From the NCBI GenBank assembly GCA_964510655.1, contig CAZEAY010000002.1:26613-90612 (forward strand): a stretch of 64,000 nt of DNA, written 5' to 3'. Below, piece by piece: positions 1 through 64,000 of the stretch. The notes beneath the pieces were generated by a model, which saw only the letters and a program-made list of their open reading frames with translations, did not search any database and was not told where the DNA came from. Numbering within the stretch: position 1 is the stretch's first letter; the number at the start of each line of letters is the position of its first letter. The translations under genes were made by a program, and so were the position numbers. This DNA comes from an uncultured Candidatus Saccharibacteria bacterium (GTDB lineage Bacteria; Patescibacteriota; Minisyncoccia; Phycocordibacterales; XYD1-FULL-46-19).

Positions 1-1
1 T

Positions 2-1387
2 GAATTTGGTAAGTGGAGTGGTGGAGCTCTTCTTTACTCGGATTATCCTGGGGGAGTAGGGGTTGCTGGTACTGTGACAAGTGGTGCCCGTGATGGTAAT
101 CAAGCTCCTCCAACCGCTATTATGGGTATGGCTAATGCTCTTGGTGGTTACAGTGGTAGATTCCTTGGATATGATGGTGTCTATACACGAGGAGATAGAT
201 TTGGGCTTTATGCCACAAACCAGCTGGGTGGAGTAGAACCACCAACCGCTTGGCTTGCTACTGTGAATAAAACAGATGGCACTCAAAAAAGTTATGTCGG
301 TTATTTTGCCGATACCTTTAAAAATGCTAATAGTTATGCTGGATATTTTGATGGTAGGCTAGCGACCAATAATCATTTAGATGTTGGTGGTCATATTTAC
401 CTAGGTCTTCCTACGGCGACTGACGGGTCTGATCTTATTCTTCAAAATATGTCTGGAAATTATAATATTGATAATTATAATGGAACATTACGTTTCCACT
501 CAGCTGGACTAGTAAGATTTGCTTTTAGTCAAGATGGAAAAATCAAAATTAATGGTGGTGCCCCAGGTCTGAATAAGGTTTTAGCTTCCACTGATGCAGA
601 AGGTAATGCTGTATGGAAAACTATTCAAGAAATTTGTCCTGGCTGTAGTACTGCAACAAGCCCAAATTATTGGACTCTTAATGGTAGTAATTTATCTAAT
701 AACTCTGGAAATAGCCTGACTCTTAATATTGGAGGAGGTAATAATGCGGTAAATATTAATGCTTCAGCTGGTTATGCTTATCTAAGACTTTCTGATCCAT
801 CTGGTAACACCTCTATTTCTAATTCTGGTTCCAGTCTAAATATTGGAGGTGATAGTGGTGGAGGTTCTATTTACCTACGAACGAATGGCTATAATAATGC
901 TATGGTGATAGGAGCTAGTGGTAACGTTGGGATTGGAACAAACAATCCCCAAAGTAAACTTGAGATTAGTGGGGGTGTGATTGTCGGAAGATCTAGTGTT
1001 GACGATGGAGATAATTTGGTTATTCAATCTGGATCGGGACAATATATATTGGATAACGTTGGTGGAAGTCTAAGATTTTATAACCCAAATGTCTCTGCTT
1101 ATGGTAGACCGGCTGGATTTGTTCCTTTAGAAATTAAACCGAATGGCCAGCTACTAATTCGCGGCGGTAATACTGCTCCGGGAGAAGGAAAAATTCTAAC
1201 CTCAACTGACAATTCTGGGGGGGCTAGTTGGTGTCGGGTTTGTATCAGAACCTATGATACTGATGACTCCCAATATAGTCCTTGGTCCTGTACAAAAGGA
1301 ACTGGTGATGCTGGGGCCAGTGATTTGACCGGCTTTAATAATTCTGTCAGTATTGAAAAAATTCAAGTCAAGATGCAATGTGACTAG
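2..1387 (+). CDS. 5'-truncated secreted/surface repeat protein, tail-fibre-like (Gly/Asn-rich repeats such as GNVGIGTNNPQSKLEISGG and GKILTSTDNSGGASW). Paralog of 1600..3288.
   Basis: The frame is open from window base 2, and the first in-window start is GTG at 74. There are repeated G-x-VGIGTNNPQ-KL motifs. The N-terminal block PTAIMGMANALGGYSGRFLGYDGVYTRGDRFGLYATNQLGG is near-identical to an internal block of the next ORF. The C-terminal Cys module includes SQYS...W.C.KG. A terminator follows. Confidence 0.6.
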   Translation, partial: EFGKWSGGALLYSDYPGGVGVAGTVTSGARDGNQAPPTAIMGMANALGGYSGRFLGYDGVYTRGDRFGLYATNQLGGVEPPTAWLATVNKTDGTQKSYVGYFADTFKNANSYAGYFDGRLATNNHLDVGGHIYLGLPTATDGSDLILQNMSGNYNIDNYNGTLRFHSAGLVRFAFSQDGKIKINGGAPGLNKVLASTDAEGNAVWKTIQEICPGCSTATSPNYWTLNGSNLSNNSGNSLTLNIGGGNNAVNINASAGYAYLRLSDPSGNTSISNSGSSLNIGGDSGGGSIYLRTNGYNNAMVIGASGNVGIGTNNPQSKLEISGGVIVGRSSVDDGDNLVIQSGSGQYILDNVGGSLRFYNPNVSAYGRPAGFVPLEIKPNGQLLIRGGNTAPGEGKILTSTDNSGGASWCRVCIRTYDTDDSQYSPWSCTKGTGDAGASDLTGFNNSVSIEKIQVKMQCD

Positions 1388-1410
1388 TTTTTAGGATACA
1401 ATCACTAAAT

Positions 1411-1444
1411 AAAAATCCCCAATAATTTGGGGATTTTTATTTTA
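1411..1444 (+). terminator. Rho-independent terminator (aaaaatcccc aataattt ggggattttt)
   Basis: A perfect GGGGATT stem is followed by a T-tract immediately after the stop at 1387. Confidence 0.7.
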
Positions 1445-1599
1445 AATTTAATAAATTTATTTAATCTAGTTTTCATTTTTGAGAGTTCGTTATATCCTTG
1501 CGCTCTGAGGTGGATTGTGTTAGTAATGTAAGGATAAATTTTAGGGTTTGGAGACCAATTATTATGTGTGATTCTTTATTAGGATAATTTATTAATTTT

Positions 1600-3288
1600 A
1601 TGAAAAAAGCGTTATTTTTAGGGCTTTTGATCCTCGGATTGGTTAATGTTGCTCAGGCTGTAGCTATTGACGACAGTTTGACTCCTCAGAACTGTGACCG
1701 ATCCAATCCGGCTTGTGCTCAGTTTGTTGATACTACTTCCGTTGGTCAGGTAAAATGGGGTGGTTTTATTGCTGGTGGTTTGCGTTCATTAACCAACCTT
1801 TTTGTCGATGGCAAACTTGGTGTTGGTACTTTACGTCCATCCACCGGTGAACAAGTTTTAAAGTTAGATGTTGAGGGTGCTGTTGGTGCTAAGTTTTACT
1901 GTGATGAAAACGGCAACCATTGTGTGGCTGGTGGTAATTTGGGTGGTGGCAATACGACTAACATAAATTTGACTGGCAATGGTGGGGTTTTGGTTTATAA
2001 TCCAACTTCTAATACTTATATTCTTTCTATTTCTACTAGTACGATTCAATCTCGAATCACTGGCACTTGTCCTGCTGGGGAAGCGGTGCGAGTAGTAAAT
2101 CAAGACGGAACGGTAGTTTGTCAGAGTACTTCCGGTACTGGCAATGGTGATTCTTTCTGGACAGCCAATGGTAATAATATTTTCAACAATAATTCTGGAA
2201 ATGTTGGTTTGGGGACTAATAATCCTCAGCAGAAATTAGATATCAATGGCAACCTCTTTGCCAATGGAAAGTTTTTTATTGGTACTCCTGAGGCCGGTTG
2301 GAAGACTAGTTGGATTGGGATTGCCACTAATGTTACTAATGACAGTAAGCGTTGGTTGCATATTGGTGGTGAACAGGACAGTAATTGGAATGGTCAAACC
2401 AGTGATGGTGATCGCCGAATTGCTTTCTTTGCCGATCGTAATTATTTCACTGGCAAAATTGGTGTTGGTGTTCAAGGTCCTTCTGCTATGCTTGATATTA
2501 AACAAACTTCTGTTTCTGATGCTTTTGCTGGACAGCCTTCTCTTAAATTTAGCAATGCGGAAAATAAAGTTCGTGGTGAGTTTGGTCGCTACAGTAATGG
2601 AGCGGAACTTACCTCTGAATATGCTGGTGGTGTTGGTGTTGCTGCTACTGTCACTAATGGCGGACGGAATGTGGATCACAAAAATTCTCCTTCCACCGCT
2701 ATTATGGGTATGGCAACGGCTCCAGAGGCTTATACTGGACGTTTCATTGGTTATCAGGGTCTTTATACTCGGGGTGATAAGTTTGGTCTATACGCCACCA
2801 ATGAGCTCGGTGGGGAAGAGGCTCCAGATGCTTTCTTAAGTGATGTTCGCTCTGGTAAGAGCTATGCCGCTTATTTTGCTGATGCGGTCAATAGTGCTAA
2901 GAGTTTTGCTGCTTTCTTCAAGGGTAAGATTGCTATTGTGGATGGTACTCAGGGGGTTGGTAAGATTTTGGCTTCTGATGCTAGTGGTACAGCTAGTTGG
3001 AAAACTCCATCGGAGTTAGGTTTAGCCGGCGGCACAGCTAGTACTCCTGCCAACTTTACTTTCAGTGGTCCTTACAACATTTCTTCTGTTAATCAGGGGA
3101 CTCAAACTAAAGACTTAGGTGTTCACAAAATTTGTATGCTAACTGTTTCTCAGTATTCTATTACGGCTGGTGCTTGGGGTAATCCTGTTTGTAAGGTAGG
3201 AAGAAATGCTAATAATTCTTGGTATTTCCAAGCCATGTCTGATAGTAAGGGAATTGGTGCTCACTGTGAGGCCTTGTGTTTAGATTAA
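1600..3288 (+). CDS. Secreted tail-fibre-like repeat protein (signal peptide MKKALFLGLLILGLVNVAQA). Paralog of the upstream ORF.
   Basis: It has an N-terminal signal peptide, the motif GNVGLGTNNPQQKLDINGN, and the shared block SPSTAIMGMATAPEAYTGRFIGYQGLYTRGDKFGLYATNELGG. It also has GKILASDASGTASWKT and a C-terminal Cys module (SQYS...W..PVCKVG...HCEALCLD) matching the C-terminus of ORF 2..1387. Confidence 0.65.
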   Translation: MKKALFLGLLILGLVNVAQAVAIDDSLTPQNCDRSNPACAQFVDTTSVGQVKWGGFIAGGLRSLTNLFVDGKLGVGTLRPSTGEQVLKLDVEGAVGAKFYCDENGNHCVAGGNLGGGNTTNINLTGNGGVLVYNPTSNTYILSISTSTIQSRITGTCPAGEAVRVVNQDGTVVCQSTSGTGNGDSFWTANGNNIFNNNSGNVGLGTNNPQQKLDINGNLFANGKFFIGTPEAGWKTSWIGIATNVTNDSKRWLHIGGEQDSNWNGQTSDGDRRIAFFADRNYFTGKIGVGVQGPSAMLDIKQTSVSDAFAGQPSLKFSNAENKVRGEFGRYSNGAELTSEYAGGVGVAATVTNGGRNVDHKNSPSTAIMGMATAPEAYTGRFIGYQGLYTRGDKFGLYATNELGGEEAPDAFLSDVRSGKSYAAYFADAVNSAKSFAAFFKGKIAIVDGTQGVGKILASDASGTASWKTPSELGLAGGTASTPANFTFSGPYNISSVNQGTQTKDLGVHKICMLTVSQYSITAGAWGNPVCKVGRNANNSWYFQAMSDSKGIGAHCEALCLD

Positions 3289-3310
3289 AATATCTAAATT
3301 AAGATGGTTT

Positions 3311-3343
3311 AAAAAATCTCCACTGTTGGTGGAGATTTTTTTG
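3311..3343 (+). terminator. Rho-independent terminator (aaaaaatctccac tgtt ggtggagattttttt)
   Basis: An inverted repeat TCTCCAC/GTGGAGA is followed by a T-tract. Confidence 0.7.
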
Positions 3344-3386
3344 TTTAAGTTATTCACTCAAATTATATTTTTAGATTTGTTAATGA

Positions 3387-3395
3387 TGATATAAT
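3387..3395 (+). promoter_or_regulatory. Extended -10 promoter element (TGaTATAAT), 7 nt upstream of the pilB ATG. It implies a leaderless transcript.
   Basis: A TGnTATAAT consensus sits at 3387-3395 and the ATG is at 3403. There is no SD in between. Confidence 0.5.
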
Positions 3396-3402
3396 AAGAC
3401 TA

Positions 3403-5157
3403 ATGAATATTGATCAGGATCAATTAATCAGTTTTTTAACTGATACTAAACTTGTTTCGGCTGATGATATAAAAAAATCTCAAGCTTTAGCGGCTGAACA
3501 AAAAAAGACTTTGTCGGAAATTTTAATTAGTGATGGAAAAATTTCTGAAGATGATTATCGTCGAGTGAATGCTTATCTAATTGGTATTCCTTTTGTAGAC
3601 TTAAAGACCGAAAAAATTGATAAAAGTATTTTATCTCTTATCCCTGAACCAATTGCCAGAAAACACAATATTGTCGCTTTTGGTAAAAAGGACAATGATT
3701 TGGAGGTGGCCATGCTTGATCCTCAAGATCTGGAAGCGATTGAATTTATTAAAAAAAGCTCCGGCTTACGAATTCTTCCACGTCTCACAGACACCGAATC
3801 TATTAAAAAATCCCTCGTTCAATATCAAAAGAGTTTGAAGGCTGAATTTGGCGATATTATTCAAAAGGAATCTCTAAATGTGGGCCAAGATGGGGGTTTT
3901 GACGGAGTGTCTCTTGAAGGGGAAACTGATCTGAAAAAATTGGCTGAAGATTTGCCTATTGTGCGGATTGTTGAAACTCTGCTTACTCATGCCATCATGC
4001 AAAAAGCCTCAGATATTCATATTGAAATCTATGAGAAAGAGTTGGTGGTCCGCTATCGCATCGATGGTATTTTGCATGATGCTATGATTTTACCTCGGAA
4101 CATCGCCGCTGGTATTATTGCTCGGATCAAGGTTTTGGCTAATCTTCGCCTTGATGAAAAACGTTTACCGCAAGACGGGCGATTCAAAATGGAATTATCT
4201 GATCAAAATGTCGCTTTCCGGGTTTCTATTTTACCTACTTATTATGGAGAAAAAGTTGTTATGCGTTTGTTGCCAGAGACTGTCCATGGATTTACTTTGG
4301 AAACATTGGGCTTTCATGGAGCATCTTTGGAAAAAATACATGAGGCTACTAGAGCGGCGACCGGGATGATTTTGGTTACTGGTCCAACTGGTTCGGGAAA
4401 GTCCACCACCCTCTATACTTTGTTAGAAATTCTTAACACTCCCGATGTAAATATCTCTACTATTGAAGATCCAATTGAATATCAAATACCGCGAATTAGT
4501 CAAACTCAAGTTAAGCCAGATATCGGTCTAACTTTTGCTAATGGGTTAAGATCTTTAGTCCGTCAGGACCCCGACATTATTATGGTTGGGGAAATTCGAG
4601 ATAAAGAGACCGCTAATTTGGCGATCAATGCTGCCTTGACTGGACACTTGGTTTTGTCTACTTTGCATACTAATTCCGCCGCCGGAACTGTTCCTCGTAT
4701 GCTTGATATGGGGGCGGAAGCCTTTCTTCTTGTTTCTACGATTAAAGTTATTGTTGCTCAACGGCTGGTGAGAAAGCTCTGTCCATCAAAAGAAGAGTAC
4801 CACTTAACTAAAGACGAATTGGCTAAACTATCCCTTCATGTTGACATGGACCGTGTTTTACAAATTTTGAAAGAGGAAAATATTATCGAACCTAATGTCG
4901 GTTGGGATAAGGTGCCTTTTTATAAAAATATTCCATCAGCAGAATCAAAAGATGGTTTTGCTGGTCGGGTCGGAATTCATGAGGTGTTATCTCTAACTTC
5001 TTCGATTAAAGATATGATTATTAAGGGTTTAACGACCGAAGAGATAGAATCTCAAGCTAAGAAGGAGGGAATGATGACAATGATTGAAGATGGTGTCTTT
5101 AAGGCTGTTCAAGGTATTACTACGATTGAAGAAGTGTTACGTGTCGTTACGGAGTAA
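3403..5157 (+). CDS. pilB: Type IV pilus assembly ATPase PilB / GspE family
   Basis: It has a GspE N-terminal domain, the Walker A motif GPTGSGKST and the conserved motifs LSTLHTNSAAGTVPRMLDMG and MVGEIRD. Length is 584 aa. Confidence 0.9.
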   Translation: MNIDQDQLISFLTDTKLVSADDIKKSQALAAEQKKTLSEILISDGKISEDDYRRVNAYLIGIPFVDLKTEKIDKSILSLIPEPIARKHNIVAFGKKDNDLEVAMLDPQDLEAIEFIKKSSGLRILPRLTDTESIKKSLVQYQKSLKAEFGDIIQKESLNVGQDGGFDGVSLEGETDLKKLAEDLPIVRIVETLLTHAIMQKASDIHIEIYEKELVVRYRIDGILHDAMILPRNIAAGIIARIKVLANLRLDEKRLPQDGRFKMELSDQNVAFRVSILPTYYGEKVVMRLLPETVHGFTLETLGFHGASLEKIHEATRAATGMILVTGPTGSGKSTTLYTLLEILNTPDVNISTIEDPIEYQIPRISQTQVKPDIGLTFANGLRSLVRQDPDIIMVGEIRDKETANLAINAALTGHLVLSTLHTNSAAGTVPRMLDMGAEAFLLVSTIKVIVAQRLVRKLCPSKEEYHLTKDELAKLSLHVDMDRVLQILKEENIIEPNVGWDKVPFYKNIPSAESKDGFAGRVGIHEVLSLTSSIKDMIIKGLTTEEIESQAKKEGMMTMIEDGVFKAVQGITTIEEVLRVVTE

Positions 5158-5245
5158 CGGCACAATTTCGAATGTCAGATGTAAAATTAAAAATGAAATA
5201 CGATTTGGTGTATCTTATTTGACTTTTGACATTTGAAATTTGTAA

Positions 5246-6469
5246 TTGAAATTCATGTTATTTAAAATAAAAGCACAAAAATCTAATGGCGAAATTGTTG
5301 AGGGGGTAAGGGAATCCTCTGATAAATTGATGCTCTCTCGTGAAATGCGGGCCGAGGGTTTGGCTCTATTTTTTGCTGAAGCTCTGCATAAGACTGAACC
5401 CTCGGGCGGTTTTTTTCGAGGATTATTTAAAAAAGTTGGATTAAAAAATAAAATAGTCTTTGCTAGTAACTTAAGTTCGATGATTTCGGCCGGTCTGACT
5501 CTGTCTCGGTCTTTAGAAGTTTTGGAAAGGCAAACCTCGCAAAAGTATTTTAAAGGTGTAATCAAAGATTTACTGAGAAGAGTTACGACTGGAGAGAGTC
5601 TCAGTCAGGCACTTGAGGCTTATCCATCTGTGTTTCCTCCTGTTTTTTCGGCGATGGTGGGGGCAGGTGAAGAATCTGGTAATCTACCTAATTCTTTGTC
5701 AATCATCAAGGATCAAATGGGTAAAACCTATGAATTAAAAAGAAAAATTACTGGTGCCATGATTTATCCGACAATTATTGTCTTACTCATCATTGTTATC
5801 GGAATTTTGATGATGGTTTTTATGGTCCCAACTCTTTCAGCCACCTTTAAAGATTTAAATGTTGCCTTGCCTCTATCGACCAGGATGATTATTGGAGTGA
5901 GTGATTTTTTAAAGAACCATTATCTGGTTTTTGCCCTGGCTGTAATTTTGGTGGTGACTGTTTTCAGTTTTTGGCTCAAAACTCCAAAAGGTAAAAAAGC
6001 TCTAGATTTTGTTGTTCTGCGGCTGCCTATTTTTGGTAATTTGGTCAGAGAATATAATTCCGCGGTTATCATGAGGACGATTTCGTCTTTAATTACAGCT
6101 GGAGTAAGTATGACTAAATCAATTGAAATCACTGGTAACGTCATTCAAAATTCTTTTTATAAACCAGTCATGGTTGGAGCCGTTACTGATATCCAAAAAG
6201 GTATTTTACTCTCAGCTGTTTTTGAAAAACAAGAAAAACTTTTTCCCGTTTTTGTGTCTGAGTTGGCAGAGGTTGGTGAAGAGACTGGAAATTTGCCACA
6301 AATGCTTGAGAAGGGGGCGGTCTTTTATGAAAATGAGATTGATCAAGCGACAAAAAATCTTTCAACAATTATTGAGCCTCTTTTGATGATTGTTATTGGG
6401 GCGGCCGTTGGATTTTTTGTGGTGGCAATGATTGGTCCAATGTATAGTCTTACATCGGCAATAAAATAG
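5246..6469 (+). CDS. pilC: Type IV pilus inner-membrane platform protein PilC / GspF family
   Basis: Two GspF repeats and three TM segments give a PilC-like architecture (407 aa). It lies directly downstream of pilB. Confidence 0.85.
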   Translation: MKFMLFKIKAQKSNGEIVEGVRESSDKLMLSREMRAEGLALFFAEALHKTEPSGGFFRGLFKKVGLKNKIVFASNLSSMISAGLTLSRSLEVLERQTSQKYFKGVIKDLLRRVTTGESLSQALEAYPSVFPPVFSAMVGAGEESGNLPNSLSIIKDQMGKTYELKRKITGAMIYPTIIVLLIIVIGILMMVFMVPTLSATFKDLNVALPLSTRMIIGVSDFLKNHYLVFALAVILVVTVFSFWLKTPKGKKALDFVVLRLPIFGNLVREYNSAVIMRTISSLITAGVSMTKSIEITGNVIQNSFYKPVMVGAVTDIQKGILLSAVFEKQEKLFPVFVSELAEVGEETGNLPQMLEKGAVFYENEIDQATKNLSTIIEPLLMIVIGAAVGFFVVAMIGPMYSLTSAIK

Positions 6470-6485
6470 TTTTACGGTAAAGAAA

Positions 6486-8294
6486 ATGCTATACCACTCT
6501 GATATAAAATCTGACCGACTAAGTAAAGCTGGCTTTACTCTGGTGGAAGTTTTAGTGGGAGCATTTATTTTGTCGATTATTTGTATTGGGGTTTATGGCG
6601 GCTTTGTTTCTGTTATTAAAACGGTCCGGGCGGCTCGGGTTAAGACCGATGCCATGCTTTTAGCCAATGAACAAATAGAGATTGTCCGAAATTTACCTTA
6701 CCAGGATGTTGGAATTGTGGCTGGTATTCCAGTCGGGGTTATTCCTCGAGAACAAGTCTTAACTCGGGGAGGGGTGTCATTTAAACTAACTTCAAGTATC
6801 AGGAATATTGATGATCCTTTCGATGGAACTATTGGTAGTAGTACTAAAAATGACTTATCACCAGCTGACTACAAACAACTTCAGATTGACATAGAATGTC
6901 TGGCTTGTGCGAATGGAGAATTTTTACCACAAAAAATTTATACAACGATTGCTCCTAAAAACTTAGAAACAGCTAATGGCAACGGGGCTTTATTTGTTAA
7001 AGTGTTTAATTCTAATGGTGATCCGGTTTCGGCGGCTCGTGTTCGGATTGAGAAAAGTCCAACTTTGATTGATGAACTGACGGACAATAATGGAGTCTTC
7101 GCCCTGATTGATGCTCCGCCAGGCGCCCTGGCTTATAAAGTGACCGTCACTAAAGATGGTTATTCTTCGGAAGGGACTTCGGCTATTACTACCGGAAACC
7201 CTAACCCCCTGATTCCTCCGGCGACTATTTTAGGTGGACAGGCAACACAAATAAGTTTTGCGATTGATAAGCTTAGTAACTTGGGTATTCAAGTGGTTAA
7301 CGGGGTTTGTAATCCGATTGATGGTGTTTCAGTGAGGGTTGTTGGGCAAAAAAAGATTGGACAGAACCCCGATGTTTATAAGTATGATAATATTTTAACT
7401 TCGGACTCTCTGGGGTTGATTAATCTTTCTAATCTGGAGTGGGATACTTATAGGTTCTCTTTAGCCACCACTAGTTCTTGGTTTTTAGCTGGAACATCAG
7501 TTTTTGTACCGTTGTTTGTCGCTCCCGACACGTCTCCTCAAATTCTTTTGACGGCTCTGGCTAGAAAGCCGAATGGGCTTCTGGTTTCTGTTCATGATAG
7601 TGCGACAGGTCTTCCGTTGTCAGGGGCAGATGTTACGATCGAGACACAAACACTAGTTACTAGTCAGGGGTTTTTCAATCAAACGGATTGGTCGCTTGGC
7701 TCTGGTCAGATCATCTACACTAATAATAAAATGTTTGCTGATACCGATGGTAATATAGATTTCACTAATAATCCTGGAGAAATACGTTTGCGATCATCTT
7801 TGGGTAAATTTATTGTATCTGGTAATCTTATTTCTTCTATTTTTGATTCTGGTAGCACAAGTACGGAATATAAATCTCTCCGTTTTTCACCATCCGATCA
7901 AGCTACCACGACCGGCGTTGGGAGTATTCGCCTACAATTGGCTTCTGGTAATGATCCGGCGACCACCACTTGGAATTTTCTTGGTCCCGACGGGACGGCT
8001 TCTTCTTATTATACGACGTCCAACGAGGGAATTAATTCTGTCCACAATAATCATCGTTATATTCGCTATAAAGTATTTTTACAAACAGCTAACGATTTGG
8101 TTACTCCCAATATTTCAGACATCGGCCTTACTTACACGGCGGCTTGCACTCCGCCAGGTCAGGCTTATTTTGAGGGCTTGTCTGGTGGACCACAAACTAT
8201 TTCTGTTAATCGTGATGGTTATTTGCCCTACACTTCTGCTATTGATGTCAGCGATGTTTGGCAGGAATTAAATGTTTCATTAACTGAGATTTAA
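6486..8294 (+). CDS. Large prepilin-type (class III signal) pilin-like protein
   Basis: The N-terminus has KAG|FTLVEVLVGAFIL, a prepilin peptidase cleavage/methylation motif (G followed by FTLxE) with a hydrophobic helix. The 602-aa remainder is Thr/Ser/Gly-rich. Confidence 0.7.
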   Translation: MLYHSDIKSDRLSKAGFTLVEVLVGAFILSIICIGVYGGFVSVIKTVRAARVKTDAMLLANEQIEIVRNLPYQDVGIVAGIPVGVIPREQVLTRGGVSFKLTSSIRNIDDPFDGTIGSSTKNDLSPADYKQLQIDIECLACANGEFLPQKIYTTIAPKNLETANGNGALFVKVFNSNGDPVSAARVRIEKSPTLIDELTDNNGVFALIDAPPGALAYKVTVTKDGYSSEGTSAITTGNPNPLIPPATILGGQATQISFAIDKLSNLGIQVVNGVCNPIDGVSVRVVGQKKIGQNPDVYKYDNILTSDSLGLINLSNLEWDTYRFSLATTSSWFLAGTSVFVPLFVAPDTSPQILLTALARKPNGLLVSVHDSATGLPLSGADVTIETQTLVTSQGFFNQTDWSLGSGQIIYTNNKMFADTDGNIDFTNNPGEIRLRSSLGKFIVSGNLISSIFDSGSTSTEYKSLRFSPSDQATTTGVGSIRLQLASGNDPATTTWNFLGPDGTASSYYTTSNEGINSVHNNHRYIRYKVFLQTANDLVTPNISDIGLTYTAACTPPGQAYFEGLSGGPQTISVNRDGYLPYTSAIDVSDVWQELNVSLTEI

Positions 8295-8295
8295 T

Positions 8296-8898
8296 ATGTT
8301 TAAAAAAGGTTTTACATTAATTGAAATTTTGGTTGCCATCGGTATTTTTACTGGTATTACTTTGGTTTTGAGTAATTTTCAGAAGGATATTTTTGTTAAT
8401 AATACTTTTATTAAAAATAGTTTAGTGGCGGAAAGTGAAGCGCGGGGGGCACTAAAACGAGCTATTGCCGAGCTCCGTGCTGCTTCTTCCTCTAATAATG
8501 GTCTTTATCCTTTGGCCGTTGCTGATAAAAATACCATTACTTTTTTTTCCGATATTGATCGCGATGGTTTGCGTGAGCGGGTACGCTATTTTGTTGCGAC
8601 CTCTTCACTTTGGCGGGCCGTAACCAAACCAACAGGGGAACCCTATTCTTATTTAGATAGTAATGAAAAAATTACGATGGCCGTTCATGATATTGTTAAT
8701 CCAACATCGACACCGGTTTTTAACTTTTATGATAAAACTTACAATGGTACAACTTCTCCCATGTCTTGGCCGGTTGATATTGCCAACGTCCGTTTAGTCA
8801 GAATGACGATCTTGATTGATACCGACCCTGTTCGATCACCGAAGGTTATGACTTTTTCTAGTCAAGTAATGATTCGTAATCTGAAAGACAACCTTTAA
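8296..8898 (+). CDS. Pseudopilin / minor pilin (prepilin-type N-terminus KKG|FTLIEILVAIGIF)
   Basis: It has the prepilin N-terminal methylation motif, is 200 aa, and is translationally coupled to the upstream ORF by a 1-nt gap. Confidence 0.7.
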   Translation: MFKKGFTLIEILVAIGIFTGITLVLSNFQKDIFVNNTFIKNSLVAESEARGALKRAIAELRAASSSNNGLYPLAVADKNTITFFSDIDRDGLRERVRYFVATSSLWRAVTKPTGEPYSYLDSNEKITMAVHDIVNPTSTPVFNFYDKTYNGTTSPMSWPVDIANVRLVRMTILIDTDPVRSPKVMTFSSQVMIRNLKDNL

Positions 8899-8910
8899 AA
8901 TAAATTTCAA

Positions 8911-10389
8911 ATGTCAAAAGTAAAATTACAAATAAAGAATAAAAAAAATGGCGGATATGTGCTAATTAGTACCTTGGTTTTTGCCACTATTGCCGTAATT
9001 ATTTTGACTGGCGTGGCCTCTTGGTCCGCTACCAACTACCGTTTGGCCAACCAAACAGTAAATCGGGAAAAAGCCTTTCAAATCGCTGAAGCGGGTATTG
9101 ATTACTATCGTTGGCATTTAGCTCATTCACCTCAGGATTTTCAAGATGGCACTGGTCAGGCTGGCCCATACACACACCTGTATTACGATAAATTTGGTAA
9201 TGTAATTGGCAATTACCAATTGACCATTACCCCTCCTTTGGTCGGTTCAACGGTCGTTAAAATTGTTTCTAAGGGTACAGTTGCAAGCACTACTATTTCT
9301 CGTTCTATTGAGGTGATTTTAGCTATTCCCTCCCTGGCTAAATATGCTTTTGTGGCTAATTCTGTGATGCGTTTTGGTGAAGGAACAGAAGTTTTTGGGC
9401 CAATTCATTCTAATGACGGTATTCGGATGGACGGTTTGGCTCATAATATTGTTACTAGTGCTAAATCCACTTACGATGATCCTGATCATAATGGAGGTTT
9501 AGAATTTGGTGTGCATACCCATATTCAAGCGCCTCCCTCTAGTGGTCTGAGTAATGGAGGTTTATCAAGCGAAGCGCCTCCTTCTACTGTTCCTGTCCGG
9601 TCCGATGTTTTTATGTCTGGACGCCAGTTTCCCGTTCCTGCTATTGATTTTAATGGGTTAACTTCTAATTTGGCTAATTTGAAAACCTTAGCTCAGTCAG
9701 CCGGACGTTACTTTGCCTCTTCTGGAGCCCAAGGTTACAATATCGTCTTAAAGACTAATGGGACTTTTGATTTATATAAAGTTACAGCTTTAGTTTCGGC
9801 GGCTCATTCTTGCAATAAACAAAATTGGCCAGATCAGGAGGGTTGGGGAACATTTTCAGTTGGGACTCAAGTCTTCGTTGCTAATTATCCTTTTCCGACC
9901 AATGGAGTAGTTTTTGTCGAGGATAATGTTTGGGTGGAGGGTAAGATTAATAATGCTCGATTAACAATCGCTTCCGGCCGGTTTCCTGAGAGTGTTAACA
10001 CTAATACGAGTATTTCATTTACTAAAGATATTTTGTATACCAATTATGATGGTCGAGATGTCCTTGCTTTAATTGCCCAAAATAATGTTAATGCGGGAAT
10101 GACCAGCGCTGATACGATTGAAGTAGATGCTGCTCTTATTGCTAAAAATGGTCGAGTCGGGAGATATTATTACAATTCTAGTTGTCATCCTTATGATGAT
10201 CGGACTAAGATTAGATTGTACGGTATGATTGGGACTAACCAGCGTTATGGTTTTGCTTATACGGGAAGTCAGAGTGGGGGCTATGCAATAAGGGAAGTTG
10301 TTTATGATGGTAATCTGCTTTATGGTCCACCTCCTTCTTTTCCTTTGACTAGTGATCAATATGTAACGATTAGTTGGAGGGAAATTTAA
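8911..10389 (+). CDS. PilX-like type IV pilus minor pilin/assembly protein (N-terminal TM helix GGYVLISTLVFATIAVIILTG)
   Basis: A PilX-N-like hydrophobic N-terminus follows a short basic leader. It is 492 aa and is the last gene of the pilus operon. Confidence 0.55.
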   Translation: MSKVKLQIKNKKNGGYVLISTLVFATIAVIILTGVASWSATNYRLANQTVNREKAFQIAEAGIDYYRWHLAHSPQDFQDGTGQAGPYTHLYYDKFGNVIGNYQLTITPPLVGSTVVKIVSKGTVASTTISRSIEVILAIPSLAKYAFVANSVMRFGEGTEVFGPIHSNDGIRMDGLAHNIVTSAKSTYDDPDHNGGLEFGVHTHIQAPPSSGLSNGGLSSEAPPSTVPVRSDVFMSGRQFPVPAIDFNGLTSNLANLKTLAQSAGRYFASSGAQGYNIVLKTNGTFDLYKVTALVSAAHSCNKQNWPDQEGWGTFSVGTQVFVANYPFPTNGVVFVEDNVWVEGKINNARLTIASGRFPESVNTNTSISFTKDILYTNYDGRDVLALIAQNNVNAGMTSADTIEVDAALIAKNGRVGRYYYNSSCHPYDDRTKIRLYGMIGTNQRYGFAYTGSQSGGYAIREVVYDGNLLYGPPPSFPLTSDQYVTISWREI

Positions 10390-10445
10390 ACTAATTATTA
10401 ATTTCTTGCTTGATCGGGCAGACAAGTTGAAGTTTTAAACTTAAA

Positions 10446-10485
10446 CCCCTGAAAAACACCCCTTTGGTGTTTTTCAGGGGTTTTC
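10446..10485 (+). terminator. Strong rho-independent terminator (cccctgaaaaacacc ccttt ggtgtttttcagggg tttt)
   Basis: A perfect 15-bp inverted repeat is followed by a T-tract, ending the pilus operon. Confidence 0.85.
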
Positions 10486-10494
10486 TGTTATAAT
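10486..10494 (+). promoter_or_regulatory. Extended -10 (TGtTATAAT), 8 nt before the tpiA ATG. It implies a leaderless tpiA-pgk transcript.
   Basis: TGnTATAAT sits at 10486-10494 and the ATG is at 10503. Confidence 0.5.
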
Positions 10495-10502
10495 TATTTC
10501 AT

Positions 10503-11264
10503 ATGAAAAAAATTATTGTTGGTAATTGGAAGATGAATCCTACTGGTCCATCGGATGCCAAACATATTTTTACTAAGATTTCTTCTGGCCTGGTTAAATA
10601 TAAAAAGACCGAGGTTGTAGTTTGTCCACCGGCTATTTTTATGGGGATACTTGGAGCCCCAGCCTCCACTATTAAGCTTCGGCTGGGCGCGCAAGATGGA
10701 TTTTATGAAGTCTCTGGCGCTTTTACTGGTCTAATTTCTCTGTCGATGCTCAAAAGCATGGGGGTGGAGTATTGCTTGGTTGGACATTCGGAAATCCGAC
10801 AGGCTGGAGAGACAAATCAGGTTATTAATAAGAAAATAAAATCGGCTTTAAAAACGGGTTTGAAGGTTATTTTGTGTGTAGGTGAGAAAGTTCACGATGA
10901 AAATGGTGATTATCTAAAGACTCTCCAGTCTCAACTTTCTGAAGCTTTGGCCGGTGTACCCAAAAAATTTTTTAGCCAAATTTTGGTGGCTCATGAACCG
11001 GTTTGGGCGATCGGGGCTTCGGCTAAGGGAGCGGATACACCAGAAAGTTTTAACCATAATCGTCTTTTTATCAAAAAAGTTTTAGCCGATTTGGCTGGGA
11101 AGAAAGAAGGTCTCCAAGTTCCTATTCTTTATGGGGGTTCTGTTGGGGTAAAAAACGCTCAAGATTTTTTAGTGGCCGGAGGAGCTGATGGACTGTTGGT
11201 TGGGCGAGCTTCTTTGGTTCCGGTAGATTTTTTAAAAATTGTTCAAATTGCTGATCAGTTATGA
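10503..11264 (+). CDS. tpiA: Triosephosphate isomerase
   Basis: It has the TIM motifs VGHSE(I)R and AHEPVWAIG and the YGGSV loop. Length is 253 aa. Confidence 0.9.
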   Translation: MKKIIVGNWKMNPTGPSDAKHIFTKISSGLVKYKKTEVVVCPPAIFMGILGAPASTIKLRLGAQDGFYEVSGAFTGLISLSMLKSMGVEYCLVGHSEIRQAGETNQVINKKIKSALKTGLKVILCVGEKVHDENGDYLKTLQSQLSEALAGVPKKFFSQILVAHEPVWAIGASAKGADTPESFNHNRLFIKKVLADLAGKKEGLQVPILYGGSVGVKNAQDFLVAGGADGLLVGRASLVPVDFLKIVQIADQL

Positions 11265-12415
11265 TTGATTTAAAGTCAAAATTAATTACTCGGGTAAAAA
11301 ATCTAAAAGGTAAAAGAGTTTTACTCCGGCTTGATTTGAATGTGCCAATTAATGAGGGCGGTCAAATTGAGGATGCTTTTCGGGTGGATATGGTTATCCC
11401 AACGATTGAATTTTTGGTTAGTAAAAAGGCCAAGGTAATTATTGTTAGTCACCTTGGAGCTGATGGTAAACAAAGTCTGTCTCCAGTCGTGGCTTATTTA
11501 GGTAAACATTTTAATACAGCTTTTTTCCCAGATCTTGATAATTTATTTCACATCGAGGAACTTAAAGATGGTGAAGTAGCGATTTTAGAGAACATCAGGC
11601 GAGCAGAGGGGGAAATGACTAATAGCCTCAAGTTATCTAAAGAGCTGGCTTCACTTGCTGATATCTATGTTAACGATGCTTTTTCGGTGTCTCACCGCCC
11701 CCATGCTTCGGTTGTGGGAGTGGTGAAATATTTACCGTCTTATATTGGACCACTGTTTTTTAGAGAATACGAGAATCTGGTTAAAGCTTTTAAGCCCACT
11801 CATCCCTTTGTTTTTATTCTTGGTGGCTTAAAATTCCAGACCAAGATTCCTTTGTTAAAGAAATTTGTGACTAAGGCTGATTCAATTTTTATTGGTGGGG
11901 CCTTGGCTAATTCTTTTTTTAAGAAACTTGGTTACGAAATTGGAGAATCTGTTTTTGATTTGAATTCCGCTGGTATGACTGATTTTTTGAAAAACCAAAC
12001 TATTAAGCTTCCTCAAGATGTTGTGACCGAAAAACATGGTGATGTCTTTGTTCGATCAATTATGTCGGTAAAAACAAAGGAGTCGATTGTGGATATTGGT
12101 CCAGATTCCCTAGATTTGATTAAGGAGGAAATAAAACAAGCCCGTTTTATTCTTTGGAATGGTCCTCTGGGAAATTTTGAGAAAGGATTCAATAAGGGGA
12201 CACTGGAATTGGCACGAACAATTGCGAAGAGCAAAGCTTTTTCCTTGGTTGGAGGAGGTGATACTATTTCTGCTATTGCTGATCTAAAACTGGAAAAAGA
12301 ATTTGATTTTGTGTCTACGGCTGGGGGTGCTATGCTAGATTTTTTGGCAAATGGCACATTGCCGGGAATTGAAGCCATTAGTAAGTCAAAAAGCAAAAAG
12401 CAAAAAGCAAAATAA
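11261..12415 (+). CDS. pgk: Phosphoglycerate kinase
   Basis: A 4-nt ATGA overlap with tpiA. PGK N- and C-domain motifs are present (RxDLNVP, GGGDT-like GGGDTISA, GGGAMLDFL). Confidence 0.9.
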   Translation: MIDLKSKLITRVKNLKGKRVLLRLDLNVPINEGGQIEDAFRVDMVIPTIEFLVSKKAKVIIVSHLGADGKQSLSPVVAYLGKHFNTAFFPDLDNLFHIEELKDGEVAILENIRRAEGEMTNSLKLSKELASLADIYVNDAFSVSHRPHASVVGVVKYLPSYIGPLFFREYENLVKAFKPTHPFVFILGGLKFQTKIPLLKKFVTKADSIFIGGALANSFFKKLGYEIGESVFDLNSAGMTDFLKNQTIKLPQDVVTEKHGDVFVRSIMSVKTKESIVDIGPDSLDLIKEEIKQARFILWNGPLGNFEKGFNKGTLELARTIAKSKAFSLVGGGDTISAIADLKLEKEFDFVSTAGGAMLDFLANGTLPGIEAISKSKSKKQKAK

Positions 12416-12441
12416 AAAAACGGCCAACTGGCCGTTTTTTT
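12416..12441. terminator. Bidirectional rho-independent terminator (aaaaaaa cggccaactggccg ttttttt)
   Basis: A palindrome is flanked by an A-tract and a T-tract between the convergent pgk and HIT genes. Confidence 0.8.
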
Positions 12442-12802
12442 ATGATAAACAGTCTATTATTTTTTTGGCATTAGTTGGGAAATCTTTTTTGTTTCCAATT
12501 ACTTTATTGTCTGGATAGACCCAAATGTGGGCGTGGGGAACCTCTTCTCCAATAATTTTAGCTAAGACAAAGTCGGTGGAAAAGGCTTTTTTCTGAGCTA
12601 CGGCAATTTTTCGAGCCACCTCAAAATAGTCACCCGCGTTTGGTACATCCCAGACCCAAGGGTAATGAGTTTTTGGTATGACTAGAGTGTGTCCGGGAGA
12701 GAGAGGATTGATGTCAAGAAAGGCTAAAAAATCTTTGTCTTCATAGACCTTGTGAGAAGGTATTTCCCCTGCAATTATTTGGCAAAAAATGCAATTGTTC
12801 AT
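12440..12802 (-). CDS. HIT-family nucleotide hydrolase (histidine triad)
   Basis: C-terminal motif PHAHIWVYP (HxHxH-type), a CxxC-containing N-terminus typical of HIT/Hint proteins, 120 aa. Confidence 0.7.
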   Translation of the reverse strand: MNNCIFCQIIAGEIPSHKVYEDKDFLAFLDINPLSPGHTLVIPKTHYPWVWDVPNAGDYFEVARKIAVAQKKAFSTDFVLAKIIGEEVPHAHIWVYPDNKVIGNKKDFPTNAKKIIDCLS

Positions 12803-12824
12803 AAAAGGTGTTTATTGTTTATTA

Positions 12825-12833
12825 TGCTATAAT
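12825..12833 (+). promoter_or_regulatory. Extended -10 (TGcTATAAT) that would start transcription into the recJ leader element
   Basis: TGnTATAAT lies about 12 nt upstream of the conserved element beginning at 12845. Confidence 0.4.
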
Positions 12834-12844
12834 CATATATTAGC

Positions 12845-12987
12845 ATGAATCCCGTGGTAGAAAATCGGCCTCGTTGGGAATAAGTCTTCGGGAAACAGTA
12901 TGAAATTAATCAGTAATTACTAATTTAATAAAGATGGCATAAAAGAATCCCACCAGGATAATGCCATTTTTCACTAACGGGATGAAA
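12845..12987 (+). repeat. Conserved ~140-nt leader element, copy A (upstream of and overlapping the recJ start). It includes hairpin ATGGCAT-N20-ATGCCAT (12934..12967) and the motif CACTAACGGGATGAAA.
   Basis: It shows about 75% nucleotide identity over its whole length to 26188..26330, upstream of rplC. This includes a perfect 7-bp palindromic stem whose 3' arm contains an ATG. Confidence 0.6.
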
Positions 12988-14751
12988 AAGTGGCAAATTA
13001 GAAAACCTATTACAAAATCAGTATCTGACAGATTGGCGACTTATCCTCCTTTTTTGCGTGATTTATTGTTCGCCCGCGGAATCACCGATCCTCTTGTGGC
13101 GGAAAAATATTTACATCCATCTTACACTCGCGATCTTCATGATCCATTTTTAATGAAAGGTATGAAGAAGGCGGTGGAGCGGATAAATTTAGCAGTTGAG
13201 AGAAATGAGAGAATTGTTGTCTACGGTGATTATGATGCTGATGGAGTGCCGGGGACAGTGGTCATCACCTCTTTTTTTAAGGAAATTGGCTTTACCAATT
13301 TTGATATTTTTATTCCTGACAGACAACTAGATGGATATGGTCTGAAAGATGAAACAATTAAAGCTTTAGCTTTGGAGGGAACTAAACTTATTATTTCGGT
13401 TGATTGCGGAATTGTTGATGTTGAGCCGGCTAAAAAAGCCAAAAAACTTGGAATTGATATGATTATCACCGACCATCATCTTCCTCAGGATAAATTACCC
13501 CAAGCGGTAGCTATTTTGGATAATAAACAGGAGGGTGATGATTATCCTTACAAAATGCTTTGTGGGACTGGAGTCGCTTTTAAATTGGTCCAGGCTCTAA
13601 TGACGGTTAGTAAGCATGAATTTAAAGATGGGTGGGAGAAGTGGCTCCTAGATTTGGTGGCGATTGCGACTATTTCAGATATGGTTCCATTGGAAGATGA
13701 AAATCGTACTTTAGCCTACTTTGGACTTAAAGTTTTGCGGAAGACTAAACGTCCAGGATTACTTGAGCTTATTCGTTCAATGAAGATGAATAAAGAAAAT
13801 ATCTCGGAAGATGATATCGGTTTTATGTTGGCCCCTCGGTTGAATGCGGCCAGTCGGATGTCTCATGCTGTTCAGTCTTATTTTTTACTGACCACGGACG
13901 ATGTTGATCAAGCTCGTGATATCGCTAAACATCTAGAAGAAAAAAATAACGAACGCAAGGCAATGGTCGAACAAATTGTTTTGACTATTGAAGAGAGGAT
14001 AAAAGAGAAAAAAACGATTCCTGACATTTTAGTTTTTGGTGATGCTCTTTGGCCAGCTGGGGGATTAGGGCTAGTCGCCAATAAAATCAAAGATAAGTAT
14101 AATAAAAGCGTTTTTGTTTGGGGTGGAAATGGTCAGGAAGGTGATTATAAGGGTTCTTCTCGTTCTGATGGGCAAGTAAACCTAGTTAAGTTAATGGAGG
14201 CGGCTGGGGGTGATGATTTTTTTATTAATTTCGGGGGCCATTTTATGGCGGCGGGTTTTGCTGTTTCTTCCGCCCGTCAGCCAGAGTTAGAGTCTCGTTT
14301 AAATGAGGCATATAAGAAAATCGGTAAAGAAAAAGCAGTTGAACCAGTGCTGATTAATAAGGAGATTTCCCTGGATGAGATTACTTGGGATAACTATTAT
14401 TTTATTGAAGAGATGGGACCCTATGGAATAGGAAATCCTAAACCGATTTTTTTACTCAAGAGGGTCTTAATTGATAGTGTTAAGGCCTTTGGTAATGGAG
14501 GAATTCATCTCGAGCTTGGTTTCCGTAATACCAAAGATAAAAAAATTACGGCTATCGGCTTTTTTACTTGCGCGGCAGGAGACCTGCCTGCGCAGGCAGG
14601 GAAGTTTGATGCTATAAATGGCCATATTTTTAAGGGGGTAAATTTGGAAGTAGGGCAGAGGGTGGATATTTTAGTGACATTAGAGAAATCAACTTTCAAA
14701 AATTTCCCTGAACTTCGACTGAGGATTGTTGATTTAAGGAATAATGGTTAA
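12961..14751 (+). CDS. recJ: Single-stranded-DNA exonuclease RecJ (DHH/DHHA1). The real start may be the ATG at 12982 (MKKWQ...) rather than 12961.
   Basis: It has the DHH motifs VVYGDYDADGV, DCGI and ITDHH and a DHHA1-like C-terminal region (GGHxMAAG). The first 7 codons lie inside the conserved hairpin element. Confidence 0.85.
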   Translation: MPFFTNGMKKWQIRKPITKSVSDRLATYPPFLRDLLFARGITDPLVAEKYLHPSYTRDLHDPFLMKGMKKAVERINLAVERNERIVVYGDYDADGVPGTVVITSFFKEIGFTNFDIFIPDRQLDGYGLKDETIKALALEGTKLIISVDCGIVDVEPAKKAKKLGIDMIITDHHLPQDKLPQAVAILDNKQEGDDYPYKMLCGTGVAFKLVQALMTVSKHEFKDGWEKWLLDLVAIATISDMVPLEDENRTLAYFGLKVLRKTKRPGLLELIRSMKMNKENISEDDIGFMLAPRLNAASRMSHAVQSYFLLTTDDVDQARDIAKHLEEKNNERKAMVEQIVLTIEERIKEKKTIPDILVFGDALWPAGGLGLVANKIKDKYNKSVFVWGGNGQEGDYKGSSRSDGQVNLVKLMEAAGGDDFFINFGGHFMAAGFAVSSARQPELESRLNEAYKKIGKEKAVEPVLINKEISLDEITWDNYYFIEEMGPYGIGNPKPIFLLKRVLIDSVKAFGNGGIHLELGFRNTKDKKITAIGFFTCAAGDLPAQAGKFDAINGHIFKGVNLEVGQRVDILVTLEKSTFKNFPELRLRIVDLRNNG

Positions 14752-14760
14752 AATATATTT

Positions 14761-15204
14761 ATGATCAAATTGTATCTAAATACTGATGGTGGTTCGCGTG
14801 GTAATCCTGGGCCGGCAGGGTGTGGCGCAGTGATTTCTGATGAAGAGAATAAAGTGATAAAAAAGGTTTCTAAATTCTTGGGTGTGGCGACAAACAACGA
14901 AGCTGAATATCAGGCGGTTATTCTGGGTTTGGAAACTCTCAAGAAAATATATGGGTCCGAAAAAATGAAAGACATTGATGTCGTTGTTCGGATGGACAGT
15001 GAATTAGTGTGTAAACAGTTAAATGGTGAATATCAACTGAAAGAGGAAAAATTATTTTCGCCTTTTATTAAAATTTGGAATTTTCGGGTTAAGGAAATAC
15101 CGAATATTAAATTTACTTACGTTCCGCGTGAACAAAATAGTATTGCTGATGGTCTCGCTAATGAGGCAATGGATGGTGGTTTAAAACAGGACGGCCTGTT
15201 TTAA
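14761..15204 (+). CDS. rnhA: Ribonuclease HI
   Basis: DGGSRGNPGPAGCG, the catalytic E in NNEAEYQAVILGLE, and the D in VRMDSELV form an RNase H type 1 fold. Length is 147 aa. Confidence 0.8.
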   Translation: MIKLYLNTDGGSRGNPGPAGCGAVISDEENKVIKKVSKFLGVATNNEAEYQAVILGLETLKKIYGSEKMKDIDVVVRMDSELVCKQLNGEYQLKEEKLFSPFIKIWNFRVKEIPNIKFTYVPREQNSIADGLANEAMDGGLKQDGLF

Positions 15205-15240
15205 ATAATTTCAAATTTCAAATTAAAAATTACTAATTGA

Positions 15241-15265
15241 AAAACCGCCCAGTGGGCGGTTTTTG
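15241..15265. terminator. Bidirectional terminator (aaaaccgccc agt gggcggttttt)
   Basis: A GC-rich palindrome flanked by A- and T-tracts sits between convergent rnhA and speH. Confidence 0.8.
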
Positions 15266-15271
15266 CTTTGT

Positions 15272-15727
15272 CTAATTCTGACGGAAAGATTTTCCGCGAA
15301 CAACGACATTTATATCTTCTTTTTCAGCTTTAAATGTTTCGCGAATAAAGCCCAGTGTTTTTTCGACATCAAACGGTCGGCAGGAGAAGACGTCTAGGAA
15401 GAATGTTTTGTCATGAGGATAGGTGTGGATGGAGATATGTGATTCGGCAATTATTACTACTCCCGTGACTCCATAATCTTCGTTTATTCCGCCACCATCA
15501 TACGACAGGGTGTATGGTTGGGTGAGTTTGTGCATCCCTAGAATCTCTGGCATTTTTGATAAAAACTGGAAAACCACCTGCATATCATTGAGTGGTCCGG
15601 CTGGACAGTCATATCCGTCGTAAGTCAGGTGTGGGCCATAGCCTTTTTTAATCTCCTCGGAGGAGGGAATTACTCTTTCGGCTTCTTGTTTGACCTCGTT
15701 AGAGGTCATCTGTCTTAAGTTGCTCAT
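15272..15727 (-). CDS. speH: Pyruvoyl-dependent S-adenosylmethionine decarboxylase proenzyme (SpeH/SpeD class 1)
   Basis: It has the hallmark self-cleavage/active-site motif AESHISIHTYPH (E|S processing site). Length is 151 aa. Confidence 0.7.
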   Translation of the reverse strand: MSNLRQMTSNEVKQEAERVIPSSEEIKKGYGPHLTYDGYDCPAGPLNDMQVVFQFLSKMPEILGMHKLTQPYTLSYDGGGINEDYGVTGVVIIAESHISIHTYPHDKTFFLDVFSCRPFDVEKTLGFIRETFKAEKEDINVVVRGKSFRQN

Positions 15728-15777
15728 CTAATTTCATAAAATAAGTTATGTTTTAATAAACTCGACAAAAAACCACA

Positions 15778-17346
15778 ATGAATTACAGTATAAGTAAATC
15801 ACCTCAAAATACAATAGTGGATAAGTCAAAACAGGATAATTTTTTAAACGTATCTCCCGTGGGTCGTCATCGAGATTGGCATCTGGTTTTTATTTTGTCG
15901 AGTTTGAGTTTTTTGACCAGTATGTTTTTAAGTAGTTGGCTGTCCTTGTCTTGGGTGCAAGCTGGTTGGTTTTTATTGCTGGCGGCTATTTTGGGTTCTG
16001 TTTTTGCTTTTTATTTTAAGGTTTCTTGGTCGGTAGTTTATTTTTTTATTATTATCTTTGTTGGATCGGCTGGAGGTATTCTTCGCCCTTTGCTTGAACA
16101 AGATTATAGTCATGAGTTGGATAATTATCTGGCTCATAAAGTTCTTATCTCGGCCGAAGTCGTTTATTCTCCGGATGAACGGGAAACTTTGACCAAGCTT
16201 GTTGTACACCCTCTTAATTATCAGGCCAAGATTTTACTTACCACCGAACGTTACCCGCAATACTCCTTGGGAGATGTTATTGCTTTGAGTGGTAAAATTT
16301 CTCGACCAAAAAATACTTTTTCAACCAATGGAACGTTTTTTGATTACCAATCTTATCTCGCTAAGGATGGCATTTATTATGAAATGTATAAACCAAACGT
16401 TTCTCTTATTTCTCGGCCGACAACCGGGGTCTTTGTTTTTTTATCTAATTTAAAATCGTGGTTGATTAAAAAGATTAACGATATCTTACCAGAGCCAGAG
16501 TCTTCTCTTTTGGCGGGTATTTTATTGGGGGCAAAAAAGGGATTGGGGACGGAAGTTACTAATAATTTTAAGCTGGCCGGAGTGTCTCATATCTTAGTTT
16601 TATCGGGTTATAATATCACTTTTGTGGCCTTGATTTTATTGCGCTTGTTTTCTCTACTTCCACGATTGTTCGGGGGTATTTTGGGGTTTGCCAGCATTAT
16701 TATTTTTGGTCTTTTGGCTGGAGGTGGATCAGTGGTGTGGCGGGCGGTTCTAATGTCTCTGATTGCTCTCTACGCCAAACTGACTGGTCGGATTTTTGAT
16801 GTTACGGCTGCGATTATTTTTTCTGCGGTGGCTTTGGTGGCTTATAATCCTAAAACATTGACCAGCGATTTAGGTTTTCAATTGAGTGTCTTAGCGATGT
16901 TGGGACTCGTTTATTTATCTCCAGTCCTGAAAGATAAAATCTTTTATTGGCTTCCAACAAGATTTGGATTGCAAGAATTAATTTGCTCAACTTTTGGAGC
17001 TCAGTTAGCGGTCATTCCTCTTTTGTGGCAAACGGTGGGACAAGTTTCTCTTTGGGGTTTTGTTTCTAATTTAGTTGTCTTGCCCTTCGTCCCTTACTCG
17101 ATGATGATTGGAGCTTTGGCTGTTTTACTCAGTCAGTTGTCTTTTGTCGTGGCCCAACCAATAAGCTTTCTTGCTTATTTACTCCTTAAAATAATCTTAT
17201 CTTTGGTCGAGTTTTTTGCTCAGCTAAGTTTAGTTGCTTCAATTGGTGGCGAAGGTTTCTCTTTTTTGATTTGGCTTATTTATTTACCGCTGTGTTATCT
17301 AACAGGAAGATATTGGTATAAGATTTATAAAAAAATTACAGTATAA
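15778..17346 (+). CDS. comEC: ComEC/Rec2 DNA-uptake channel protein, competence (membrane) domain part
   Basis: It has N-terminal TM segments plus an OB-like region, and the competence-domain motif LAGVSHILVLSGYNITFVA followed by multiple TM helices. Confidence 0.8.
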   Translation: MNYSISKSPQNTIVDKSKQDNFLNVSPVGRHRDWHLVFILSSLSFLTSMFLSSWLSLSWVQAGWFLLLAAILGSVFAFYFKVSWSVVYFFIIIFVGSAGGILRPLLEQDYSHELDNYLAHKVLISAEVVYSPDERETLTKLVVHPLNYQAKILLTTERYPQYSLGDVIALSGKISRPKNTFSTNGTFFDYQSYLAKDGIYYEMYKPNVSLISRPTTGVFVFLSNLKSWLIKKINDILPEPESSLLAGILLGAKKGLGTEVTNNFKLAGVSHILVLSGYNITFVALILLRLFSLLPRLFGGILGFASIIIFGLLAGGGSVVWRAVLMSLIALYAKLTGRIFDVTAAIIFSAVALVAYNPKTLTSDLGFQLSVLAMLGLVYLSPVLKDKIFYWLPTRFGLQELICSTFGAQLAVIPLLWQTVGQVSLWGFVSNLVVLPFVPYSMMIGALAVLLSQLSFVVAQPISFLAYLLLKIILSLVEFFAQLSLVASIGGEGFSFLIWLIYLPLCYLTGRYWYKIYKKITV

Positions 17347-17353
17347 TTTAATT

Positions 17354-18196
17354 ATGTTATTAAAGTTACGGTGGTTCTTTATCTTTATTCTGGTTTTCGG
17401 TAATTTTTTTGTTTGGTATTCAATTTTTTATTTTTTCAATCAAAACTTGGAAGTTGCTTTTTTAGACGTTGGTCAGGGCGATGCTATTTTAGTCCGGGCC
17501 CCCTTAGGGCGGACAATTTTAATTGATGGTGGTCCGGGGCGAAATATTCTTAGCCGTTTAGCTAAAGAACTGCCTCTGTTTAGTGACCAGATTGATGTTT
17601 TGATGGAGACCCATCCTGATACTGATCACGTTGGCGGATTACCAGATGTTTTAGGGCGTTATGCCGTTAGGGCGGTTGTTAAACCGTGCATTGTCTCAAA
17701 TAATTCTTATGATCAGGCCTTGAACTCCTTGGCGAAAGATAAACAAGTAGCAGTTATTTGTGCTCAAGCCGGGCAAGTGATTGATTTGGGGGGAGGAGCT
17801 AAAATGGAAATTTTTTATGCTGGGCGGGATGAAGTTAAGGATACTAATACGGCCTCGATTGTCGCCCGTCTTGATTATCAAGAAAAAAGTTTTTTGTTTA
17901 CTGGTGATACTCCGATTAAAGTGGAGAAATATCTCGTTTATAATTTAGGAAATAAATTATCTTCAGATGTTTTAAAAGTGTCCCACCATGGTTCAAAATT
18001 ATCTAATGATGAAAAATTTTTAAAAACGATCAGTCCTCAGGTTTCTGTTATCTCTGTTGGGACAAAAAATACTTATGGACATCCCCACCAGGAAGTTTTA
18101 ACTTACCTCTCTAGCTTAAAGAGCGTGATCTTAAGAACTGATATCTTAGGGACAATAGTCTTAGAGAGCGATGGCCGCTCTATTTATCAAAAATAG
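17354..18196 (+). CDS. ComEC C-terminal metallo-beta-lactamase domain, encoded as a separate ORF
   Basis: It has FLDVGQGDAILV, ILIDGGPG, the MBL zinc motif HPDTDHVGG, and SHHGS. It begins 7 nt after the comEC stop. Confidence 0.75.
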   Translation: MLLKLRWFFIFILVFGNFFVWYSIFYFFNQNLEVAFLDVGQGDAILVRAPLGRTILIDGGPGRNILSRLAKELPLFSDQIDVLMETHPDTDHVGGLPDVLGRYAVRAVVKPCIVSNNSYDQALNSLAKDKQVAVICAQAGQVIDLGGGAKMEIFYAGRDEVKDTNTASIVARLDYQEKSFLFTGDTPIKVEKYLVYNLGNKLSSDVLKVSHHGSKLSNDEKFLKTISPQVSVISVGTKNTYGHPHQEVLTYLSSLKSVILRTDILGTIVLESDGRSIYQK

Positions 18197-18262
18197 TTTT
18201 TCTTGTGTAATTTTGGAAATCAGGTAATATTTTTTTAGGTCTAGAATAAAGGAGGTTTTTCC

Positions 18263-18496
18263 ATGAAGTTCTTTGTACTCGGATTGTTCTGTCTTTTGAT
18301 GGCCTTGGGAGTAAAGCAGCTCCAAAAACTGACTCAGGCGACATCTTTTCCCGGACAAATTCCCAAGGGGATGTTGGTCCAGACCCAGTCCTGTTTGCCG
18401 GCTTCACTGCGGACCTTTCGCCGTCGGCACAAGCTGACTAGAAAGGAAAGATGGAGAGGTCCCTTTGAAGAGACGTTCTTTGTTTGGATGTATTAA
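18263..18496 (+). CDS. Small secreted protein (77 aa, signal peptide). SD-led gene with higher GC.
   Basis: A strong SD AAAGGAGG sits at 18248-18255. It has the signal peptide MKFFVLGLFCLLMALG and a basic C-terminus, and is followed by a terminator. Confidence 0.45.
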   Translation: MKFFVLGLFCLLMALGVKQLQKLTQATSFPGQIPKGMLVQTQSCLPASLRTFRRRHKLTRKERWRGPFEETFFVWMY

Positions 18497-18511
18497 GCCT
18501 CATCTCAAAGC

Positions 18512-18550
18512 AAAACCCCAGTCCTGTTTAGGCTGGGGTTTTTATTTTTT
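18512..18550. terminator. Bidirectional terminator (aaaaccccagtcctgtttaggctggggttttt)
   Basis: A CCCCAG/CTGGGG stem with a T-tract lies between the small ORF and convergent rpmB. Confidence 0.75.
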
Positions 18551-18555
18551 TAAAT

Positions 18556-18762
18556 TTATTTTTCGATTCTAATTTCTAGTTGTTTGCCGGCTTTAAGACA
18601 TTTGGTGCAAACTTTTAGGCGGGAGCCGTCGGTCAATTTGGCCCATTGTAAATTAGGCTGTTTGCGCAGTTTTGGGATTGGATTGTATTTGGTGGCACGG
18701 ACGCGGTTGGAGTAGCCTCCGACCATCTGGCTGCCTTTGTTACAAATTGGACAAGATTTCAT
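18556..18762 (-). CDS. rpmB: 50S ribosomal protein L28, zinc-ribbon (C+) form
   Basis: CPICNKG...VCTKCLK form a CxxC...CxxC motif, and SNRVRATKYNP(I)PKL matches the L28 core. Length is 68 aa. Confidence 0.7.
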   Translation of the reverse strand: MKSCPICNKGSQMVGGYSNRVRATKYNPIPKLRKQPNLQWAKLTDGSRLKVCTKCLKAGKQLEIRIEK

Positions 18763-18821
18763 GATATTTATTGGTTATTTAACTCGCCCATGGTAACATA
18801 AAGACATAATTTTGCAAGTAT

Positions 18822-19427
18822 ATGATTGCTATCTTCTATATTTTAATTGTCTTATTTTCTGTTGTTATCCATGAGGTTTCCCATGGTTTTATGGCTAATC
18901 TCTTAGGTGATCCTACGGCTAAAATACAAGGTCGTCTGACCCTCAACCCCTTAAAACATCTTGATCCGGTTGGGTCCATTATTTTACCGGCAATGCTGTA
19001 TTTTTCTGGGGTTCCCGTCATTGGCTGGGCTAAACCAGTGCCCTTTAACCCTTATAATCTTAGGGCGGGTAAGTGGGGCCCCGCTCTGGTGGCGGTAGTC
19101 GGGCCGGTCTCTAACTTGATTGTGGCTAGTTTTTTTAGTCTATTAATTAGGTTAAATATAGCCTTTCTTCTTGTTGGTGCTCCTTTTAATGAGCTCTGCA
19201 TGGTTATTGTGGGACTGAACGTGGTTTTGGCGATCTTTAATCTTGTTCCTATCCCACCACTTGATGGCTCCAAAGTCCTTTTTGCTGTTTTGCCTTATAA
19301 AATGCGCTACATTGAAGCCTTTTTAGAGCGCTACGGTTTGTTGTTGATAATTCTTTTTCTCTTTTGGGGAGTCAGTCTCATCCTTCCTATTCAGCAGTGG
19401 CTAGTCGGTTTCCTTGTGGGGGTCTAA
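18822..19427 (+). CDS. Site-2 protease family zinc metalloprotease (peptidase M50-like) membrane protein
   Basis: HEVSHGF forms an HExxH motif in the first TM helix. The protein is multi-pass membrane with a downstream LDG motif (PPLDGSKV). Confidence 0.7.
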   Translation: MIAIFYILIVLFSVVIHEVSHGFMANLLGDPTAKIQGRLTLNPLKHLDPVGSIILPAMLYFSGVPVIGWAKPVPFNPYNLRAGKWGPALVAVVGPVSNLIVASFFSLLIRLNIAFLLVGAPFNELCMVIVGLNVVLAIFNLVPIPPLDGSKVLFAVLPYKMRYIEAFLERYGLLLIILFLFWGVSLILPIQQWLVGFLVGV

Positions 19428-19640
19428 AAGATTGCATTATTTGCTGATATATAGTACAGTATAGCCACTAGTCATTTGCTTCTGTAGCTGGAAACAAAGG
19501 CTTTTTTAAGAATTAGAGTTGTTACTTGATCTGGTTTTACACTTAACTTAATCAGACTAGTATCTTATTTATCGGGCCTGTCGGGCCTTACCGACGGTTC
19601 GTTTTTTTGTGTTAATTAATAATTTGTAATTGAATTCAAG

Positions 19641-20060
19641 ATGCCTACAATTAATCAGTTAGTAAAAAGAAGTCGTAAACCAGTTCGCCGCAAGTCCCAA
19701 ACGGTGGCTTTGTCGCGTGGTTTTGATGCCTTGGAGAACAAGCCGACTTTCTACCCAGCTCCTTTTAAACGTGGAGTTTGTACGGTAGTCAAAACAACCA
19801 CTCCTAAGAAACCAAACTCGGCGTTGCGTAAAATTGCGCGTGTTCGTTTGACTAATGGAATGGAAGTAACCGCTTATATTCCTGGAGAAGGTCATAATTT
19901 ACAAGAGCACTCGGTGGTAATGATCCGTGGTGGTCGGGTAAAAGACTTGCCTGGTGTTCGTTATCATATTGTTCGTGGTGTGCTTGATTGTGCTGGGGTA
20001 GAGAAACGCCGCCAGGGTCGCAGTTTGTATGGTAATAAAAAGCCAAAAGCTAAAAAATAA
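19641..20060 (+). CDS. rpsL: 30S ribosomal protein S12
   Basis: It has MPTINQL...KKPNSALRK and is highly conserved as S12. Confidence 0.95.
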
Positions 20061-20070
20061 TTAAACTCCT

Positions 20071-20550
20071 ATGCGAAGAAAAATAACAAACAAGCGACAA
20101 CTTAAACCAGATTTCCAGTACAATTCGGTAAAAGTGGAAAAGTTGATCAACTATATTATGGAGCGGGGCAAGAAAAATGCTGCGCGTAAAATTGTTTATG
20201 GTGCTTTTGAGATTATAAAAGAGGATGCCAAAAAAGATCCAATTGAGATCTACGAAGAAGCCTTGAAAAACGTTGGTCCTTTAACCGAGATTCGTTCTAA
20301 GCGAGTTGGAGGGGCAAACTATCAGGTTCCTCACGAAGTTCGTCCAGAACGCCGATTAGCTTTGGCTTTGCGTTGGATGATCGAGGCCGCTGGATCTAAA
20401 AAAGGAAAACCAATGGCGATTAAGTTGTCTGAGGAATTACTCGCGGCGGCTAAGAATGAAGGTGACGCTGTTAAAAAGCGTGAAATGGTTCATCGCATGG
20501 CTGAGGCGAATCGTGCCTTTGCTCACTTTGCTGTGGCAAGAAAGGGCTAA
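20071..20550 (+). CDS. rpsG: 30S ribosomal protein S7
   Basis: S7 family protein in the str operon position. Confidence 0.9.
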   Translation: MRRKITNKRQLKPDFQYNSVKVEKLINYIMERGKKNAARKIVYGAFEIIKEDAKKDPIEIYEEALKNVGPLTEIRSKRVGGANYQVPHEVRPERRLALALRWMIEAAGSKKGKPMAIKLSEELLAAAKNEGDAVKKREMVHRMAEANRAFAHFAVARKG

Positions 20551-20637
20551 AATTAAATTATAAATTAAAAATGTAAAGTTAAAAATTAAGATCTTAGATT
20601 TCATTTCTAATTTCTAATTTTTAATTTCTAATTAAAT

Positions 20638-22788
20638 ATGAGAGATTATCCATTAGAAAAAGTTCGTAATTTTGGAATTATTGCGCACATTGATGCCGGT
20701 AAAACTACCACTTCAGAACGCATTCTGTTTTACACGGGTGAAAGTCATAAAATTGGAGAAGTCCACGACGGAGCAACCGTTACTGACTGGATGGAACAGG
20801 AGCGTGAGCGTGGTATTACCATTACTTCAGCCGCCATTACCTGTTTTTGGAATCCGACTTATATGGGGACTGATGTTTCTAAAAAGGTTCGGTTCAATAT
20901 TATTGATACACCAGGGCACATCGACTTTACGGCTGAAGTAAAGCGTTCTTTGCGTGTTCTCGACGGGGCAGTGGTGGTGTTTGATGGGGTGGCGGGGGTA
21001 GAACCACAGTCCGAAACCAACTGGCGTTATGCTGATGATGGTAATGTTCCTCGAATCTGTTTAATTAATAAACTTGATCGAATGGGGGCATCATTTGAAA
21101 AGTCTTTTCAGTCAATCCTGGATCGTCTAAATAAAAATGCCGTTCGGATGCAGATTCCGATTGGTTTAGAAGAAAATTTTGAAGGAGTAATTGATTTACT
21201 TAAAATGAAGGCCTTCTATTTTGAAGGTAATATGGGTAGTCAAATCCGGGAAGCGGAAATTCCAGCTGAATACTTGGAAGAAGCAAAAAAATACCGTGCC
21301 GAATTGGTTGAAAAAATTGTTGAACAAGATGAGACTTTACTCAATGCTTATTTTGAAGGAAAAGAACCTTCCTTTGAGCAACTAAAGGAGACTCTTCGTC
21401 AAGCTGTTTTGTCGGTAAAAATTATTCCGGTTTTTGCTGGTTCCGCTTTGAAAAACAAAGGGGTGCAACTCGTTTTGGATGGTGTTGTTGATTATCTGCC
21501 GTCGCCCCTTGACATTCCTCCAGTTCATGGAATTGACCCTAATACCGGAGAAACAATTTATCGTAATGCTTCAGACGAAGAGCCTTTTTCTGCTCTCGCT
21601 TTTAAGTTACAAACAGATCCCTTTGTTGGTCAGTTAACTTTCTTCCGAGTCTATTCTGGATCAATTTCTTCGGGTACTTATATCTACAATTCTACTACTG
21701 GTGAAAAAGAACGCCTTGGTCGCATTGTTCGTATGCAGGCCGATAAGCGGGAAGAAGTTCAAACGGTATATGCTGGAGAGATTGCCGCGGCTGTTGGTTT
21801 GAAAAATGCTAAGACTTCTCATACTTTTTGTGATGAAGAAAAACCAATTATCCTTGATCAGATTAAATTCGTTGAACCCGTTATCTCGATGCGAATTGAG
21901 CCTAAGACTAAAGCCGATCAAGAAAAAATGGGTATTGCTCTTAAAAAATTATCTGATGAAGATCCTACCTTTAAAATTAATTCTGATTCGGAAACTGGTG
22001 AGACTTTAATTTCCGGTATGGGCGAACTTCACTTGGATATTATGGTGGATCGCATGAAACGCGAATTTAATGTGGAAGCTAATATTGGTAAACCACAGGT
22101 ATCGTATAAGGAGACTATTACCGGGACGGCTGAAGTGGAAAATAAGTATGTTAAACAGTCTGGGGGTAAGGGGCAATACGGTCATGTGAAAATTAAGATT
22201 AAGCCAATGGATACTTCTTTGACTGAGGAACAGATTAAAGACTTACCTAAGAATGTTAAGCGTTATGTCGATTTTGAATTTATTAACACAATTAAGGGCG
22301 GAGCTATTCCTGGGGAATATATTCCCGCCGTCGAAAAAGGTTTGAAAGAAGCCATGGAGCGTGGAGTTTTGGCTGGTTATAAATTGGTCAATGTTTCGGT
22401 TGAGCTTTATGATGGTTCTTTCCATGAGGTAGACTCTTCTGAACTCGCGTTTAAACTAGCTGCTTCTATGGCCCTTCAAGAGGGTATTAAGAAAGCTAAT
22501 CCGGTAATTATGGAGCCAATTATGAAGTTAGAGGTCATTGTTCCGGAAAAATTCATGGGTGATGTCACCGGTAACCTTTCTTCTAAGCGAGCCCAAATCG
22601 AAGGAATGTCTGATCGTGTTGGTGGCTTGAAAGTGGTAGATGCTAAAGTGCCTCTTTCGGAAATGTTTGGTTATGTCACCAACTTACGTTCGATGACCGA
22701 AGGACGGGGAACTTCGACAATGGAATTTTCCCACTATGCGATTGTGCCAAAGAATGTGGAAATGACAATTATGGAAGGAAGGAAATAA
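20638..22788 (+). CDS. fusA: Elongation factor G
   Basis: It has the G-domain motifs [14 protein letters not shown] and NKLD. Length is 716 aa. Confidence 0.95.
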
Positions 22789-22832
22789 ACTAATTAGAAA
22801 TTACCAATTCCAAATTAAAAATTAAATTCACA

Positions 22833-22859
22833 AAAAAGCGGGCGACACCCGCTTTTTTG
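22833..22859 (+). terminator. Rho-independent terminator after fusA (aaaaaagcgggcgacacccgctttttt)
   Basis: A GCGGG...CCCGC stem with a T-tract. Confidence 0.75.
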
Positions 22860-22913
22860 TTATTAGTTATCAACATATTTCTATATTGGACATGTCCTTG
22901 ACTTTTATTTCTG

Positions 22914-22922
22914 TGTTATACT
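22914..22922 (+). promoter_or_regulatory. Extended -10-like element (TGtTATACT), 7 nt before the ATG of ORF 22930
   Basis: It has the same promoter-abuts-ATG geometry as pilB and tpiA. A TTGACT also lies 13 nt upstream. Confidence 0.4.
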
Positions 22923-22929
22923 GCGAATA

Positions 22930-23643
22930 ATGGTACTAAGGAAGAACTATCGTCCACGAAAAGGGAACTCTCTTACGAGGCTAGTTGTTGCGCTAGCGGT
23001 GTTGTTGGTGCTCGGTTTGGGCGGGAAAGTTTGGTATGTTTATGCCCAAAATGATGATATAGAAACTAAAGGACAACTAACAGAGACTCATCCGTCCTCT
23101 TTAGTTAATTTTGATAAAACTACCTGGAGTATTTTAAGAGATCCAGATAATTCTTTCGAAATAAAATTTCCTAAAAGTATTCTTAAAAGAAATTCTAAAC
23201 AGGTCAATTCTCCTCTTGCTAATGAAGAAAAGTTGAAATCCGTCGGTCTGGCCCATATTATTCCGGCCTCTAATTGTGATGTTCCAAATTCGGTGCGCTG
23301 TGTTCCCACTACCACTGATATGGCGATAGATTTCTTTTCTGTCACTAGGAATTTTAATGATGTTTTTAAGGAATTACAAAAGATTTATGGTCCAAATATG
23401 TTGGTGGTGACTGTTGATGGCCATCAAGGTGTGAGGTTTAGTCTCGGTGATGCCAAAGAGGGGGTGGTCTATACAGCTCTGCCAATTAATAATACTAAAA
23501 CTCTGTTTATTAAGCGGTACTATCTAAAAGAACCCCCAAAGTCCTCTTTGGGGAGTAATTTGGCTGACTTTATTAGCCCTCCTGATCAGAAAGACCTTTT
23601 TGATCAAATTATGTCCAGCCTGACTTTTCGCCCAACCCTTTAG
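22930..23643 (+). CDS. Hypothetical membrane-anchored protein (N-terminal TM helix, 237 aa), inserted between fusA and tuf
   Basis: Basic N-terminus followed by LVVALAVLLVLGLGG. No recognisable catalytic motif. Confidence 0.5.
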   Translation: MVLRKNYRPRKGNSLTRLVVALAVLLVLGLGGKVWYVYAQNDDIETKGQLTETHPSSLVNFDKTTWSILRDPDNSFEIKFPKSILKRNSKQVNSPLANEEKLKSVGLAHIIPASNCDVPNSVRCVPTTTDMAIDFFSVTRNFNDVFKELQKIYGPNMLVVTVDGHQGVRFSLGDAKEGVVYTALPINNTKTLFIKRYYLKEPPKSSLGSNLADFISPPDQKDLFDQIMSSLTFRPTL

Positions 23644-23679
23644 GGGGGATAGTCTGTCTCTAAAGTATTAAACCCTCTC

Positions 23680-23707
23680 TTGACTTATCGAGTCCTTCTG
23701 TTAATAT
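23680..23707 (+). promoter_or_regulatory. Sigma70-like promoter TTGACT-16-TAATAT upstream of tuf
   Basis: Good -35/-10 hexamers with a 16-nt spacer about 190 nt before the tuf ATG. Confidence 0.45.
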
Positions 23708-23894
23708 GGAGGCTACGCTAATGTGCGTGCTTTTTATTGTTAACAGGGGAGAGCAAGATAAAAAAGTTGTTATTTTTTTATCTTCGAACCAAGGAAGACA
23801 ATATCTTATCTAGTTATATTGTGTTGTTGTCAACAACATCACGTTAAAAAAGACAAGAAATTATTAATAGTTTATTAAGTATTTAAATAAAAGT

Positions 23895-25097
23895 ATGGCA
23901 GAAAAATTTGACAGGTCTAAGCCACACGTAAACGTTGGTACAATTGGCCACGTTGACCACGGTAAGACAACTACGACAGCAGCTATTTTGCATGTCTTAA
24001 ACTTAGCAAAGGATCAAGGCTACAGCGCTCGCGTTGAGGGTGTTGATGGTATTGATAATGCTCCAGAAGAAAAAGCTCGTGGAATCACGATTGCTCTTCA
24101 CCACTCTGAATACCAGACACCTAGTCGTCACTATGCTCATATTGACGCCCCAGGTCACGCTGACTACATCAAGAACATGATTACTGGTGCTGCTCAGATG
24201 GATGGAGCGGTATTGGTAGTAGCCGCCACTGATGGTGCTATGCCTCAGACTCGTGAGCACGTTCTTTTGGCTCGCCAAGTAGGTGTACCAAAGATGATCG
24301 TTTACTTGAACAAGTGTGATATGGTTGATGACCCTGAAATGATTGACTTGGTAGAAGAAGAAATTCGTGAGCTTTTGACCAAGCAAGAATTTGATGGTGC
24401 CAATGTACCTATCATCCGTGGTTCTTCTTTGAAGGCTTTGGATGCTACCTCTTTGGATGATCCATGGGCTCAAAAAATTATGGAATTGGTAAAGGCTATG
24501 GATGAATACATTCCTGATCCTGTTCGTGAAAACGACAAACCTTTCCTTATGCCAATCGAAGACATCTTCTCAATCGAAGGCCGTGGTACTGTTGTTACTG
24601 GCCGTATCGAGCGCGGAGTTGTGAAAGTGGGTGAAGAAGTGGAAATTGTTGGTATTAAAGACACCGCTAAAACCACTATCACTGGAATTGAAATGTTCAA
24701 CAAGCAATTGGAAGAAGGTATGGCTGGTGATAATGCCGGTATTCTTCTTCGCGGCTTGAAGAAAGACGATGTTACTCGTGGTCAAGTTTTGTGTAAGACT
24801 GGTTCCGTAAAGCCTCATACAGATTTCGTGGCTGAGGTATACATCCTTACCAAAGAGGAGGGTGGCCGTCATACTCCATTCTTCACTGGCTACAAGCCAC
24901 AGTTTTATGTTCGGACTACCGACGTAACTGGAGAAGTAACTCTAAATGAAGATGTAAAAATGGTTATGCCTGGAGATACTGTAACTTTCAACGTAAAGTT
25001 GGTAGCCCCAGTTGCTTTGGAAGAAAAACAGCGCCTTGCTATCCGTGAAGGAGGTAAGACTGTCGGCGCCGGTGTGGTTACTAAGATCAACGCCTAG
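23895..25097 (+). CDS. tuf: Elongation factor Tu
   Basis: It has [17 protein letters not shown] and NKCD motifs and is near-universal in sequence. Confidence 0.97.
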
Positions 25098-25113
25098 CTA
25101 GCTTAAGAGTGTT

Positions 25114-25509
25114 TTGACCCTTAAAAAAATGCCCACAACCGCTACAACTAAAACCAAAAAAGTTACCGCTAAGGCGAAAGCTAAACCAGAGGTTGAAAAA
25201 GATCTCTCCCGCCTTCGTATTAAGGTATCGGCTTATGAAAACAAAATTCTTGATGCTTCCGTCAAGCAGATTGTAGACACAGCTATGCGGTACGATGGTA
25301 AAGTTAGGGGACCAATACCTCTTCCAACCGAGATTAAAAAATATACGGTTAATCGCTCTAGTTTCATTGATAAAAACTCTCGTGAGCAATTTGAAATGAG
25401 AATTCATAAGCGGGTAATCGATATTGTGAGTCCATCTCCAAAAATTATCGAAAATCTCACAAACTTAAATTTACCATCTGGTGTCAATATCGACGTTAAG
25501 ATGATGTAA
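25114..25509 (+). CDS. rpsJ: 30S ribosomal protein S10, with a Lys/Thr/Ala-rich N-terminal extension
   Basis: The S10 core RIKVSAYENKILD...VRGPIPLPT... is present. An approximately 30-aa basic N-terminal extension precedes it. Confidence 0.85.
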   Translation: MTLKKMPTTATTKTKKVTAKAKAKPEVEKDLSRLRIKVSAYENKILDASVKQIVDTAMRYDGKVRGPIPLPTEIKKYTVNRSSFIDKNSREQFEMRIHKRVIDIVSPSPKIIENLTNLNLPSGVNIDVKMM

Positions 25510-25513
25510 AACT

Positions 25514-25540
25514 AAAAAACCGCCTTCGGGCGGTTTTTTA
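25514..25540. terminator. Bidirectional terminator (aaaaaaccgccttcgggcggtttttta)
   Basis: A GCCGCC...GGCGG-type palindrome with a TTCG loop, flanked by A- and T-tracts. Confidence 0.85.
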
Positions 25541-25551
25541 GTTTCTTTCTA

Positions 25552-25995
25552 CTAATCACTGATATTAAATATCGCCATAATTAATCTAGCTAAAAGTCCA
25601 CGTTTTTTCTTTGGAGCTTCTTTTTTTTCTATTCCACCACCTCCTCCATTCATACTTTGGTTGAGAGAAATTTGATTATTTATATTAATACCACTAGAAT
25701 CAGAATTTTTGTCTTCAGGTTTAGATTCTGGTGTGATTCCTCTGATTTCACCTTTCAATTGTTCAATTCTTTCTCGCCTTTCTCCTTCTAGGTTTGTTTG
25801 TGGTATCTCCTCTGTCTCCATGTGTCCATCGGGGTTTTCTGGAGGGGTTAGATTATCATTTTCAGGATTTTCTTGTTCTGTTTCGGTCGCATTTTCAGGT
25901 TTGGCGAGACTGCTCATGTCAACTATCTCTGCCCCATCTTGCCCCTCTTCTTTTACTTCTTCTTGATGGGGTTTAAAATTTTCCGCTGAATTCAT
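25552..25995 (-). CDS. Acidic, low-complexity (Glu/Pro/Asn-rich) hypothetical protein with a basic-hydrophobic C-terminus
   Basis: It is a 147-aa ORF with a strongly biased acidic composition. It sits on the opposite strand, wedged between rpsJ and rplC. Confidence 0.4.
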   Translation of the reverse strand: MNSAENFKPHQEEVKEEGQDGAEIVDMSSLAKPENATETEQENPENDNLTPPENPDGHMETEEIPQTNLEGERRERIEQLKGEIRGITPESKPEDKNSDSSGININNQISLNQSMNGGGGGIEKKEAPKKKRGLLARLIMAIFNISD

Positions 25996-26187
25996 ATTGA
26001 TTGTGGTTAGCTAATTCATTAAATTATAGCATGATAGTCCTTCTTGTCATCAAGGAAGGGGATATAAAGATATCGTAAGAGTTTGGTGTTTGACTTTTTT
26101 CGGTTATTTGATAGTATTATCCCAAGCTCGCTTAGGGCTCTTGTTTTTTGTACGGAGCACCTAATACCATTTAAATAAAGCATTTCT

Positions 26188-26330
26188 ATGAATCCCGTGG
26201 TATTAAATGGCATCGTTGGGGACATAGGAAAGGGTGGAGCTGAATCAATTAAGTAAATTAACAAATTTTAATATAGATGGCATAGGAGAGTCCCAACCGG
26301 ACAATGCCATTTTCCACTAACGGGATGAAA
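26188..26330 (+). repeat. Conserved ~140-nt leader element, copy B (upstream of and overlapping the rplC start). Hairpin ATGGCAT-N20-ATGCCAT at 26277..26310.
   Basis: Collinear ~75% identity to 12845..12987, ending in the identical ...AATGCCATTTTyCACTAACGGGATGAAA. Confidence 0.6.
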
Positions 26331-26948
26331 TTCATTCTTGGCACAAAAGTAAATATGACTCAGGTTTTTGAGGATAATGGACGGGTAACTACCGGTACCC
26401 TTATTTCTGCGTTGCCAATGAAGGTTACTCAGGTTAAAAGCTTGGCTAAGGATAAATATGAATCTGTCCAAGTTGGCTCCGGAGAGAAGAAAGCTAAAAA
26501 TGCCTCAAAGGCGGTGTTAGGTCACTTGAAAACCAATACTCCTGCTGAAGGAAAGGCTTTTCGTCATATTCAAGAATTCCGTCTCTCCAGTCCAGCTGTC
26601 AATGTTGGCGACACTATCGACGTCTCAGTTTTTGCTGAAGGGGATGTCGTGACAGTCTCTGGGCTTTCGAAATCCAAGGGTTTCCAGGGGGTAGTAAAGC
26701 GTCATGGTTTTCATGGAGGACGTCGTTCTCATGGACAGAAACATTCCGAGCGTGAGCCAGGTTCTATTGGTGCCACCAGTCCTCAACGCGTTTTTCGCGG
26801 TACTCGAATGGCGGGACGAATGGGAGGAGAAAGAATTGCTGTTAGAAATTTAAAGGTGGTAAAAATTGATAAAGAAAACAATCAAATTTTGGTTAGTGGG
26901 GCCATTCCTGGTCGCCGTGGGACTTTGGTTGAAATCGTAAGTAAGTAG
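26325..26948 (+). CDS. rplC: 50S ribosomal protein L3. The start is placed at the second ATG, MKFILG...
   Basis: MKFILGTKVNMTQVF matches the canonical L3 N-terminus. The upstream ATG at 26304 lies inside the conserved hairpin. Confidence 0.9.
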   Translation: MKFILGTKVNMTQVFEDNGRVTTGTLISALPMKVTQVKSLAKDKYESVQVGSGEKKAKNASKAVLGHLKTNTPAEGKAFRHIQEFRLSSPAVNVGDTIDVSVFAEGDVVTVSGLSKSKGFQGVVKRHGFHGGRRSHGQKHSEREPGSIGATSPQRVFRGTRMAGRMGGERIAVRNLKVVKIDKENNQILVSGAIPGRRGTLVEIVSK

Positions 26949-26967
26949 AAACAATTTAAATACAAAT

Positions 26968-27642
26968 ATGACAAACGCCAAATTACAAACTAAAATATTC
27001 AGTCAGACTGGTAAGGAAGCCGGCAATATTGAATTACCTGCCAATGTTTTTGGTGTAAAATGGAATGCTAATCTTGTTCATCAAGTGGCTACTTCCATGA
27101 TGTCTAATGCTCGCAATACGGTGGCTGATACTAAAGGCCGAGGAGAAGTTTCTGGTGGCGGTAAGAAACCTTGGCGTCAAAAAGGTACTGGCCGGGCTCG
27201 TCATGGTTCTTCTCGTTCTCCTATTTGGAAAGGGGGAGGAGTTACTCATGGTCCAACTTCAGAAATAAACTTCAAACGAAAGATCAACAAAAAGATGAAG
27301 GCTAAGGCTTTATTCGCTATTCTTTCGGCTAAACTAAAAGATGGTGAAGTAATCATGCTGGAAGACTTAAAATTGTCTGCCCCTAAGGTTAAGTTGGCTC
27401 AAGATACTCTCGCTAATTTGGCGAAAAGTGGTTTTGAGAAGATAAACTACAAGGTGGGCAAGCGCGTTATTATTGCCACTCCAGAGCTTGATGAAAATAT
27501 GCAAAAGAGTTTCCGCAACATTAAGAGCGCTACCGTTGAGGAAGTGCGCAATCTAAATCCATTGTCTTTGTTGAATTACAAATATGTCGTTTTTGTTCGA
27601 CCAGAGGATAGTCTTAAACAAGTAATTGCTCGCGTAAAATAA
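26968..27642 (+). CDS. rplD: 50S ribosomal protein L4
   Basis: L4 family by motif and by order after L3. Confidence 0.9.
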   Translation: MTNAKLQTKIFSQTGKEAGNIELPANVFGVKWNANLVHQVATSMMSNARNTVADTKGRGEVSGGGKKPWRQKGTGRARHGSSRSPIWKGGGVTHGPTSEINFKRKINKKMKAKALFAILSAKLKDGEVIMLEDLKLSAPKVKLAQDTLANLAKSGFEKINYKVGKRVIIATPELDENMQKSFRNIKSATVEEVRNLNPLSLLNYKYVVFVRPEDSLKQVIARVK

Positions 27643-27647
27643 ATACC

Positions 27648-27953
27648 ATGTCCGTTATCAGTAAATCAATTAAAGCTGCTACTCTTACCCTTTCTCGTCC
27701 ACGCGTGACCGAAAAGGCTACTTTCTTGTCGGGAGCTAAAAACCCTGTTTACACCTTTGAGGTGGTTAAAGAGGCGACTAAGGCGGAAATAATTAAAGTA
27801 TTTAAGAGTAAGTATAAGTTAGAGCCAGTGAAGGTGAATATTGTAAATTTACCTCGCAAATCTACTTTCAAGCGTGGTCACTTGGGTTTTAAAACTGGTG
27901 TCAAAAAAGCGTTAGTTTTTTTGAAGCCGGGAGAAAAACTAGAATTGATCTAA
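27648..27953 (+). CDS. rplW: 50S ribosomal protein L23
   Basis: L23 family by size (101 aa) and position. Confidence 0.85.
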   Translation: MSVISKSIKAATLTLSRPRVTEKATFLSGAKNPVYTFEVVKEATKAEIIKVFKSKYKLEPVKVNIVNLPRKSTFKRGHLGFKTGVKKALVFLKPGEKLELI

Positions 27954-27978
27954 CTAATTAAGTTTTACGAATAATAAG

Positions 27979-28818
27979 ATGAAATCCTACAAACCAACAA
28001 CCGCTTCTCGTCGTCACACCGTTACGATTGACTATCGTAAGCTTTTGAGTGGTGACAAACCAACTAAGTCTTTGACTAAGGGGGCCAAACGTCATGTTGG
28101 CCGCAACAATGTTGGCCGCATCACCGTTCGTCATAAGGGGGGTGGACATAAGCGAACTTTCCGCACCGTAGATTTTATTTATAATAAATTTAATATTCCC
28201 GCCAAGATTGAGACTATTGAATACGACCCAAATCGCTCCGCGTTTATTGCCCTAGTATGTTACAACGACGGCGAACGACGCTATCACGTTGTTCCTAGGG
28301 GGATGAAAGTAAACGATCGTTTCATTGTTTCTGAGGCCGCTGACCTAAAAACCGGCAACCGTTTGAAATTAAAAAATATTCCCGTTGGTACTTTTATCTA
28401 TAACTTAGAGATCAAACCTTTGGCTGGTGCTAAAATGATCCGCTCTGCCGGAAACTACGCCGAAGTTATGTCCAACGATGCTGGCTATACGATGGTTAAA
28501 ATGCCATCGACTGAAGTGCGCAAATTTGATGAAAATGCTTGGGCCTCAGTTGGAGAAATTTCCAACGAAGACCATCATCTAGAAAACTATGGTAAGGCGG
28601 GTAAATCTCGCTGGAAGGGTATTCGTCCAACTGTTCGCGGTACCGCTATGAACCCAGTTGATCACCCATACGGAGGAGGAGAAGGCGTCCAGGGTCGTGG
28701 TCTACGCCGAGCCAAGAGTATGTGGGGTAAGCCAACTGGCGGAGAGAAGACACGTACACCTAAGAAATACTCCAACTATCTTATCGTTTCTCGTCGGAAA
28801 GTAGGAAAAAAGAAATAA
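27979..28818 (+). CDS. rplB: 50S ribosomal protein L2
   Basis: It has the motif GRNNVGRITVRHKGGGHKR and is highly conserved as L2. Confidence 0.95.
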   Translation: MKSYKPTTASRRHTVTIDYRKLLSGDKPTKSLTKGAKRHVGRNNVGRITVRHKGGGHKRTFRTVDFIYNKFNIPAKIETIEYDPNRSAFIALVCYNDGERRYHVVPRGMKVNDRFIVSEAADLKTGNRLKLKNIPVGTFIYNLEIKPLAGAKMIRSAGNYAEVMSNDAGYTMVKMPSTEVRKFDENAWASVGEISNEDHHLENYGKAGKSRWKGIRPTVRGTAMNPVDHPYGGGEGVQGRGLRRAKSMWGKPTGGEKTRTPKKYSNYLIVSRRKVGKKK

Positions 28819-28830
28819 TTAACTCAACTA

Positions 28831-28860
28831 AAAATACCCCTAAAAATAGGGGTATTTTTG
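28831..28860 (+). terminator. Terminator after rplB (aaaatacccctaaaaataggggtattttt)
   Basis: A TACCCCTA/TAGGGGTA stem with a T-tract. It interrupts the normally contiguous rplB-rpsS junction. Confidence 0.75.
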
Positions 28861-28933
28861 ACATATACTCCCACCACTTGCTTTTTATATCTATATATGG
28901 TATAATATAAGAAGGTAAAAAAGGAGTAGTTCC

Positions 28934-29212
28934 ATGAAAAAGTATCTAGGTTTGGTTTTTCTGATGTGTCTGGTGGTATTGACCACCACGGGCTGTGCTT
29001 TCTTTACTCAGGATCACAGTGCCTACCTTCGAGAAAAACAGAAGATTCGTCAGGATCAAGGTGTTGGTCAAGTTGCCTCCTACGAATCAAATCGGTTGGC
29101 AGATCGAGAGCCTGTGACTTCAGGACTCATTGATCTGTGTATCGATATCGTGGCTTATCAGCGGGTAGTGAGGGATTGTTCTTCTTCCTCCACCACTTTG
29201 CAGGGTGAATAA
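28934..29212 (+). CDS. Small lipoprotein (signal peptide with lipobox LTTTG|C). SD-led gene with higher GC.
   Basis: An SD AAGGAG sits at 28921-28926, 7 nt before the ATG. It has MKKYLGLVFLMCLVVLTTTGC and is 92 aa. Confidence 0.5.
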   Translation: MKKYLGLVFLMCLVVLTTTGCAFFTQDHSAYLREKQKIRQDQGVGQVASYESNRLADREPVTSGLIDLCIDIVAYQRVVRDCSSSSTTLQGE

Positions 29213-29226
29213 CTTGACGACATGTA

Positions 29227-29262
29227 GCCCCCCTCAACCCTTTGGGTTGGGGGGATTTTTTA
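29227..29262 (+). terminator. GC-rich hairpin terminator (cccccctcaaccctttgggttggggggatttttt)
   Basis: An imperfect C6AACCC/GGGTTG6 stem followed by T-tracts. Confidence 0.6.
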
Positions 29263-29339
29263 TCCCCCCTTTTTTTATTGAGATAATTCTTCTCCGTGTT
29301 AAAATAAAAGGAATTTTACTAATCTATTAATTTTATTTT

Positions 29340-29807
29340 ATGTTGTTGGAAGCTTCACCCGTCATGATGGAGAATAAACCAAATATTTTTCGTCGCTGGG
29401 CGAGTCTCATCACTCTTTTTATTTTTATTTCGATTTTTAGTTTTGCCGCCTTTAATTATTTTTCTGGTTCTTCTCTAACAGCTGGTTTGTTTAATACCTC
29501 GGCTTATTGTAGTGATGATAAAGGAAATTCGGCGGTTATTCTGTATAACGGTATGCCGGTTGTGAATGTTGTCACTAAGCTAGTTGGAGAATCATCTACT
29601 ATCAAAAAAATTACTTACACTGATTATTTGGGAGAACTAAAAATTGTAATGGATCCCGTAGCGGCTGATCCTATTTTGGTTACTAATATAAAATCTGCCA
29701 TGACTAAAGCGGTCCAAAATTTAACAAAAGAGCAGTCTCTTAAGATAATTGAATTTTCGGCTACTAAATTTGTGACTGCTCCCTTTAAGTGCAAGTACAC
29801 TAAATAA
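29340..29807 (+). CDS. Hypothetical membrane-anchored protein (155 aa), upstream partner of the giant secreted protein
   Basis: An N-terminal TM helix (ITLFIFISIFSFAAFNYF), then a soluble domain. A 3-nt gap separates it from the next ORF, which suggests coupling. Confidence 0.45.
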   Translation: MLLEASPVMMENKPNIFRRWASLITLFIFISIFSFAAFNYFSGSSLTAGLFNTSAYCSDDKGNSAVILYNGMPVVNVVTKLVGESSTIKKITYTDYLGELKIVMDPVAADPILVTNIKSAMTKAVQNLTKEQSLKIIEFSATKFVTAPFKCKYTK

Positions 29808-29810
29808 TTT

Positions 29811-32800
29811 ATGACTAAAATTAAGTATTTTTTATTGAGTTTCCTGCTATTGTTTCCGTTTTTTGTTTCTGCCGTTGATGTTTTTACCACTAGTTACTTA
29901 AAGGAAAAATATCGACAGACTTATGCCACTTGTGGAGTTAAAGCTGTGCCTGGGAGCGATACTGTCCATGATTTGGGTCCCGTTGACAGTTATGGTCAAT
30001 GTTCTGGCTCCTATCCCGACGGATTGGCCGCCGACGCTTATTTGCCTGGTTGCAACCCAATAGCAGGAGAAACCTGGGGGCCTTGGGAGGGTCAGCTATT
30101 CCATGAAAAATCCGGGGCCACTTATCGTCCAGAAGAAATACATCAAGGTTCTACTGCTTATTGTGGTGTGGGCGTAATTAAGTGTGGGGAAGGCTTTAAT
30201 TTCAATGGGGTCACTATGACTGGTGATTATTGTAAGGCTCCGTACATCAAAGATGGTTTTTTTAGTAAGGATGGACAATATGTTGATGAATACTGTATTG
30301 ACTATCAAGCTCCGACTTTTTTAGGTAAATATATTACAGATGGAACAAAAATGGTTCAGTCTTGTTGCACTTCTTTAGCTCACCATGAGACTCACACTTT
30401 TCCTATTATCGGAGATGTAGCCAATGTATTGAGCCAGTGGAACTTGCCGCTGGCTGGAAATTTGGCCGCCGGGGTAAACAGTGCTTCACCGGTAGATTTG
30501 GTTAATAAGGCTAGTTACGATGAATGCTGTAAGGCTCCTGACCAATGTTATGAATTTGGTTTTAATGTGATTAACGCTAGCTTCGCCTTAATAAATCCTC
30601 CATCCACAGGGGCGGCCATCTTAATGACAATGGCTAATAGCATCTTAAATTCGGCGACGGGAGAAATTGGTAAGTATAAAAATCAAGTCTGTCGTTCAGC
30701 TGAACAATCTCAAAATGATCAAACTGCCGCCTCTTATATTGATGATGCTGCCACAATTACCAAACTAGTTAACACTTCTGGGGTAACAGATGTTTTAGCT
30801 AATATAACTTTCTATTTAAGAATTTTACCTACTTATAATAAATGTGGTGGTGGTTCTGCAAAAAATAATTCACCCAAGACTGGTCTCCTAGCCACAACGC
30901 TTGCTTCTAGTGATACTGTCTCAGGTTTCTCATTTACTCCCGAGGCTGCGGCTGGGGGTAAGAGCTGTTCCTTTAAGGTGGTAAAAGGTGGAGTGGATAC
31001 AAACCAACGTGTTTATGTTGCCAATAATTATGTTTTTTTGGATAGTCCAACTTTGAGTTTGAATTCTTCAAAACTCTTTAACAATCAGCCTGGTTACTCC
31101 ACCTCAATGTTAGAAAGAGCTAGGCAGATGGTTAGTCCAGCCATTTACACCCCTAATAAAACTTCTTGGTATTGGAATGGAATTAAGTTTGTTCAAGTAG
31201 ATGATCCTCTGACAGCCTTAAATTTGAATGTTATTTATGCTGGTGTCTCTGCGACTTCACCCGATTTCTTTAATTGTAATGTCAATGATATTCCGAATGT
31301 CGGTCATAGTAATTTGTTTAAAACATTTTTAGCCACTGCTCCAAGTTTATCAATGTGTCCAGTCATTAATTATGGTGATGCTAATAATGACAATCTTAAT
31401 AATTGGACGGACGTTCAGTGTTATCTAAATTTGTTAGGGGATAAGAGTTCCCCCGCCTGTAATCCAGATAAAAAATTAATGGCCTTTAATGACAATAGCG
31501 GGACTGTTATTACTGTCAATGACCTTATGAGAGAGTTGCATGTTATGTCTGACCCCAATCAGCTTATTTATTACAGTTCTGTTAAAAAATATTTAGCTGA
31601 GTCACCTTATAATACAAACTTGCAGTCATGCTTGTTTGGTCGCAATCCAAAAAATAATACATCTTTATTTTCTCCAGCCTTGCCAGATGTTGTGTATAAG
31701 GCGGTCTGCGGAAATAAACTAATTGAAGCTGGTGAGTCGTATGAAACCTGTCCCGCTGATGTGCCGGCACCGGTTGTTAATCCTACCCTCACCTTGATTC
31801 CCTCATCTGGCCTCACTCTTTCTCGGGGTGGAGTGCAGGTTTCAGCAACCACTACTCAATCTCTAGCAAATAATTCCGCAATCTCTTTAACTGCCACTAT
31901 ACCAGCTTCAACTTATTCATCTCGAGCTAGTTCGGTCTCTAAAAAAATCACCTGGACAGGAGTTGATCAAACTATTTGTCCACCTAAGACTGTTGATTGC
32001 AAAATAACCAGTGGAACAGTTTCTTGTTTAGCTCTTACTTCCACTTGTAACTTTACCCTTACTAAAAACACAACAATCCAGCCCAAGTTAGTTCAAATGG
32101 TTGGTATTCAGATTCCTGATACTCCTGCAGTTACTAATTTCACCGCCCCCACTTTTGACTATGGTGCTGGTCAACCATCTCATCGTCTCTGGTTAACCTT
32201 CAATGCCACCGGCTCAGTCAGTTCAATCACCAAGGTCCCTGGTTATGATAAATGCTTTAGCTTCACTGCTTCAACTGATACTGCCTCAGCCGCTTGTCCT
32301 CTTAACCAGCCTATTAAACCTGGTACTAAGTGTGGTATCTACTTACAGGCTAGTAGTGATCGTTGTGTCGTAGCAGTTAAATATCTAACTGGTACTAACA
32401 CGACTAATACTCGTTACTTTGAACAAATCTTCTACAATTCCACCCCTACCACTACGGGGAAAGATACGATTAAGGATCGGGGGACTCGAGCTCCGTCGCC
32501 AGATGATTTTATTCCAGTGGTCCTAACTTCTCCTGTGCCAACGCCAACACCGATTCCTGCGCCAGCTCCTGCTACAAGTCCAACTCCAGTCGTTAATTAC
32601 GCCCTCTCCCTCATTCGTCCTACTACTGGATCTCTAGCTTTCTACTCTTCTCTCAAACTTGTTGCCGCTGATATTACCACCTCTCTGCCAGCTGGCACTA
32701 AGGTTGATCTAAAAGTGAAACGCTCTCCAACTACTCAATCGGGAAGTTCCAGAGCCACTGGTTACAAACTTCGCGTGAACTGGGCTGGCACTTCTTGTCC

Positions 32801-33368
32801 AGAATCAATCACAGACTGCAGTGTTTCACCAGCGGCCATCACTTGTCCCGCGATTGAAACTACTTGTCTCTTTGACTTAACTAAAGATACTCGTGTAGCT
32901 CCTTCATTTACAGCAACACCCGAGTATCCCATCGATACCACCCCTAAAACCCTAACCCTCTCCGTTAACAACCAATCTACTGGCTACATTATCGGTAGCA
33001 AAGACATGGCTGCTAATCCCGTAGAATTCAACTGCGGTCAGGTGGAAGAAATTGGTAATGCTAAGATCTGGCCTGGCACAGCTTGTTCCCAAACCTATCC
33101 TCATGGAACAATTATCACTTTAGTGGCTTCTGTCCCCGGTAATCTCTCTGATGGTAAATCACTCACTCGTGGCACCTTCTCTGGCTGGGGGAGTAATTGT
33201 ACCTCGATGACCACTTGGACTGATATTACTGGTAAATCCTATCAAGCCTGTCAAATCAAACTTGAGGCTAACAAAACCATTTCTGCTTCTTTTACGGGAC
33301 CGACTTCGTGGTTGCTCCGGCCGTTTATCCAGCTCGGGAATATTTGGAACTCATTGTGGTCACGGTAG
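29811..33368 (+). CDS. Giant (1185 aa) Cys-rich secreted protein with internal 4-Cys repeat modules, a Pro/Thr linker, and a C-terminal domain shared with ORF 49365..52550
   Basis: It has the signal peptide MTKIKYFLLSFLLLFPFFVSA and many paired Cys. It has two internal repeats (CPPKTVDCKITSGTVSCLALTSTCNFTLTKNT and CPESITDCSVSPAAITCPAIETTCLFDLTKDT). A linker PVPTPTPIPAPAPATSPTPV follows. The C-terminal ~120 aa (NQSTGYIIGSK...FNCGQVEEIGNAKIWPGTACSQTYPHGTIITLVAS...) is homologous to the C-terminus of the 1061-aa protein. Confidence 0.7.
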   Translation: MTKIKYFLLSFLLLFPFFVSAVDVFTTSYLKEKYRQTYATCGVKAVPGSDTVHDLGPVDSYGQCSGSYPDGLAADAYLPGCNPIAGETWGPWEGQLFHEKSGATYRPEEIHQGSTAYCGVGVIKCGEGFNFNGVTMTGDYCKAPYIKDGFFSKDGQYVDEYCIDYQAPTFLGKYITDGTKMVQSCCTSLAHHETHTFPIIGDVANVLSQWNLPLAGNLAAGVNSASPVDLVNKASYDECCKAPDQCYEFGFNVINASFALINPPSTGAAILMTMANSILNSATGEIGKYKNQVCRSAEQSQNDQTAASYIDDAATITKLVNTSGVTDVLANITFYLRILPTYNKCGGGSAKNNSPKTGLLATTLASSDTVSGFSFTPEAAAGGKSCSFKVVKGGVDTNQRVYVANNYVFLDSPTLSLNSSKLFNNQPGYSTSMLERARQMVSPAIYTPNKTSWYWNGIKFVQVDDPLTALNLNVIYAGVSATSPDFFNCNVNDIPNVGHSNLFKTFLATAPSLSMCPVINYGDANNDNLNNWTDVQCYLNLLGDKSSPACNPDKKLMAFNDNSGTVITVNDLMRELHVMSDPNQLIYYSSVKKYLAESPYNTNLQSCLFGRNPKNNTSLFSPALPDVVYKAVCGNKLIEAGESYETCPADVPAPVVNPTLTLIPSSGLTLSRGGVQVSATTTQSLANNSAISLTATIPASTYSSRASSVSKKITWTGVDQTICPPKTVDCKITSGTVSCLALTSTCNFTLTKNTTIQPKLVQMVGIQIPDTPAVTNFTAPTFDYGAGQPSHRLWLTFNATGSVSSITKVPGYDKCFSFTASTDTASAACPLNQPIKPGTKCGIYLQASSDRCVVAVKYLTGTNTTNTRYFEQIFYNSTPTTTGKDTIKDRGTRAPSPDDFIPVVLTSPVPTPTPIPAPAPATSPTPVVNYALSLIRPTTGSLAFYSSLKLVAADITTSLPAGTKVDLKVKRSPTTQSGSSRATGYKLRVNWAGTSCPESITDCSVSPAAITCPAIETTCLFDLTKDTRVAPSFTATPEYPIDTTPKTLTLSVNNQSTGYIIGSKDMAANPVEFNCGQVEEIGNAKIWPGTACSQTYPHGTIITLVASVPGNLSDGKSLTRGTFSGWGSNCTSMTTWTDITGKSYQACQIKLEANKTISASFTGPTSWLLRPFIQLGNIWNSLWSR

Positions 33369-33438
33369 TTTGAATAAAAATTTTAAGTTAAAAAAAGAAC
33401 CCCAGGTGGTAATCCTGGGGTTTTGTTTATCCTTTGGT

Positions 33439-33945
33439 TTATGGCCAGCTAACCTCTTGGAAGATCTCGGTTTTCTTGATTAGAGTCTCTTCCTCAATTT
33501 CTTTTAGTACTCCGTCTGTTGTGGGCTGTTGCTTACCTTGGGTGGTTTGGGAAATGGCGCAGGTCGGTGCCCCATTTTCATCGAGACTCCCGTAGTCGAT
33601 TATGTGCCAACCTTCTTTCTTTAGGGCTACAATCTCGGTAGGAGTGAGGTAGGCTCCGAGGATAATGTTAGTTCGGTTATTTTGAATGTTCATTACCCAC
33701 CAGAAGGTGTTTTTGCGGTGTTTGGCCCTACCCCAAGCGGTGACATGTCCTTTTTCCAGGTGAGCATTGGCTCGGCTGTAACTGGTGTGGACTTGTCCCC
33801 AGTTTAGCCTAATAAAGTCAGGCAAAGGGTTCGTTATGGGGCTAAGATTTTTTGTCTGTATTTCGTTGGTATCCACCAACGGCTTAGCACAACTGCACCA
33901 CAGCATAATGCCTAGAAATAAGGCTAAAATGCCTAACTTGCTCAT
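33439..33945 (-). CDS. Hypothetical lipoprotein/secreted protein (168 aa), function unknown. It may be cell-wall related.
   Basis: It has the signal peptide MSKLGILALFLGIMLWCSC (lipobox-like) and a His/Trp-rich core (HVTAWGRAKHRKNTFWW). Confidence 0.4.
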   Translation of the reverse strand: MSKLGILALFLGIMLWCSCAKPLVDTNEIQTKNLSPITNPLPDFIRLNWGQVHTSYSRANAHLEKGHVTAWGRAKHRKNTFWWVMNIQNNRTNIILGAYLTPTEIVALKKEGWHIIDYGSLDENGAPTCAISQTTQGKQQPTTDGVLKEIEEETLIKKTEIFQEVSWP

Positions 33946-34394
33946 TGGCGGGCTCCTTATTTGTGAAATGAGACCTAATTATTTAGGATCTTCTTTAATT
34001 ATACCACAATTTGTTAAAAAGTACAATAGAAAGGTGGTTCTAATCCCTTTTTTACTTACAATCTTTCCACCTAAAAGAGGTGCCTTCTGGTGAATTGTTC
34101 AAGATATTGCTTTGTTTGACATTATTATTTTTTTTGCTATGATTAGGTTCGAGTTAGTTTAGTGTTATTTACTATTAACTCGATTTGCAAAAGTCTTGTT
34201 TTTCTGGGACCCCTATCGAGGTTCGATATCCGTGTGCTCAGTCGGGAGGCGGATGGACCGTGGTATAGGATTTTTATTTTGCGATTTTTATTCGTAAAAA
34301 TCGCGTCCGAATCAGCAGATTCGCGGCTTGGCCGCAGGATGGTTGTTTCGATGCAAGGATATAGATAAATATTAAAGAAAAATAGTTTAATTCA

Positions 34395-34748
34395 ATGCCA
34401 AGATCACTTAAAAAAGGACCATATATCGAAGAACGGTTAATGAAGAAAATTACCGGCAAGAAACCACAGGAAACTGGGGTAATTAAAACGTGGTCACGTC
34501 GTAGTCAGATTAGTCCAGAAATGGTAGGTTTTACTTTTGGTGTTCATAACGGCAAGAGCCATATTGAAGTTTTTGCCACTGAGGATATGGTTGGACATCG
34601 TTTGGGGGAATTTTCTCCAACTAAGAAGTTCTTACGCCACGGAGGTAAGATGCAGAAAGAGTTAGAACAGAAGAAGAAAGAGTCAGAAATTGCGGCGGCT
34701 AAATCTGCCAAAGAAACCACCGCGGCGGGAGCTGGTAAGAAAAAATAA
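34395..34748 (+). CDS. rpsS: 30S ribosomal protein S19, with a Lys-rich C-terminal tail
   Basis: The S19 core is present (SLKKGPY, WSRRS, HNGK). Confidence 0.9.
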
Positions 34749-34754
34749 TAAAAC

Positions 34755-35204
34755 ATGAAAGCATACCTCTCAAACTATCATCAATCTCCTCGCAAGGTTC
34801 GCTTAGTAGCCTCTTTAATTAAAGGCAAGAAAGTGAATGAAGCGATGGTAGAACTAGACTTCGTTCTCAAGCGGGCGTCTTTGCCGATTAAACAACTTAT
34901 TGCTTCGGCCGTCGCTAACGCTAAAAATAATTTCGACACAGAGAAAAACGATTTATATATCAAAGAATTAAGGGTTGATAAGGGAATTGTTATGCGCCGA
35001 ATGATTCCAGGTGCTCGGGGACGAGGCTATCCTTTGAAGCGTCGCTCTAGTCATATTTCCGTTCTTTTGGATATCAAAGGAGAAGAGAAAAAGAAATCAA
35101 AAGGTAAGAACCAAAAGGTAAAAACCGAAGAGGTTAAGGTTGAAAAAACAAAGAAGACTGTTGTTAAAAAACCAGCCGTTAAAAAAGCTGTCACTAAAAA
35201 ATAA
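34755..35204 (+). CDS. rplV: 50S ribosomal protein L22, with a long Lys-rich C-terminal tail
   Basis: An L22 core is followed by KGEEKKKSKGKNQKVKTEEVK...KK. Confidence 0.85.
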   Translation: MKAYLSNYHQSPRKVRLVASLIKGKKVNEAMVELDFVLKRASLPIKQLIASAVANAKNNFDTEKNDLYIKELRVDKGIVMRRMIPGARGRGYPLKRRSSHISVLLDIKGEEKKKSKGKNQKVKTEEVKVEKTKKTVVKKPAVKKAVTKK

Positions 35205-35206
35205 TC

Positions 35207-35869
35207 ATGACTCATAGCGTTCACCCATATTCACATAGATTAGGCGTTATCCGAGATTGGAAATCTCGCTGGTTTGGTACTCAGGGTAAATACCAAGAGT
35301 TTCTAAAGACCGATGTTTTGTTGCGCGAATTTTTAGAGAAGCGTTTCCGTGGTTTTTATGTTGATTCGATTGAAATGGAACGCAGTGAAAATGCTTATAA
35401 AGTGATCATCAAGACATCTCGCCCAGGTATGATTATTGGCCGTAGTGGCGAAGGGGCAGTGAAGCTTAAGAACGATATTATGAAGCAATTACACCGCTTA
35501 AATGTCACTATCCCTAAAGAAGTTAAAATTGATATTGAAGAAGTGAAAGATCCTGATTCCCATGCTGCAATTGTTGCTTATGGTATTGCCGAAGCTTTGG
35601 AAAAGCGTTTGCCTTTCCGTCGCGTCATGAAACAAGCAGTTGAGCGCGTAATGGCTGACAAAAATGTTCTCGGAGTAAAAGTGACTTTGTCCGGTCGTTT
35701 GGGTGGAGCGGAAATGGGTCGCATTGAAAGTCTTAGAAACGGTCAAGTGCCTCTACAGACTTTGCGTGCCGATATCGATTTTGCTCGTGAGAAGGCCTAT
35801 CTCTCTTATGGCGTTATTGGGGTTAAGGTCTGGATTAACCGGGGGGAAATTTTTGAGGCTAAGAAATAA
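35207..35869 (+). CDS. rpsC: 30S ribosomal protein S3
   Basis: S3 KH-domain motifs are present and the gene order fits. Confidence 0.9.
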   Translation: MTHSVHPYSHRLGVIRDWKSRWFGTQGKYQEFLKTDVLLREFLEKRFRGFYVDSIEMERSENAYKVIIKTSRPGMIIGRSGEGAVKLKNDIMKQLHRLNVTIPKEVKIDIEEVKDPDSHAAIVAYGIAEALEKRLPFRRVMKQAVERVMADKNVLGVKVTLSGRLGGAEMGRIESLRNGQVPLQTLRADIDFAREKAYLSYGVIGVKVWINRGEIFEAKK

Positions 35870-35874
35870 ATACC

Positions 35875-36294
35875 ATGTTGTTACCTAAAAAAGTAAAATT
35901 TCGTAAATGGCAAACTGGTCGGATTAATCCGAACAAAGTTCGCGTTGAGACTAGAGGTACAGAGTTATCTTTCGGTTCTTTTGGTCTCAAAGCAGAAACA
36001 ACCGGGCGAGTAAAGTCTAACCAAATTGAAGCTGCTCGAAAAACCATTGCTCGTAATATGGGTAAGACTGGTAAGTTGTGGATCCGTATTTTTCCTGACC
36101 GTCCTTTTACTCGTAAGGGGGCCGAAGTGGGTATGGGTAAAGGTAAGGGAGATCCTCAGGGTTATGAGGTTGAGATTTTTCCTGGTCGGGTTTTATTTGA
36201 AGTCGATGGTTTGGAGGAAACCTTGGCAAGAGAGTCTCTTCGCAAGGCTGGCGCCAAATTACCGCTTAAATCGAAAGTAGTTTCCCGTAACTAA
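35875..36294 (+). CDS. rplP: 50S ribosomal protein L16
   Basis: It has an L16/L10e fold and the motif MLLPKKVKFRK. Confidence 0.9.
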   Translation: MLLPKKVKFRKWQTGRINPNKVRVETRGTELSFGSFGLKAETTGRVKSNQIEAARKTIARNMGKTGKLWIRIFPDRPFTRKGAEVGMGKGKGDPQGYEVEIFPGRVLFEVDGLEETLARESLRKAGAKLPLKSKVVSRN

Positions 36295-36295
36295 T

Positions 36296-36493
36296 ATGAA
36301 AACAAAAATTACTGAAACAAATGAAAAAGAATTAGTAAGTATGTTGGCCGCCAAGCGAACAGAATTGTCCAATTTTAGATTTGGTATCGCTGGTACTAAG
36401 GTTAAGAACGTTAAAACTATCCGTAATTTGCGTCGTCAGATTGCTCAGATTTTGACCAAATTAAATGTGTTTGCTAAGACAACTGCGAAATAA
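36296..36493 (+). CDS. rpmC: 50S ribosomal protein L29
   Basis: A 65-aa helical protein at the L29 position. Confidence 0.8.
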
Positions 36494-36498
36494 TTTAT

Positions 36499-36756
36499 AT
36501 GGAAAAGATTACCCCACAAATAAATAAAGAAACTGGTAAGACTCTAACGGGAGTTGTTGTTTCTGATAAGATGGACAAGACTGTTGTTGTTTCGGTTAGT
36601 CGCTTTATCAAAGTTCCAAAATACAACAAATATATTTCGCGTGATAAAAAATTCAAAGCCCACGATCCAGAGAACAAGTGTAAAGTGGGTGATCGTGTAA
36701 CAATCCGCGAAACCAGGCCGATTTCTAAAGATAAGCATTTTGAAGTAATCTTCTAA
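36499..36756 (+). CDS. rpsQ: 30S ribosomal protein S17
   Basis: S17 OB-fold ([14 protein letters not shown]). Confidence 0.85.
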
Positions 36757-36766
36757 TACCACTACC

Positions 36767-37138
36767 ATGATACAAGACCGTTCTCTAGTAAAAATAGCTG
36801 ACAACACTGGCGCCAAAATTGGTCGCGTGTTTAAAGTACTTGGTCATTCTAAAAAGCGCTATGCGGGCATTGGTGATTTGGTAGTTATTTCTATCCAGAC
36901 TGCTGAGCCTCGTAAGGCGATTAAGAAGAAAGATGTTGTTCAGGCGGTTGTGGTTCGGACTAAAAATTCTTTCCGCCGTAAGGATGGCTCCTATGTTCGT
37001 TTTGATGAAAACGCCGTAGTTATTTTGGAAAAAGATAAAAAAGATCCAAAGGGCGGACGTATCTTTGGTCCTATTCCACGTGAAATGGCCGAATTAGGTT
37101 ATCAGAAAATTATTTCTTTGGCCCCCGAAGTTGTCTAG
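36767..37138 (+). CDS. rplN: 50S ribosomal protein L14
   Basis: It has MIQDRSLVKIADNTGAK and is highly conserved as L14. Confidence 0.95.
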   Translation: MIQDRSLVKIADNTGAKIGRVFKVLGHSKKRYAGIGDLVVISIQTAEPRKAIKKKDVVQAVVVRTKNSFRRKDGSYVRFDENAVVILEKDKKDPKGGRIFGPIPREMAELGYQKIISLAPEVV

Positions 37139-37155
37139 ACAATAGAATAAATATT

Positions 37156-37461
37156 TTGAATATCAAAAAAGGCGACATTGTAATAATTAAAACTGGTAAG
37201 GACCTTGGTAAAAAGGGGAAGGTTTTGCATACTTTTCCAGCTTTAGAAAAAATTGTGGTAGAAGGGGTAAATCTTCGCAAAAAACACAAGCGGGCTCGCA
37301 AGTCTAATGAAAAAGGTCAGGTAGTTGAAATTTCTTCACCAATTGCTGTCTCTAACGCCGCTGTCTTTTGTTCTAGTTGTGAAAAAGGGGTACGTTTGGG
37401 GAGTAAAGAGATCAAAGGTAAGAAAACTCGAGTTTGTGTAAAGTGCGGTAAGGAAATGTAA
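37156..37461 (+). CDS. rplX: 50S ribosomal protein L24 with a C-terminal 4-Cys (CxxC...CxxC) zinc-ribbon-like tail
   Basis: It has the KOW motif IKKGDIVIIKTGKDLGKKGKV. The C-terminus is CSSCEKG...CVKCGKEM. Confidence 0.85.
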   Translation: MNIKKGDIVIIKTGKDLGKKGKVLHTFPALEKIVVEGVNLRKKHKRARKSNEKGQVVEISSPIAVSNAAVFCSSCEKGVRLGSKEIKGKKTRVCVKCGKEM

Positions 37462-37481
37462 TCAGTAAGGCAATAAATATT

Positions 37482-38015
37482 ATGAAAACTACAGCCGAAA
37501 AAATTCAAGAAAGTTACAAGACCCTAAAAACAGAGTTAGGAGTCAAAAATGTCATGGCTCTACCTCGTATTACTAAGGTGGTAATTAACTCTGGTACTGG
37601 AAAAGCTAAAGATAAGAAACGCAATGAGCTAATAGCGGATCGTTTAGCCAAAATTACTGGTCAAAAACCATCTCCTCGGGGAGCTAAGCAGTCAATTGCT
37701 ACTTTCAAACTTCGTCAGGGTGAGGTCATCGGAATGACTGTAACTTTGCGCGGGAAAAGGATGTACGGCTTTTTGGATAAACTAATTAATGTGGCTTTTC
37801 CTCGAACTCGCGACTTTAAAGGTTTTGACGAGAAGGGGGTAGATGAGCTTGGTAATATGACCATTGGCCTTCGGGAGAATATTATTTTCCCAGAGACGAC
37901 TGATGAAGAACTTAAGGATGTTTTTGGCTTTGCTATTACTATTGTCACTACCGCTAAAGACCGCAAGTCAGCCCTCGCTTTCTTTAAGGCTATTGGTTTT
38001 CCTTTTAAGAAATAG
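37482..38015 (+). CDS. rplE: 50S ribosomal protein L5
   Basis: L5 family by position and motifs. Confidence 0.9.
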   Translation: MKTTAEKIQESYKTLKTELGVKNVMALPRITKVVINSGTGKAKDKKRNELIADRLAKITGQKPSPRGAKQSIATFKLRQGEVIGMTVTLRGKRMYGFLDKLINVAFPRTRDFKGFDEKGVDELGNMTIGLRENIIFPETTDEELKDVFGFAITIVTTAKDRKSALAFFKAIGFPFKK

Positions 38016-38199
38016 ATCGTCCAGAAAAACTAAATTAACCTATATAAAGCTGTCCAATTGTCTGGGCAGTTTTTGTTTGACTTTTTGAGTATTTCTTGAT
38101 AGACTCTAGATTAGTGTAAATTAGAGATTTTTAACTGAAACCCCCTCGATTTTCCTCTTTTTTGAGGAAGTATAGGAAGGGTCATTTATTTTAATAAAA

Positions 38200-38385
38200 A
38201 TGGCAAAAACATCGGTAATCGCAAGATCTAAAAAGACACCTAAATTCAAGTCTCGTGTCGTGAGACGTTGTTTTCGTTGTGGTCGCAAACATGGTTTTAT
38301 TAGAGATTTCGGTTTATGCCGTATTTGTTTCCGAGAATTGGCTAACGAAGGTAAAATTCCAGGCGTTAAGAAATCTTCCTGGTAA
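38200..38385 (+). CDS. rpsZ: 30S ribosomal protein S14, type Z (zinc-binding, 61 aa)
   Basis: It has [23 protein letters not shown]. Confidence 0.9.
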
Positions 38386-38405
38386 AATAATTCAAATTCA
38401 AAATC

Positions 38406-38801
38406 ATGACAACCGATCCAATTTCAGACATGTTAATTCAACTAAAGAATGCTACTCTGGTACGCAAACCAGCGGTAACTATTCCTTTTTCTAATGTAAA
38501 GATGGAAATCGCCAAAGTTCTTTTGCGCGAAGGCTATTTAAAGTCTGCGGTCAAAAAAGGTAAAAAAGTCAAAAAAGTTTTGGCTTGTGATTTGGTGTAT
38601 GGGGAAGACAACGAACCTAAGATTCACGATGTGACTCGCGTTTCCAAACTTTCTTGCCGGGTATATATCGGTGTGAAAGAACTGAAGCCGGTCAGACAAG
38701 GTACTGGTCTCATGGTTTTGTCTACACCAAAGGGAATTATGACCAGTCAGGAAGCCAAAGAAGCCAATGTCGGTGGCGAGGTGTTATTTAAGATTTGGTA
38801 A
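38406..38801 (+). CDS. rpsH: 30S ribosomal protein S8
   Basis: It has MTTDPISDMLIQLKNA and is S8 family. Confidence 0.9.
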   Translation: MTTDPISDMLIQLKNATLVRKPAVTIPFSNVKMEIAKVLLREGYLKSAVKKGKKVKKVLACDLVYGEDNEPKIHDVTRVSKLSCRVYIGVKELKPVRQGTGLMVLSTPKGIMTSQEAKEANVGGEVLFKIW

Positions 38802-38811
38802 AAATAAACAT

Positions 38812-39348
38812 ATGTCACGTATCGGCAAAAAAATAATTAATATTCCGGAAAAAGTTGAAGTCTCTTTGAACAAGGACTTGTTAACTGTGAAGGGTCCTTT
38901 GGGAACTTTGTCTCGTTCTTTTAAACCAGTGATTGAGATAAAGATTGATGGCAAAGAAATTACTTTAAACCCTACTAAAAACGATGTTGAAGCTCGTTCC
39001 CTTTGGGGCACTTATGGTTCCCATATTTTAAATATGATCGAGGGAGTAACTAAGGGTTTTGAAAAGAAACTGACAATCGAAGGAGTTGGTTATAAGGTAA
39101 ATGTGGTTGGTGATAAAGTAGTAATGAGCTTGGGTCTTTCTCATGGAGTAGAGGTAAAAATTCCTGAGGGGATAAAAGCTGTTTCAGAAAAAAATGCCTT
39201 TGCTTTTTCTGGAATTGATAAGGAGTTGGTTGGACAGTTTTCCGCTAAGATCCGTGCTTTTAAGAAGACTGAACCGTATAAAGGTAAAGGTATTCGCTAT
39301 GTTGGTGAATTTATTCGTCGCAAGCAGGGTAAAAAGAGTACAGCCTAA
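38812..39348 (+). CDS. rplF: 50S ribosomal protein L6. The start is placed at MSRIGKK rather than at the ORF-track start 38767.
   Basis: MSRIGKKIINIP is the canonical L6 N-terminus. Confidence 0.9.
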   Translation: MSRIGKKIINIPEKVEVSLNKDLLTVKGPLGTLSRSFKPVIEIKIDGKEITLNPTKNDVEARSLWGTYGSHILNMIEGVTKGFEKKLTIEGVGYKVNVVGDKVVMSLGLSHGVEVKIPEGIKAVSEKNAFAFSGIDKELVGQFSAKIRAFKKTEPYKGKGIRYVGEFIRRKQGKKSTA

Positions 39349-39368
39349 CCGGTAAATAAATCACAATC

Positions 39369-39731
39369 ATGAAAAAAGGAAACACAAAACAACAAAGAAT
39401 CAAACGTCATCACAAAGTTCGGATGAATGTTTCAGGGACAGCGGAAAAGCCACGCTTGTGTGTTTTTCGATCTGGTGGACATATCTATGCTCAATTGATT
39501 AATGATACAATTGGTAAAACAATTGCCTCCTCTTCTGATATGGTTATTAAGTCTGAGAAAAAAGGGGATTTTGTAAAAGTTGAGAATGCTAGAGCTGTTG
39601 GTTTTGATCTTGCCCAAAAAGCTAAAGATTTGAAAATTACCAAGATTGTCTTTGACCGAGGCGGTTATATTTATACTGGTCGGGTTAAAGCTTTAGCCGA
39701 TGGAGCCCGTGAAGGCGGATTGGAATTTTAA
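39369..39731 (+). CDS. rplR: 50S ribosomal protein L18
   Basis: L18 family, 120 aa. Confidence 0.85.
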   Translation: MKKGNTKQQRIKRHHKVRMNVSGTAEKPRLCVFRSGGHIYAQLINDTIGKTIASSSDMVIKSEKKGDFVKVENARAVGFDLAQKAKDLKITKIVFDRGGYIYTGRVKALADGAREGGLEF

Positions 39732-39743
39732 ATAAAAAATAAA

Positions 39744-40334
39744 ATGGAAACACCTAACAACAAGCCAAATACAAATACCACACCAAATAGCCGACCAGGT
39801 GGTTTTGGTGGGCGTGCTACCGGAGGGACGGGTGGCCGACCTTCTCGTGGGGGAGCGGCTGGCGGTCGTCGCCCGGGTGGCCGACCTGCTCGTGCTGAAC
39901 GACCAAAACCAGAATTTGATTCTAAGATGGTTGATATTCGTCGTGTCGCCCGTGTTATGGCTGGCGGTCGTCGTTTTAACTTCTCTGTGACTCTAGTCGC
40001 TGGAGATAAAAAAGGCCGGGTTGGAGTAGGAATCGGCAAAGCCGGTGATACTACTTTGGCCATCGATAAGGCGATGAACAATGCAAAGAAGAATATGATT
40101 AAGGTTCCAATGACTAAGGAGGGTAGTATCGCTCACGAAGTTTCTGCCAAATTTGGTAGTTCTAAAATTGTCATTAAGCCGGCTAAGGGACGTGGTTTGG
40201 TAGCTGGTAGTGCTGTCCGTAACGTTCTATTTTTTGCCGGTATTCATAATGTAAATGCTAAAATTATTTCTCGAAGTAAAAATAAGTTAAATATTGCCCG
40301 CGCCGCGATATTAGCTTTAAAGCAATTGATTTAA
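39744..40334 (+). CDS. rpsE: 30S ribosomal protein S5 with a Gly/Arg-rich N-terminal extension
   Basis: The S5 dsRBD plus C-domain are present. An N-terminal GGFGGRATGGTGGRPSRGGAAGGRRPGGRP low-complexity segment precedes them. Confidence 0.9.
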   Translation: METPNNKPNTNTTPNSRPGGFGGRATGGTGGRPSRGGAAGGRRPGGRPARAERPKPEFDSKMVDIRRVARVMAGGRRFNFSVTLVAGDKKGRVGVGIGKAGDTTLAIDKAMNNAKKNMIKVPMTKEGSIAHEVSAKFGSSKIVIKPAKGRGLVAGSAVRNVLFFAGIHNVNAKIISRSKNKLNIARAAILALKQLI

Positions 40335-40344
40335 GATTACGACC

Positions 40345-40776
40345 ATGCAAATACATCAATTAAAAAGAACAAGTAAGTTAAAGAAGGGTAAGTATATTGG
40401 CCGTGGAGGTAAACGCGGAACAACCGCTGGCCGTGGTACAAAAGGCCAGATGGCTCGTACTGGACACAAATTACGCCCAGAAATTCGTGATGTGATTAAG
40501 AAGTTACCAAAACTTCGTGGTTATCGTTTTAAATCTCGTCAGGAGAAAATGTCTCCAGTAAATTTGCGTGATATTGAAAAAATGTTTGATGCTGGCGCTG
40601 TTGTTACTCCAGATGAATTACATGCTAAGAAATTGGTTAGTCTAAAGGGAGGCTTCATTCCGGTGATTAAAATTTTGGGTACCGGGAATCTAACCAAGAA
40701 AATTTCTTTCTCGGGAGTAGCTGTCTCGGCTACCGCCAAAGAGAAGATCGAAAAAGCAGGTGGTTCAGTTAGTTAA
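40345..40776 (+). CDS. rplO: 50S ribosomal protein L15. It follows S5 directly, so L30 is absent.
   Basis: It has the Gly/Arg-rich L15 N-terminus (GRGGKRGTTAGRGTKGQ). Confidence 0.85.
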   Translation: MQIHQLKRTSKLKKGKYIGRGGKRGTTAGRGTKGQMARTGHKLRPEIRDVIKKLPKLRGYRFKSRQEKMSPVNLRDIEKMFDAGAVVTPDELHAKKLVSLKGGFIPVIKILGTGNLTKKISFSGVAVSATAKEKIEKAGGSVS

Positions 40777-40888
40777 AAAATTGTGAGTCCAGTTTGAAAT
40801 AATAGGAAAAAGTAAATGAGAAGTTGTATTATGAAAGTAGCTAATGGTCGAGGGGTAAGTTTCTATCAGCAAATAAATTTCTAACGGG

Positions 40889-42160
40889 ATGAACAAATTT
40901 TTTGATAAGTTAAATATAATCTTCCGTGATAGTAATCTCCGCCGAAGAATTTTGGTGGTTTTAGGCGCTTTGGCTGTTTTTCGTTTTGCCGCTTCGGTGC
41001 CAATTCCCGGGGTAGATATTTTACGATTAGAAAATTACCTGTCAGGAAATAATTTCTTAGGTATTTTTGATATTTTGTCTGGAGGTGGTCTGTCTAAGTT
41101 GTCTGTCATGATGCTTGGAGTCGGTCCATATATTACCGCTTCGATTATTATGCAACTTTTGACTCTAATTTTCCCTTCTTTGAAAGAGCTTTATCATGAA
41201 GAGGGCGAGGCTGGTCGTCGCAAAGTGGCTCAATATTCTCGTTTGATTGCCATTCCTTTGGCGGCTTTTCAGGGTTATGCTTTTCTTACTCTTTTGGCCC
41301 GTAATGGTGTTCTTGGACAGTTGACCACTGGCGGGATGCTTTTGAATATTTGTTTGGTGGTGGCTGGTTCAATGCTTTTGATGTGGATTGGTGAATTAAT
41401 TTCTGAATATGGTTTGGGCAATGGTGTTTCCTTGATTATTTTTGCTGGAATTGTGGCTCGAGTACCATCGGCTGTTCAAGAACTATATCTCGGTTTTGAT
41501 CCATCTCAATTACCGTTATACGTCGCCTTTATTGTTGTAATGGCGGTGGTTATTGCGGGAGTGGTAGTTATTACTGAAGGAGAAAGGCCAATTCCGGTTA
41601 CTTATGCTAAGCGGGTACGGGGGATGAAGGTCTATGGGGGAGTTTCCACTTATTTACCTATTCGGGTTAACAACGCTGGGGTGATGCCAATTATTTTTGC
41701 TCTCTCAATTTTAATGTTTCCTCAAATGCTGGCCACTTTTCTTGGAGCCAGTTCCAACGCTATTTTAGTTGGAATTTCCAAGTTTTTTGCGCTAATTGTC
41801 GGTAATATGTGGGTCTATGGTTTTATTTATTTTATTCTTGTCTTTGTCTTCACTTATTTCTATTCGGCCGTTACTTTTGACCCAGAAGCTGTTTCAGAAA
41901 ACTTGCAGAAGTCCGGTGCTTTTATCCCGGGGGTTCGTCCTGGTCGCCCAACAGCTGAATTTATTGCTAATATTCTTTATCGTCTAACCCTTATCGGAGC
42001 TCTATTTTTGGGAGCCATCGCGGTTCTTCCTCTCGTCTTACAAGGAGTGACAAAAATAAGTGCCCTAGCTATTGGTGGTACCTCTCTCTTGATTGTAGTG
42101 TCAGTGGCGATTGAATTTATTAAACAGATCGAGGCGCAGATCTCGATGCGAGAATACTAA
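40889..42160 (+). CDS. secY: Preprotein translocase subunit SecY
   Basis: A 10-TM SecY architecture. The ATG is preceded by CTAACGGG as in recJ and rplC. Confidence 0.92.
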   Translation: MNKFFDKLNIIFRDSNLRRRILVVLGALAVFRFAASVPIPGVDILRLENYLSGNNFLGIFDILSGGGLSKLSVMMLGVGPYITASIIMQLLTLIFPSLKELYHEEGEAGRRKVAQYSRLIAIPLAAFQGYAFLTLLARNGVLGQLTTGGMLLNICLVVAGSMLLMWIGELISEYGLGNGVSLIIFAGIVARVPSAVQELYLGFDPSQLPLYVAFIVVMAVVIAGVVVITEGERPIPVTYAKRVRGMKVYGGVSTYLPIRVNNAGVMPIIFALSILMFPQMLATFLGASSNAILVGISKFFALIVGNMWVYGFIYFILVFVFTYFYSAVTFDPEAVSENLQKSGAFIPGVRPGRPTAEFIANILYRLTLIGALFLGAIAVLPLVLQGVTKISALAIGGTSLLIVVSVAIEFIKQIEAQISMREY

Positions 42161-42183
42161 AATTTTAGTTTATCCACTTTAAT

Positions 42184-42212
42184 CAAAAAAGGCTCTAACA
42201 GAGCCTTTTTTG
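42184..42212 (+). terminator. Terminator after secY (aaaaaaggctctaacagagccttttttg)
   Basis: A GGCTCT/AGAGCC stem with a T-tract. Confidence 0.8.
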
Positions 42213-42299
42213 ATTCTATTGAAGAAACCTAGGTCGGGTATATACTTATCTTTAGATGCCCTGGGGTATCTATCAAAAAACACAAAAGGAGTCTGATCT

Positions 42300-42467
42300 A
42301 TGTGTCAGAGATGTCTCCAGAAACCGGTTAAACCTGGTAATAAGCTCTGTCAATCGTGCCTCCAGAAGATTGTGGAAGAGCGGAAGCAGAGAGACCAGAA
42401 GCGTAAAGCTTTTAGGCACCAGAAGGTTGATCATCACGGCATTCGTTTGCCCGATGATGATAGATGA
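42300..42467 (+). CDS. Small (55 aa) zinc-ribbon protein (CxxC-N11-CxxC) with a basic tail. SD-led gene with higher GC, not in the ORF track.
   Basis: An SD AAGGAG sits at 42286-42291, 8 nt before the ATG. The ORF MCQRCLQKPVKPGNKLCQSCLQK... lies between two terminators. It is shorter than the track's 60-aa cutoff. Confidence 0.45.
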   Translation: MCQRCLQKPVKPGNKLCQSCLQKIVEERKQRDQKRKAFRHQKVDHHGIRLPDDDR

Positions 42468-42543
42468 GGGGGCCCGGAATGATTTGAACAAATCTATTTC
42501 GGGTCTTTTTCTTTGTCCTGTTTGGGTGCTATAATCGCTGTAT

Positions 42544-43146
42544 ATGACTAAACAAACTCTAATCTTTATTGGTCGCTCGGGTTGTGGTAAGGGGACTCAG
42601 GCTGATTTATTGATCGAGACCTTAAAACAAAAAGAATTGGTTTCTGATAAAGACCCCATGTTTTATATTGAGACTGGTGATAAGTTTCGTGATTTTATCT
42701 CTAAAACCAGCCATTCTAGTCGGCTCGCTAAAGCGATTATGGATAAATCAGAAAGACAACCCGATTTTTTGGCGATTTGGATGTGGTCGGATCTATTAGT
42801 GACAAATTTGATGGGTGATGAACATATTATTTTTGATGGCACCCCGCGTTCGCTCAATGAGGCGATGGCCTTAGAGACAGCTTTGAATTTCTTCCAAAGA
42901 GATGAGGTTAAGGTAATTTATTTAGATGTTTCTGCTGCTTGTTCTAAAGAACGAATGATTGCTCGCGGACGAGCTGATGACAAAACTAATGGTGATATTG
43001 ATAAACGTTTGGCCTGGTTTGAGGCTGATGTTTTGCCCGCCGTAAAATATTATGAGTCTAATCCCAATTATAAATTTATTCGGGTAAATGGTGAACAGAC
43101 AATTGAAGAAGTCCAAGCTGAATTAATCAGTAAATTGGGATTGTAA
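42544..43146 (+). CDS. adk: Adenylate kinase-family NMP kinase
   Basis: The P-loop GRSGCGKGTQ matches the adenylate kinase GxPGxGKGTQ loop. It sits in the canonical position after secY. Confidence 0.6.
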   Translation: MTKQTLIFIGRSGCGKGTQADLLIETLKQKELVSDKDPMFYIETGDKFRDFISKTSHSSRLAKAIMDKSERQPDFLAIWMWSDLLVTNLMGDEHIIFDGTPRSLNEAMALETALNFFQRDEVKVIYLDVSAACSKERMIARGRADDKTNGDIDKRLAWFEADVLPAVKYYESNPNYKFIRVNGEQTIEEVQAELISKLGL

Positions 43147-43150
43147 GATT

Positions 43151-43912
43151 ATGATTAAGCTCAAATCAGAAAAAGAAATAGAAATCCTACGTGAAGGAGG
43201 AAAACGCCTGGCTAGTATTCTTCAGGCGGTAAAAGCTAAGGCTTTGCCGGGTGTTACGACTAGTGATTTAGATGATTTTGCTGTTCAAATGATTAAAGAT
43301 TTAGGAGATAAGCCCGCCTTTAAGGGTTATCGCCCAGAGGGCTCATATTTGGCTTATCCAGCCACCCTTTGTGTTTCAGTTAATGAAGAAATTGTCCATG
43401 GTATTCCTAGTAATCGAGTCTTAAAAGAGGGAGATATTGTTAGTCTAGACTGCGGGATTATTCATGAAGGTTTGTATACTGATTCGGCGATTACCGTAGG
43501 GGTTGGAAAAATTACTCCTGAATTAAAAAAACTGCTAGCTGTAACAGAAGAAGCTCTTTATCGGGGGATTAAGTTAGCTAAGCCAGGCAATCGTTTGGGT
43601 GACATTGGAGCGGCGATCGGAGATTTTATTAAAGAAAATGGCTATGGTTTAGTGGAGGAATTGTCTGGTCATGGAGTGGGTTATAAACCCCACGAAGAAC
43701 CCTATGTGCCAAATTTTGGTAAACCAGGAACGGGTTTAGAATTGAAATCTGGTTTGGTGATTGCGATTGAGCCGATGGCGGCGATGGGGACGAGTAAAAT
43801 AAAATTGGAAAAAGATGGTTTTACCTTTTCTACTAAAGATGGAAAGCCCGCTGCCCACTTTGAACATACAATTGTCATTACCGAAACCGGTCACGAGATT
43901 TTAACAAAATAA
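43151..43912 (+). CDS. map: Methionine aminopeptidase type I
   Basis: Pita-bread fold motifs are present (metal ligands D, D, H, E, E in VSLDCG, ITHEGL... contexts). Length is 253 aa. Confidence 0.85.
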   Translation: MIKLKSEKEIEILREGGKRLASILQAVKAKALPGVTTSDLDDFAVQMIKDLGDKPAFKGYRPEGSYLAYPATLCVSVNEEIVHGIPSNRVLKEGDIVSLDCGIIHEGLYTDSAITVGVGKITPELKKLLAVTEEALYRGIKLAKPGNRLGDIGAAIGDFIKENGYGLVEELSGHGVGYKPHEEPYVPNFGKPGTGLELKSGLVIAIEPMAAMGTSKIKLEKDGFTFSTKDGKPAAHFEHTIVITETGHEILTK

Positions 43913-43937
43913 AAGTTATTAGGTTAATTATATTTTT

Positions 43938-44522
43938 ATGAAAGATCCGAAGGAAGAAATTACTTACGTCATGATTAAACCCGATGGTGTGCGAAAAGGT
44001 TTGATCGGGGAGATCATTCGCCGATTTGAACAACGTGACCTAAAGATTGTGGCTCTGGAAATGTTTCAACCTACTAAAGAAAAAATGAATGACCATTATC
44101 CAAAAGATGAAGCTTGGATTACCAGACTGGGAGGTAAGACGCTTTCTACTTACGAAAAATATGGTTACAGTGCTAAAGAAGAATATGGTACTGATGATCC
44201 AAATACTATCGGTCAGATGGTTCGTGGGTGGCTCATTGATTATATGATTTCAGCTCCGCTGGTTAAAATGGTGGTAAAAGGTACTCATGCCGTTGACATG
44301 GTGCGTAAAATTGTTGGCCCAACTTTGCCTTATGCAGCTGAGATGGGCACTATTCGTGGCGATTACTCTGTTGACTCTCCTTTGGTGGCAAACAAGGAAC
44401 GTCGGGCGGTTATGAACCTAATTCATGCCTCAGAGACTCCGGAAGAAGCAAAACACGAAATCGAACACTGGTTTGGTGACTTTAAATTGCATGATTATCG
44501 GAGGTTTGGTGTTGATGTATAG
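43938..44522 (+). CDS. ndk: Nucleoside diphosphate kinase (with an internal insertion)
   Basis: It has YVMIKPDGV.GLIGEII.RFE and the active-site region NLIHASETPEEAKHEIEHWF. Confidence 0.8.
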   Translation: MKDPKEEITYVMIKPDGVRKGLIGEIIRRFEQRDLKIVALEMFQPTKEKMNDHYPKDEAWITRLGGKTLSTYEKYGYSAKEEYGTDDPNTIGQMVRGWLIDYMISAPLVKMVVKGTHAVDMVRKIVGPTLPYAAEMGTIRGDYSVDSPLVANKERRAVMNLIHASETPEEAKHEIEHWFGDFKLHDYRRFGVDV

Positions 44523-44542
44523 TATAAGAGTTAATCTGACAG

Positions 44543-44568
44543 AAAAAGCCCTTAAATAAGGGCTTTTT
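44543..44568 (+). terminator. Terminator after ndk (aaaaagcccttaaataagggcttttt)
   Basis: An AGCCCTTA/TAAGGGCT stem with a T-tract. Confidence 0.8.
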
Positions 44569-44695
44569 CTGTGGTTATGTCTTTTCAGCATTGACTTATT
44601 GATAAAAATATGATACACTAAATAAAGTAAACAATTATGCTCTTATCGGGCATTTTTAATTTTTAAAGACCTGGTCTTTGAAAAGGAGCACAGGT

Positions 44696-45031
44696 ATGAA
44701 TCTCACACGGGTTGAATTGTTGTGTATTTTGATTTTGATTACCGCCTCTTTGTTGCTGGTGGGCAGAATCAATTCACCAAAGAAACCAGTAGTACTCGGC
44801 GGTCTTGAACCGTCAGCTGAGATGCTGATTGTTCACCCTCCTCCACCTAAGGTGAAGGATTTTCATGAGACGGCCATGCCGCGGAACACCTCCGCCTCTC
44901 TTCCTGAGATCGACCCGACCGAGGAGAAGCTGAACAAGCTGGGACTTAGTCTGGTTGGAGGTTCCACTATGAATCTGTCTGGGTTGAGTACTAATACTTC
45001 TGCCACGACAGCGTCGTTACCCGTCCACTGA
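44696..45031 (+). CDS. Small secreted/membrane-anchored Pro/Ser/Thr-rich protein (111 aa), on a high-GC islet
   Basis: An SD AAAGGAG sits 7 nt before the ATG at 44696, and an inverted repeat AAGACC/GGTCTT lies just upstream. It has an N-terminal TM helix. G+C is clearly above the window background. Confidence 0.5.
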   Translation: MNLTRVELLCILILITASLLLVGRINSPKKPVVLGGLEPSAEMLIVHPPPPKVKDFHETAMPRNTSASLPEIDPTEEKLNKLGLSLVGGSTMNLSGLSTNTSATTASLPVH

Positions 45032-45087
45032 CCCGATGATTATCATTTGGTCATAAATTTCACCCCGTTGAAGATAAGGAGCTCACG

Positions 45088-46245
45088 ATGAAGCGGAGTT
45101 TGTTGGGATTGCTTTTCCTGGCCCTGTTTTTGGGACAGATGTCCTGGGCGGTGGAGCTTACGGCTCCCAAGCCCATGACCACTGATACGATTGACGTGCG
45201 CAACATTGCGCGCGCCATCCTGTCTCATCAGGATACTGTTGCCTACAGTGGTAACTTCGGCTACGAAGTGACCCATCTGGATGGTAATGTGGTTTCGACA
45301 CAGGGCACGTTTGAGGGGCGTTATTTCCCCAAAGACGGTCGGGAAATCTTTATGTTTACCGCATTGTCGGTATCATACGACGGGAAGAACCCCATCATTT
45401 ACACCGGTGATCCGTTTGAGGTTTTTCCCTATCCGATGAAGGGGACGGCGAAAAATCTCTGGATCGGAATCAATGGTTTCGACCAGAACGGCCAACCGAC
45501 TCGCTATGGCTCTTTCGCCACCTCAGTGTGGGAGAAAGGTCAACCAATCATCTTTGGAATGAGGCCTGGCTATCTGCCGGTGATCATTCCTTTCAGTTTG
45601 AATGGTCGAGACCCAGCCGGTGTGGGTTTGATCATTGATGGTTGGGGTGGAGTGCCCTTTGGCTATAGCTCAGACCGTGGAGGTTTTGTGGCCTGGCTCG
45701 ACCCATCCACGTTGTACGGCGGTCGAGTTGTCGACTTGTTCAATGGACAGGCGACAATTTTGACTATCCCCAGTTTCAGTTACGGTGATCTGCCATCTTC
45801 AACTGAACCACGTGGTAGCATCGCAAACTTTCAGTGGGAAAGTGGCGTGAACTCGATTAAGTTCGAGAAAGGCTTCTACGACCCTCGTGGCGATGGACAT
45901 TACAATACGTCCATTGTTGAGGAGGGGAAACTTGTCCCGGCCGCAGTGTATATTGTGGAGCCGGGAGATCTGCAGACTTCAGCTCTGTACGGTGCCTTGT
46001 TGGACTTCGCTGGGCGGCTTCAAATTGAAGTTTTTACCGCTCCCGGCCAACGTCTGGTACTGTTGGATAAGTCGTGGAGTAGTCCTTCCCAGGTTCTCAA
46101 CTTTGAGGTGCCGGCCGGCTATCATTCGGTTATGATTACCGTGACCAAATCGAACGGTCCGGTGGCTATTCCCGAATGGTATGTCTGGGACCCGAACAGG
46201 TTTTACCTGATGGTGGGACGCAGTGGCCAGGGTGGAAAGGGCTAG
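45088..46245 (+). CDS. Secreted protein of unknown function (385 aa, signal peptide), on a high-GC islet
   Basis: An SD TAAGGAG sits 6 nt before the ATG. It has the signal peptide MKRSLLGLLFLALFLGQMSWA. G+C is about 50-55% by eye, versus roughly 38-40% for flanking genes. Confidence 0.6.
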   Translation: MKRSLLGLLFLALFLGQMSWAVELTAPKPMTTDTIDVRNIARAILSHQDTVAYSGNFGYEVTHLDGNVVSTQGTFEGRYFPKDGREIFMFTALSVSYDGKNPIIYTGDPFEVFPYPMKGTAKNLWIGINGFDQNGQPTRYGSFATSVWEKGQPIIFGMRPGYLPVIIPFSLNGRDPAGVGLIIDGWGGVPFGYSSDRGGFVAWLDPSTLYGGRVVDLFNGQATILTIPSFSYGDLPSSTEPRGSIANFQWESGVNSIKFEKGFYDPRGDGHYNTSIVEEGKLVPAAVYIVEPGDLQTSALYGALLDFAGRLQIEVFTAPGQRLVLLDKSWSSPSQVLNFEVPAGYHSVMITVTKSNGPVAIPEWYVWDPNRFYLMVGRSGQGGKG

Positions 46246-46295
46246 TGTCTGAGCCATTGTTCTTTGTTCTAATTAATCGGCCGATATGTTCGTTT

Positions 46296-46330
46296 GCCCG
46301 ACCAAGCTTTGCTCTGGTCGGGCTTTTTTT
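46296..46330 (+). terminator. Terminator (gcccgaccaagctttgctctggtcgggcttttttt)
   Basis: A GCCCGACCA...TGGTCGGGC stem with a T-tract. Confidence 0.75.
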
Positions 46331-46634
46331 ATCGGAGTGCGGTGTTTGAAAATCCCGACGGCTTGGCTGCGGAGATAGGACACAAAATCTGTTTTTATTA
46401 AATATGTTTTCTGCGGGCGGTAATAATTTGTTTATTTTTTTAATTGGTTTTTCACTGCTGTCGTTATATAATTGAACTAAGGTTGCTTGGGGTATTATCT
46501 AGACTATTTGTTCTTTTAGGGAGATTTATATTGCCGTTGGATGATGACGAAAGCATTTATGTAATTGTCTGACTCCACTTCGGTTGCGGTCACCCACCTA
46601 GCAAGAGCTAGGGTAAGCTCCAAGTAACCTTAAG

Positions 46635-46666
46635 AAAAAACCGTTTATTTAATAAGCGGTTTTTTC
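46635..46666 (+). terminator. Hairpin with T-tract (aaaaaaccgtttatttaataagcggtttttt)
   Basis: A CCGTTTATT/AATAAGCGG stem flanked by A- and T-runs. It closes the 46340-46630 noncoding block. Confidence 0.6.
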
Positions 46667-46711
46667 TTGGGAATTTTGATTTTACCTGGTTTATTGTTAC
46701 AATTTAAGACA

Positions 46712-47143
46712 ATGTACCGAAAATGGCTTTTATTGGCTGGGGTGATGGATCTTTTTATCCTAAGTATTTTGGATAAAATTGCTTATCAATATTATCTGTA
46801 TTGGCGTTATCCGCAGTTTGATATTCTGATGCATTTGGTAGGTGGCATCGCCATTGGCTTAGTGTCAGCCTATGTGTATTGGTTATGGCACAGAGAAAAG
46901 GAACCAGAAAAAACGCGGAGTGAAATTGCCGTGGTTAGTTGGAGGTTATTTTTCTTGCTTAACTTCGGCTTTATTTTAACGATTGGTCTTGGTTGGGAAG
47001 TCTTTGAATTATTCGTTGACCGAATTGTTGCTTTTAGCCCTTTAAATATTTTACGAGATTTGTTTTTCGGAATCATTGGTAGTTTATCAGTTGGATTATT
47101 TGTCTTATGGATTCACAATCACAAACTAAAGAAGTTAAAATAA
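46712..47143 (+). CDS. Hypothetical integral membrane protein (about 4 TM). The start is placed at ATG 46712, because the ORF-track start 46667 is a TTG.
   Basis: Hydrophobic segments are present. Its 3' end overlaps the next gene by 37 nt. Confidence 0.45.
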   Translation: MYRKWLLLAGVMDLFILSILDKIAYQYYLYWRYPQFDILMHLVGGIAIGLVSAYVYWLWHREKEPEKTRSEIAVVSWRLFFLLNFGFILTIGLGWEVFELFVDRIVAFSPLNILRDLFFGIIGSLSVGLFVLWIHNHKLKKLK

Positions 47144-48537
47144 CTTTTTGTGGCGGTACCGAAAGTGTGACCGGTGCTAATTTTTTATTGGAAACGGAAA
47201 TGGGCGGTAAGACCCTGCGAATTTTGATAGACTGTGGTCTTTTTCAGGGTTCTAACAAGGATGAAAAGATGAACCTGGAGCCTTTGCCTTATGATCCTAA
47301 GACCATCGATGCGGTTTTTATTACTCATGCCCATATGGATCACATTGGCCGTTTACCTCTTCTGGTTAAACAAGGTTTTACTGGTCCAGTTTATTCCACC
47401 CCACCAACAAAGGAAATTTCTGATGTTTCTTTTGCTGATACTATTGGCCTAATGGAACGGGATGTGCGCAATAGCCAGACTGATAAAAATCATAAAGACA
47501 ACAAGCATGTTGAGGTGACAGAGGCACTTTATGGAGCAAAAGATGTCACTGTTTTAATGAATCAGTGGGAGACTGTTGGCTATCATCAGCCGATTAAAAT
47601 TGGTGATTTTACGGTTATTTTACGAGATTCCGGTCATATTTTAGGTTCGGCGATGGTGGAATTTAATTATAACGGTAAGAAAATTTTGTTTACGGGCGAC
47701 TTGGGTAACTCGCCAGCTCCACTGTTGAAAGATACTGAGGTAGTAACCGATGCCGATTATTTGATTATGGAAAGTGTGTATGGCGATCGCAATCATGAGG
47801 ATCGGGGAGAGCGCCGGGATAAACTTGAGGATGTCATTGAAGAAACCATGCGTAAGGGTGGAGTCTTGCTCATTCCCGCTTTTTCTATTGAGCGGACGCA
47901 GGAGCTTCTTTATGAGATAGAAAATATGATGGAAAACTCGCGTATTCCGCTGGTGCCCGTTTTCCTCGATTCTCCGATGGCGATAAAAGTGACGGAGATC
48001 TATAAAAAATATAGCGATTATTTAAACAAAGAAACTAATTCCGTGATTAAGGGGGGTGATGGTATTTTCCATTTCGCCCAGTTTCGTGAGACAATGTCGA
48101 CTAACGATTCTAAGGCGATAGATGAATCGAATAGTAAAAAAATTATTTTAGCTGGTTCCGGCATGTCTAATGGTGGACGAATTATTCACCACGAGAGAAA
48201 ATATTTGCCCGATGCTAAAAATACGATTCTCTTGGCAGGCTATCAGAGTGTGGGCAGTTTGGGTCGCTTGATTCAGGACGGAACCCGAGTGGTGAAAATT
48301 TTAGGAGAAGATATTCCTGTCAACGCTAAGGTAACTAGTATTAGTGGTTATTCGGCTCATAAAGATTCCGACGGCTTATTTGAATTTGTTCATAATACTG
48401 TCGATAAGGTTAAAAAAGTTTTTGTCGTGATGGGCGAGCCTAAGTCCTCACTGTTTTTAGTCCAGCGTTTGCGTGATTACTTGGGAATTGATGCGGTGGC
48501 ACCTAAGTATCAAGAAACTTTCAAGATCGAGCTTTAA
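47107..48537 (+). CDS. MBL-fold beta-CASP family ribonuclease (RNase J / CPSF73-like RNA-metabolising metallo-beta-lactamase)
   Basis: The MBL motifs are ILIDCGLFQG and HAHMDHIGRLP. A beta-CASP region (LFTGD..., ESVYGDR) and a C-terminal RMMBL-like segment (SGYSAHKDSDGL) follow. Confidence 0.7.
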   Translation: MDSQSQTKEVKITFCGGTESVTGANFLLETEMGGKTLRILIDCGLFQGSNKDEKMNLEPLPYDPKTIDAVFITHAHMDHIGRLPLLVKQGFTGPVYSTPPTKEISDVSFADTIGLMERDVRNSQTDKNHKDNKHVEVTEALYGAKDVTVLMNQWETVGYHQPIKIGDFTVILRDSGHILGSAMVEFNYNGKKILFTGDLGNSPAPLLKDTEVVTDADYLIMESVYGDRNHEDRGERRDKLEDVIEETMRKGGVLLIPAFSIERTQELLYEIENMMENSRIPLVPVFLDSPMAIKVTEIYKKYSDYLNKETNSVIKGGDGIFHFAQFRETMSTNDSKAIDESNSKKIILAGSGMSNGGRIIHHERKYLPDAKNTILLAGYQSVGSLGRLIQDGTRVVKILGEDIPVNAKVTSISGYSAHKDSDGLFEFVHNTVDKVKKVFVVMGEPKSSLFLVQRLRDYLGIDAVAPKYQETFKIEL

Positions 48538-48583
48538 TTCTTTGTGATGGTTTGGATTTTAAAAATTAGAAATTTAAAAAAAG

Positions 48584-49201
48584 ATGGATAAAGAAACTTT
48601 AGATAAATTATTGTCTGATAAAAAAGATGCTCGTAGCCCACATTTAAGAGTAAAAATTTGTGTTTCGGGAGCGGCGGAGACTAGCCATTGTGGTGACGGT
48701 TCTTTAGATATGGCTTTGGCTGTAGGGCAAGAAATTGCCCGCCAAGGGGCAGTGATTGTTACTGGAGCGACAACAGGTTTTCCGCTGTGGTCGGCTAAGG
48801 GGGCAAAAGAGGCGGGAGGTTTTTCTCTTGGATTATCACCCGCGGCGACCGAAAAAGAGCATGTGGAAAGCTATGGTCTTCCTTTAGACTATATGGATTT
48901 TATTGTTTATACCGGACAAGGTTTTCCGGGTCGCGATATTTTGTTGACACGCACTACTGACGCTGTGATTTTGGGCTGTGGCCGGATTGGCACCATTCAC
49001 GAATTCACCGTCGCTTTTGAGGATCATAAGCCTTTGGGGGTTCTCGAAGGACCGTGGATGACCGATGAAGTGATAAAAATGATTATGGACAACAGTTTTC
49101 GGGAGAATAAGATGGTGGTTTTTGAAAAAGACCCCAAGATTTTGGTGGAAAAAATGATTGCCATGGTCACTAAGGCTAAAGAGGAGTTGGCTAGTATCTA
49201 A
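48584..49201 (+). CDS. SLOG/LOG-like Rossmann-fold nucleotide-binding protein (TIGR00725-like)
   Basis: It has ICVSGAA......G..L....A.G..IA..G..IVTGATTG, then a GRD motif (GQGFPGRD) and a GxG ending, as in LOG/TIGR00725 proteins. Confidence 0.45.
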   Translation: MDKETLDKLLSDKKDARSPHLRVKICVSGAAETSHCGDGSLDMALAVGQEIARQGAVIVTGATTGFPLWSAKGAKEAGGFSLGLSPAATEKEHVESYGLPLDYMDFIVYTGQGFPGRDILLTRTTDAVILGCGRIGTIHEFTVAFEDHKPLGVLEGPWMTDEVIKMIMDNSFRENKMVVFEKDPKILVEKMIAMVTKAKEELASI

Positions 49202-49211
49202 ATAAAATAAT

Positions 49212-49238
49212 AAAAACCGCCTTATGGCGGTTTTTTTG
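49212..49238 (+). terminator. Terminator (aaaaaccgccttatggcggttttttt)
   Basis: A CCGCC/GGCGG stem with a T-tract. Confidence 0.8.
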
Positions 49239-49364
49239 GTTATCATTTTGGTTATCCACCCCCCACTTTTTTTGTCTATCTGTTAAACGGGTGTATACTT
49301 GGGTTGTCGATAAAATTCGACAACTCATTTTAATAATTTTTAATTTTTAGTTTAATTTAATAAT

Positions 49365-52300
49365 ATGAAAAAAGTTATTTTGGCACTGCTGTTCGTCTTT
49401 ATGATGATCGTTGTGCCTTTTTCAGTTCAAGCTCAGACTGTTGCTGAGCTTCAAGCTATAATTGCTAGTTTGCAGGCTCAGATTGCAGCTCTGGTTGGTG
49501 GGGGCGGAGGAACAGTTGACATTCCACCAGTCACCCCTACTCCGTCCTGTTACACCTTTACCCGTGATTTATGGGTGGGAAGTGTGGGCGACGATGTCAG
49601 GGACTTACAATTATTTTTAAACAGAGAAGTTGGTTCTAGTCTTCCGACGACCCCTTACTTCGGTAATGAAACCAAGCTGGCTCTTATTAAGTTTCAGAGA
49701 GCAAATGGTATTCCATTAACTGGATACTTCGGTCCTCTTACGAGGGCAGCAGTATCAGCAAAAAATGCGGGGTGTGTTGTTGTTCCACCATCAACGACAA
49801 TGAGTTTTATTGATCCAAAAGCCGGAGAGGTGGTTAAAGCGGGAACTGCCTATATGGTTAATTGGGGTGGTTCATGGAGTGGAAATGATTCCTTCAATAT
49901 AACCGAATTCTTAGATAGCGGGAAAGATTTTATTGTTTCTGGACTTACTCAAGAACAGGCGGGATGTCCTGGTTATGGCAAAGGGGTATGCAGTTTTTCA
50001 TGGACCCCTAAGGAGGCTTCGTCTAGAGCTCAATTAGCCATTCAGCGACAATATAACGGGGGAGGCAAAGGTGGGGGAGATATAGCATATTCCGAATTTT
50101 TTTCTGTAGCAGCGGGAAATCAACAAAATAGTGGCGGAGAAGCTTATATTCAGGGAATACCAACACTATCTATCAGTCAAAATTATCGGGATGGGTACAC
50201 TTCGCGCTCAGCGCTAACTATTACGGCGAGAGGAGTTCTGAATTCTAGAGGTGGAGATTCCTATGTTTACCAACAGTCCGGCAGTTTAGGCTTTTACGCT
50301 AAAAGTATGTCTGGCAAGAATTTACCAACACAGGGTACTGCGATCTCTTTTACTATGAACGCTCCAGTTGTCACTGATAGGCTTGGTAATTCTTACTATA
50401 AACTCAGTGAGGGCACTCCTTACTCCTTTACGCAGACAGTTTCTTATGACACCGGATTAATGTTTGGGGGAGTTTATAAGGGAATGTTGTCTCATCTTTC
50501 TTACTTCCGTGACGTAAACGATGTTGCTAATAATATTAATCCAGTGGGAGTTGAAGTGGGTCCTTACAGTAGTCCATCAGCTTATGTCGTTGGAGAAAAG
50601 GGTCCATATCTTACTTCTGCTATTGAAATGGGTAAAAATGAAGTTGGGATGCTTTATCGGGTAAATGGTGAAAGACTAGACGGTAATTCCGTAGTCTACG
50701 TTGACGGTTCTGTCTATGCAAAACAGCCAGATATTGCTTTACCTGCCAGCAGAGATAGTTTATTGTTTGGCTCTCAACCGCTTTCTCCTGGAAATCATTA
50801 TGTTTATGTTGTAAACCCAACAACGGGTCGCAGTAATACTGTTTATTTGCAGGTAGGAAATACGACAAATGAGCCCTCTCTAACTGTTACGACTCCAAAC
50901 GGTGGTGAAATTTATTATTCGAATGATCTACAAGTTTCTTGGCAGTCAAATTATAATTCTCAGTCAGTAAAAGTTCATTTATATAGTCCGATTGATGGAG
51001 ATAAGTATGTTTCTCCAAACCTTAATAGTACGATTGGTGGGAATTCCTTTATTATCCCAGCTGGGACAATAAGAGCTATGAATTCCGGGCAATACAAGAT
51101 AAATGTTTGTGATGATAATCAATCTCCTTCTGGAGATGGCCTGTCAGGAAAGTCCCTTTGTGATTTAAGTGATGATTATTTTACCCTTAAGGGAAGTACA
51201 TCTAATATTTTCCCTGTCGCTAACCCGGTCATCAGTTCCTTTACTGGACCAAACGTTATCACCGCTGGTCAGACAGGAACTTGGACTGCCAGTTTAGCCT
51301 CTTCTTCTGGTCCTGGCTATACTTACTCTATTGATTGGGGAGATGGTTCTGGTTTCCAAAATATTACTAACCCAGCTGTCGCTACCTCAAATATTCGCGG
51401 AACCCATTCTTATGCCAGAGCTGGATCATACGATGTCACTTTTAGAATTTCTTATTATGCGAGTGTTACTTGTGTGAGAGCTCCTTGTAATCCGGTGGCA
51501 CGGACGGTAGAGGCTAAGAATGTTGTCACGGTGGCGGCTGCGACTACTCCTACTAACGGCTGGTGTGGTTCAGCTAATGGTCAGTCATATCCTACTCAGC
51601 CAGACTCAAGTCTCACTTGCTCCAGAGGGACCAGTGCGGATATGAGAACAACAACTACTGGGTGGGCGTGGAATTGTTTGGGTACTAATGGAGGAATTCC
51701 TGTCTCTTGTTGGGCGACTAAGTCAGTAGTGGCTCCGCCAACATCTGTAGATTTGTCGGTTTCTCAGACGATTAGTTCCAATCCATCTCTTGAGAATATC
51801 TATGAAGATAGTCAGGTTACTTTTACGGTAGAAGTTAACAATCCAAGTCAGACATCCTTAGCTGATGTTACTGGTTATTGGATTGTTAATGGAGTAACTT
51901 TCAGTATAAACAAAATGACTGGTAATACCTCCGCTATTACGGTCCCTGCCAATAAAATTTTCCCTGGGCGAAACAATGTAAACTTCAAGATTTATCCACC
52001 GGCTTCAATGAACGAACAAAACACTTGGAATAATACCGTTGATACTTATTTCAATGTTAAAACTCGTACTGTTGAGTCTGATGTACCTCGTACTTTGACA
52101 ATTAATATCGATAACCAATCTACTGGTTATGTAATTGGTGGAAAAAATAATGCTCAGGGTATAAGTGCAATTGAGTTCAATTGTGGACAGCAGGAAGAGG
52201 TTGCTAATGCTAAGATTTGGACCGGTACCGCCTGTTCCCAGACTTATCCAAATGGCACAATTATCACTCTAGTTGCTTCCCATACAGGACTCTTGAAACC

Positions 52301-52550
52301 AGATAATAAAGCGATTGTTCGGGGAACTTTTGGTGGTTGGGGTAATAGTTGTAACTCAAAATCTACTTGGACTTCTATTTACGGTGAAACCTTTGAATCG
52401 TGTTTAGTCAATCTTAATCAGGATAAAGTGATTAATGTTAGTTTTACGGCTCCAGCCTCGGGTTCTACAGGGTTGAACATTTCCTCTGTGAATCAGATGG
52501 CTAATCTTTTGCAATCACTTCAGACTATCCTTAATGGTCTGAAACGCTAG
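49365..52550 (+). CDS. Giant (1061 aa) secreted protein with an N-terminal coiled/Gly segment, a peptidoglycan-binding (PG_binding_1-like) domain, a long beta-rich region, and a C-terminal domain shared with ORF 29811..33368
   Basis: It has the signal peptide MKKVILALLFVFMMIVVPFSVQA. A PGBD-like segment follows (DLWVGSVGDDVRDLQLFLN...GYFGPLTRAAV). The C-terminus is NQSTGYVIGGKNNAQGISAIEFNCGQQEEVANAKIWTGTACSQTYPNGTIITLVAS...SFTAP and the tail is NQMANLLQSLQTILNGLKR. Confidence 0.7.
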   Translation: MKKVILALLFVFMMIVVPFSVQAQTVAELQAIIASLQAQIAALVGGGGGTVDIPPVTPTPSCYTFTRDLWVGSVGDDVRDLQLFLNREVGSSLPTTPYFGNETKLALIKFQRANGIPLTGYFGPLTRAAVSAKNAGCVVVPPSTTMSFIDPKAGEVVKAGTAYMVNWGGSWSGNDSFNITEFLDSGKDFIVSGLTQEQAGCPGYGKGVCSFSWTPKEASSRAQLAIQRQYNGGGKGGGDIAYSEFFSVAAGNQQNSGGEAYIQGIPTLSISQNYRDGYTSRSALTITARGVLNSRGGDSYVYQQSGSLGFYAKSMSGKNLPTQGTAISFTMNAPVVTDRLGNSYYKLSEGTPYSFTQTVSYDTGLMFGGVYKGMLSHLSYFRDVNDVANNINPVGVEVGPYSSPSAYVVGEKGPYLTSAIEMGKNEVGMLYRVNGERLDGNSVVYVDGSVYAKQPDIALPASRDSLLFGSQPLSPGNHYVYVVNPTTGRSNTVYLQVGNTTNEPSLTVTTPNGGEIYYSNDLQVSWQSNYNSQSVKVHLYSPIDGDKYVSPNLNSTIGGNSFIIPAGTIRAMNSGQYKINVCDDNQSPSGDGLSGKSLCDLSDDYFTLKGSTSNIFPVANPVISSFTGPNVITAGQTGTWTASLASSSGPGYTYSIDWGDGSGFQNITNPAVATSNIRGTHSYARAGSYDVTFRISYYASVTCVRAPCNPVARTVEAKNVVTVAAATTPTNGWCGSANGQSYPTQPDSSLTCSRGTSADMRTTTTGWAWNCLGTNGGIPVSCWATKSVVAPPTSVDLSVSQTISSNPSLENIYEDSQVTFTVEVNNPSQTSLADVTGYWIVNGVTFSINKMTGNTSAITVPANKIFPGRNNVNFKIYPPASMNEQNTWNNTVDTYFNVKTRTVESDVPRTLTINIDNQSTGYVIGGKNNAQGISAIEFNCGQQEEVANAKIWTGTACSQTYPNGTIITLVASHTGLLKPDNKAIVRGTFGGWGNSCNSKSTWTSIYGETFESCLVNLNQDKVINVSFTAPASGSTGLNISSVNQMANLLQSLQTILNGLKR

Positions 52551-52572
52551 ATTTTGGATTAAGGTTATTTTA

Positions 52573-52604
52573 AAAACCCCAAGCTCTAAAGCTTGGGGTT
52601 TTTG
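52573..52604 (+). terminator. Terminator (aaaaaccccaagctctaaagcttggggttttt)
   Basis: A CCCCAAGCT/AGCTTGGGG stem with a T-tract. Confidence 0.85.
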
Positions 52605-52734
52605 GTAAAGGGGAGATAAATTTTCTTATTTTATATGTTATAATGTTATTAATCACCGTATTTTTTAAGCAAGTGTTCTTTTTTTTGTTATCATTCTAAG
52701 TTTATAGTTTTTAATATTAATTTTTTACTAAATC

Positions 52735-55014
52735 ATGTTTAAGAAAATTGTAGCTTCGCTCGTATTGGTGTTTATTCTTGTTCCAATTTTAACAAAAAAT
52801 ATTTCTTTTTTTGGCTTAGAGAAAATACTAGCACGGATTCAGAACCAAATGACCGCTGGACTTTTTGTTAGCTGTCTCGATTCGTCAGATAACAGTTCAA
52901 CAAGCAATGTGAGTTGTACAGAAATATCAGGTTTGTTTGTGGAACAGCCAAATTCTAATGAGCACGCTAATTCTTTTTCTAACGCGGTAAAGAGGGAAAA
53001 AACTTTTAAAATTAACAACTCCTTACTCGATGGGACTAAATTAAAAAAAGGCGTCCAGATAGATATTCCTCTTTTTTCTGATGCTAAATTTAAAGGACGG
53101 GTTGAAGAAATTATTTTCCGGTTACCAACTAGTTTCACTTTGATTGGTACTATTAATCGTGATCGGGCGGGAAAATTTTATTGGACTAGAGAGGGAGATG
53201 CCTCCTCAATAGATATTTCTTCGTCTGATGGTTTGTATGAGGTTAGACCCGTTTCCAACGGTAAACATGTTGTTAGTGAGATCAATGAAGATAAACTGCC
53301 TCCGTACGATGATACCTTGTTGGTTGATAACGATATTGTTAGTACTGGAACTTTAGATACTTCTTCGTCTTCAGTTGACTCTAGTGGAAATACAATAGTG
53401 GATGTCTTGGTCGTTTACACTCCAGCCGCCAGAATAGCCGCCGGGGGAGTTTCTGGGATAACATCTAACATTCGTTTGGCTGTAGATAAGGCTAATCAAG
53501 CTTACTTGAATAGTGGGGTAAAAATAAAACTAAATCTCGTCGGTCCTAATGGTGACCCCTATGAAGTTGCTGGTTATACCGAGACAGGTGATTCCCATGT
53601 TGATTTATCACGTTTGGCTGGAACTTCAGATGGCTATATGGATGAAGTCCACAATCTAAGAAATACATATGGAGCAGATCTGGTAAATTTAATTGGGCAA
53701 AATATTGGGTCTGTCTGTGGGACAGCTTATCTAATGCGTTCAGTTTCTTTGTCCTTTGCTTCCTCAGCTTTTTCTGTGGTGGCTCGTGGTTGTATTAGTA
53801 ATCATAGTTTTGCTCATGAACTCGGACACAATATGGGTGCCGCTCATGATGTGGCGAATGCTTCAAGCGCTGGAGCCTATCCTTATTCGTACGGTTGGCG
53901 TTGGGCGGGATCTAGCGGGGCTGTTTTTCGCAGTATAATGTCTTATTCACCAGGGACGAGGATTAATTATTTTTCTAATCCTGCTGTTTTGTATGATGGC
54001 ATACCAACTGGTGTAAATGAGGCTAATAATTCTCTTACTTTAAATAACACCGCCCCCACAGTTTCTCAGTTTCGTAATTCTCCCGATCTTATTTCGCCCT
54101 TAGTCTCAATTACTAATCCTGTTTCTGGATCTACCTATATTTCATCTCAGATTCTACCAATTTCTGTTTTAGCCAGTGATAATGTAGGGATTGCGCGAGT
54201 AGAATTCTATGACAATGATACGATAAAAGGAACTATAAATAGTGCTCCTTATTCCTATAATTGGAACATTAATTCTACTAATAATGGTGCTCACCGCTGG
54301 ACAGCTAAGGTCTACGATACCTCTGGTAATAATGCTATCTCTGACCCAGTGGGAATAAATGTCGATATTCCTAATCTGGATGATGTTGCTCCGGTTGTGA
54401 CTATTGTCAGTCCAGCAGCTAGTTCGACAGTCTCTGGTGTTGTAAATGTTTCGGTAAATGCAACCGACAATCTTGGAGTTTCTAGTGTGGAATTTTATTT
54501 AGATAATGTCTTAAAAACAACTAAATCAGTGACCCCTTACGTTTTTGCTTGGGATACTAAGACTGTAGTTGATGGAGTTTACTCACTTAAGTCTAAAGCT
54601 TATGACATAGTGGGAAATGTTGGAATAGCTGGACCACTTAATGTAATTGTTAAAAATGCTAGTCTTGTAGATACTATTCCACCATTGGTAACAATAAAGG
54701 GACCGTCGGTAATAAGTAACAAGAATAAAACTTTTACGGCTTCTTCGTCGGATAATGTTGGGGTGGCAAAGGTTGAATTTTATCTAGATAGTGCAACTGC
54801 TCCATTTATCACTGACACTAGTATGCCTTACAGCGCCACCATAAACACCAAAAAACTTTCTGTTGGTTCTCATATTATTTTCGCTAAAGCCTATGACTTG
54901 TCTGGTAATACTGCTTCCTCGAGTATGTCCTTTTCTTATGGATTGGCTTATAACTTATTTAATCAATTGGCCAATATTTTGGTCTCCGTTGGGACAATCC
55001 TTGGTCTTAGGTAG
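52735..55014 (+). CDS. Secreted zinc metalloprotease (HExxHxxGxxH, reprolysin/metzincin-like) followed by about 4 tandem Ig-like domains and a conserved C-terminal tail
   Basis: An N-terminal anchor or signal (LVLVFILVPIL) is present. The catalytic motif is FAHELGHNMGAAHD. Tandem ~90-aa repeats each carry ...DN(V/L)GV(A/S)(R/K)VEFY(L)D.... The tail NQLANILVSVGTILGLR matches the tail of the preceding giant protein. Confidence 0.7.
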   Translation: MFKKIVASLVLVFILVPILTKNISFFGLEKILARIQNQMTAGLFVSCLDSSDNSSTSNVSCTEISGLFVEQPNSNEHANSFSNAVKREKTFKINNSLLDGTKLKKGVQIDIPLFSDAKFKGRVEEIIFRLPTSFTLIGTINRDRAGKFYWTREGDASSIDISSSDGLYEVRPVSNGKHVVSEINEDKLPPYDDTLLVDNDIVSTGTLDTSSSSVDSSGNTIVDVLVVYTPAARIAAGGVSGITSNIRLAVDKANQAYLNSGVKIKLNLVGPNGDPYEVAGYTETGDSHVDLSRLAGTSDGYMDEVHNLRNTYGADLVNLIGQNIGSVCGTAYLMRSVSLSFASSAFSVVARGCISNHSFAHELGHNMGAAHDVANASSAGAYPYSYGWRWAGSSGAVFRSIMSYSPGTRINYFSNPAVLYDGIPTGVNEANNSLTLNNTAPTVSQFRNSPDLISPLVSITNPVSGSTYISSQILPISVLASDNVGIARVEFYDNDTIKGTINSAPYSYNWNINSTNNGAHRWTAKVYDTSGNNAISDPVGINVDIPNLDDVAPVVTIVSPAASSTVSGVVNVSVNATDNLGVSSVEFYLDNVLKTTKSVTPYVFAWDTKTVVDGVYSLKSKAYDIVGNVGIAGPLNVIVKNASLVDTIPPLVTIKGPSVISNKNKTFTASSSDNVGVAKVEFYLDSATAPFITDTSMPYSATINTKKLSVGSHIIFAKAYDLSGNTASSSMSFSYGLAYNLFNQLANILVSVGTILGLR

Positions 55015-55024
55015 TGTCGTTCCT

Positions 55025-55063
55025 AAAAAATAACCCCTCGATTTAGTCGAGGGGTTATTTTTT
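55025..55063. terminator. Bidirectional terminator (aaaaaataacccctcgatttagtcgaggggttatttttt)
   Basis: A 12-bp palindrome AACCCCTCGA/TCGAGGGGTT flanked by A- and T-tracts, between convergent genes. Confidence 0.85.
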
Positions 55064-55070
55064 AGGAATC

Positions 55071-55415
55071 TTATTTAACTGAGGCTACAAGCTTAGAAAA
55101 AGTCTCGGGATTGTTTTGCACTAGGTCGGCCATTACTTTGCGGTCCAGTTCAATATTTTTTACTTTCAATAGATTGATGAACTTACTGTACGATAATCCC
55201 TCCTTTTTGACGGCTCCACTAATTTTTACCGTCCAGAGACGGCGGAAGTCATTCTTTTTGTCGCGGCGATGAGCAAAGGCATTTACTCCAGCTTTTACGA
55301 TGGCGACTTTAGCCTCGCGCTCTTTGGTGCTGCGTCCAAAACGATAACCCTTAGTACGTTTTAGGGTATTCTTTCGAGTCTTATTAGCAATTGTTCCTCT
55401 TTTTACTCTTGGCAT
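55071..55415 (-). CDS. rplT: 50S ribosomal protein L20
   Basis: It has MPRVKRG and is L20 family. Confidence 0.9.
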   Translation of the reverse strand: MPRVKRGTIANKTRKNTLKRTKGYRFGRSTKEREAKVAIVKAGVNAFAHRRDKKNDFRRLWTVKISGAVKKEGLSYSKFINLLKVKNIELDRKVMADLVQNNPETFSKLVASVK

Positions 55416-55424
55416 GGTATTAAA

Positions 55425-55610
55425 TTAAGCGTTTGGCAAAAATCTACTAATCTGCTTGTTAGTCATGGAAAAATCAGCTGTTCCTTTGTGGTTCAGTTGG
55501 GTCGAGCGTTTGGCTCGGGCATTGAAATGGTTTTGTCCCGCAATGCGTCCTAAAATCTTACCCTTCTTGGTTACTTTTAGGCGTTTGGAGAATGACTTGT
55601 TTGTTTTCAT
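55425..55610 (-). CDS. rpmI: 50S ribosomal protein L35
   Basis: A 61-aa basic protein placed between infC and rplT. Confidence 0.8.
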   Translation of the reverse strand: MKTNKSFSKRLKVTKKGKILGRIAGQNHFNARAKRSTQLNHKGTADFSMTNKQISRFLPNA

Positions 55611-55614
55611 ATTA

Positions 55615-56193
55615 TTAAATTTGTTCTGACTTTTCTTCTATTTCTACTGTATCGTTTGGTTTGTCCAGGGTGACTTTTTTTACTAACTGTCTTTCGATGA
55701 CAGTAGTTAGTCCCTTAGGGCTTTTTTTAGCAGGATCGGCGATTTTGTAGTCTTCAGTAATTAGCTTAAGAATACGATCTAAACGTTCCTGCAAAAATTG
55801 AAAGTTAAAGTACTTGGAACGTCCAGGGAGGAAGAGGTCAATTTTAACGCGGTGACCATCTTTTAGAAATTCAGAGGCTTTTTTGGCTTTAATCTCCAAA
55901 TCTTTATCACCAGTACCAATTTTCACCTGCAGAGATTTTGTCTCGGTCGTGTGACTCTTGGCTCGGGCTTCTTTCTCCTTTTTTTGTTGGATATACTGAT
56001 ATTTTCCGTAATCCATGATCTTCGCGACCGGTGGAACGGCATTAGGAGATATTTCAATTAAATCTAATCCCAGCTCCTCGGCTTTACTTAAAGCCTCGGC
56101 AAGAGAGATGACCCCAAGATTTTCACCATCATCGGTGAGAACACGTAACTCTTTGGATCTTATTTGATGATTTATATGAATTATGTCTTTCAA
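55615..56193 (-). CDS. infC: Translation initiation factor IF-3
   Basis: It has the IF3 N- and C-domain motifs (LDLIEISPNAVPPVAKIMDYGKY). Operon order is infC-rpmI-rplT. Confidence 0.9.
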   Translation of the reverse strand: MKDIIHINHQIRSKELRVLTDDGENLGVISLAEALSKAEELGLDLIEISPNAVPPVAKIMDYGKYQYIQQKKEKEARAKSHTTETKSLQVKIGTGDKDLEIKAKKASEFLKDGHRVKIDLFLPGRSKYFNFQFLQERLDRILKLITEDYKIADPAKKSPKGLTTVIERQLVKKVTLDKPNDTVEIEEKSEQI

Positions 56194-56393
56194 GTATATG
56201 CTAGATAAAACCCCCTAAAACAAATTTTTACTAAAATTTGTTCGGGCGAACACTTCTTAAAGAGAAGTGTTTTAGCCACTAAAACCAGGGAATAGGGTAA
56301 TACTAAGCTATTTAAGGTCTATTGTCAATATCGTTTGAGTCTAAAACCCCTTTATTTTTTGCCATTTTTCGGCTTGACTGTTAAGATTAATCT

Positions 56394-56840
56394 ATGTCAC
56401 TAGTAGACAATAAAAAGGCTGGTTTCAACTATGAAATAGGCGACAAATACGAGGCCGGGATTGAGCTTTTGGGTTCGGAGTCCAAGTCTATCCGTGCTAA
56501 AAGGGGGTCTTTAGAGGGCTCCTATGTCAAAATTCGTGGTAACGAGGCTTTTTTGGTGGGGGCGACTATTCCCGCTTTTCAAGCTACTAATGTCCCTAAA
56601 AGCTATGATCCAGAGCGAGTAAGGCGTCTTTTGCTGACTAAAGCTGAGCTAAGGTATTTGACTGGCCGAGAAAGCGAGAAGGGATTGACTTTAATCCCTT
56701 TATCGTTGTATAATAAAGGAAGGTTTATTAAGCTGTCTTTTGGAATAGCCAAAAATAAGAAGAAGTTTGATAAGCGTGAAGATATTAAGAAGAGAGAAAC
56801 CGATCGCGAGATTCATCGTGATTTGAAGAGTTTTAGATAG
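56394..56840 (+). CDS. smpB: SsrA-binding protein SmpB
   Basis: SmpB family, 148 aa, immediately upstream of tmRNA. Confidence 0.85.
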   Translation: MSLVDNKKAGFNYEIGDKYEAGIELLGSESKSIRAKRGSLEGSYVKIRGNEAFLVGATIPAFQATNVPKSYDPERVRRLLLTKAELRYLTGRESEKGLTLIPLSLYNKGRFIKLSFGIAKNKKKFDKREDIKKRETDREIHRDLKSFR

Positions 56841-56858
56841 AACGTTGAAAAAAGAATT

Positions 56859-57241
56859 GGGGATGATTGGCCTAGACAATTAATTTCCCTTTTGTGTGCA
56901 TGTCGAAGATTCTAACAAGATTCGTAATATATGTTAGGAAAAAGAAGTGCAAAAACTTCAAAGGGGATAGCATCCCCTTATATGCCAGCTTTCGCTTTAG
57001 CCTAAGCTGACCGTCCGTTCATTTGGATGCTCGATAGATTTGAACGGGTGTCATAAACTGCGAGCTAGGATTTGAGAATGTTTCGACTCAACCCCAAAGC
57101 CACTTCGGTGGAATAGAAACTCGACTAGTTAGTATTTTGGCGGCTTAGAGCTAGCTAGTTTAAAACCCCTAAACCTCCTACACATGTAGATTCACAAAAG
57201 ATTATTATTTGCACGTGGGTTCGATTCCCACCATCTCCACA
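56859..57241 (+). ncRNA. ssrA: Transfer-messenger RNA (tmRNA, ssrA)
   Basis: The 5' GGGGAUG pairs with the 3' CAUCUCC to form an acceptor stem with a G3-U70 wobble, followed by discriminator A. A T-arm GUGGGUUCGAUUCCCAC is present. An internal reading frame ends ...PAFALA-TAA at 57003-57005 (tag-like). It lies directly downstream of smpB and is about 383 nt long. Confidence 0.85.
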
Positions 57242-57282
57242 AAAAAAGTCCGCGAAATGTATTCGCGGACTGTGAGTTTTTG
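57241..57282. terminator. Terminator after ssrA (aaaaaaagtccgcgaaatgtattcgcggactgtgagttttt)
   Basis: A GTCCGCGAA/TTCGCGGAC stem with a T-tract. It also serves the convergent response-regulator gene. Confidence 0.8.
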
Positions 57283-57288
57283 GTCTCC

Positions 57289-57669
57289 CTATGGGGAGTT
57301 TTTTTTGATCATCTCGATGATGAAGTAAGGCACCTCGTCTTTACACACGGCTTGATTGCAACCACCCACATTGATGAGTTCGGTTCTCTTGCACTCATCA
57401 CAAGAGGCGGCGATCATAAAGCAGTGAGGGTTTTGCTGGCGAATGTCTTTGGCCAGCTCGGTTGTCGTGCGTCCCCCAGGGACATTTCCGTCGAGGATAG
57501 CGAAATCGATTGGTTCATTGTTCCTGATGATTGTTTCAGCCTCCATTATGTTGGAAGCTTCGAGGACATCGATGGGCTTTCCTGAGCTCTTCAGAATCAT
57601 CCGACACAAGTCTCGGATGCACTGATCGTCCTCAACAATCAAGATGACGGACCTTTTTGCCAGACCCAT
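57289..57669 (-). CDS. Orphan response-regulator receiver (CheY-like REC) domain protein with a Cys-rich C-terminal region
   Basis: ILIVEDDQ carries the phospho-acceptor-site context (D in FAILDGNVPGG). A 4-Cys tail follows (CFMIAASCDECK...GGCNQAVC). An SD AAAGGAA is present, and GC is higher. Confidence 0.6.
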   Translation of the reverse strand: MGLAKRSVILIVEDDQCIRDLCRMILKSSGKPIDVLEASNIMEAETIIRNNEPIDFAILDGNVPGGRTTTELAKDIRQQNPHCFMIAASCDECKRTELINVGGCNQAVCKDEVPYFIIEMIKKNSP

Positions 57670-57866
57670 AACAATTCCTTTCTGTGTCTCATGATCAGAG
57701 ACCGACCAGGCTGTATATAGGTTACTTGTCTATTTTTTATGGTATACCTTTTGAAGGTAAAGTAAAGATTTATGAAGATATTTTTTCTGGTCAGTTTTGC
57801 GTGACTTATGTTTTTTCATGATATATTTAAGACAGGCTAAGTACATTACATAAGGAGAATCTCAAA

Positions 57867-58721
57867 ATGATTGGTTCAAATGAACGGTCCCTGGAACTAG
57901 GAGAAAAGCCAAATTGGCTAGCAGCGATTCCTTTTATGATTGTTAATCTGTTAGGGATTTATGGCCTGCGTTATGTTTTTACGAGTTGGTCGGTCGCGGT
58001 GGTAATGATCTCTCTTTATTTTGTCCGGATGTTTTTTATCACCGGATTTCAGCATCGGTATTTTTCTCATCGGTCATTTGTCATCACTCCGCGTTGGGGA
58101 GAAAAATTTGTTCGCGGGGTGCAGTTTCTCATGGCTCTGCTGGTTACTTCTTCAGCACAAAAGGGTGTCTTGTGGTGGGCGTCACATCACCGTCATCATC
58201 ATAAACATTCTGACACGGAAGAAGATGTCCACTCTCGTTTCTTGCGCGGATTTTACTGGTCGCATCTGGGTTGGATTTTGTGTCGTCGTTTTGATAAAAC
58301 CGATTCTCGTCTAATTCCCGATTTGGTTCGTTTCCCTGAATTGGTTTTCTTGGATCGACGACTGGGCTATCTAATCATGCCTGTTGTTTTGAGTCTTGTC
58401 TGTCTGTGGTTCGGTGGCTGGCCCATGTTGTGTGGAGGGTTTTTTACCAGCACCTTCTTTCTCTACCACGGGACATTCTCGATAAATTCTCTGGCCCACA
58501 TGTGGGGGACGCAACGTTATCAAACGGGAGATCAGAGTCGTAACTCACTTTTGTTGGCGATTATAACTATGGGGGAAGGTTGGCATAACAACCATCACTT
58601 TTCTCCTGGTTATGAACCACAAGCTCTGACTCGTTTCGAAAAATGCTTTGATTGGACCCACCAGATTTTGTATCTCATTAGTTTGACTGGGCTGATTAGT
58701 CTTCGGACAAAAAAAGCTTAG
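57867..58721 (+). CDS. Membrane acyl-CoA/acyl-lipid fatty-acid desaturase (delta-9-like, three His-box family)
   Basis: The His boxes are HRYFSHRSF, HHRHHHKHSD and HNNHHFSP. There are 4 TM helices. An SD TAAGGAG sits 10 nt before the ATG. Confidence 0.8.
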   Translation: MIGSNERSLELGEKPNWLAAIPFMIVNLLGIYGLRYVFTSWSVAVVMISLYFVRMFFITGFQHRYFSHRSFVITPRWGEKFVRGVQFLMALLVTSSAQKGVLWWASHHRHHHKHSDTEEDVHSRFLRGFYWSHLGWILCRRFDKTDSRLIPDLVRFPELVFLDRRLGYLIMPVVLSLVCLWFGGWPMLCGGFFTSTFFLYHGTFSINSLAHMWGTQRYQTGDQSRNSLLLAIITMGEGWHNNHHFSPGYEPQALTRFEKCFDWTHQILYLISLTGLISLRTKKA

Positions 58722-58741
58722 TCCTATTGGTCGTTTGACCG

Positions 58742-58776
58742 CCCCTTACCCACCGCCGGGTGAGGGGTTTTTATTT
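58742..58776 (+). terminator. GC-rich terminator (ccccttacccaccgccgggtgaggggtttttattt)
   Basis: An imperfect CCCCTTACC/GGTGAGGGG stem with a T-tract. Confidence 0.6.
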
Positions 58777-58886
58777 GACATTCTATCTCATTTCTGCTAT
58801 ACTTAAATTACAAAAGAGTGTGGTGAGAAAAAAAGAGTGTCGATTTTCATAGACTATTTTTGTATTTAGTAGAGTAAAAAAAATCA

Positions 58887-59084
58887 ATGACTGGAACAAT
58901 CAAGAAATTGACTGACAAAGGTTATGGTTTCATCTCTGGCGAAGGCTTGGCGAAGGACTTGTTCTTCCACAGCAATTCGTTGGTAGGTGTAAACTTTGAT
59001 GAACTTCGCGAAGGTGATGCTGTTTCTTTCGAAACAGAGGAATCTCCAAAGGGTTTGAATGCTGTAAACGTACAGCGCGCCTAA
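58887..59084 (+). CDS. csp: Cold-shock protein (CspA family)
   Basis: It has GTIKKLTDKGYGFI (an RNP1-like KGFGFI variant) and is 65 aa. Confidence 0.85.
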   Translation: MTGTIKKLTDKGYGFISGEGLAKDLFFHSNSLVGVNFDELREGDAVSFETEESPKGLNAVNVQRA

Positions 59085-59094
59085 TCAAGAAAAA

Positions 59095-59122
59095 CAAAAA
59101 ACCGCCCGAGGGCGGTTTTTTG
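59095..59122 (+). terminator. Terminator (aaaaaaccgcccgagggcggttttttg)
   Basis: A CCGCCC/GGGCGG stem with a T-tract. Confidence 0.85.
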
Positions 59123-59165
59123 TTTTTCTGTAAAATCCCCACCATTTTTTTGGTCAGAAGAGTGC

Positions 59166-59194
59166 TTTCAATTGATGTCCATTTATTGTATAAT
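59166..59194 (+). promoter_or_regulatory. Promoter TTTCAA-17-TATAAT (extended TGtTATAAT) for ftsH
   Basis: The -10 is at 59189-59194, so the ORF-track start at 59172 lies upstream of the promoter. ftsH therefore most likely starts at ATG 59238. Confidence 0.45.
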
Positions 59195-59237
59195 CAAAGC
59201 TCATTTGAGAGGACTTTTAACTTTAACTGATAAAAAT

Positions 59238-61196
59238 ATGGCTAAACATAAAGATAATTTAAATATGAAAAGCGAACGCCCAGGCCGGTTGGCTGGTAAG
59301 TTTGCCCAACAAATTATCACCGGTCTTTTGATTTTGATGTTGGTAGTTAGCGCTTTTACTCTTTTTTCTGGTAAAGATAAGACAGCTACGGAAGTTATCC
59401 CTATTTCTCAGGTTGCTCGAGATATTTCCGCTGGTCAGGTGTCTAAGCTAATTGTTAAAGGAGACGAGGTTAATATTACTTATACTGATAAAACTCAAAA
59501 AAATTCTAAGAAAGAAGTAGAATCTAGTATTTCTGATACTTTAAAAAATTATGGTGTGACAGTGGAAGCGATGGATAAGGTGGCGATTGAAGTTAAAGAT
59601 CAGTCCAGTTTCAGTTTTTGGTTGGCTACTCTTACCCCCTTTCTCTTATCTTTTTTGATGATTGGTTTTATTATTTGGCTTCTGTCTCGTCAAGTGAAGG
59701 GGGCGAGTATGCAAGCTTTTACTTTTGGTCAGTCTCGAGCCCGCTTAGTTGATCCAAACGATCTCAGTCAAAAAGTTACTTTTAAAGATGTGGCCGGAGT
59801 TAAAGAAGCAAAAGAAGAATTGAAAGAGATTGTTGATTTTCTTAAAAACCCCAAAAAATTCTTGGAGATTGGCGCTCGTATTCCTAAGGGTGTTTTGTTG
59901 ATGGGTGGACCCGGAACAGGCAAGACTTTACTGGCCCGAGCTGTTGCCGGTGAAGCAGCCGTACCATTTTTATATTTGTCTGGTTCGGAATTCGTGGAAA
60001 TGTTTGTGGGAGTGGGAGCTTCTCGCGTCCGTGACTTATTTAAGATGGCAAAGAATATTGCTCCAGCTATTATTTTTATCGATGAAATTGATGCAATTGG
60101 CCGTCATCGTGGCAGTGGTATGGGGGGAGGTAATGATGAGCGTGAACAAACTCTAAATCAAATTTTGGTGGAGATGGATGGTTTTGAGCCTAATGAGAAA
60201 TTGATTGTTATGGCGGCTACTAACCGTCCCGATGTTTTGGATCCGGCTTTGTTGCGCCCTGGTCGTTTTGACCGACGAGTGACTTTGGATGCTCCAGATA
60301 TTAAAGATCGGCAAGAAATTTTAGCTATTCATGCCAAGAAAAAACCATTAGGTGAGGATGTGAATTTGCAGGTTATTTCGGAACGAACCCCTGGTTTTTC
60401 TGGAGCTGATTTAGCTAATCTAATGAACGAAGCGGCTATTCTGGCCGCACGTGAAGATCGTAAGAAAATTAGTCAGTATGATCTTATTCGTTCGGTGGAA
60501 AAAGTTATGTTGGGTCCAGAACGTAAAAGTCATATTCTTTCCAAACAAGAAAAGAAAATTACCGCTTATCATGAGATGGGACATGCTTTAGTGGCTTCTG
60601 TCTTACCTAATTCTGATCCTGTCCATAAAGTTTCTATTGTTTCTCGTGGTTATGCCGCTGGGTATACTTTGAAACTGCCATTTGAAGATCGCAAATTACA
60701 ATCGCGCAAAGAATTTCTAGATGACATCGCTGTTTCTTTGGCTGGTTATGCGGCTGAAACAATGATTTTTGGTGATATGACCACTGGAGCCTCTAACGAT
60801 ATTCAAGTATCCTCAGCTTTAGCTCGTGATATGGTTGCTCGTTATGGGATGAGTGATAAAATTGGACCCGTTGCTTTTGAGGCTGGTTCAAAAATGTCCA
60901 TGTCCCCGGTGGCGATGGGAGATCGTTATTCTTCGGAGTCGGTTGGTTCGGCGATTGATGCAGAAGTCTCACGAATTATGAAGGAGGGCTTGGACCGCGC
61001 CACAGAGGTTTTGTCGACACAAAAGAAAGCTTTGGATATGATGTCTCTTGAACTGATTAAGGTGGAAACATTAGAACGGGAGGAATTTGAAAAACTTCTA
61101 ATCTTAAATGGAATTAAACCCAAAACTTCTCGTAAAGATGAGCCACAAGAAGAACTAGTGATTACCCAAGATGGCGTTGAAACCGAAATCATTTAA
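59238..61196 (+). CDS. ftsH: ATP-dependent zinc metalloprotease FtsH
   Basis: It has two TM helices, the AAA+ Walker A GPPGTGKT-like GGPGTGKT, the second region of homology, and the zinc motif HEMGHAL. Confidence 0.9.
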
Positions 61197-61896
61197 TATT
61201 TATAAGCGAGTCGGGGAAACTCCTCTGGAAGTGATTGAACGAATCCGGGTTAAGTTCCCGGATTTTTCAACTGAAAAAATGACTTATGCTGGGCGGTTAG
61301 ATCCAATGGCTGAAGGAGTGCTAGTCGTGTTGGTAGGGGAAGAATGTAAGAATAAGGAGAAGTATCTTGGTTTGGATAAAGAATATGAAGTGGAATTTTT
61401 GCTAGGAGTAGGGGCGGACACAGGAGATGTGATGGGTTTGGCACAATTATCTGAGGTAAAAAAAGAATTTACCTCATCAGAACTTGTCTCAGTTTTAGAT
61501 TCTTTGATTGGTAAAAAGAAACAAGTTTATCCAAAATATTCTTCCCCTATATTGGCTGGTCAGTCTGGAAGTTTTAAAGAAGTAGAAATAAAAAGTCTTA
61601 AATTTTTGAATCAGCAAAAAATTTCATCTAGCGATCTTTTAAACGAAATAAAGAGAAAAATAGAAATGGTAAATGGAGAATTTCGTCAGGCGGAGATTGT
61701 TGAACGATGGATAAAACTTTTAACCAAGGAACATTTTTTTACCTTGGTTAAATGTCGAGTATTTTGTACGAGCGGTACTTATATTCGCGTTCTAGCTGAA
61801 GATTTGGGTAATAAACTGGGAACAACTGCTTGCGTCTATTCTCTAAAAAGGATAAGGGTGGGTGATATTAAAGATGGTGATTGTTTGAGATTTTAG
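61171..61896 (+). CDS. truB: tRNA pseudouridine(55) synthase TruB
   Basis: It has the catalytic-Asp context GRLDPMAEGVL. It overlaps the ftsH 3' end, so the true start may be slightly downstream. Confidence 0.7.
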   Translation: MALKPKSFNIYKRVGETPLEVIERIRVKFPDFSTEKMTYAGRLDPMAEGVLVVLVGEECKNKEKYLGLDKEYEVEFLLGVGADTGDVMGLAQLSEVKKEFTSSELVSVLDSLIGKKKQVYPKYSSPILAGQSGSFKEVEIKSLKFLNQQKISSSDLLNEIKRKIEMVNGEFRQAEIVERWIKLLTKEHFFTLVKCRVFCTSGTYIRVLAEDLGNKLGTTACVYSLKRIRVGDIKDGDCLRF

Positions 61897-61969
61897 TGCA
61901 TGCGCCTGGACTCGAACCAGGGACCAGTCGTGTATAAGACGACGGCTCTACCAACTGAGCTACGCATGC
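61897..61969 (-). tRNA. tRNA-Ile with anticodon UAU (decodes AUA). CCA is not encoded.
   Basis: The reverse complement folds as a canonical cloverleaf: acceptor GCATGCG/CGCATGC, D-arm GCTC-AGTTGGTA-GAGC, anticodon stem GTCGT/ACGAC with loop C-U-UAU-A-C, and T-arm CCTGG-TTCGAGT-CCAGG. Confidence 0.8.
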
Positions 61970-62023
61970 ATTTTCTTGCTAAAATATACGCTAAAATGAG
62001 CCTTTTCGCAATCTAAGGTCAAA

Positions 62024-62052
62024 CAAAAAACTCGCCAATTGGCGAGTTTTTT
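62024..62052. terminator. Bidirectional terminator (aaaaaactcgccaattggcgagtttttt)
   Basis: A perfect palindrome CTCGCCAATTGGCGAG flanked by A- and T-tracts. Confidence 0.85.
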
Positions 62053-62055
62053 GAA

Positions 62056-62469
62056 TTAACTTTGGAATTCTATTTCAAATGGATACATGCCCATGCCACA
62101 AGTTCCTGCTAAAGTACCAACTGCACTGGTTCCGATTTCTATGTCGGTGATTCCAGAAGAGGGTAAAATTTTACTTATATTTAGACTGGGAATTCGAACT
62201 GACGAAGAACAGTCAAATGTGCCATTAGTATTAAATCTGATAATAGTTGGAAGACCCGCCTTAGCTACACTTTTTCTTGGTTGATAGCCACCTCTGGCTG
62301 TAATTTCTACCACCTGTTTGCCATCTACTAGACTAACATTGTTGGCAGGCAAAGAATATTCGGTTTCGTTTTTCGATTTTTCTACTGTTGGTGGATTTTT
62401 TAGAACAAAAGTCAAGGTTCCGCCGATTAGGATGATCGCAATAATAAGGGCTATGGTGGTTTGTTTCAT
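62056..62469 (-). CDS. Secreted hypothetical protein (137 aa, signal peptide or anchor)
   Basis: It has MKQTTIALIIAIILIGGTLTFVL and is the last gene of the metal-ATPase operon. Confidence 0.45.
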   Translation of the reverse strand: MKQTTIALIIAIILIGGTLTFVLKNPPTVEKSKNETEYSLPANNVSLVDGKQVVEITARGGYQPRKSVAKAGLPTIIRFNTNGTFDCSSSVRIPSLNISKILPSSGITDIEIGTSAVGTLAGTCGMGMYPFEIEFQS

Positions 62470-62482
62470 ATCGTTGATTATA

Positions 62483-63514
62483 TTAGAAATTGAAAACGGG
62501 CGATAGTACTCCGATGATGACTAAACTGTTGATGATATTAAAGAGAGCAAACATAATAACAATTAAGCCAGCCGTTTTGAAGAAAATTCTCTTTTTGGGA
62601 CTTTTTTCAAAACGGAAAGAACTAAAGCTAATTAGAGCTAGAGCGGGTAGAGTGCCAAGAGCAAAGGTTAACATTGTTAAACCTCCTTGAAGAAAGTTGC
62701 CAGTGGTCAGGGTATAAAGTTGCATTGACTGAGTAAATCCACAAGGTAGAAAGAAAGTCGCTATCCCCACCAACAAAGGGGTTAGAGAATGATTTAATTT
62801 TGAGACACGGTGGGCGCGCTTAGCTAAGAATTTCGGCATCGAGGGTGTGAGTTTTTTTGCCCAATGAAAGGTCTCTAGTAAATTAATGCCAAGAATAAGC
62901 ATCACTAGACCAATAACTAGATTCAAGATAAAAGTTACCGTGGAATTGAGAGTGAAAGCTGATCCAATGATGCCAATTACTCCACCTAAAATAAAGAACG
63001 ATACCAATCTTCCCAGATGGAATATTAGTTGAGGCTTTATTTTAGCTCCTTCTTTAGCAAAGGTGGCGGACATGGAAAGGAGTAAGCCTCCAACGACAGC
63101 CATACAGCTAGAAAGAGAGGCAATGAGACCAATTACAAAAGCCGTTCCATAAGTCACCGTTCTGGCATTAATCAGGTTCACAATTCCCATCTTTTGTAGG
63201 GCGACAAAAATAATAACAAATCCTAAAGCAATCGGAATAGCCACTTTAAATTCTTTCCAGTTTAGTTCGTGTTTTTGTTTGTCTATGGAGACGGTGTAGC
63301 CATGTGGTTTGAGGGGGATAGTAAGCTCCTCAGCAATTTGCTCTAGAGTTTTGTCACCAAAATTTCCCACTATTTCTATCGAATGGTTTTTTAAGCTTGA
63401 TTTGACTTGAGTGATATTTGGTAGATCTCCCAGTTCGTTTTCTGTTAGCAAGACACAGGCGTTACAGTGCATCCCGTGAACATGAAAGGTATATTTTTGG
63501 TTTAAGTTTGTCAT
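62483..63514 (-). CDS. Heavy-metal-associated (HMA) domain fused to a multi-pass membrane protein with TM cysteines (putative metal-ion permease/chaperone, CcdA/DsbD-like topology)
   Basis: The N-terminal HMA motif is HGMHCNAC, followed by about 8 TM helices with conserved Cys (SLSSCMAV, FFLPCGF). Confidence 0.55.
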   Translation of the reverse strand: MTNLNQKYTFHVHGMHCNACVLLTENELGDLPNITQVKSSLKNHSIEIVGNFGDKTLEQIAEELTIPLKPHGYTVSIDKQKHELNWKEFKVAIPIALGFVIIFVALQKMGIVNLINARTVTYGTAFVIGLIASLSSCMAVVGGLLLSMSATFAKEGAKIKPQLIFHLGRLVSFFILGGVIGIIGSAFTLNSTVTFILNLVIGLVMLILGINLLETFHWAKKLTPSMPKFLAKRAHRVSKLNHSLTPLLVGIATFFLPCGFTQSMQLYTLTTGNFLQGGLTMLTFALGTLPALALISFSSFRFEKSPKKRIFFKTAGLIVIMFALFNIINSLVIIGVLSPVFNF

Positions 63515-63517
63515 TGT

Positions 63518-64000
63518 TTATATTTTTTTAGTTTTGATTCTAAGAGAGTTGGAGACTACTGAAACCGAAGATAGGGCCATGGCTAGGCCAGCAAAAATCG
63601 GATTTAATAACCAGCCGAATACTGGGTATAAGACTCCGGCTGCCAAAGGAATGCCGACAATATTATAAATAAAGGCCCAAAATAGATTTTGTTTGATTCC
63701 CCGCATGGTTATTTTGGATAGTTTTATCGCTTTGACTAACTTAGAGATGTCACCACCAAGTAGGGTAATACCAGCCGATTCAATTGCGACATCTGTTCCT
63801 GTCCCCATTGCAATGCCAACATCCGCCTGGGCAAGAGCTGGAGCATCGTTGACTCCGTCACCAGCCATGGCCACCACCTCTCCTTTTGATTGTAGTTCTT
63901 TTATTTTTTTGAGCTTGTCTGCCGGGAGAACATTGGCCACTACATTATCAATGCCAACTAGTGAGCCAATATACTTAGCTGTCCGTTCATCGTCGCCGGT
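63518..64000 (-). CDS. Heavy-metal (Cu+/CopA-like) P1B-type ATPase, 3'-terminal part. The gene continues beyond the window end.
   Basis: It has the P-type hinge motif [36 protein letters not shown] followed by the last two TM helices. The reading frame is open to base 64000. Confidence 0.8.

Follow-up and report, generated by a model that had tools for sequence, protein, structure and literature searches.

Bacterial Delta9 desaturases acting on acyl-CoA or acyl-lipid substrates include DesA and DesB of Pseudomonas aeruginosa and DesA3 of Mycobacterium tuberculosis, and two-component control of a desaturase is known from the DesK/DesR pair of Bacillus subtilis. CPR/Patescibacteria are generally seen as fermentative lipid scavengers. 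Here, we describe a patch in a 64-kb stretch of DNA (the window) in which a stand-alone response-regulator receiver and a membrane desaturase lie between the tmRNA gene (ssrA) and a cold-shock gene (csp). We assign a probability of roughly 0.7 to the reading that this patch is a composite of two independently inherited accessory genes in a rearrangement-prone CPR interval, drawn from a CPR accessory pool.

Like tmRNA- and tRNA-associated genomic islands, the patch sits at the 3' flank of ssrA, its cargo varies among relatives, and one relative (contig L092) carries a candidate repeat scar like theirs. Unlike such islands, it has neither integrase nor repeat, spans only 1.5 kb and is probably composite, and its receiver is retained in another relative (contig L175) without an adjacent ssrA. 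The receiver shares with the CheY, Spo0F, DivK and CpdR type a single receiver domain and the acidic-pocket, phospho-Asp, Ser/Thr and Lys positions, but it is very divergent, carries its own subfamily motif, and is accompanied by no chemotaxis genes, phosphorelay partner or kinase that could be seen in the window. The desaturase shares with SCD1 (PDB 4YMK and 4ZYO) the PF00487 domain, three His boxes and the extra His and Asn ligands, and its predicted four-helix membrane fold matches that of SCD1 (TM 0.76-0.78), although the two proteins are only 26-28% identical. Within the stearoyl-CoA (Delta9) desaturase family, it differs in its minimal length of 284 aa, in having no fused cytochrome b5 or reductase domain, and in its CPR bacterial host. 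A response-regulator gene beside a membrane desaturase gene, with a cold-shock gene adjacent, also recalls the DesK/DesR-des system of B. subtilis. However, the window receiver has no HTH output domain, a DesK-like kinase is absent, the desaturase is of the Delta9/SCD type rather than the Des (Delta5) type, and the adjacency is not kept in contigs L175, L006, L008 and L009.

The interval between ssrA and csp

The window also bears type IV pilus genes, glycolysis genes and r-protein operons, and homologs of its SmpB carry the names Pacebacteria, Vogelbacteria, Zambryskibacteria and Patescibacteria; judged by sequence, the host genome is Parcubacteria-type (CPR). The tmRNA, the CheY-like receiver and the desaturase with three His boxes named in the original prediction are all real, as identified by ARAGORN and Rfam, by PF00072, and by PF00487 together with the His boxes. 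The tmRNA scores 115.3 bits against Rfam RF00023, for which the gathering score is 47, and its tag peptide, AKTSKGIASPYMPAFALA, is identical in the related contig L092. The interval is laid out as follows:

56859..57240, + strand: tmRNA gene (ssrA), left frame of the variable slot (ARAGORN, RF00023); L092 homology extends to about its 3' end
57247..57271, no strand assigned: predicted bidirectional intrinsic-terminator hairpin common to ssrA (+) and the receiver (-)
57289..57669, - strand: stand-alone receiver, 126 aa (PF00072), with a positional ortholog in L175
57670..57779, no strand assigned: receiver-upstream region, weakly similar (~60%) to L175 in a local alignment of the L175 receiver-csp spacer
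57780..58774, + strand: desaturase cassette, absent from L175; indel edges taken from the spacer alignment
57867..58721, + strand: desaturase ORF, 284 aa (PF00487, SCD1 alignment, AF2 model, homologs)
58775..59084, + strand: csp promoter, 5' UTR and cold-shock gene, framing the slot on the right and conserved in both L092 and L175

From ssrA to the csp-ftsH-truB genes, the interval measures ~1.5 kb and contains no ORFs beyond the receiver and the desaturase, neither of which encodes a recombinase. The hairpin behind ssrA is G+C-rich, with a 10-pair stem (6 G-C) and T-runs on either strand. The receiver (-) and the desaturase (+) are divergent and separated by a 197-nt spacer. The desaturase cassette contains a candidate extended -10 element, TGaTATATT, at 57819-57827 (read by eye; the promoter scan did not report it) and a predicted terminator hairpin at 58741-58768. 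The csp promoter (TTGACA-17-TATACT) follows at 58775-58803, and the cold-shock protein gene occupies 58887-59084. An Rfam match to the cspA thermoregulator at 58726-59125 is sub-threshold (38.9 vs 78 bits) and spans the csp coding sequence, and we therefore give it no weight.

Comparison with relatives indicates that the content of this interval changes between its two frames. In L092, whose SmpB and FtsH are 76% and 84% identical to those of the window, homology breaks off near the tmRNA 3' end and picks up again at the csp -35 box (58775); the slot between them holds five unrelated genes without a homolog in the window. L092 also has, 172 nt downstream, a degenerate copy of the final 18 nt of ssrA (16/18), with a score that none of 2000 shuffles reached in a restricted test, which makes it probable that integration at ssrA occurred in this lineage. 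The closest relative is L175 (FtsH 90.6% and CSD 87.7% identical), where the gene order in window orientation is a 793-aa gene, receiver (-), csp, ftsH and truB. Its receiver ortholog (46.8%) lies directly upstream of csp, with no desaturase there and no adjoining ssrA. The 261-nt receiver-csp spacer of L175 aligns to window positions 57670-57779 and 58775-58886, so that 57780-58774, the ~1 kb holding the desaturase, appears as an indel. Breakpoints recur here: a further contig, L093, shows a rearrangement immediately behind ssrA, its IF3-L35-L20 block running in the opposite orientation, and the P0138 contig has an rve integrase between IF3 and SmpB. Three relatives hold three different cargos in the slot. 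By these sequence comparisons, the stretch between ssrA and csp is a hotspot of gene turnover and a variable accessory slot.

The prediction had also stated that neither an integrase nor a repeat of the ssrA 3' end was present, and both observations are upheld. Pfam scans of 44 window ORFs, all but ~20 that belong mostly to r-protein operons, contained no integrase. For the repeat, the check that had been proposed was carried out by repeat search, by pattern with <=3 mismatches, and by local alignment across 57243-64000 and 50000-56858 on either strand; none was found, with scores equal to the shuffled null.

The receiver and the desaturase

The receiver ORF matches PF00072 (Response_reg) with 40.8 bits (cutoff 30.2) over residues 9-110, and Pfam identifies the receiver as the only domain of the 126-aa protein, without an output (e.g. 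DNA-binding) domain. When aligned with the AdeR receiver and with members of the subfamily, the protein shows D14, D15, D60, S89 and K110, and it is predicted to be phosphorylation-competent. An exhaustive HMMER search with the receiver retrieved only 631 of 1.84e9 representatives at E<=1e-3. The nearest match is the positional ortholog P0252 (46%), all others are about 35% identical or less, and the best PDB match scores 24 bits. Members of the subfamily have the motif ILDGNVPG..TTTELA..AAS..GC..K[DE]EVP, and one of them, P0263, belongs to Patescibacteria by name and is found in a housekeeping gene context. By these matches, the receiver is a member of a small, fast-evolving stand-alone subfamily that includes Patescibacteria.

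An unusual C-terminal segment with four cysteines had been proposed for this protein. The cysteines exist (C90, C93, C104 and C109) but fall within the receiver fold, between S89 and K110, rather than in an extension, and they are not conserved. Among the receiver cysteines, only C104 and C83 recur in P0252. A 4-Cys metal or redox site was rejected on the grounds that it is unconserved in P0252 and other subfamily members; the single-sequence AF2 model of the receiver (pLDDT 51) is too poor to judge Cys geometry. The claim that the window encodes no partner histidine kinase holds: a tblastn search of the 64 kb with 89 large proteins that contain a receiver, most of them presumably hybrid kinases, matched nothing but the window receiver, and Pfam scans of window ORFs recorded no kinase. 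The receiver would contact proteins directly or join a phosphorelay with a kinase encoded elsewhere.

The desaturase ORF matches PF00487 (FA_desaturase) with 55.7 bits (cutoff 29.7). Its three His boxes (HxxxxH, HxxHH and HxxHH) are formed by H63/H68, H108/H111/H112 and H240/H243/H244; these residues, together with N207 and H211, align to SCD1 (4ymk, E=5e-26) and are invariant across an 11-sequence desaturase alignment. The AF2 model has a pLDDT of 79 and a pTM of 0.82, and Foldseek matches it to 4ymk and 4zyo with TM 0.76-0.78 and E 2e-10. The closest homologs are 58-62% identical, and many are labelled stearoyl-CoA Delta9 desaturase by JGI; the protein falls below the NCBIfam DesA equivalog cutoff (NF049918, 51.4 vs 400 bits). 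Sequence and model together predict a Delta9-type integral-membrane di-iron acyl (CoA or lipid) desaturase with the SCD1 fold, for which substrate, regiospecificity and electron donor are assigned from family membership. No electron-donor gene was recognized in the 64-kb window. Using O2 and some electron donor, the enzyme would introduce a cis double bond, most likely at Delta9, into saturated acyl chains. In CPR cells, such chains may be largely scavenged, and desaturation could tune membrane fluidity under oxic or cold conditions.

Translation signals and composition

Both genes had been described as led by Shine-Dalgarno (SD) sequences, and this is borne out by AAGGA before the receiver (57676-57680, - strand) and AAGGAG before the desaturase (57852-57857), well above chance in an SD-poor genome. 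An SD 5-mer at -17..-7 precedes 6 of the 65 window genes, at a chance rate of ~3.3% per gene, and before core genes SD sequences are at chance level. The 16S anti-SD motif is reported to be often missing in this group (PMC9297842). SD-led genes also have a higher mean GC3 than other genes (0.525 vs 0.347; Mann-Whitney p=3.6e-7). A G+C content visibly above that of the core, predicted for both genes, is found to differing degrees. The receiver is strongly atypical, with a GC3 of 0.61 that tops the 63 ORFs >=100 aa (mean 0.36, sd 0.07) and a codon-usage z of -2.4, whereas the desaturase deviates mildly (GC3 0.437, ~+1.1 sd) and has typical codon usage (z -0.5).

The SD and the high GC3 are kept in the L175 receiver ortholog, which is only 47% identical, and a simple 'foreign relic' logic fails to explain this persistence. 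A similar split between SD-led and SD-less genes is found in another Patescibacteria contig, L177. The receiver and the desaturase could therefore be imagined as part of a distinct class of GC3-rich, SD-led accessory genes that persist in Parcubacteria genomes with SD-less core genes, an idea that we hold to be rather improbable. If true, this class could reflect a second way of initiating translation that selection maintains or, alternatively, a mobile gene pool shared across the phylum and constantly replenished. The receiver, the desaturase and csp might then form a response to cold, oxygen or membrane fluidity under the control of an orphan receiver in a lipid scavenger.

Origin of the two genes

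In a neighbor-joining (NJ) tree, the only type of tree computed for it, the desaturase sits in a small clade supported by 99/100 bootstrap replicates (Kimura distances), which includes L009, a Parcubacteria MAG. Sampled from genome and metagenome contig collections, the clade has at least the members listed, and scans added only L009 and L111 among the matches listed. The members with readable context are CPR-type contigs plus one Methylacidiphilales MAG, with the taxonomy of most members taken from gene context. The Methylacidiphilales sequence (L040, contig GC 0.62) groups with the window subclade in 80/100 replicates, so the clade is not purely CPR. The 563-kb contig L001 has CPR-like neighbors of the desaturase (T4SS pilins), and there the homolog lies between tRNA genes with a PemK toxin nearby. 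Contig L008 looks CPR-like in its GatB, 59% identical to the GatB of L093 and L094, and L006 in its Fur, 46% identical to the L092 Fur. The recurrence of Fur, beside the desaturase in L006 and in the slot of L092, was set aside as coincidence, as the window has no Fur. A literature search found no description of this mostly-CPR desaturase clade.

The expectation that both genes would nest within another phylum is not supported by these relationships. In the NJ tree and the HMMER search, both genes find their nearest relatives on CPR/Patescibacteria-type contigs; by this evidence, the receiver and the desaturase are not derived from a clade of another phylum. No donor more than 62% identical was found. 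Desaturase homologs have a different gene context in each contig, and their GC3 follows that of the host contig, from 0.35 to 0.60; together with typical codon usage, this tracking points to long residence of the desaturase in CPR-type hosts.

In the composite patch that we favor, the receiver would already have been upstream of csp in the common ancestor with L175, the closest sampled relative. The desaturase would be a self-contained ~1-kb cassette that has a promoter, an SD and a terminator to itself. Either this lineage gained it by insertion between the receiver and the csp promoter, or the sister lineage, that of L175, lost it by deletion; the two scenarios are equally parsimonious. Recombination at the hotspot may have supplied both genes out of a pool of CPR accessory genes. 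What survives of the proposed tmRNA-adjacent genomic island is a variable slot at the ssrA 3' end, where the L092 cargo differs, together with the SD signals of both genes and the distinct composition of the receiver; the patch is not a single ssrA-tied unit, as L175 illustrates, it has no integrase or repeat, and neither gene nests in another phylum. Nothing points to an island carried in from another phylum by an integrase, and we regard the patch as an ordinary variable one.

Descent without any transfer, with both genes vertical in Parcubacteria and relatives differing by differential loss and local rearrangement, would suit the CPR-rich desaturase clade, whose divergence (58-62% identity) is of the same order as that between the GatB of L008 and of the L093/L094 lineages (59%), as well as the GC3 that follows each host contig and the syntenic receiver ortholog in L175. 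It is nonetheless unlikely, given that the desaturase homologs change context in each contig, that three relatives carry three slot cargos, that SD sequences precede both genes and are at chance level before core genes, and that the desaturase appears rare in CPR, with one CPR-labelled genome among the best 80 GTDB matches. A classical island, in which site-specific integration at the tmRNA 3' end brought in both genes together from a donor in another phylum, with subsequent decay of the integrase and att repeat, is very improbable. The patch does adjoin the ssrA 3' end and has atypical SD and GC3 signatures, the degenerate ssrA repeat of L092 (16/18) and the tRNA genes and PemK toxin around the L001 homolog fit such an event, but the window has neither integrase nor repeat, the L175 receiver has neither an adjoining ssrA nor a desaturase, the closest kin of both genes are in CPR-type contexts, and the desaturase has the codon usage typical of the window.

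Compatible with the composite patch, and itself improbable, is a functional module in which the receiver controls the divergent desaturase, and perhaps csp, in a cold or membrane-fluidity response like that of DesK/DesR-des. The divergent arrangement across the 197-nt spacer, the adjoining cold-shock gene and the B. subtilis precedent speak for it. In L001, too, a receiver of 127 aa (-) is encoded 1.2 kb upstream of the desaturase, but that protein is not alignable to the window receiver by BLASTP and lacks the subfamily motifs. Moreover, L175 has the receiver without the desaturase, no receiver lies near the desaturase in L006, L008 or L009, the window receiver lacks a DNA-binding output domain, no kinase was found in the window, and the subfamily member P0263 is found among housekeeping genes. 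In an HMM scan of the desaturase loci listed from other bacteria, a receiver lies within 2 kb in only ~5 of ~160, estimated to be no more than chance. Co-occurrence was accordingly rejected as evidence of a module: the scanned loci show no enrichment, the L001 receiver is unalignable and the L175 receiver stands alone.

The patch is made of known families in a known kind of locus, and it leaves knowledge of the enzyme and receiver families themselves unchanged. Its interest lies in showing, at base-pair resolution, accessory-gene exchange at the ssrA-csp interval without recognizable mobile-element machinery. The sharp split that sets an SD-less core apart from GC3-rich accessory genes with an SD provides a simple marker, which could flag flexible genes or point to dual initiation regimes. 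For the host, a complete O2-dependent Delta9-type desaturase would imply exposure to oxygen and would let a CPR cell remodel its borrowed acyl chains.

Layout and setting of the ssrA-csp interval

The 1.5-kb patch between the tmRNA gene ssrA and the cold-shock gene csp contains a receiver and a three-His-box desaturase 3' of the tmRNA terminator, as the original prediction had described. The features are:

56394-56840: smpB, directly 5' of the tmRNA gene
56859-57240 (+): full-length tmRNA (ssrA), found by ARAGORN and Rfam
57247-57271 (both strands): G+C-rich hairpin with T-runs on both strands, acting as a shared terminator
57289-57669 (-): receiver ORF, 126 aa (PF00072, 40.8 bits, residues 9-110)
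57867-58721 (+): desaturase ORF, 284 aa (PF00487, 55.7 bits)
58887-59084: cspA, 3' of the desaturase and followed by ftsH, truB and tRNA-Ile(TAT)

The names carried by SmpB homologs (Pacebacteria, Vogelbacteria, Zambryskibacteria, Kaiserbacteria and Patescibacteria), together with type IV pilus genes, TIM/PGK, RecJ, ComEC and r-protein operons elsewhere in the window, indicate a Parcubacteria-type CPR genome. A tRNA-Ile with a TAT anticodon, an uncommon means of reading AUA among bacteria, is kept 3' of truB in the window (61896-61969, -) and on two relatives' contigs, L092 (18741-18815) and L175 (1479-1553). Rfam's cspA thermoregulator model matches 58726-59125 below its threshold (38.9 versus 78 bits, E=2e-7); the match covers the csp 5' UTR and coding sequence and is probably driven by coding-sequence conservation. 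The minus strand at 62056-63940 holds a copper-handling cluster: genes for a cupredoxin-like protein and for an HMA-domain-containing DsbD_2 protein, and the C-terminal portion of a probable P-type ATPase that extends past the listed ORFs.

Composite origin of the patch

Whether the patch is an island, as had been proposed, is decided by synteny with relatives. L092 (SmpB 76% and FtsH 84% identical to the window, tmRNA tag peptide identical) has the order IF3-smpB-ssrA-[3.9 kb]-csp-ftsH-truB; DNA homology with the window stops at about the tmRNA 3' end and restarts at the csp -35 box (window 58775). Its 3.9-kb slot carries two hypothetical genes, LemA, a TPM-domain protein and Fur, none of the five having a homolog in the window. 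The idea of a variable slot therefore stands. L092 alone also carries CGATTCCCGCGTTCTCCA, a degenerate direct 16/18 copy of the last 18 nt of ssrA (11015-11032), preceded by a G+C-rich spacer and lying 172 nt downstream of the tmRNA (10470-10842). In a restricted test, comparing the tmRNA's final 25 nt with the 500 nt that follow, 0 of 2000 shuffles reached its score, and the repeat is plausibly an integration scar, or candidate att, of an earlier integration at ssrA. The window itself, in agreement with the original prediction, has neither an ssrA 3'-end repeat (pattern search with up to 3 mismatches, local alignment) nor an integrase (Pfam scans of 44 ORFs).

The foreign ssrA island does not survive comparison with L175, the closest relative sampled (FtsH 90.6%, CSD 87.7% and TruB 63% identical), which carries P0252, the receiver ortholog. 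Its order, in window orientation, is a 793-aa gene, receiver (-), csp, ftsH, truB and tRNA-Ile(TAT), with no desaturase at the locus and no ssrA beside the receiver; at 5577-8911 the L20-L35-IF3-smpB-ssrA block is missing between the 793-aa gene and the receiver. The 261-nt receiver-csp spacer of L175 aligns to window 57670-57779 and 58775-58886, which leaves 57780-58774 as a clean ~1 kb indel containing a candidate extended -10 (read by eye), an SD (Shine-Dalgarno) motif, the ORF and a terminator. All relatives examined show a rearranged smpB-ssrA neighbourhood: besides L175, contig L093 (10001-12369) is rearranged directly after ssrA, with the IF3-L35-L20 block in opposite orientation, and the contig encoding P0138 has an rve-family integrase between IF3 and smpB.

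These comparisons point to a composite patch, in which the receiver already stood upstream of csp in the common ancestor of the window and L175 and the desaturase cassette was either gained in the window lineage or lost in that of L175. The ssrA flank is a recurrent breakpoint. Nothing connects the window's two genes with an integrase-mediated event.

The cassette's left junction coincides exactly with the start of a 14-15 nt direct repeat, ATTTTTT(C)TGGTCAG (57780-57794), whose other copy is in the csp-ftsH spacer (59143-59156). L175 and L092 lack it; it is T-rich and may be due to chance.

The comparisons do not support a regulatory link of the receiver to the desaturase: L175 has the receiver without the desaturase, the receiver near the desaturase of contig L001 is unrelated to that of the window, and receivers are not enriched near desaturases at the loci listed.

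Two new members of known families

Alignment of the desaturase with SCD1 of mouse and human (4ymk, E=5e-26) brings every His-box residue into register, as well as N207 and H211; these residues are invariant across its ten nearest homologs. An AlphaFold model built on this alignment (pLDDT 79, pTM 0.82) superposes on SCD1 structures with TM 0.76-0.78, and the protein falls below the NCBIfam DesA equivalog cutoff. Among the matches listed, the closest homologs (P0002-P0006) are 58-62% identical, a next tier including the named Parcubacteria MAG L009 is ~50% identical, and an outer tier is a large multi-phylum group at 42-50%. The near group (P0001-P0009, P0014, L009 and one Methylacidiphilales MAG sequence, L040) is a clade in 99/100 bootstrap replicates of an NJ tree of the matches listed, L040 grouping with the window's subclade in 80/100.

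The readable contigs look CPR-like: L001 is a portion of a 563-kb contig with T4SS pilins, the GatB of L008 shares 59% identity with the GatB of one of the window's relatives, and the Fur of L006 is 46% identical to that of L092. Genomic context differs on each contig, and desaturase GC3 follows the host contig (0.35-0.60). Contig character, GC3 and the NJ clade together suggest long residence in CPR-type genomes with a patchy distribution; the gene does not nest inside another phylum, contrary to what had been expected of a transferred gene. CPR bacteria are lipid-dependent, and family membership combined with this dependence suggests that the enzyme would perform aerobic cis-desaturation of scavenged acyl chains, thereby adjusting membrane fluidity. 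The literature searched yielded no account of a Delta9 desaturase clade from CPR bacteria.

In L001 (8440-11019), the 62%-identical desaturase has tRNA-Leu(taa) (+) on one side and tRNA-Cys (-) on the other, a further case of the cassette flanked by t(m)RNA genes, with two further tRNAs, a PemK toxin and the unrelated 127-aa receiver just upstream. In L006 (806-2162), the desaturase is followed by the Fur-family gene resembling L092 Fur (14192-14629), which immediately precedes csp within the slot; no Fur occurs in the window. The likeness could be coincidental, or could preserve a trace of an earlier desaturase-fur-csp arrangement.

The receiver retains D14, D15, D60, S89 and K110. A word-indexed search returned no match beyond the receiver itself, and an exhaustive HMMER pass over 1.84 billion representatives gave only 631 matches at E<=1e-3, the best being P0252 (46% identity) and the remainder at about 35% or less. 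The top stand-alone matches share the motif ILDGNVPG..TTTELA..AAS..GC..K[DE]EVP; one of them, P0263, is annotated Patescibacteria and flanked by prfA/B and sua5-ksgA. The four cysteines, originally read as an unusual C-terminal segment, are situated in the alpha4-beta5 portion of the fold, and only C104 recurs in P0252 (as does C83). The reported lack of a partner histidine kinase holds: tblastn with 89 large receiver-containing proteins detected none across the 64 kb.

Shine-Dalgarno motifs and GC3

Across the 63 window ORFs of at least 100 aa, mean GC3 is 0.36 (sd 0.07). The claim of elevated G+C is borne out for the receiver, with the window's maximum GC3 (0.61) and third most atypical codon usage (z -2.4); for the desaturase the excess is mild (0.437, +1.1 sd) and codon usage is ordinary (z -0.5).

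The SD motif is the sharpest of the signals originally raised. Scored as a 5-mer located at -17..-7, with a chance rate of ~3.3% per gene, it precedes 6 of 65 window genes, the receiver and desaturase among them as predicted:

28934: rpsS
33439-33945 (-)
44696-45031
45088-46245
57289-57669 (-): receiver
57867-58721: desaturase

Given that chance rate, core genes have SD motifs no more often than chance would give. Strong motifs at optimal spacing (AAGGAG in five, AAGGA for the receiver) precede rpsS and five accessory genes that are GC3-rich. Mean GC3 is 0.525 in SD-led genes versus 0.347 in the others (Mann-Whitney p=3.6e-7), and admitting alternative start codons leaves the set unaltered.

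Two other stretches hold SD-led genes. A GC-rich pair encoding secreted hypothetical proteins (44678-46245, GC3 0.55-0.58), with no match in a Pfam search, is an indel relative to L092, flanked by NDK (90% identical) and a DUF2238-like gene (57%). A ~4.6 kb insert in the S10 r-protein operon after rpsS (29340-33945) has three ORFs (155 aa, 1185 aa and a GC-rich SD-led 168 aa on the minus strand), likewise without a Pfam match; over its last ~145 aa, the 1185-aa ORF shares 55-60% identity with the C-terminal region of the 793/794-aa proteins encoded by L175 and L092.

The split between SD-led, GC3-rich genes and the rest recurs in L175, whose receiver ortholog has GC3 0.67 and the motif AAGGAG, and in the Patescibacteria contig L177, where the receiver P0263 (GC3 0.59) and three hypothetical genes (GC3 0.65-0.75) are SD-led and housekeeping genes are not. 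A passive 'foreign relic' signature should have decayed over the divergence between the window and L175, because half of the receiver residues have been exchanged. Tsurumaki et al. 2022 (PMC9297842) report finding the anti-SD motif in only 48% of Parcubacteria. The locus itself is of modest interest; more intriguing is a by-product of the analysis, the SD/GC3 split: these genomes may keep a second initiation mode, or may be continually re-seeded from an SD-using pool.
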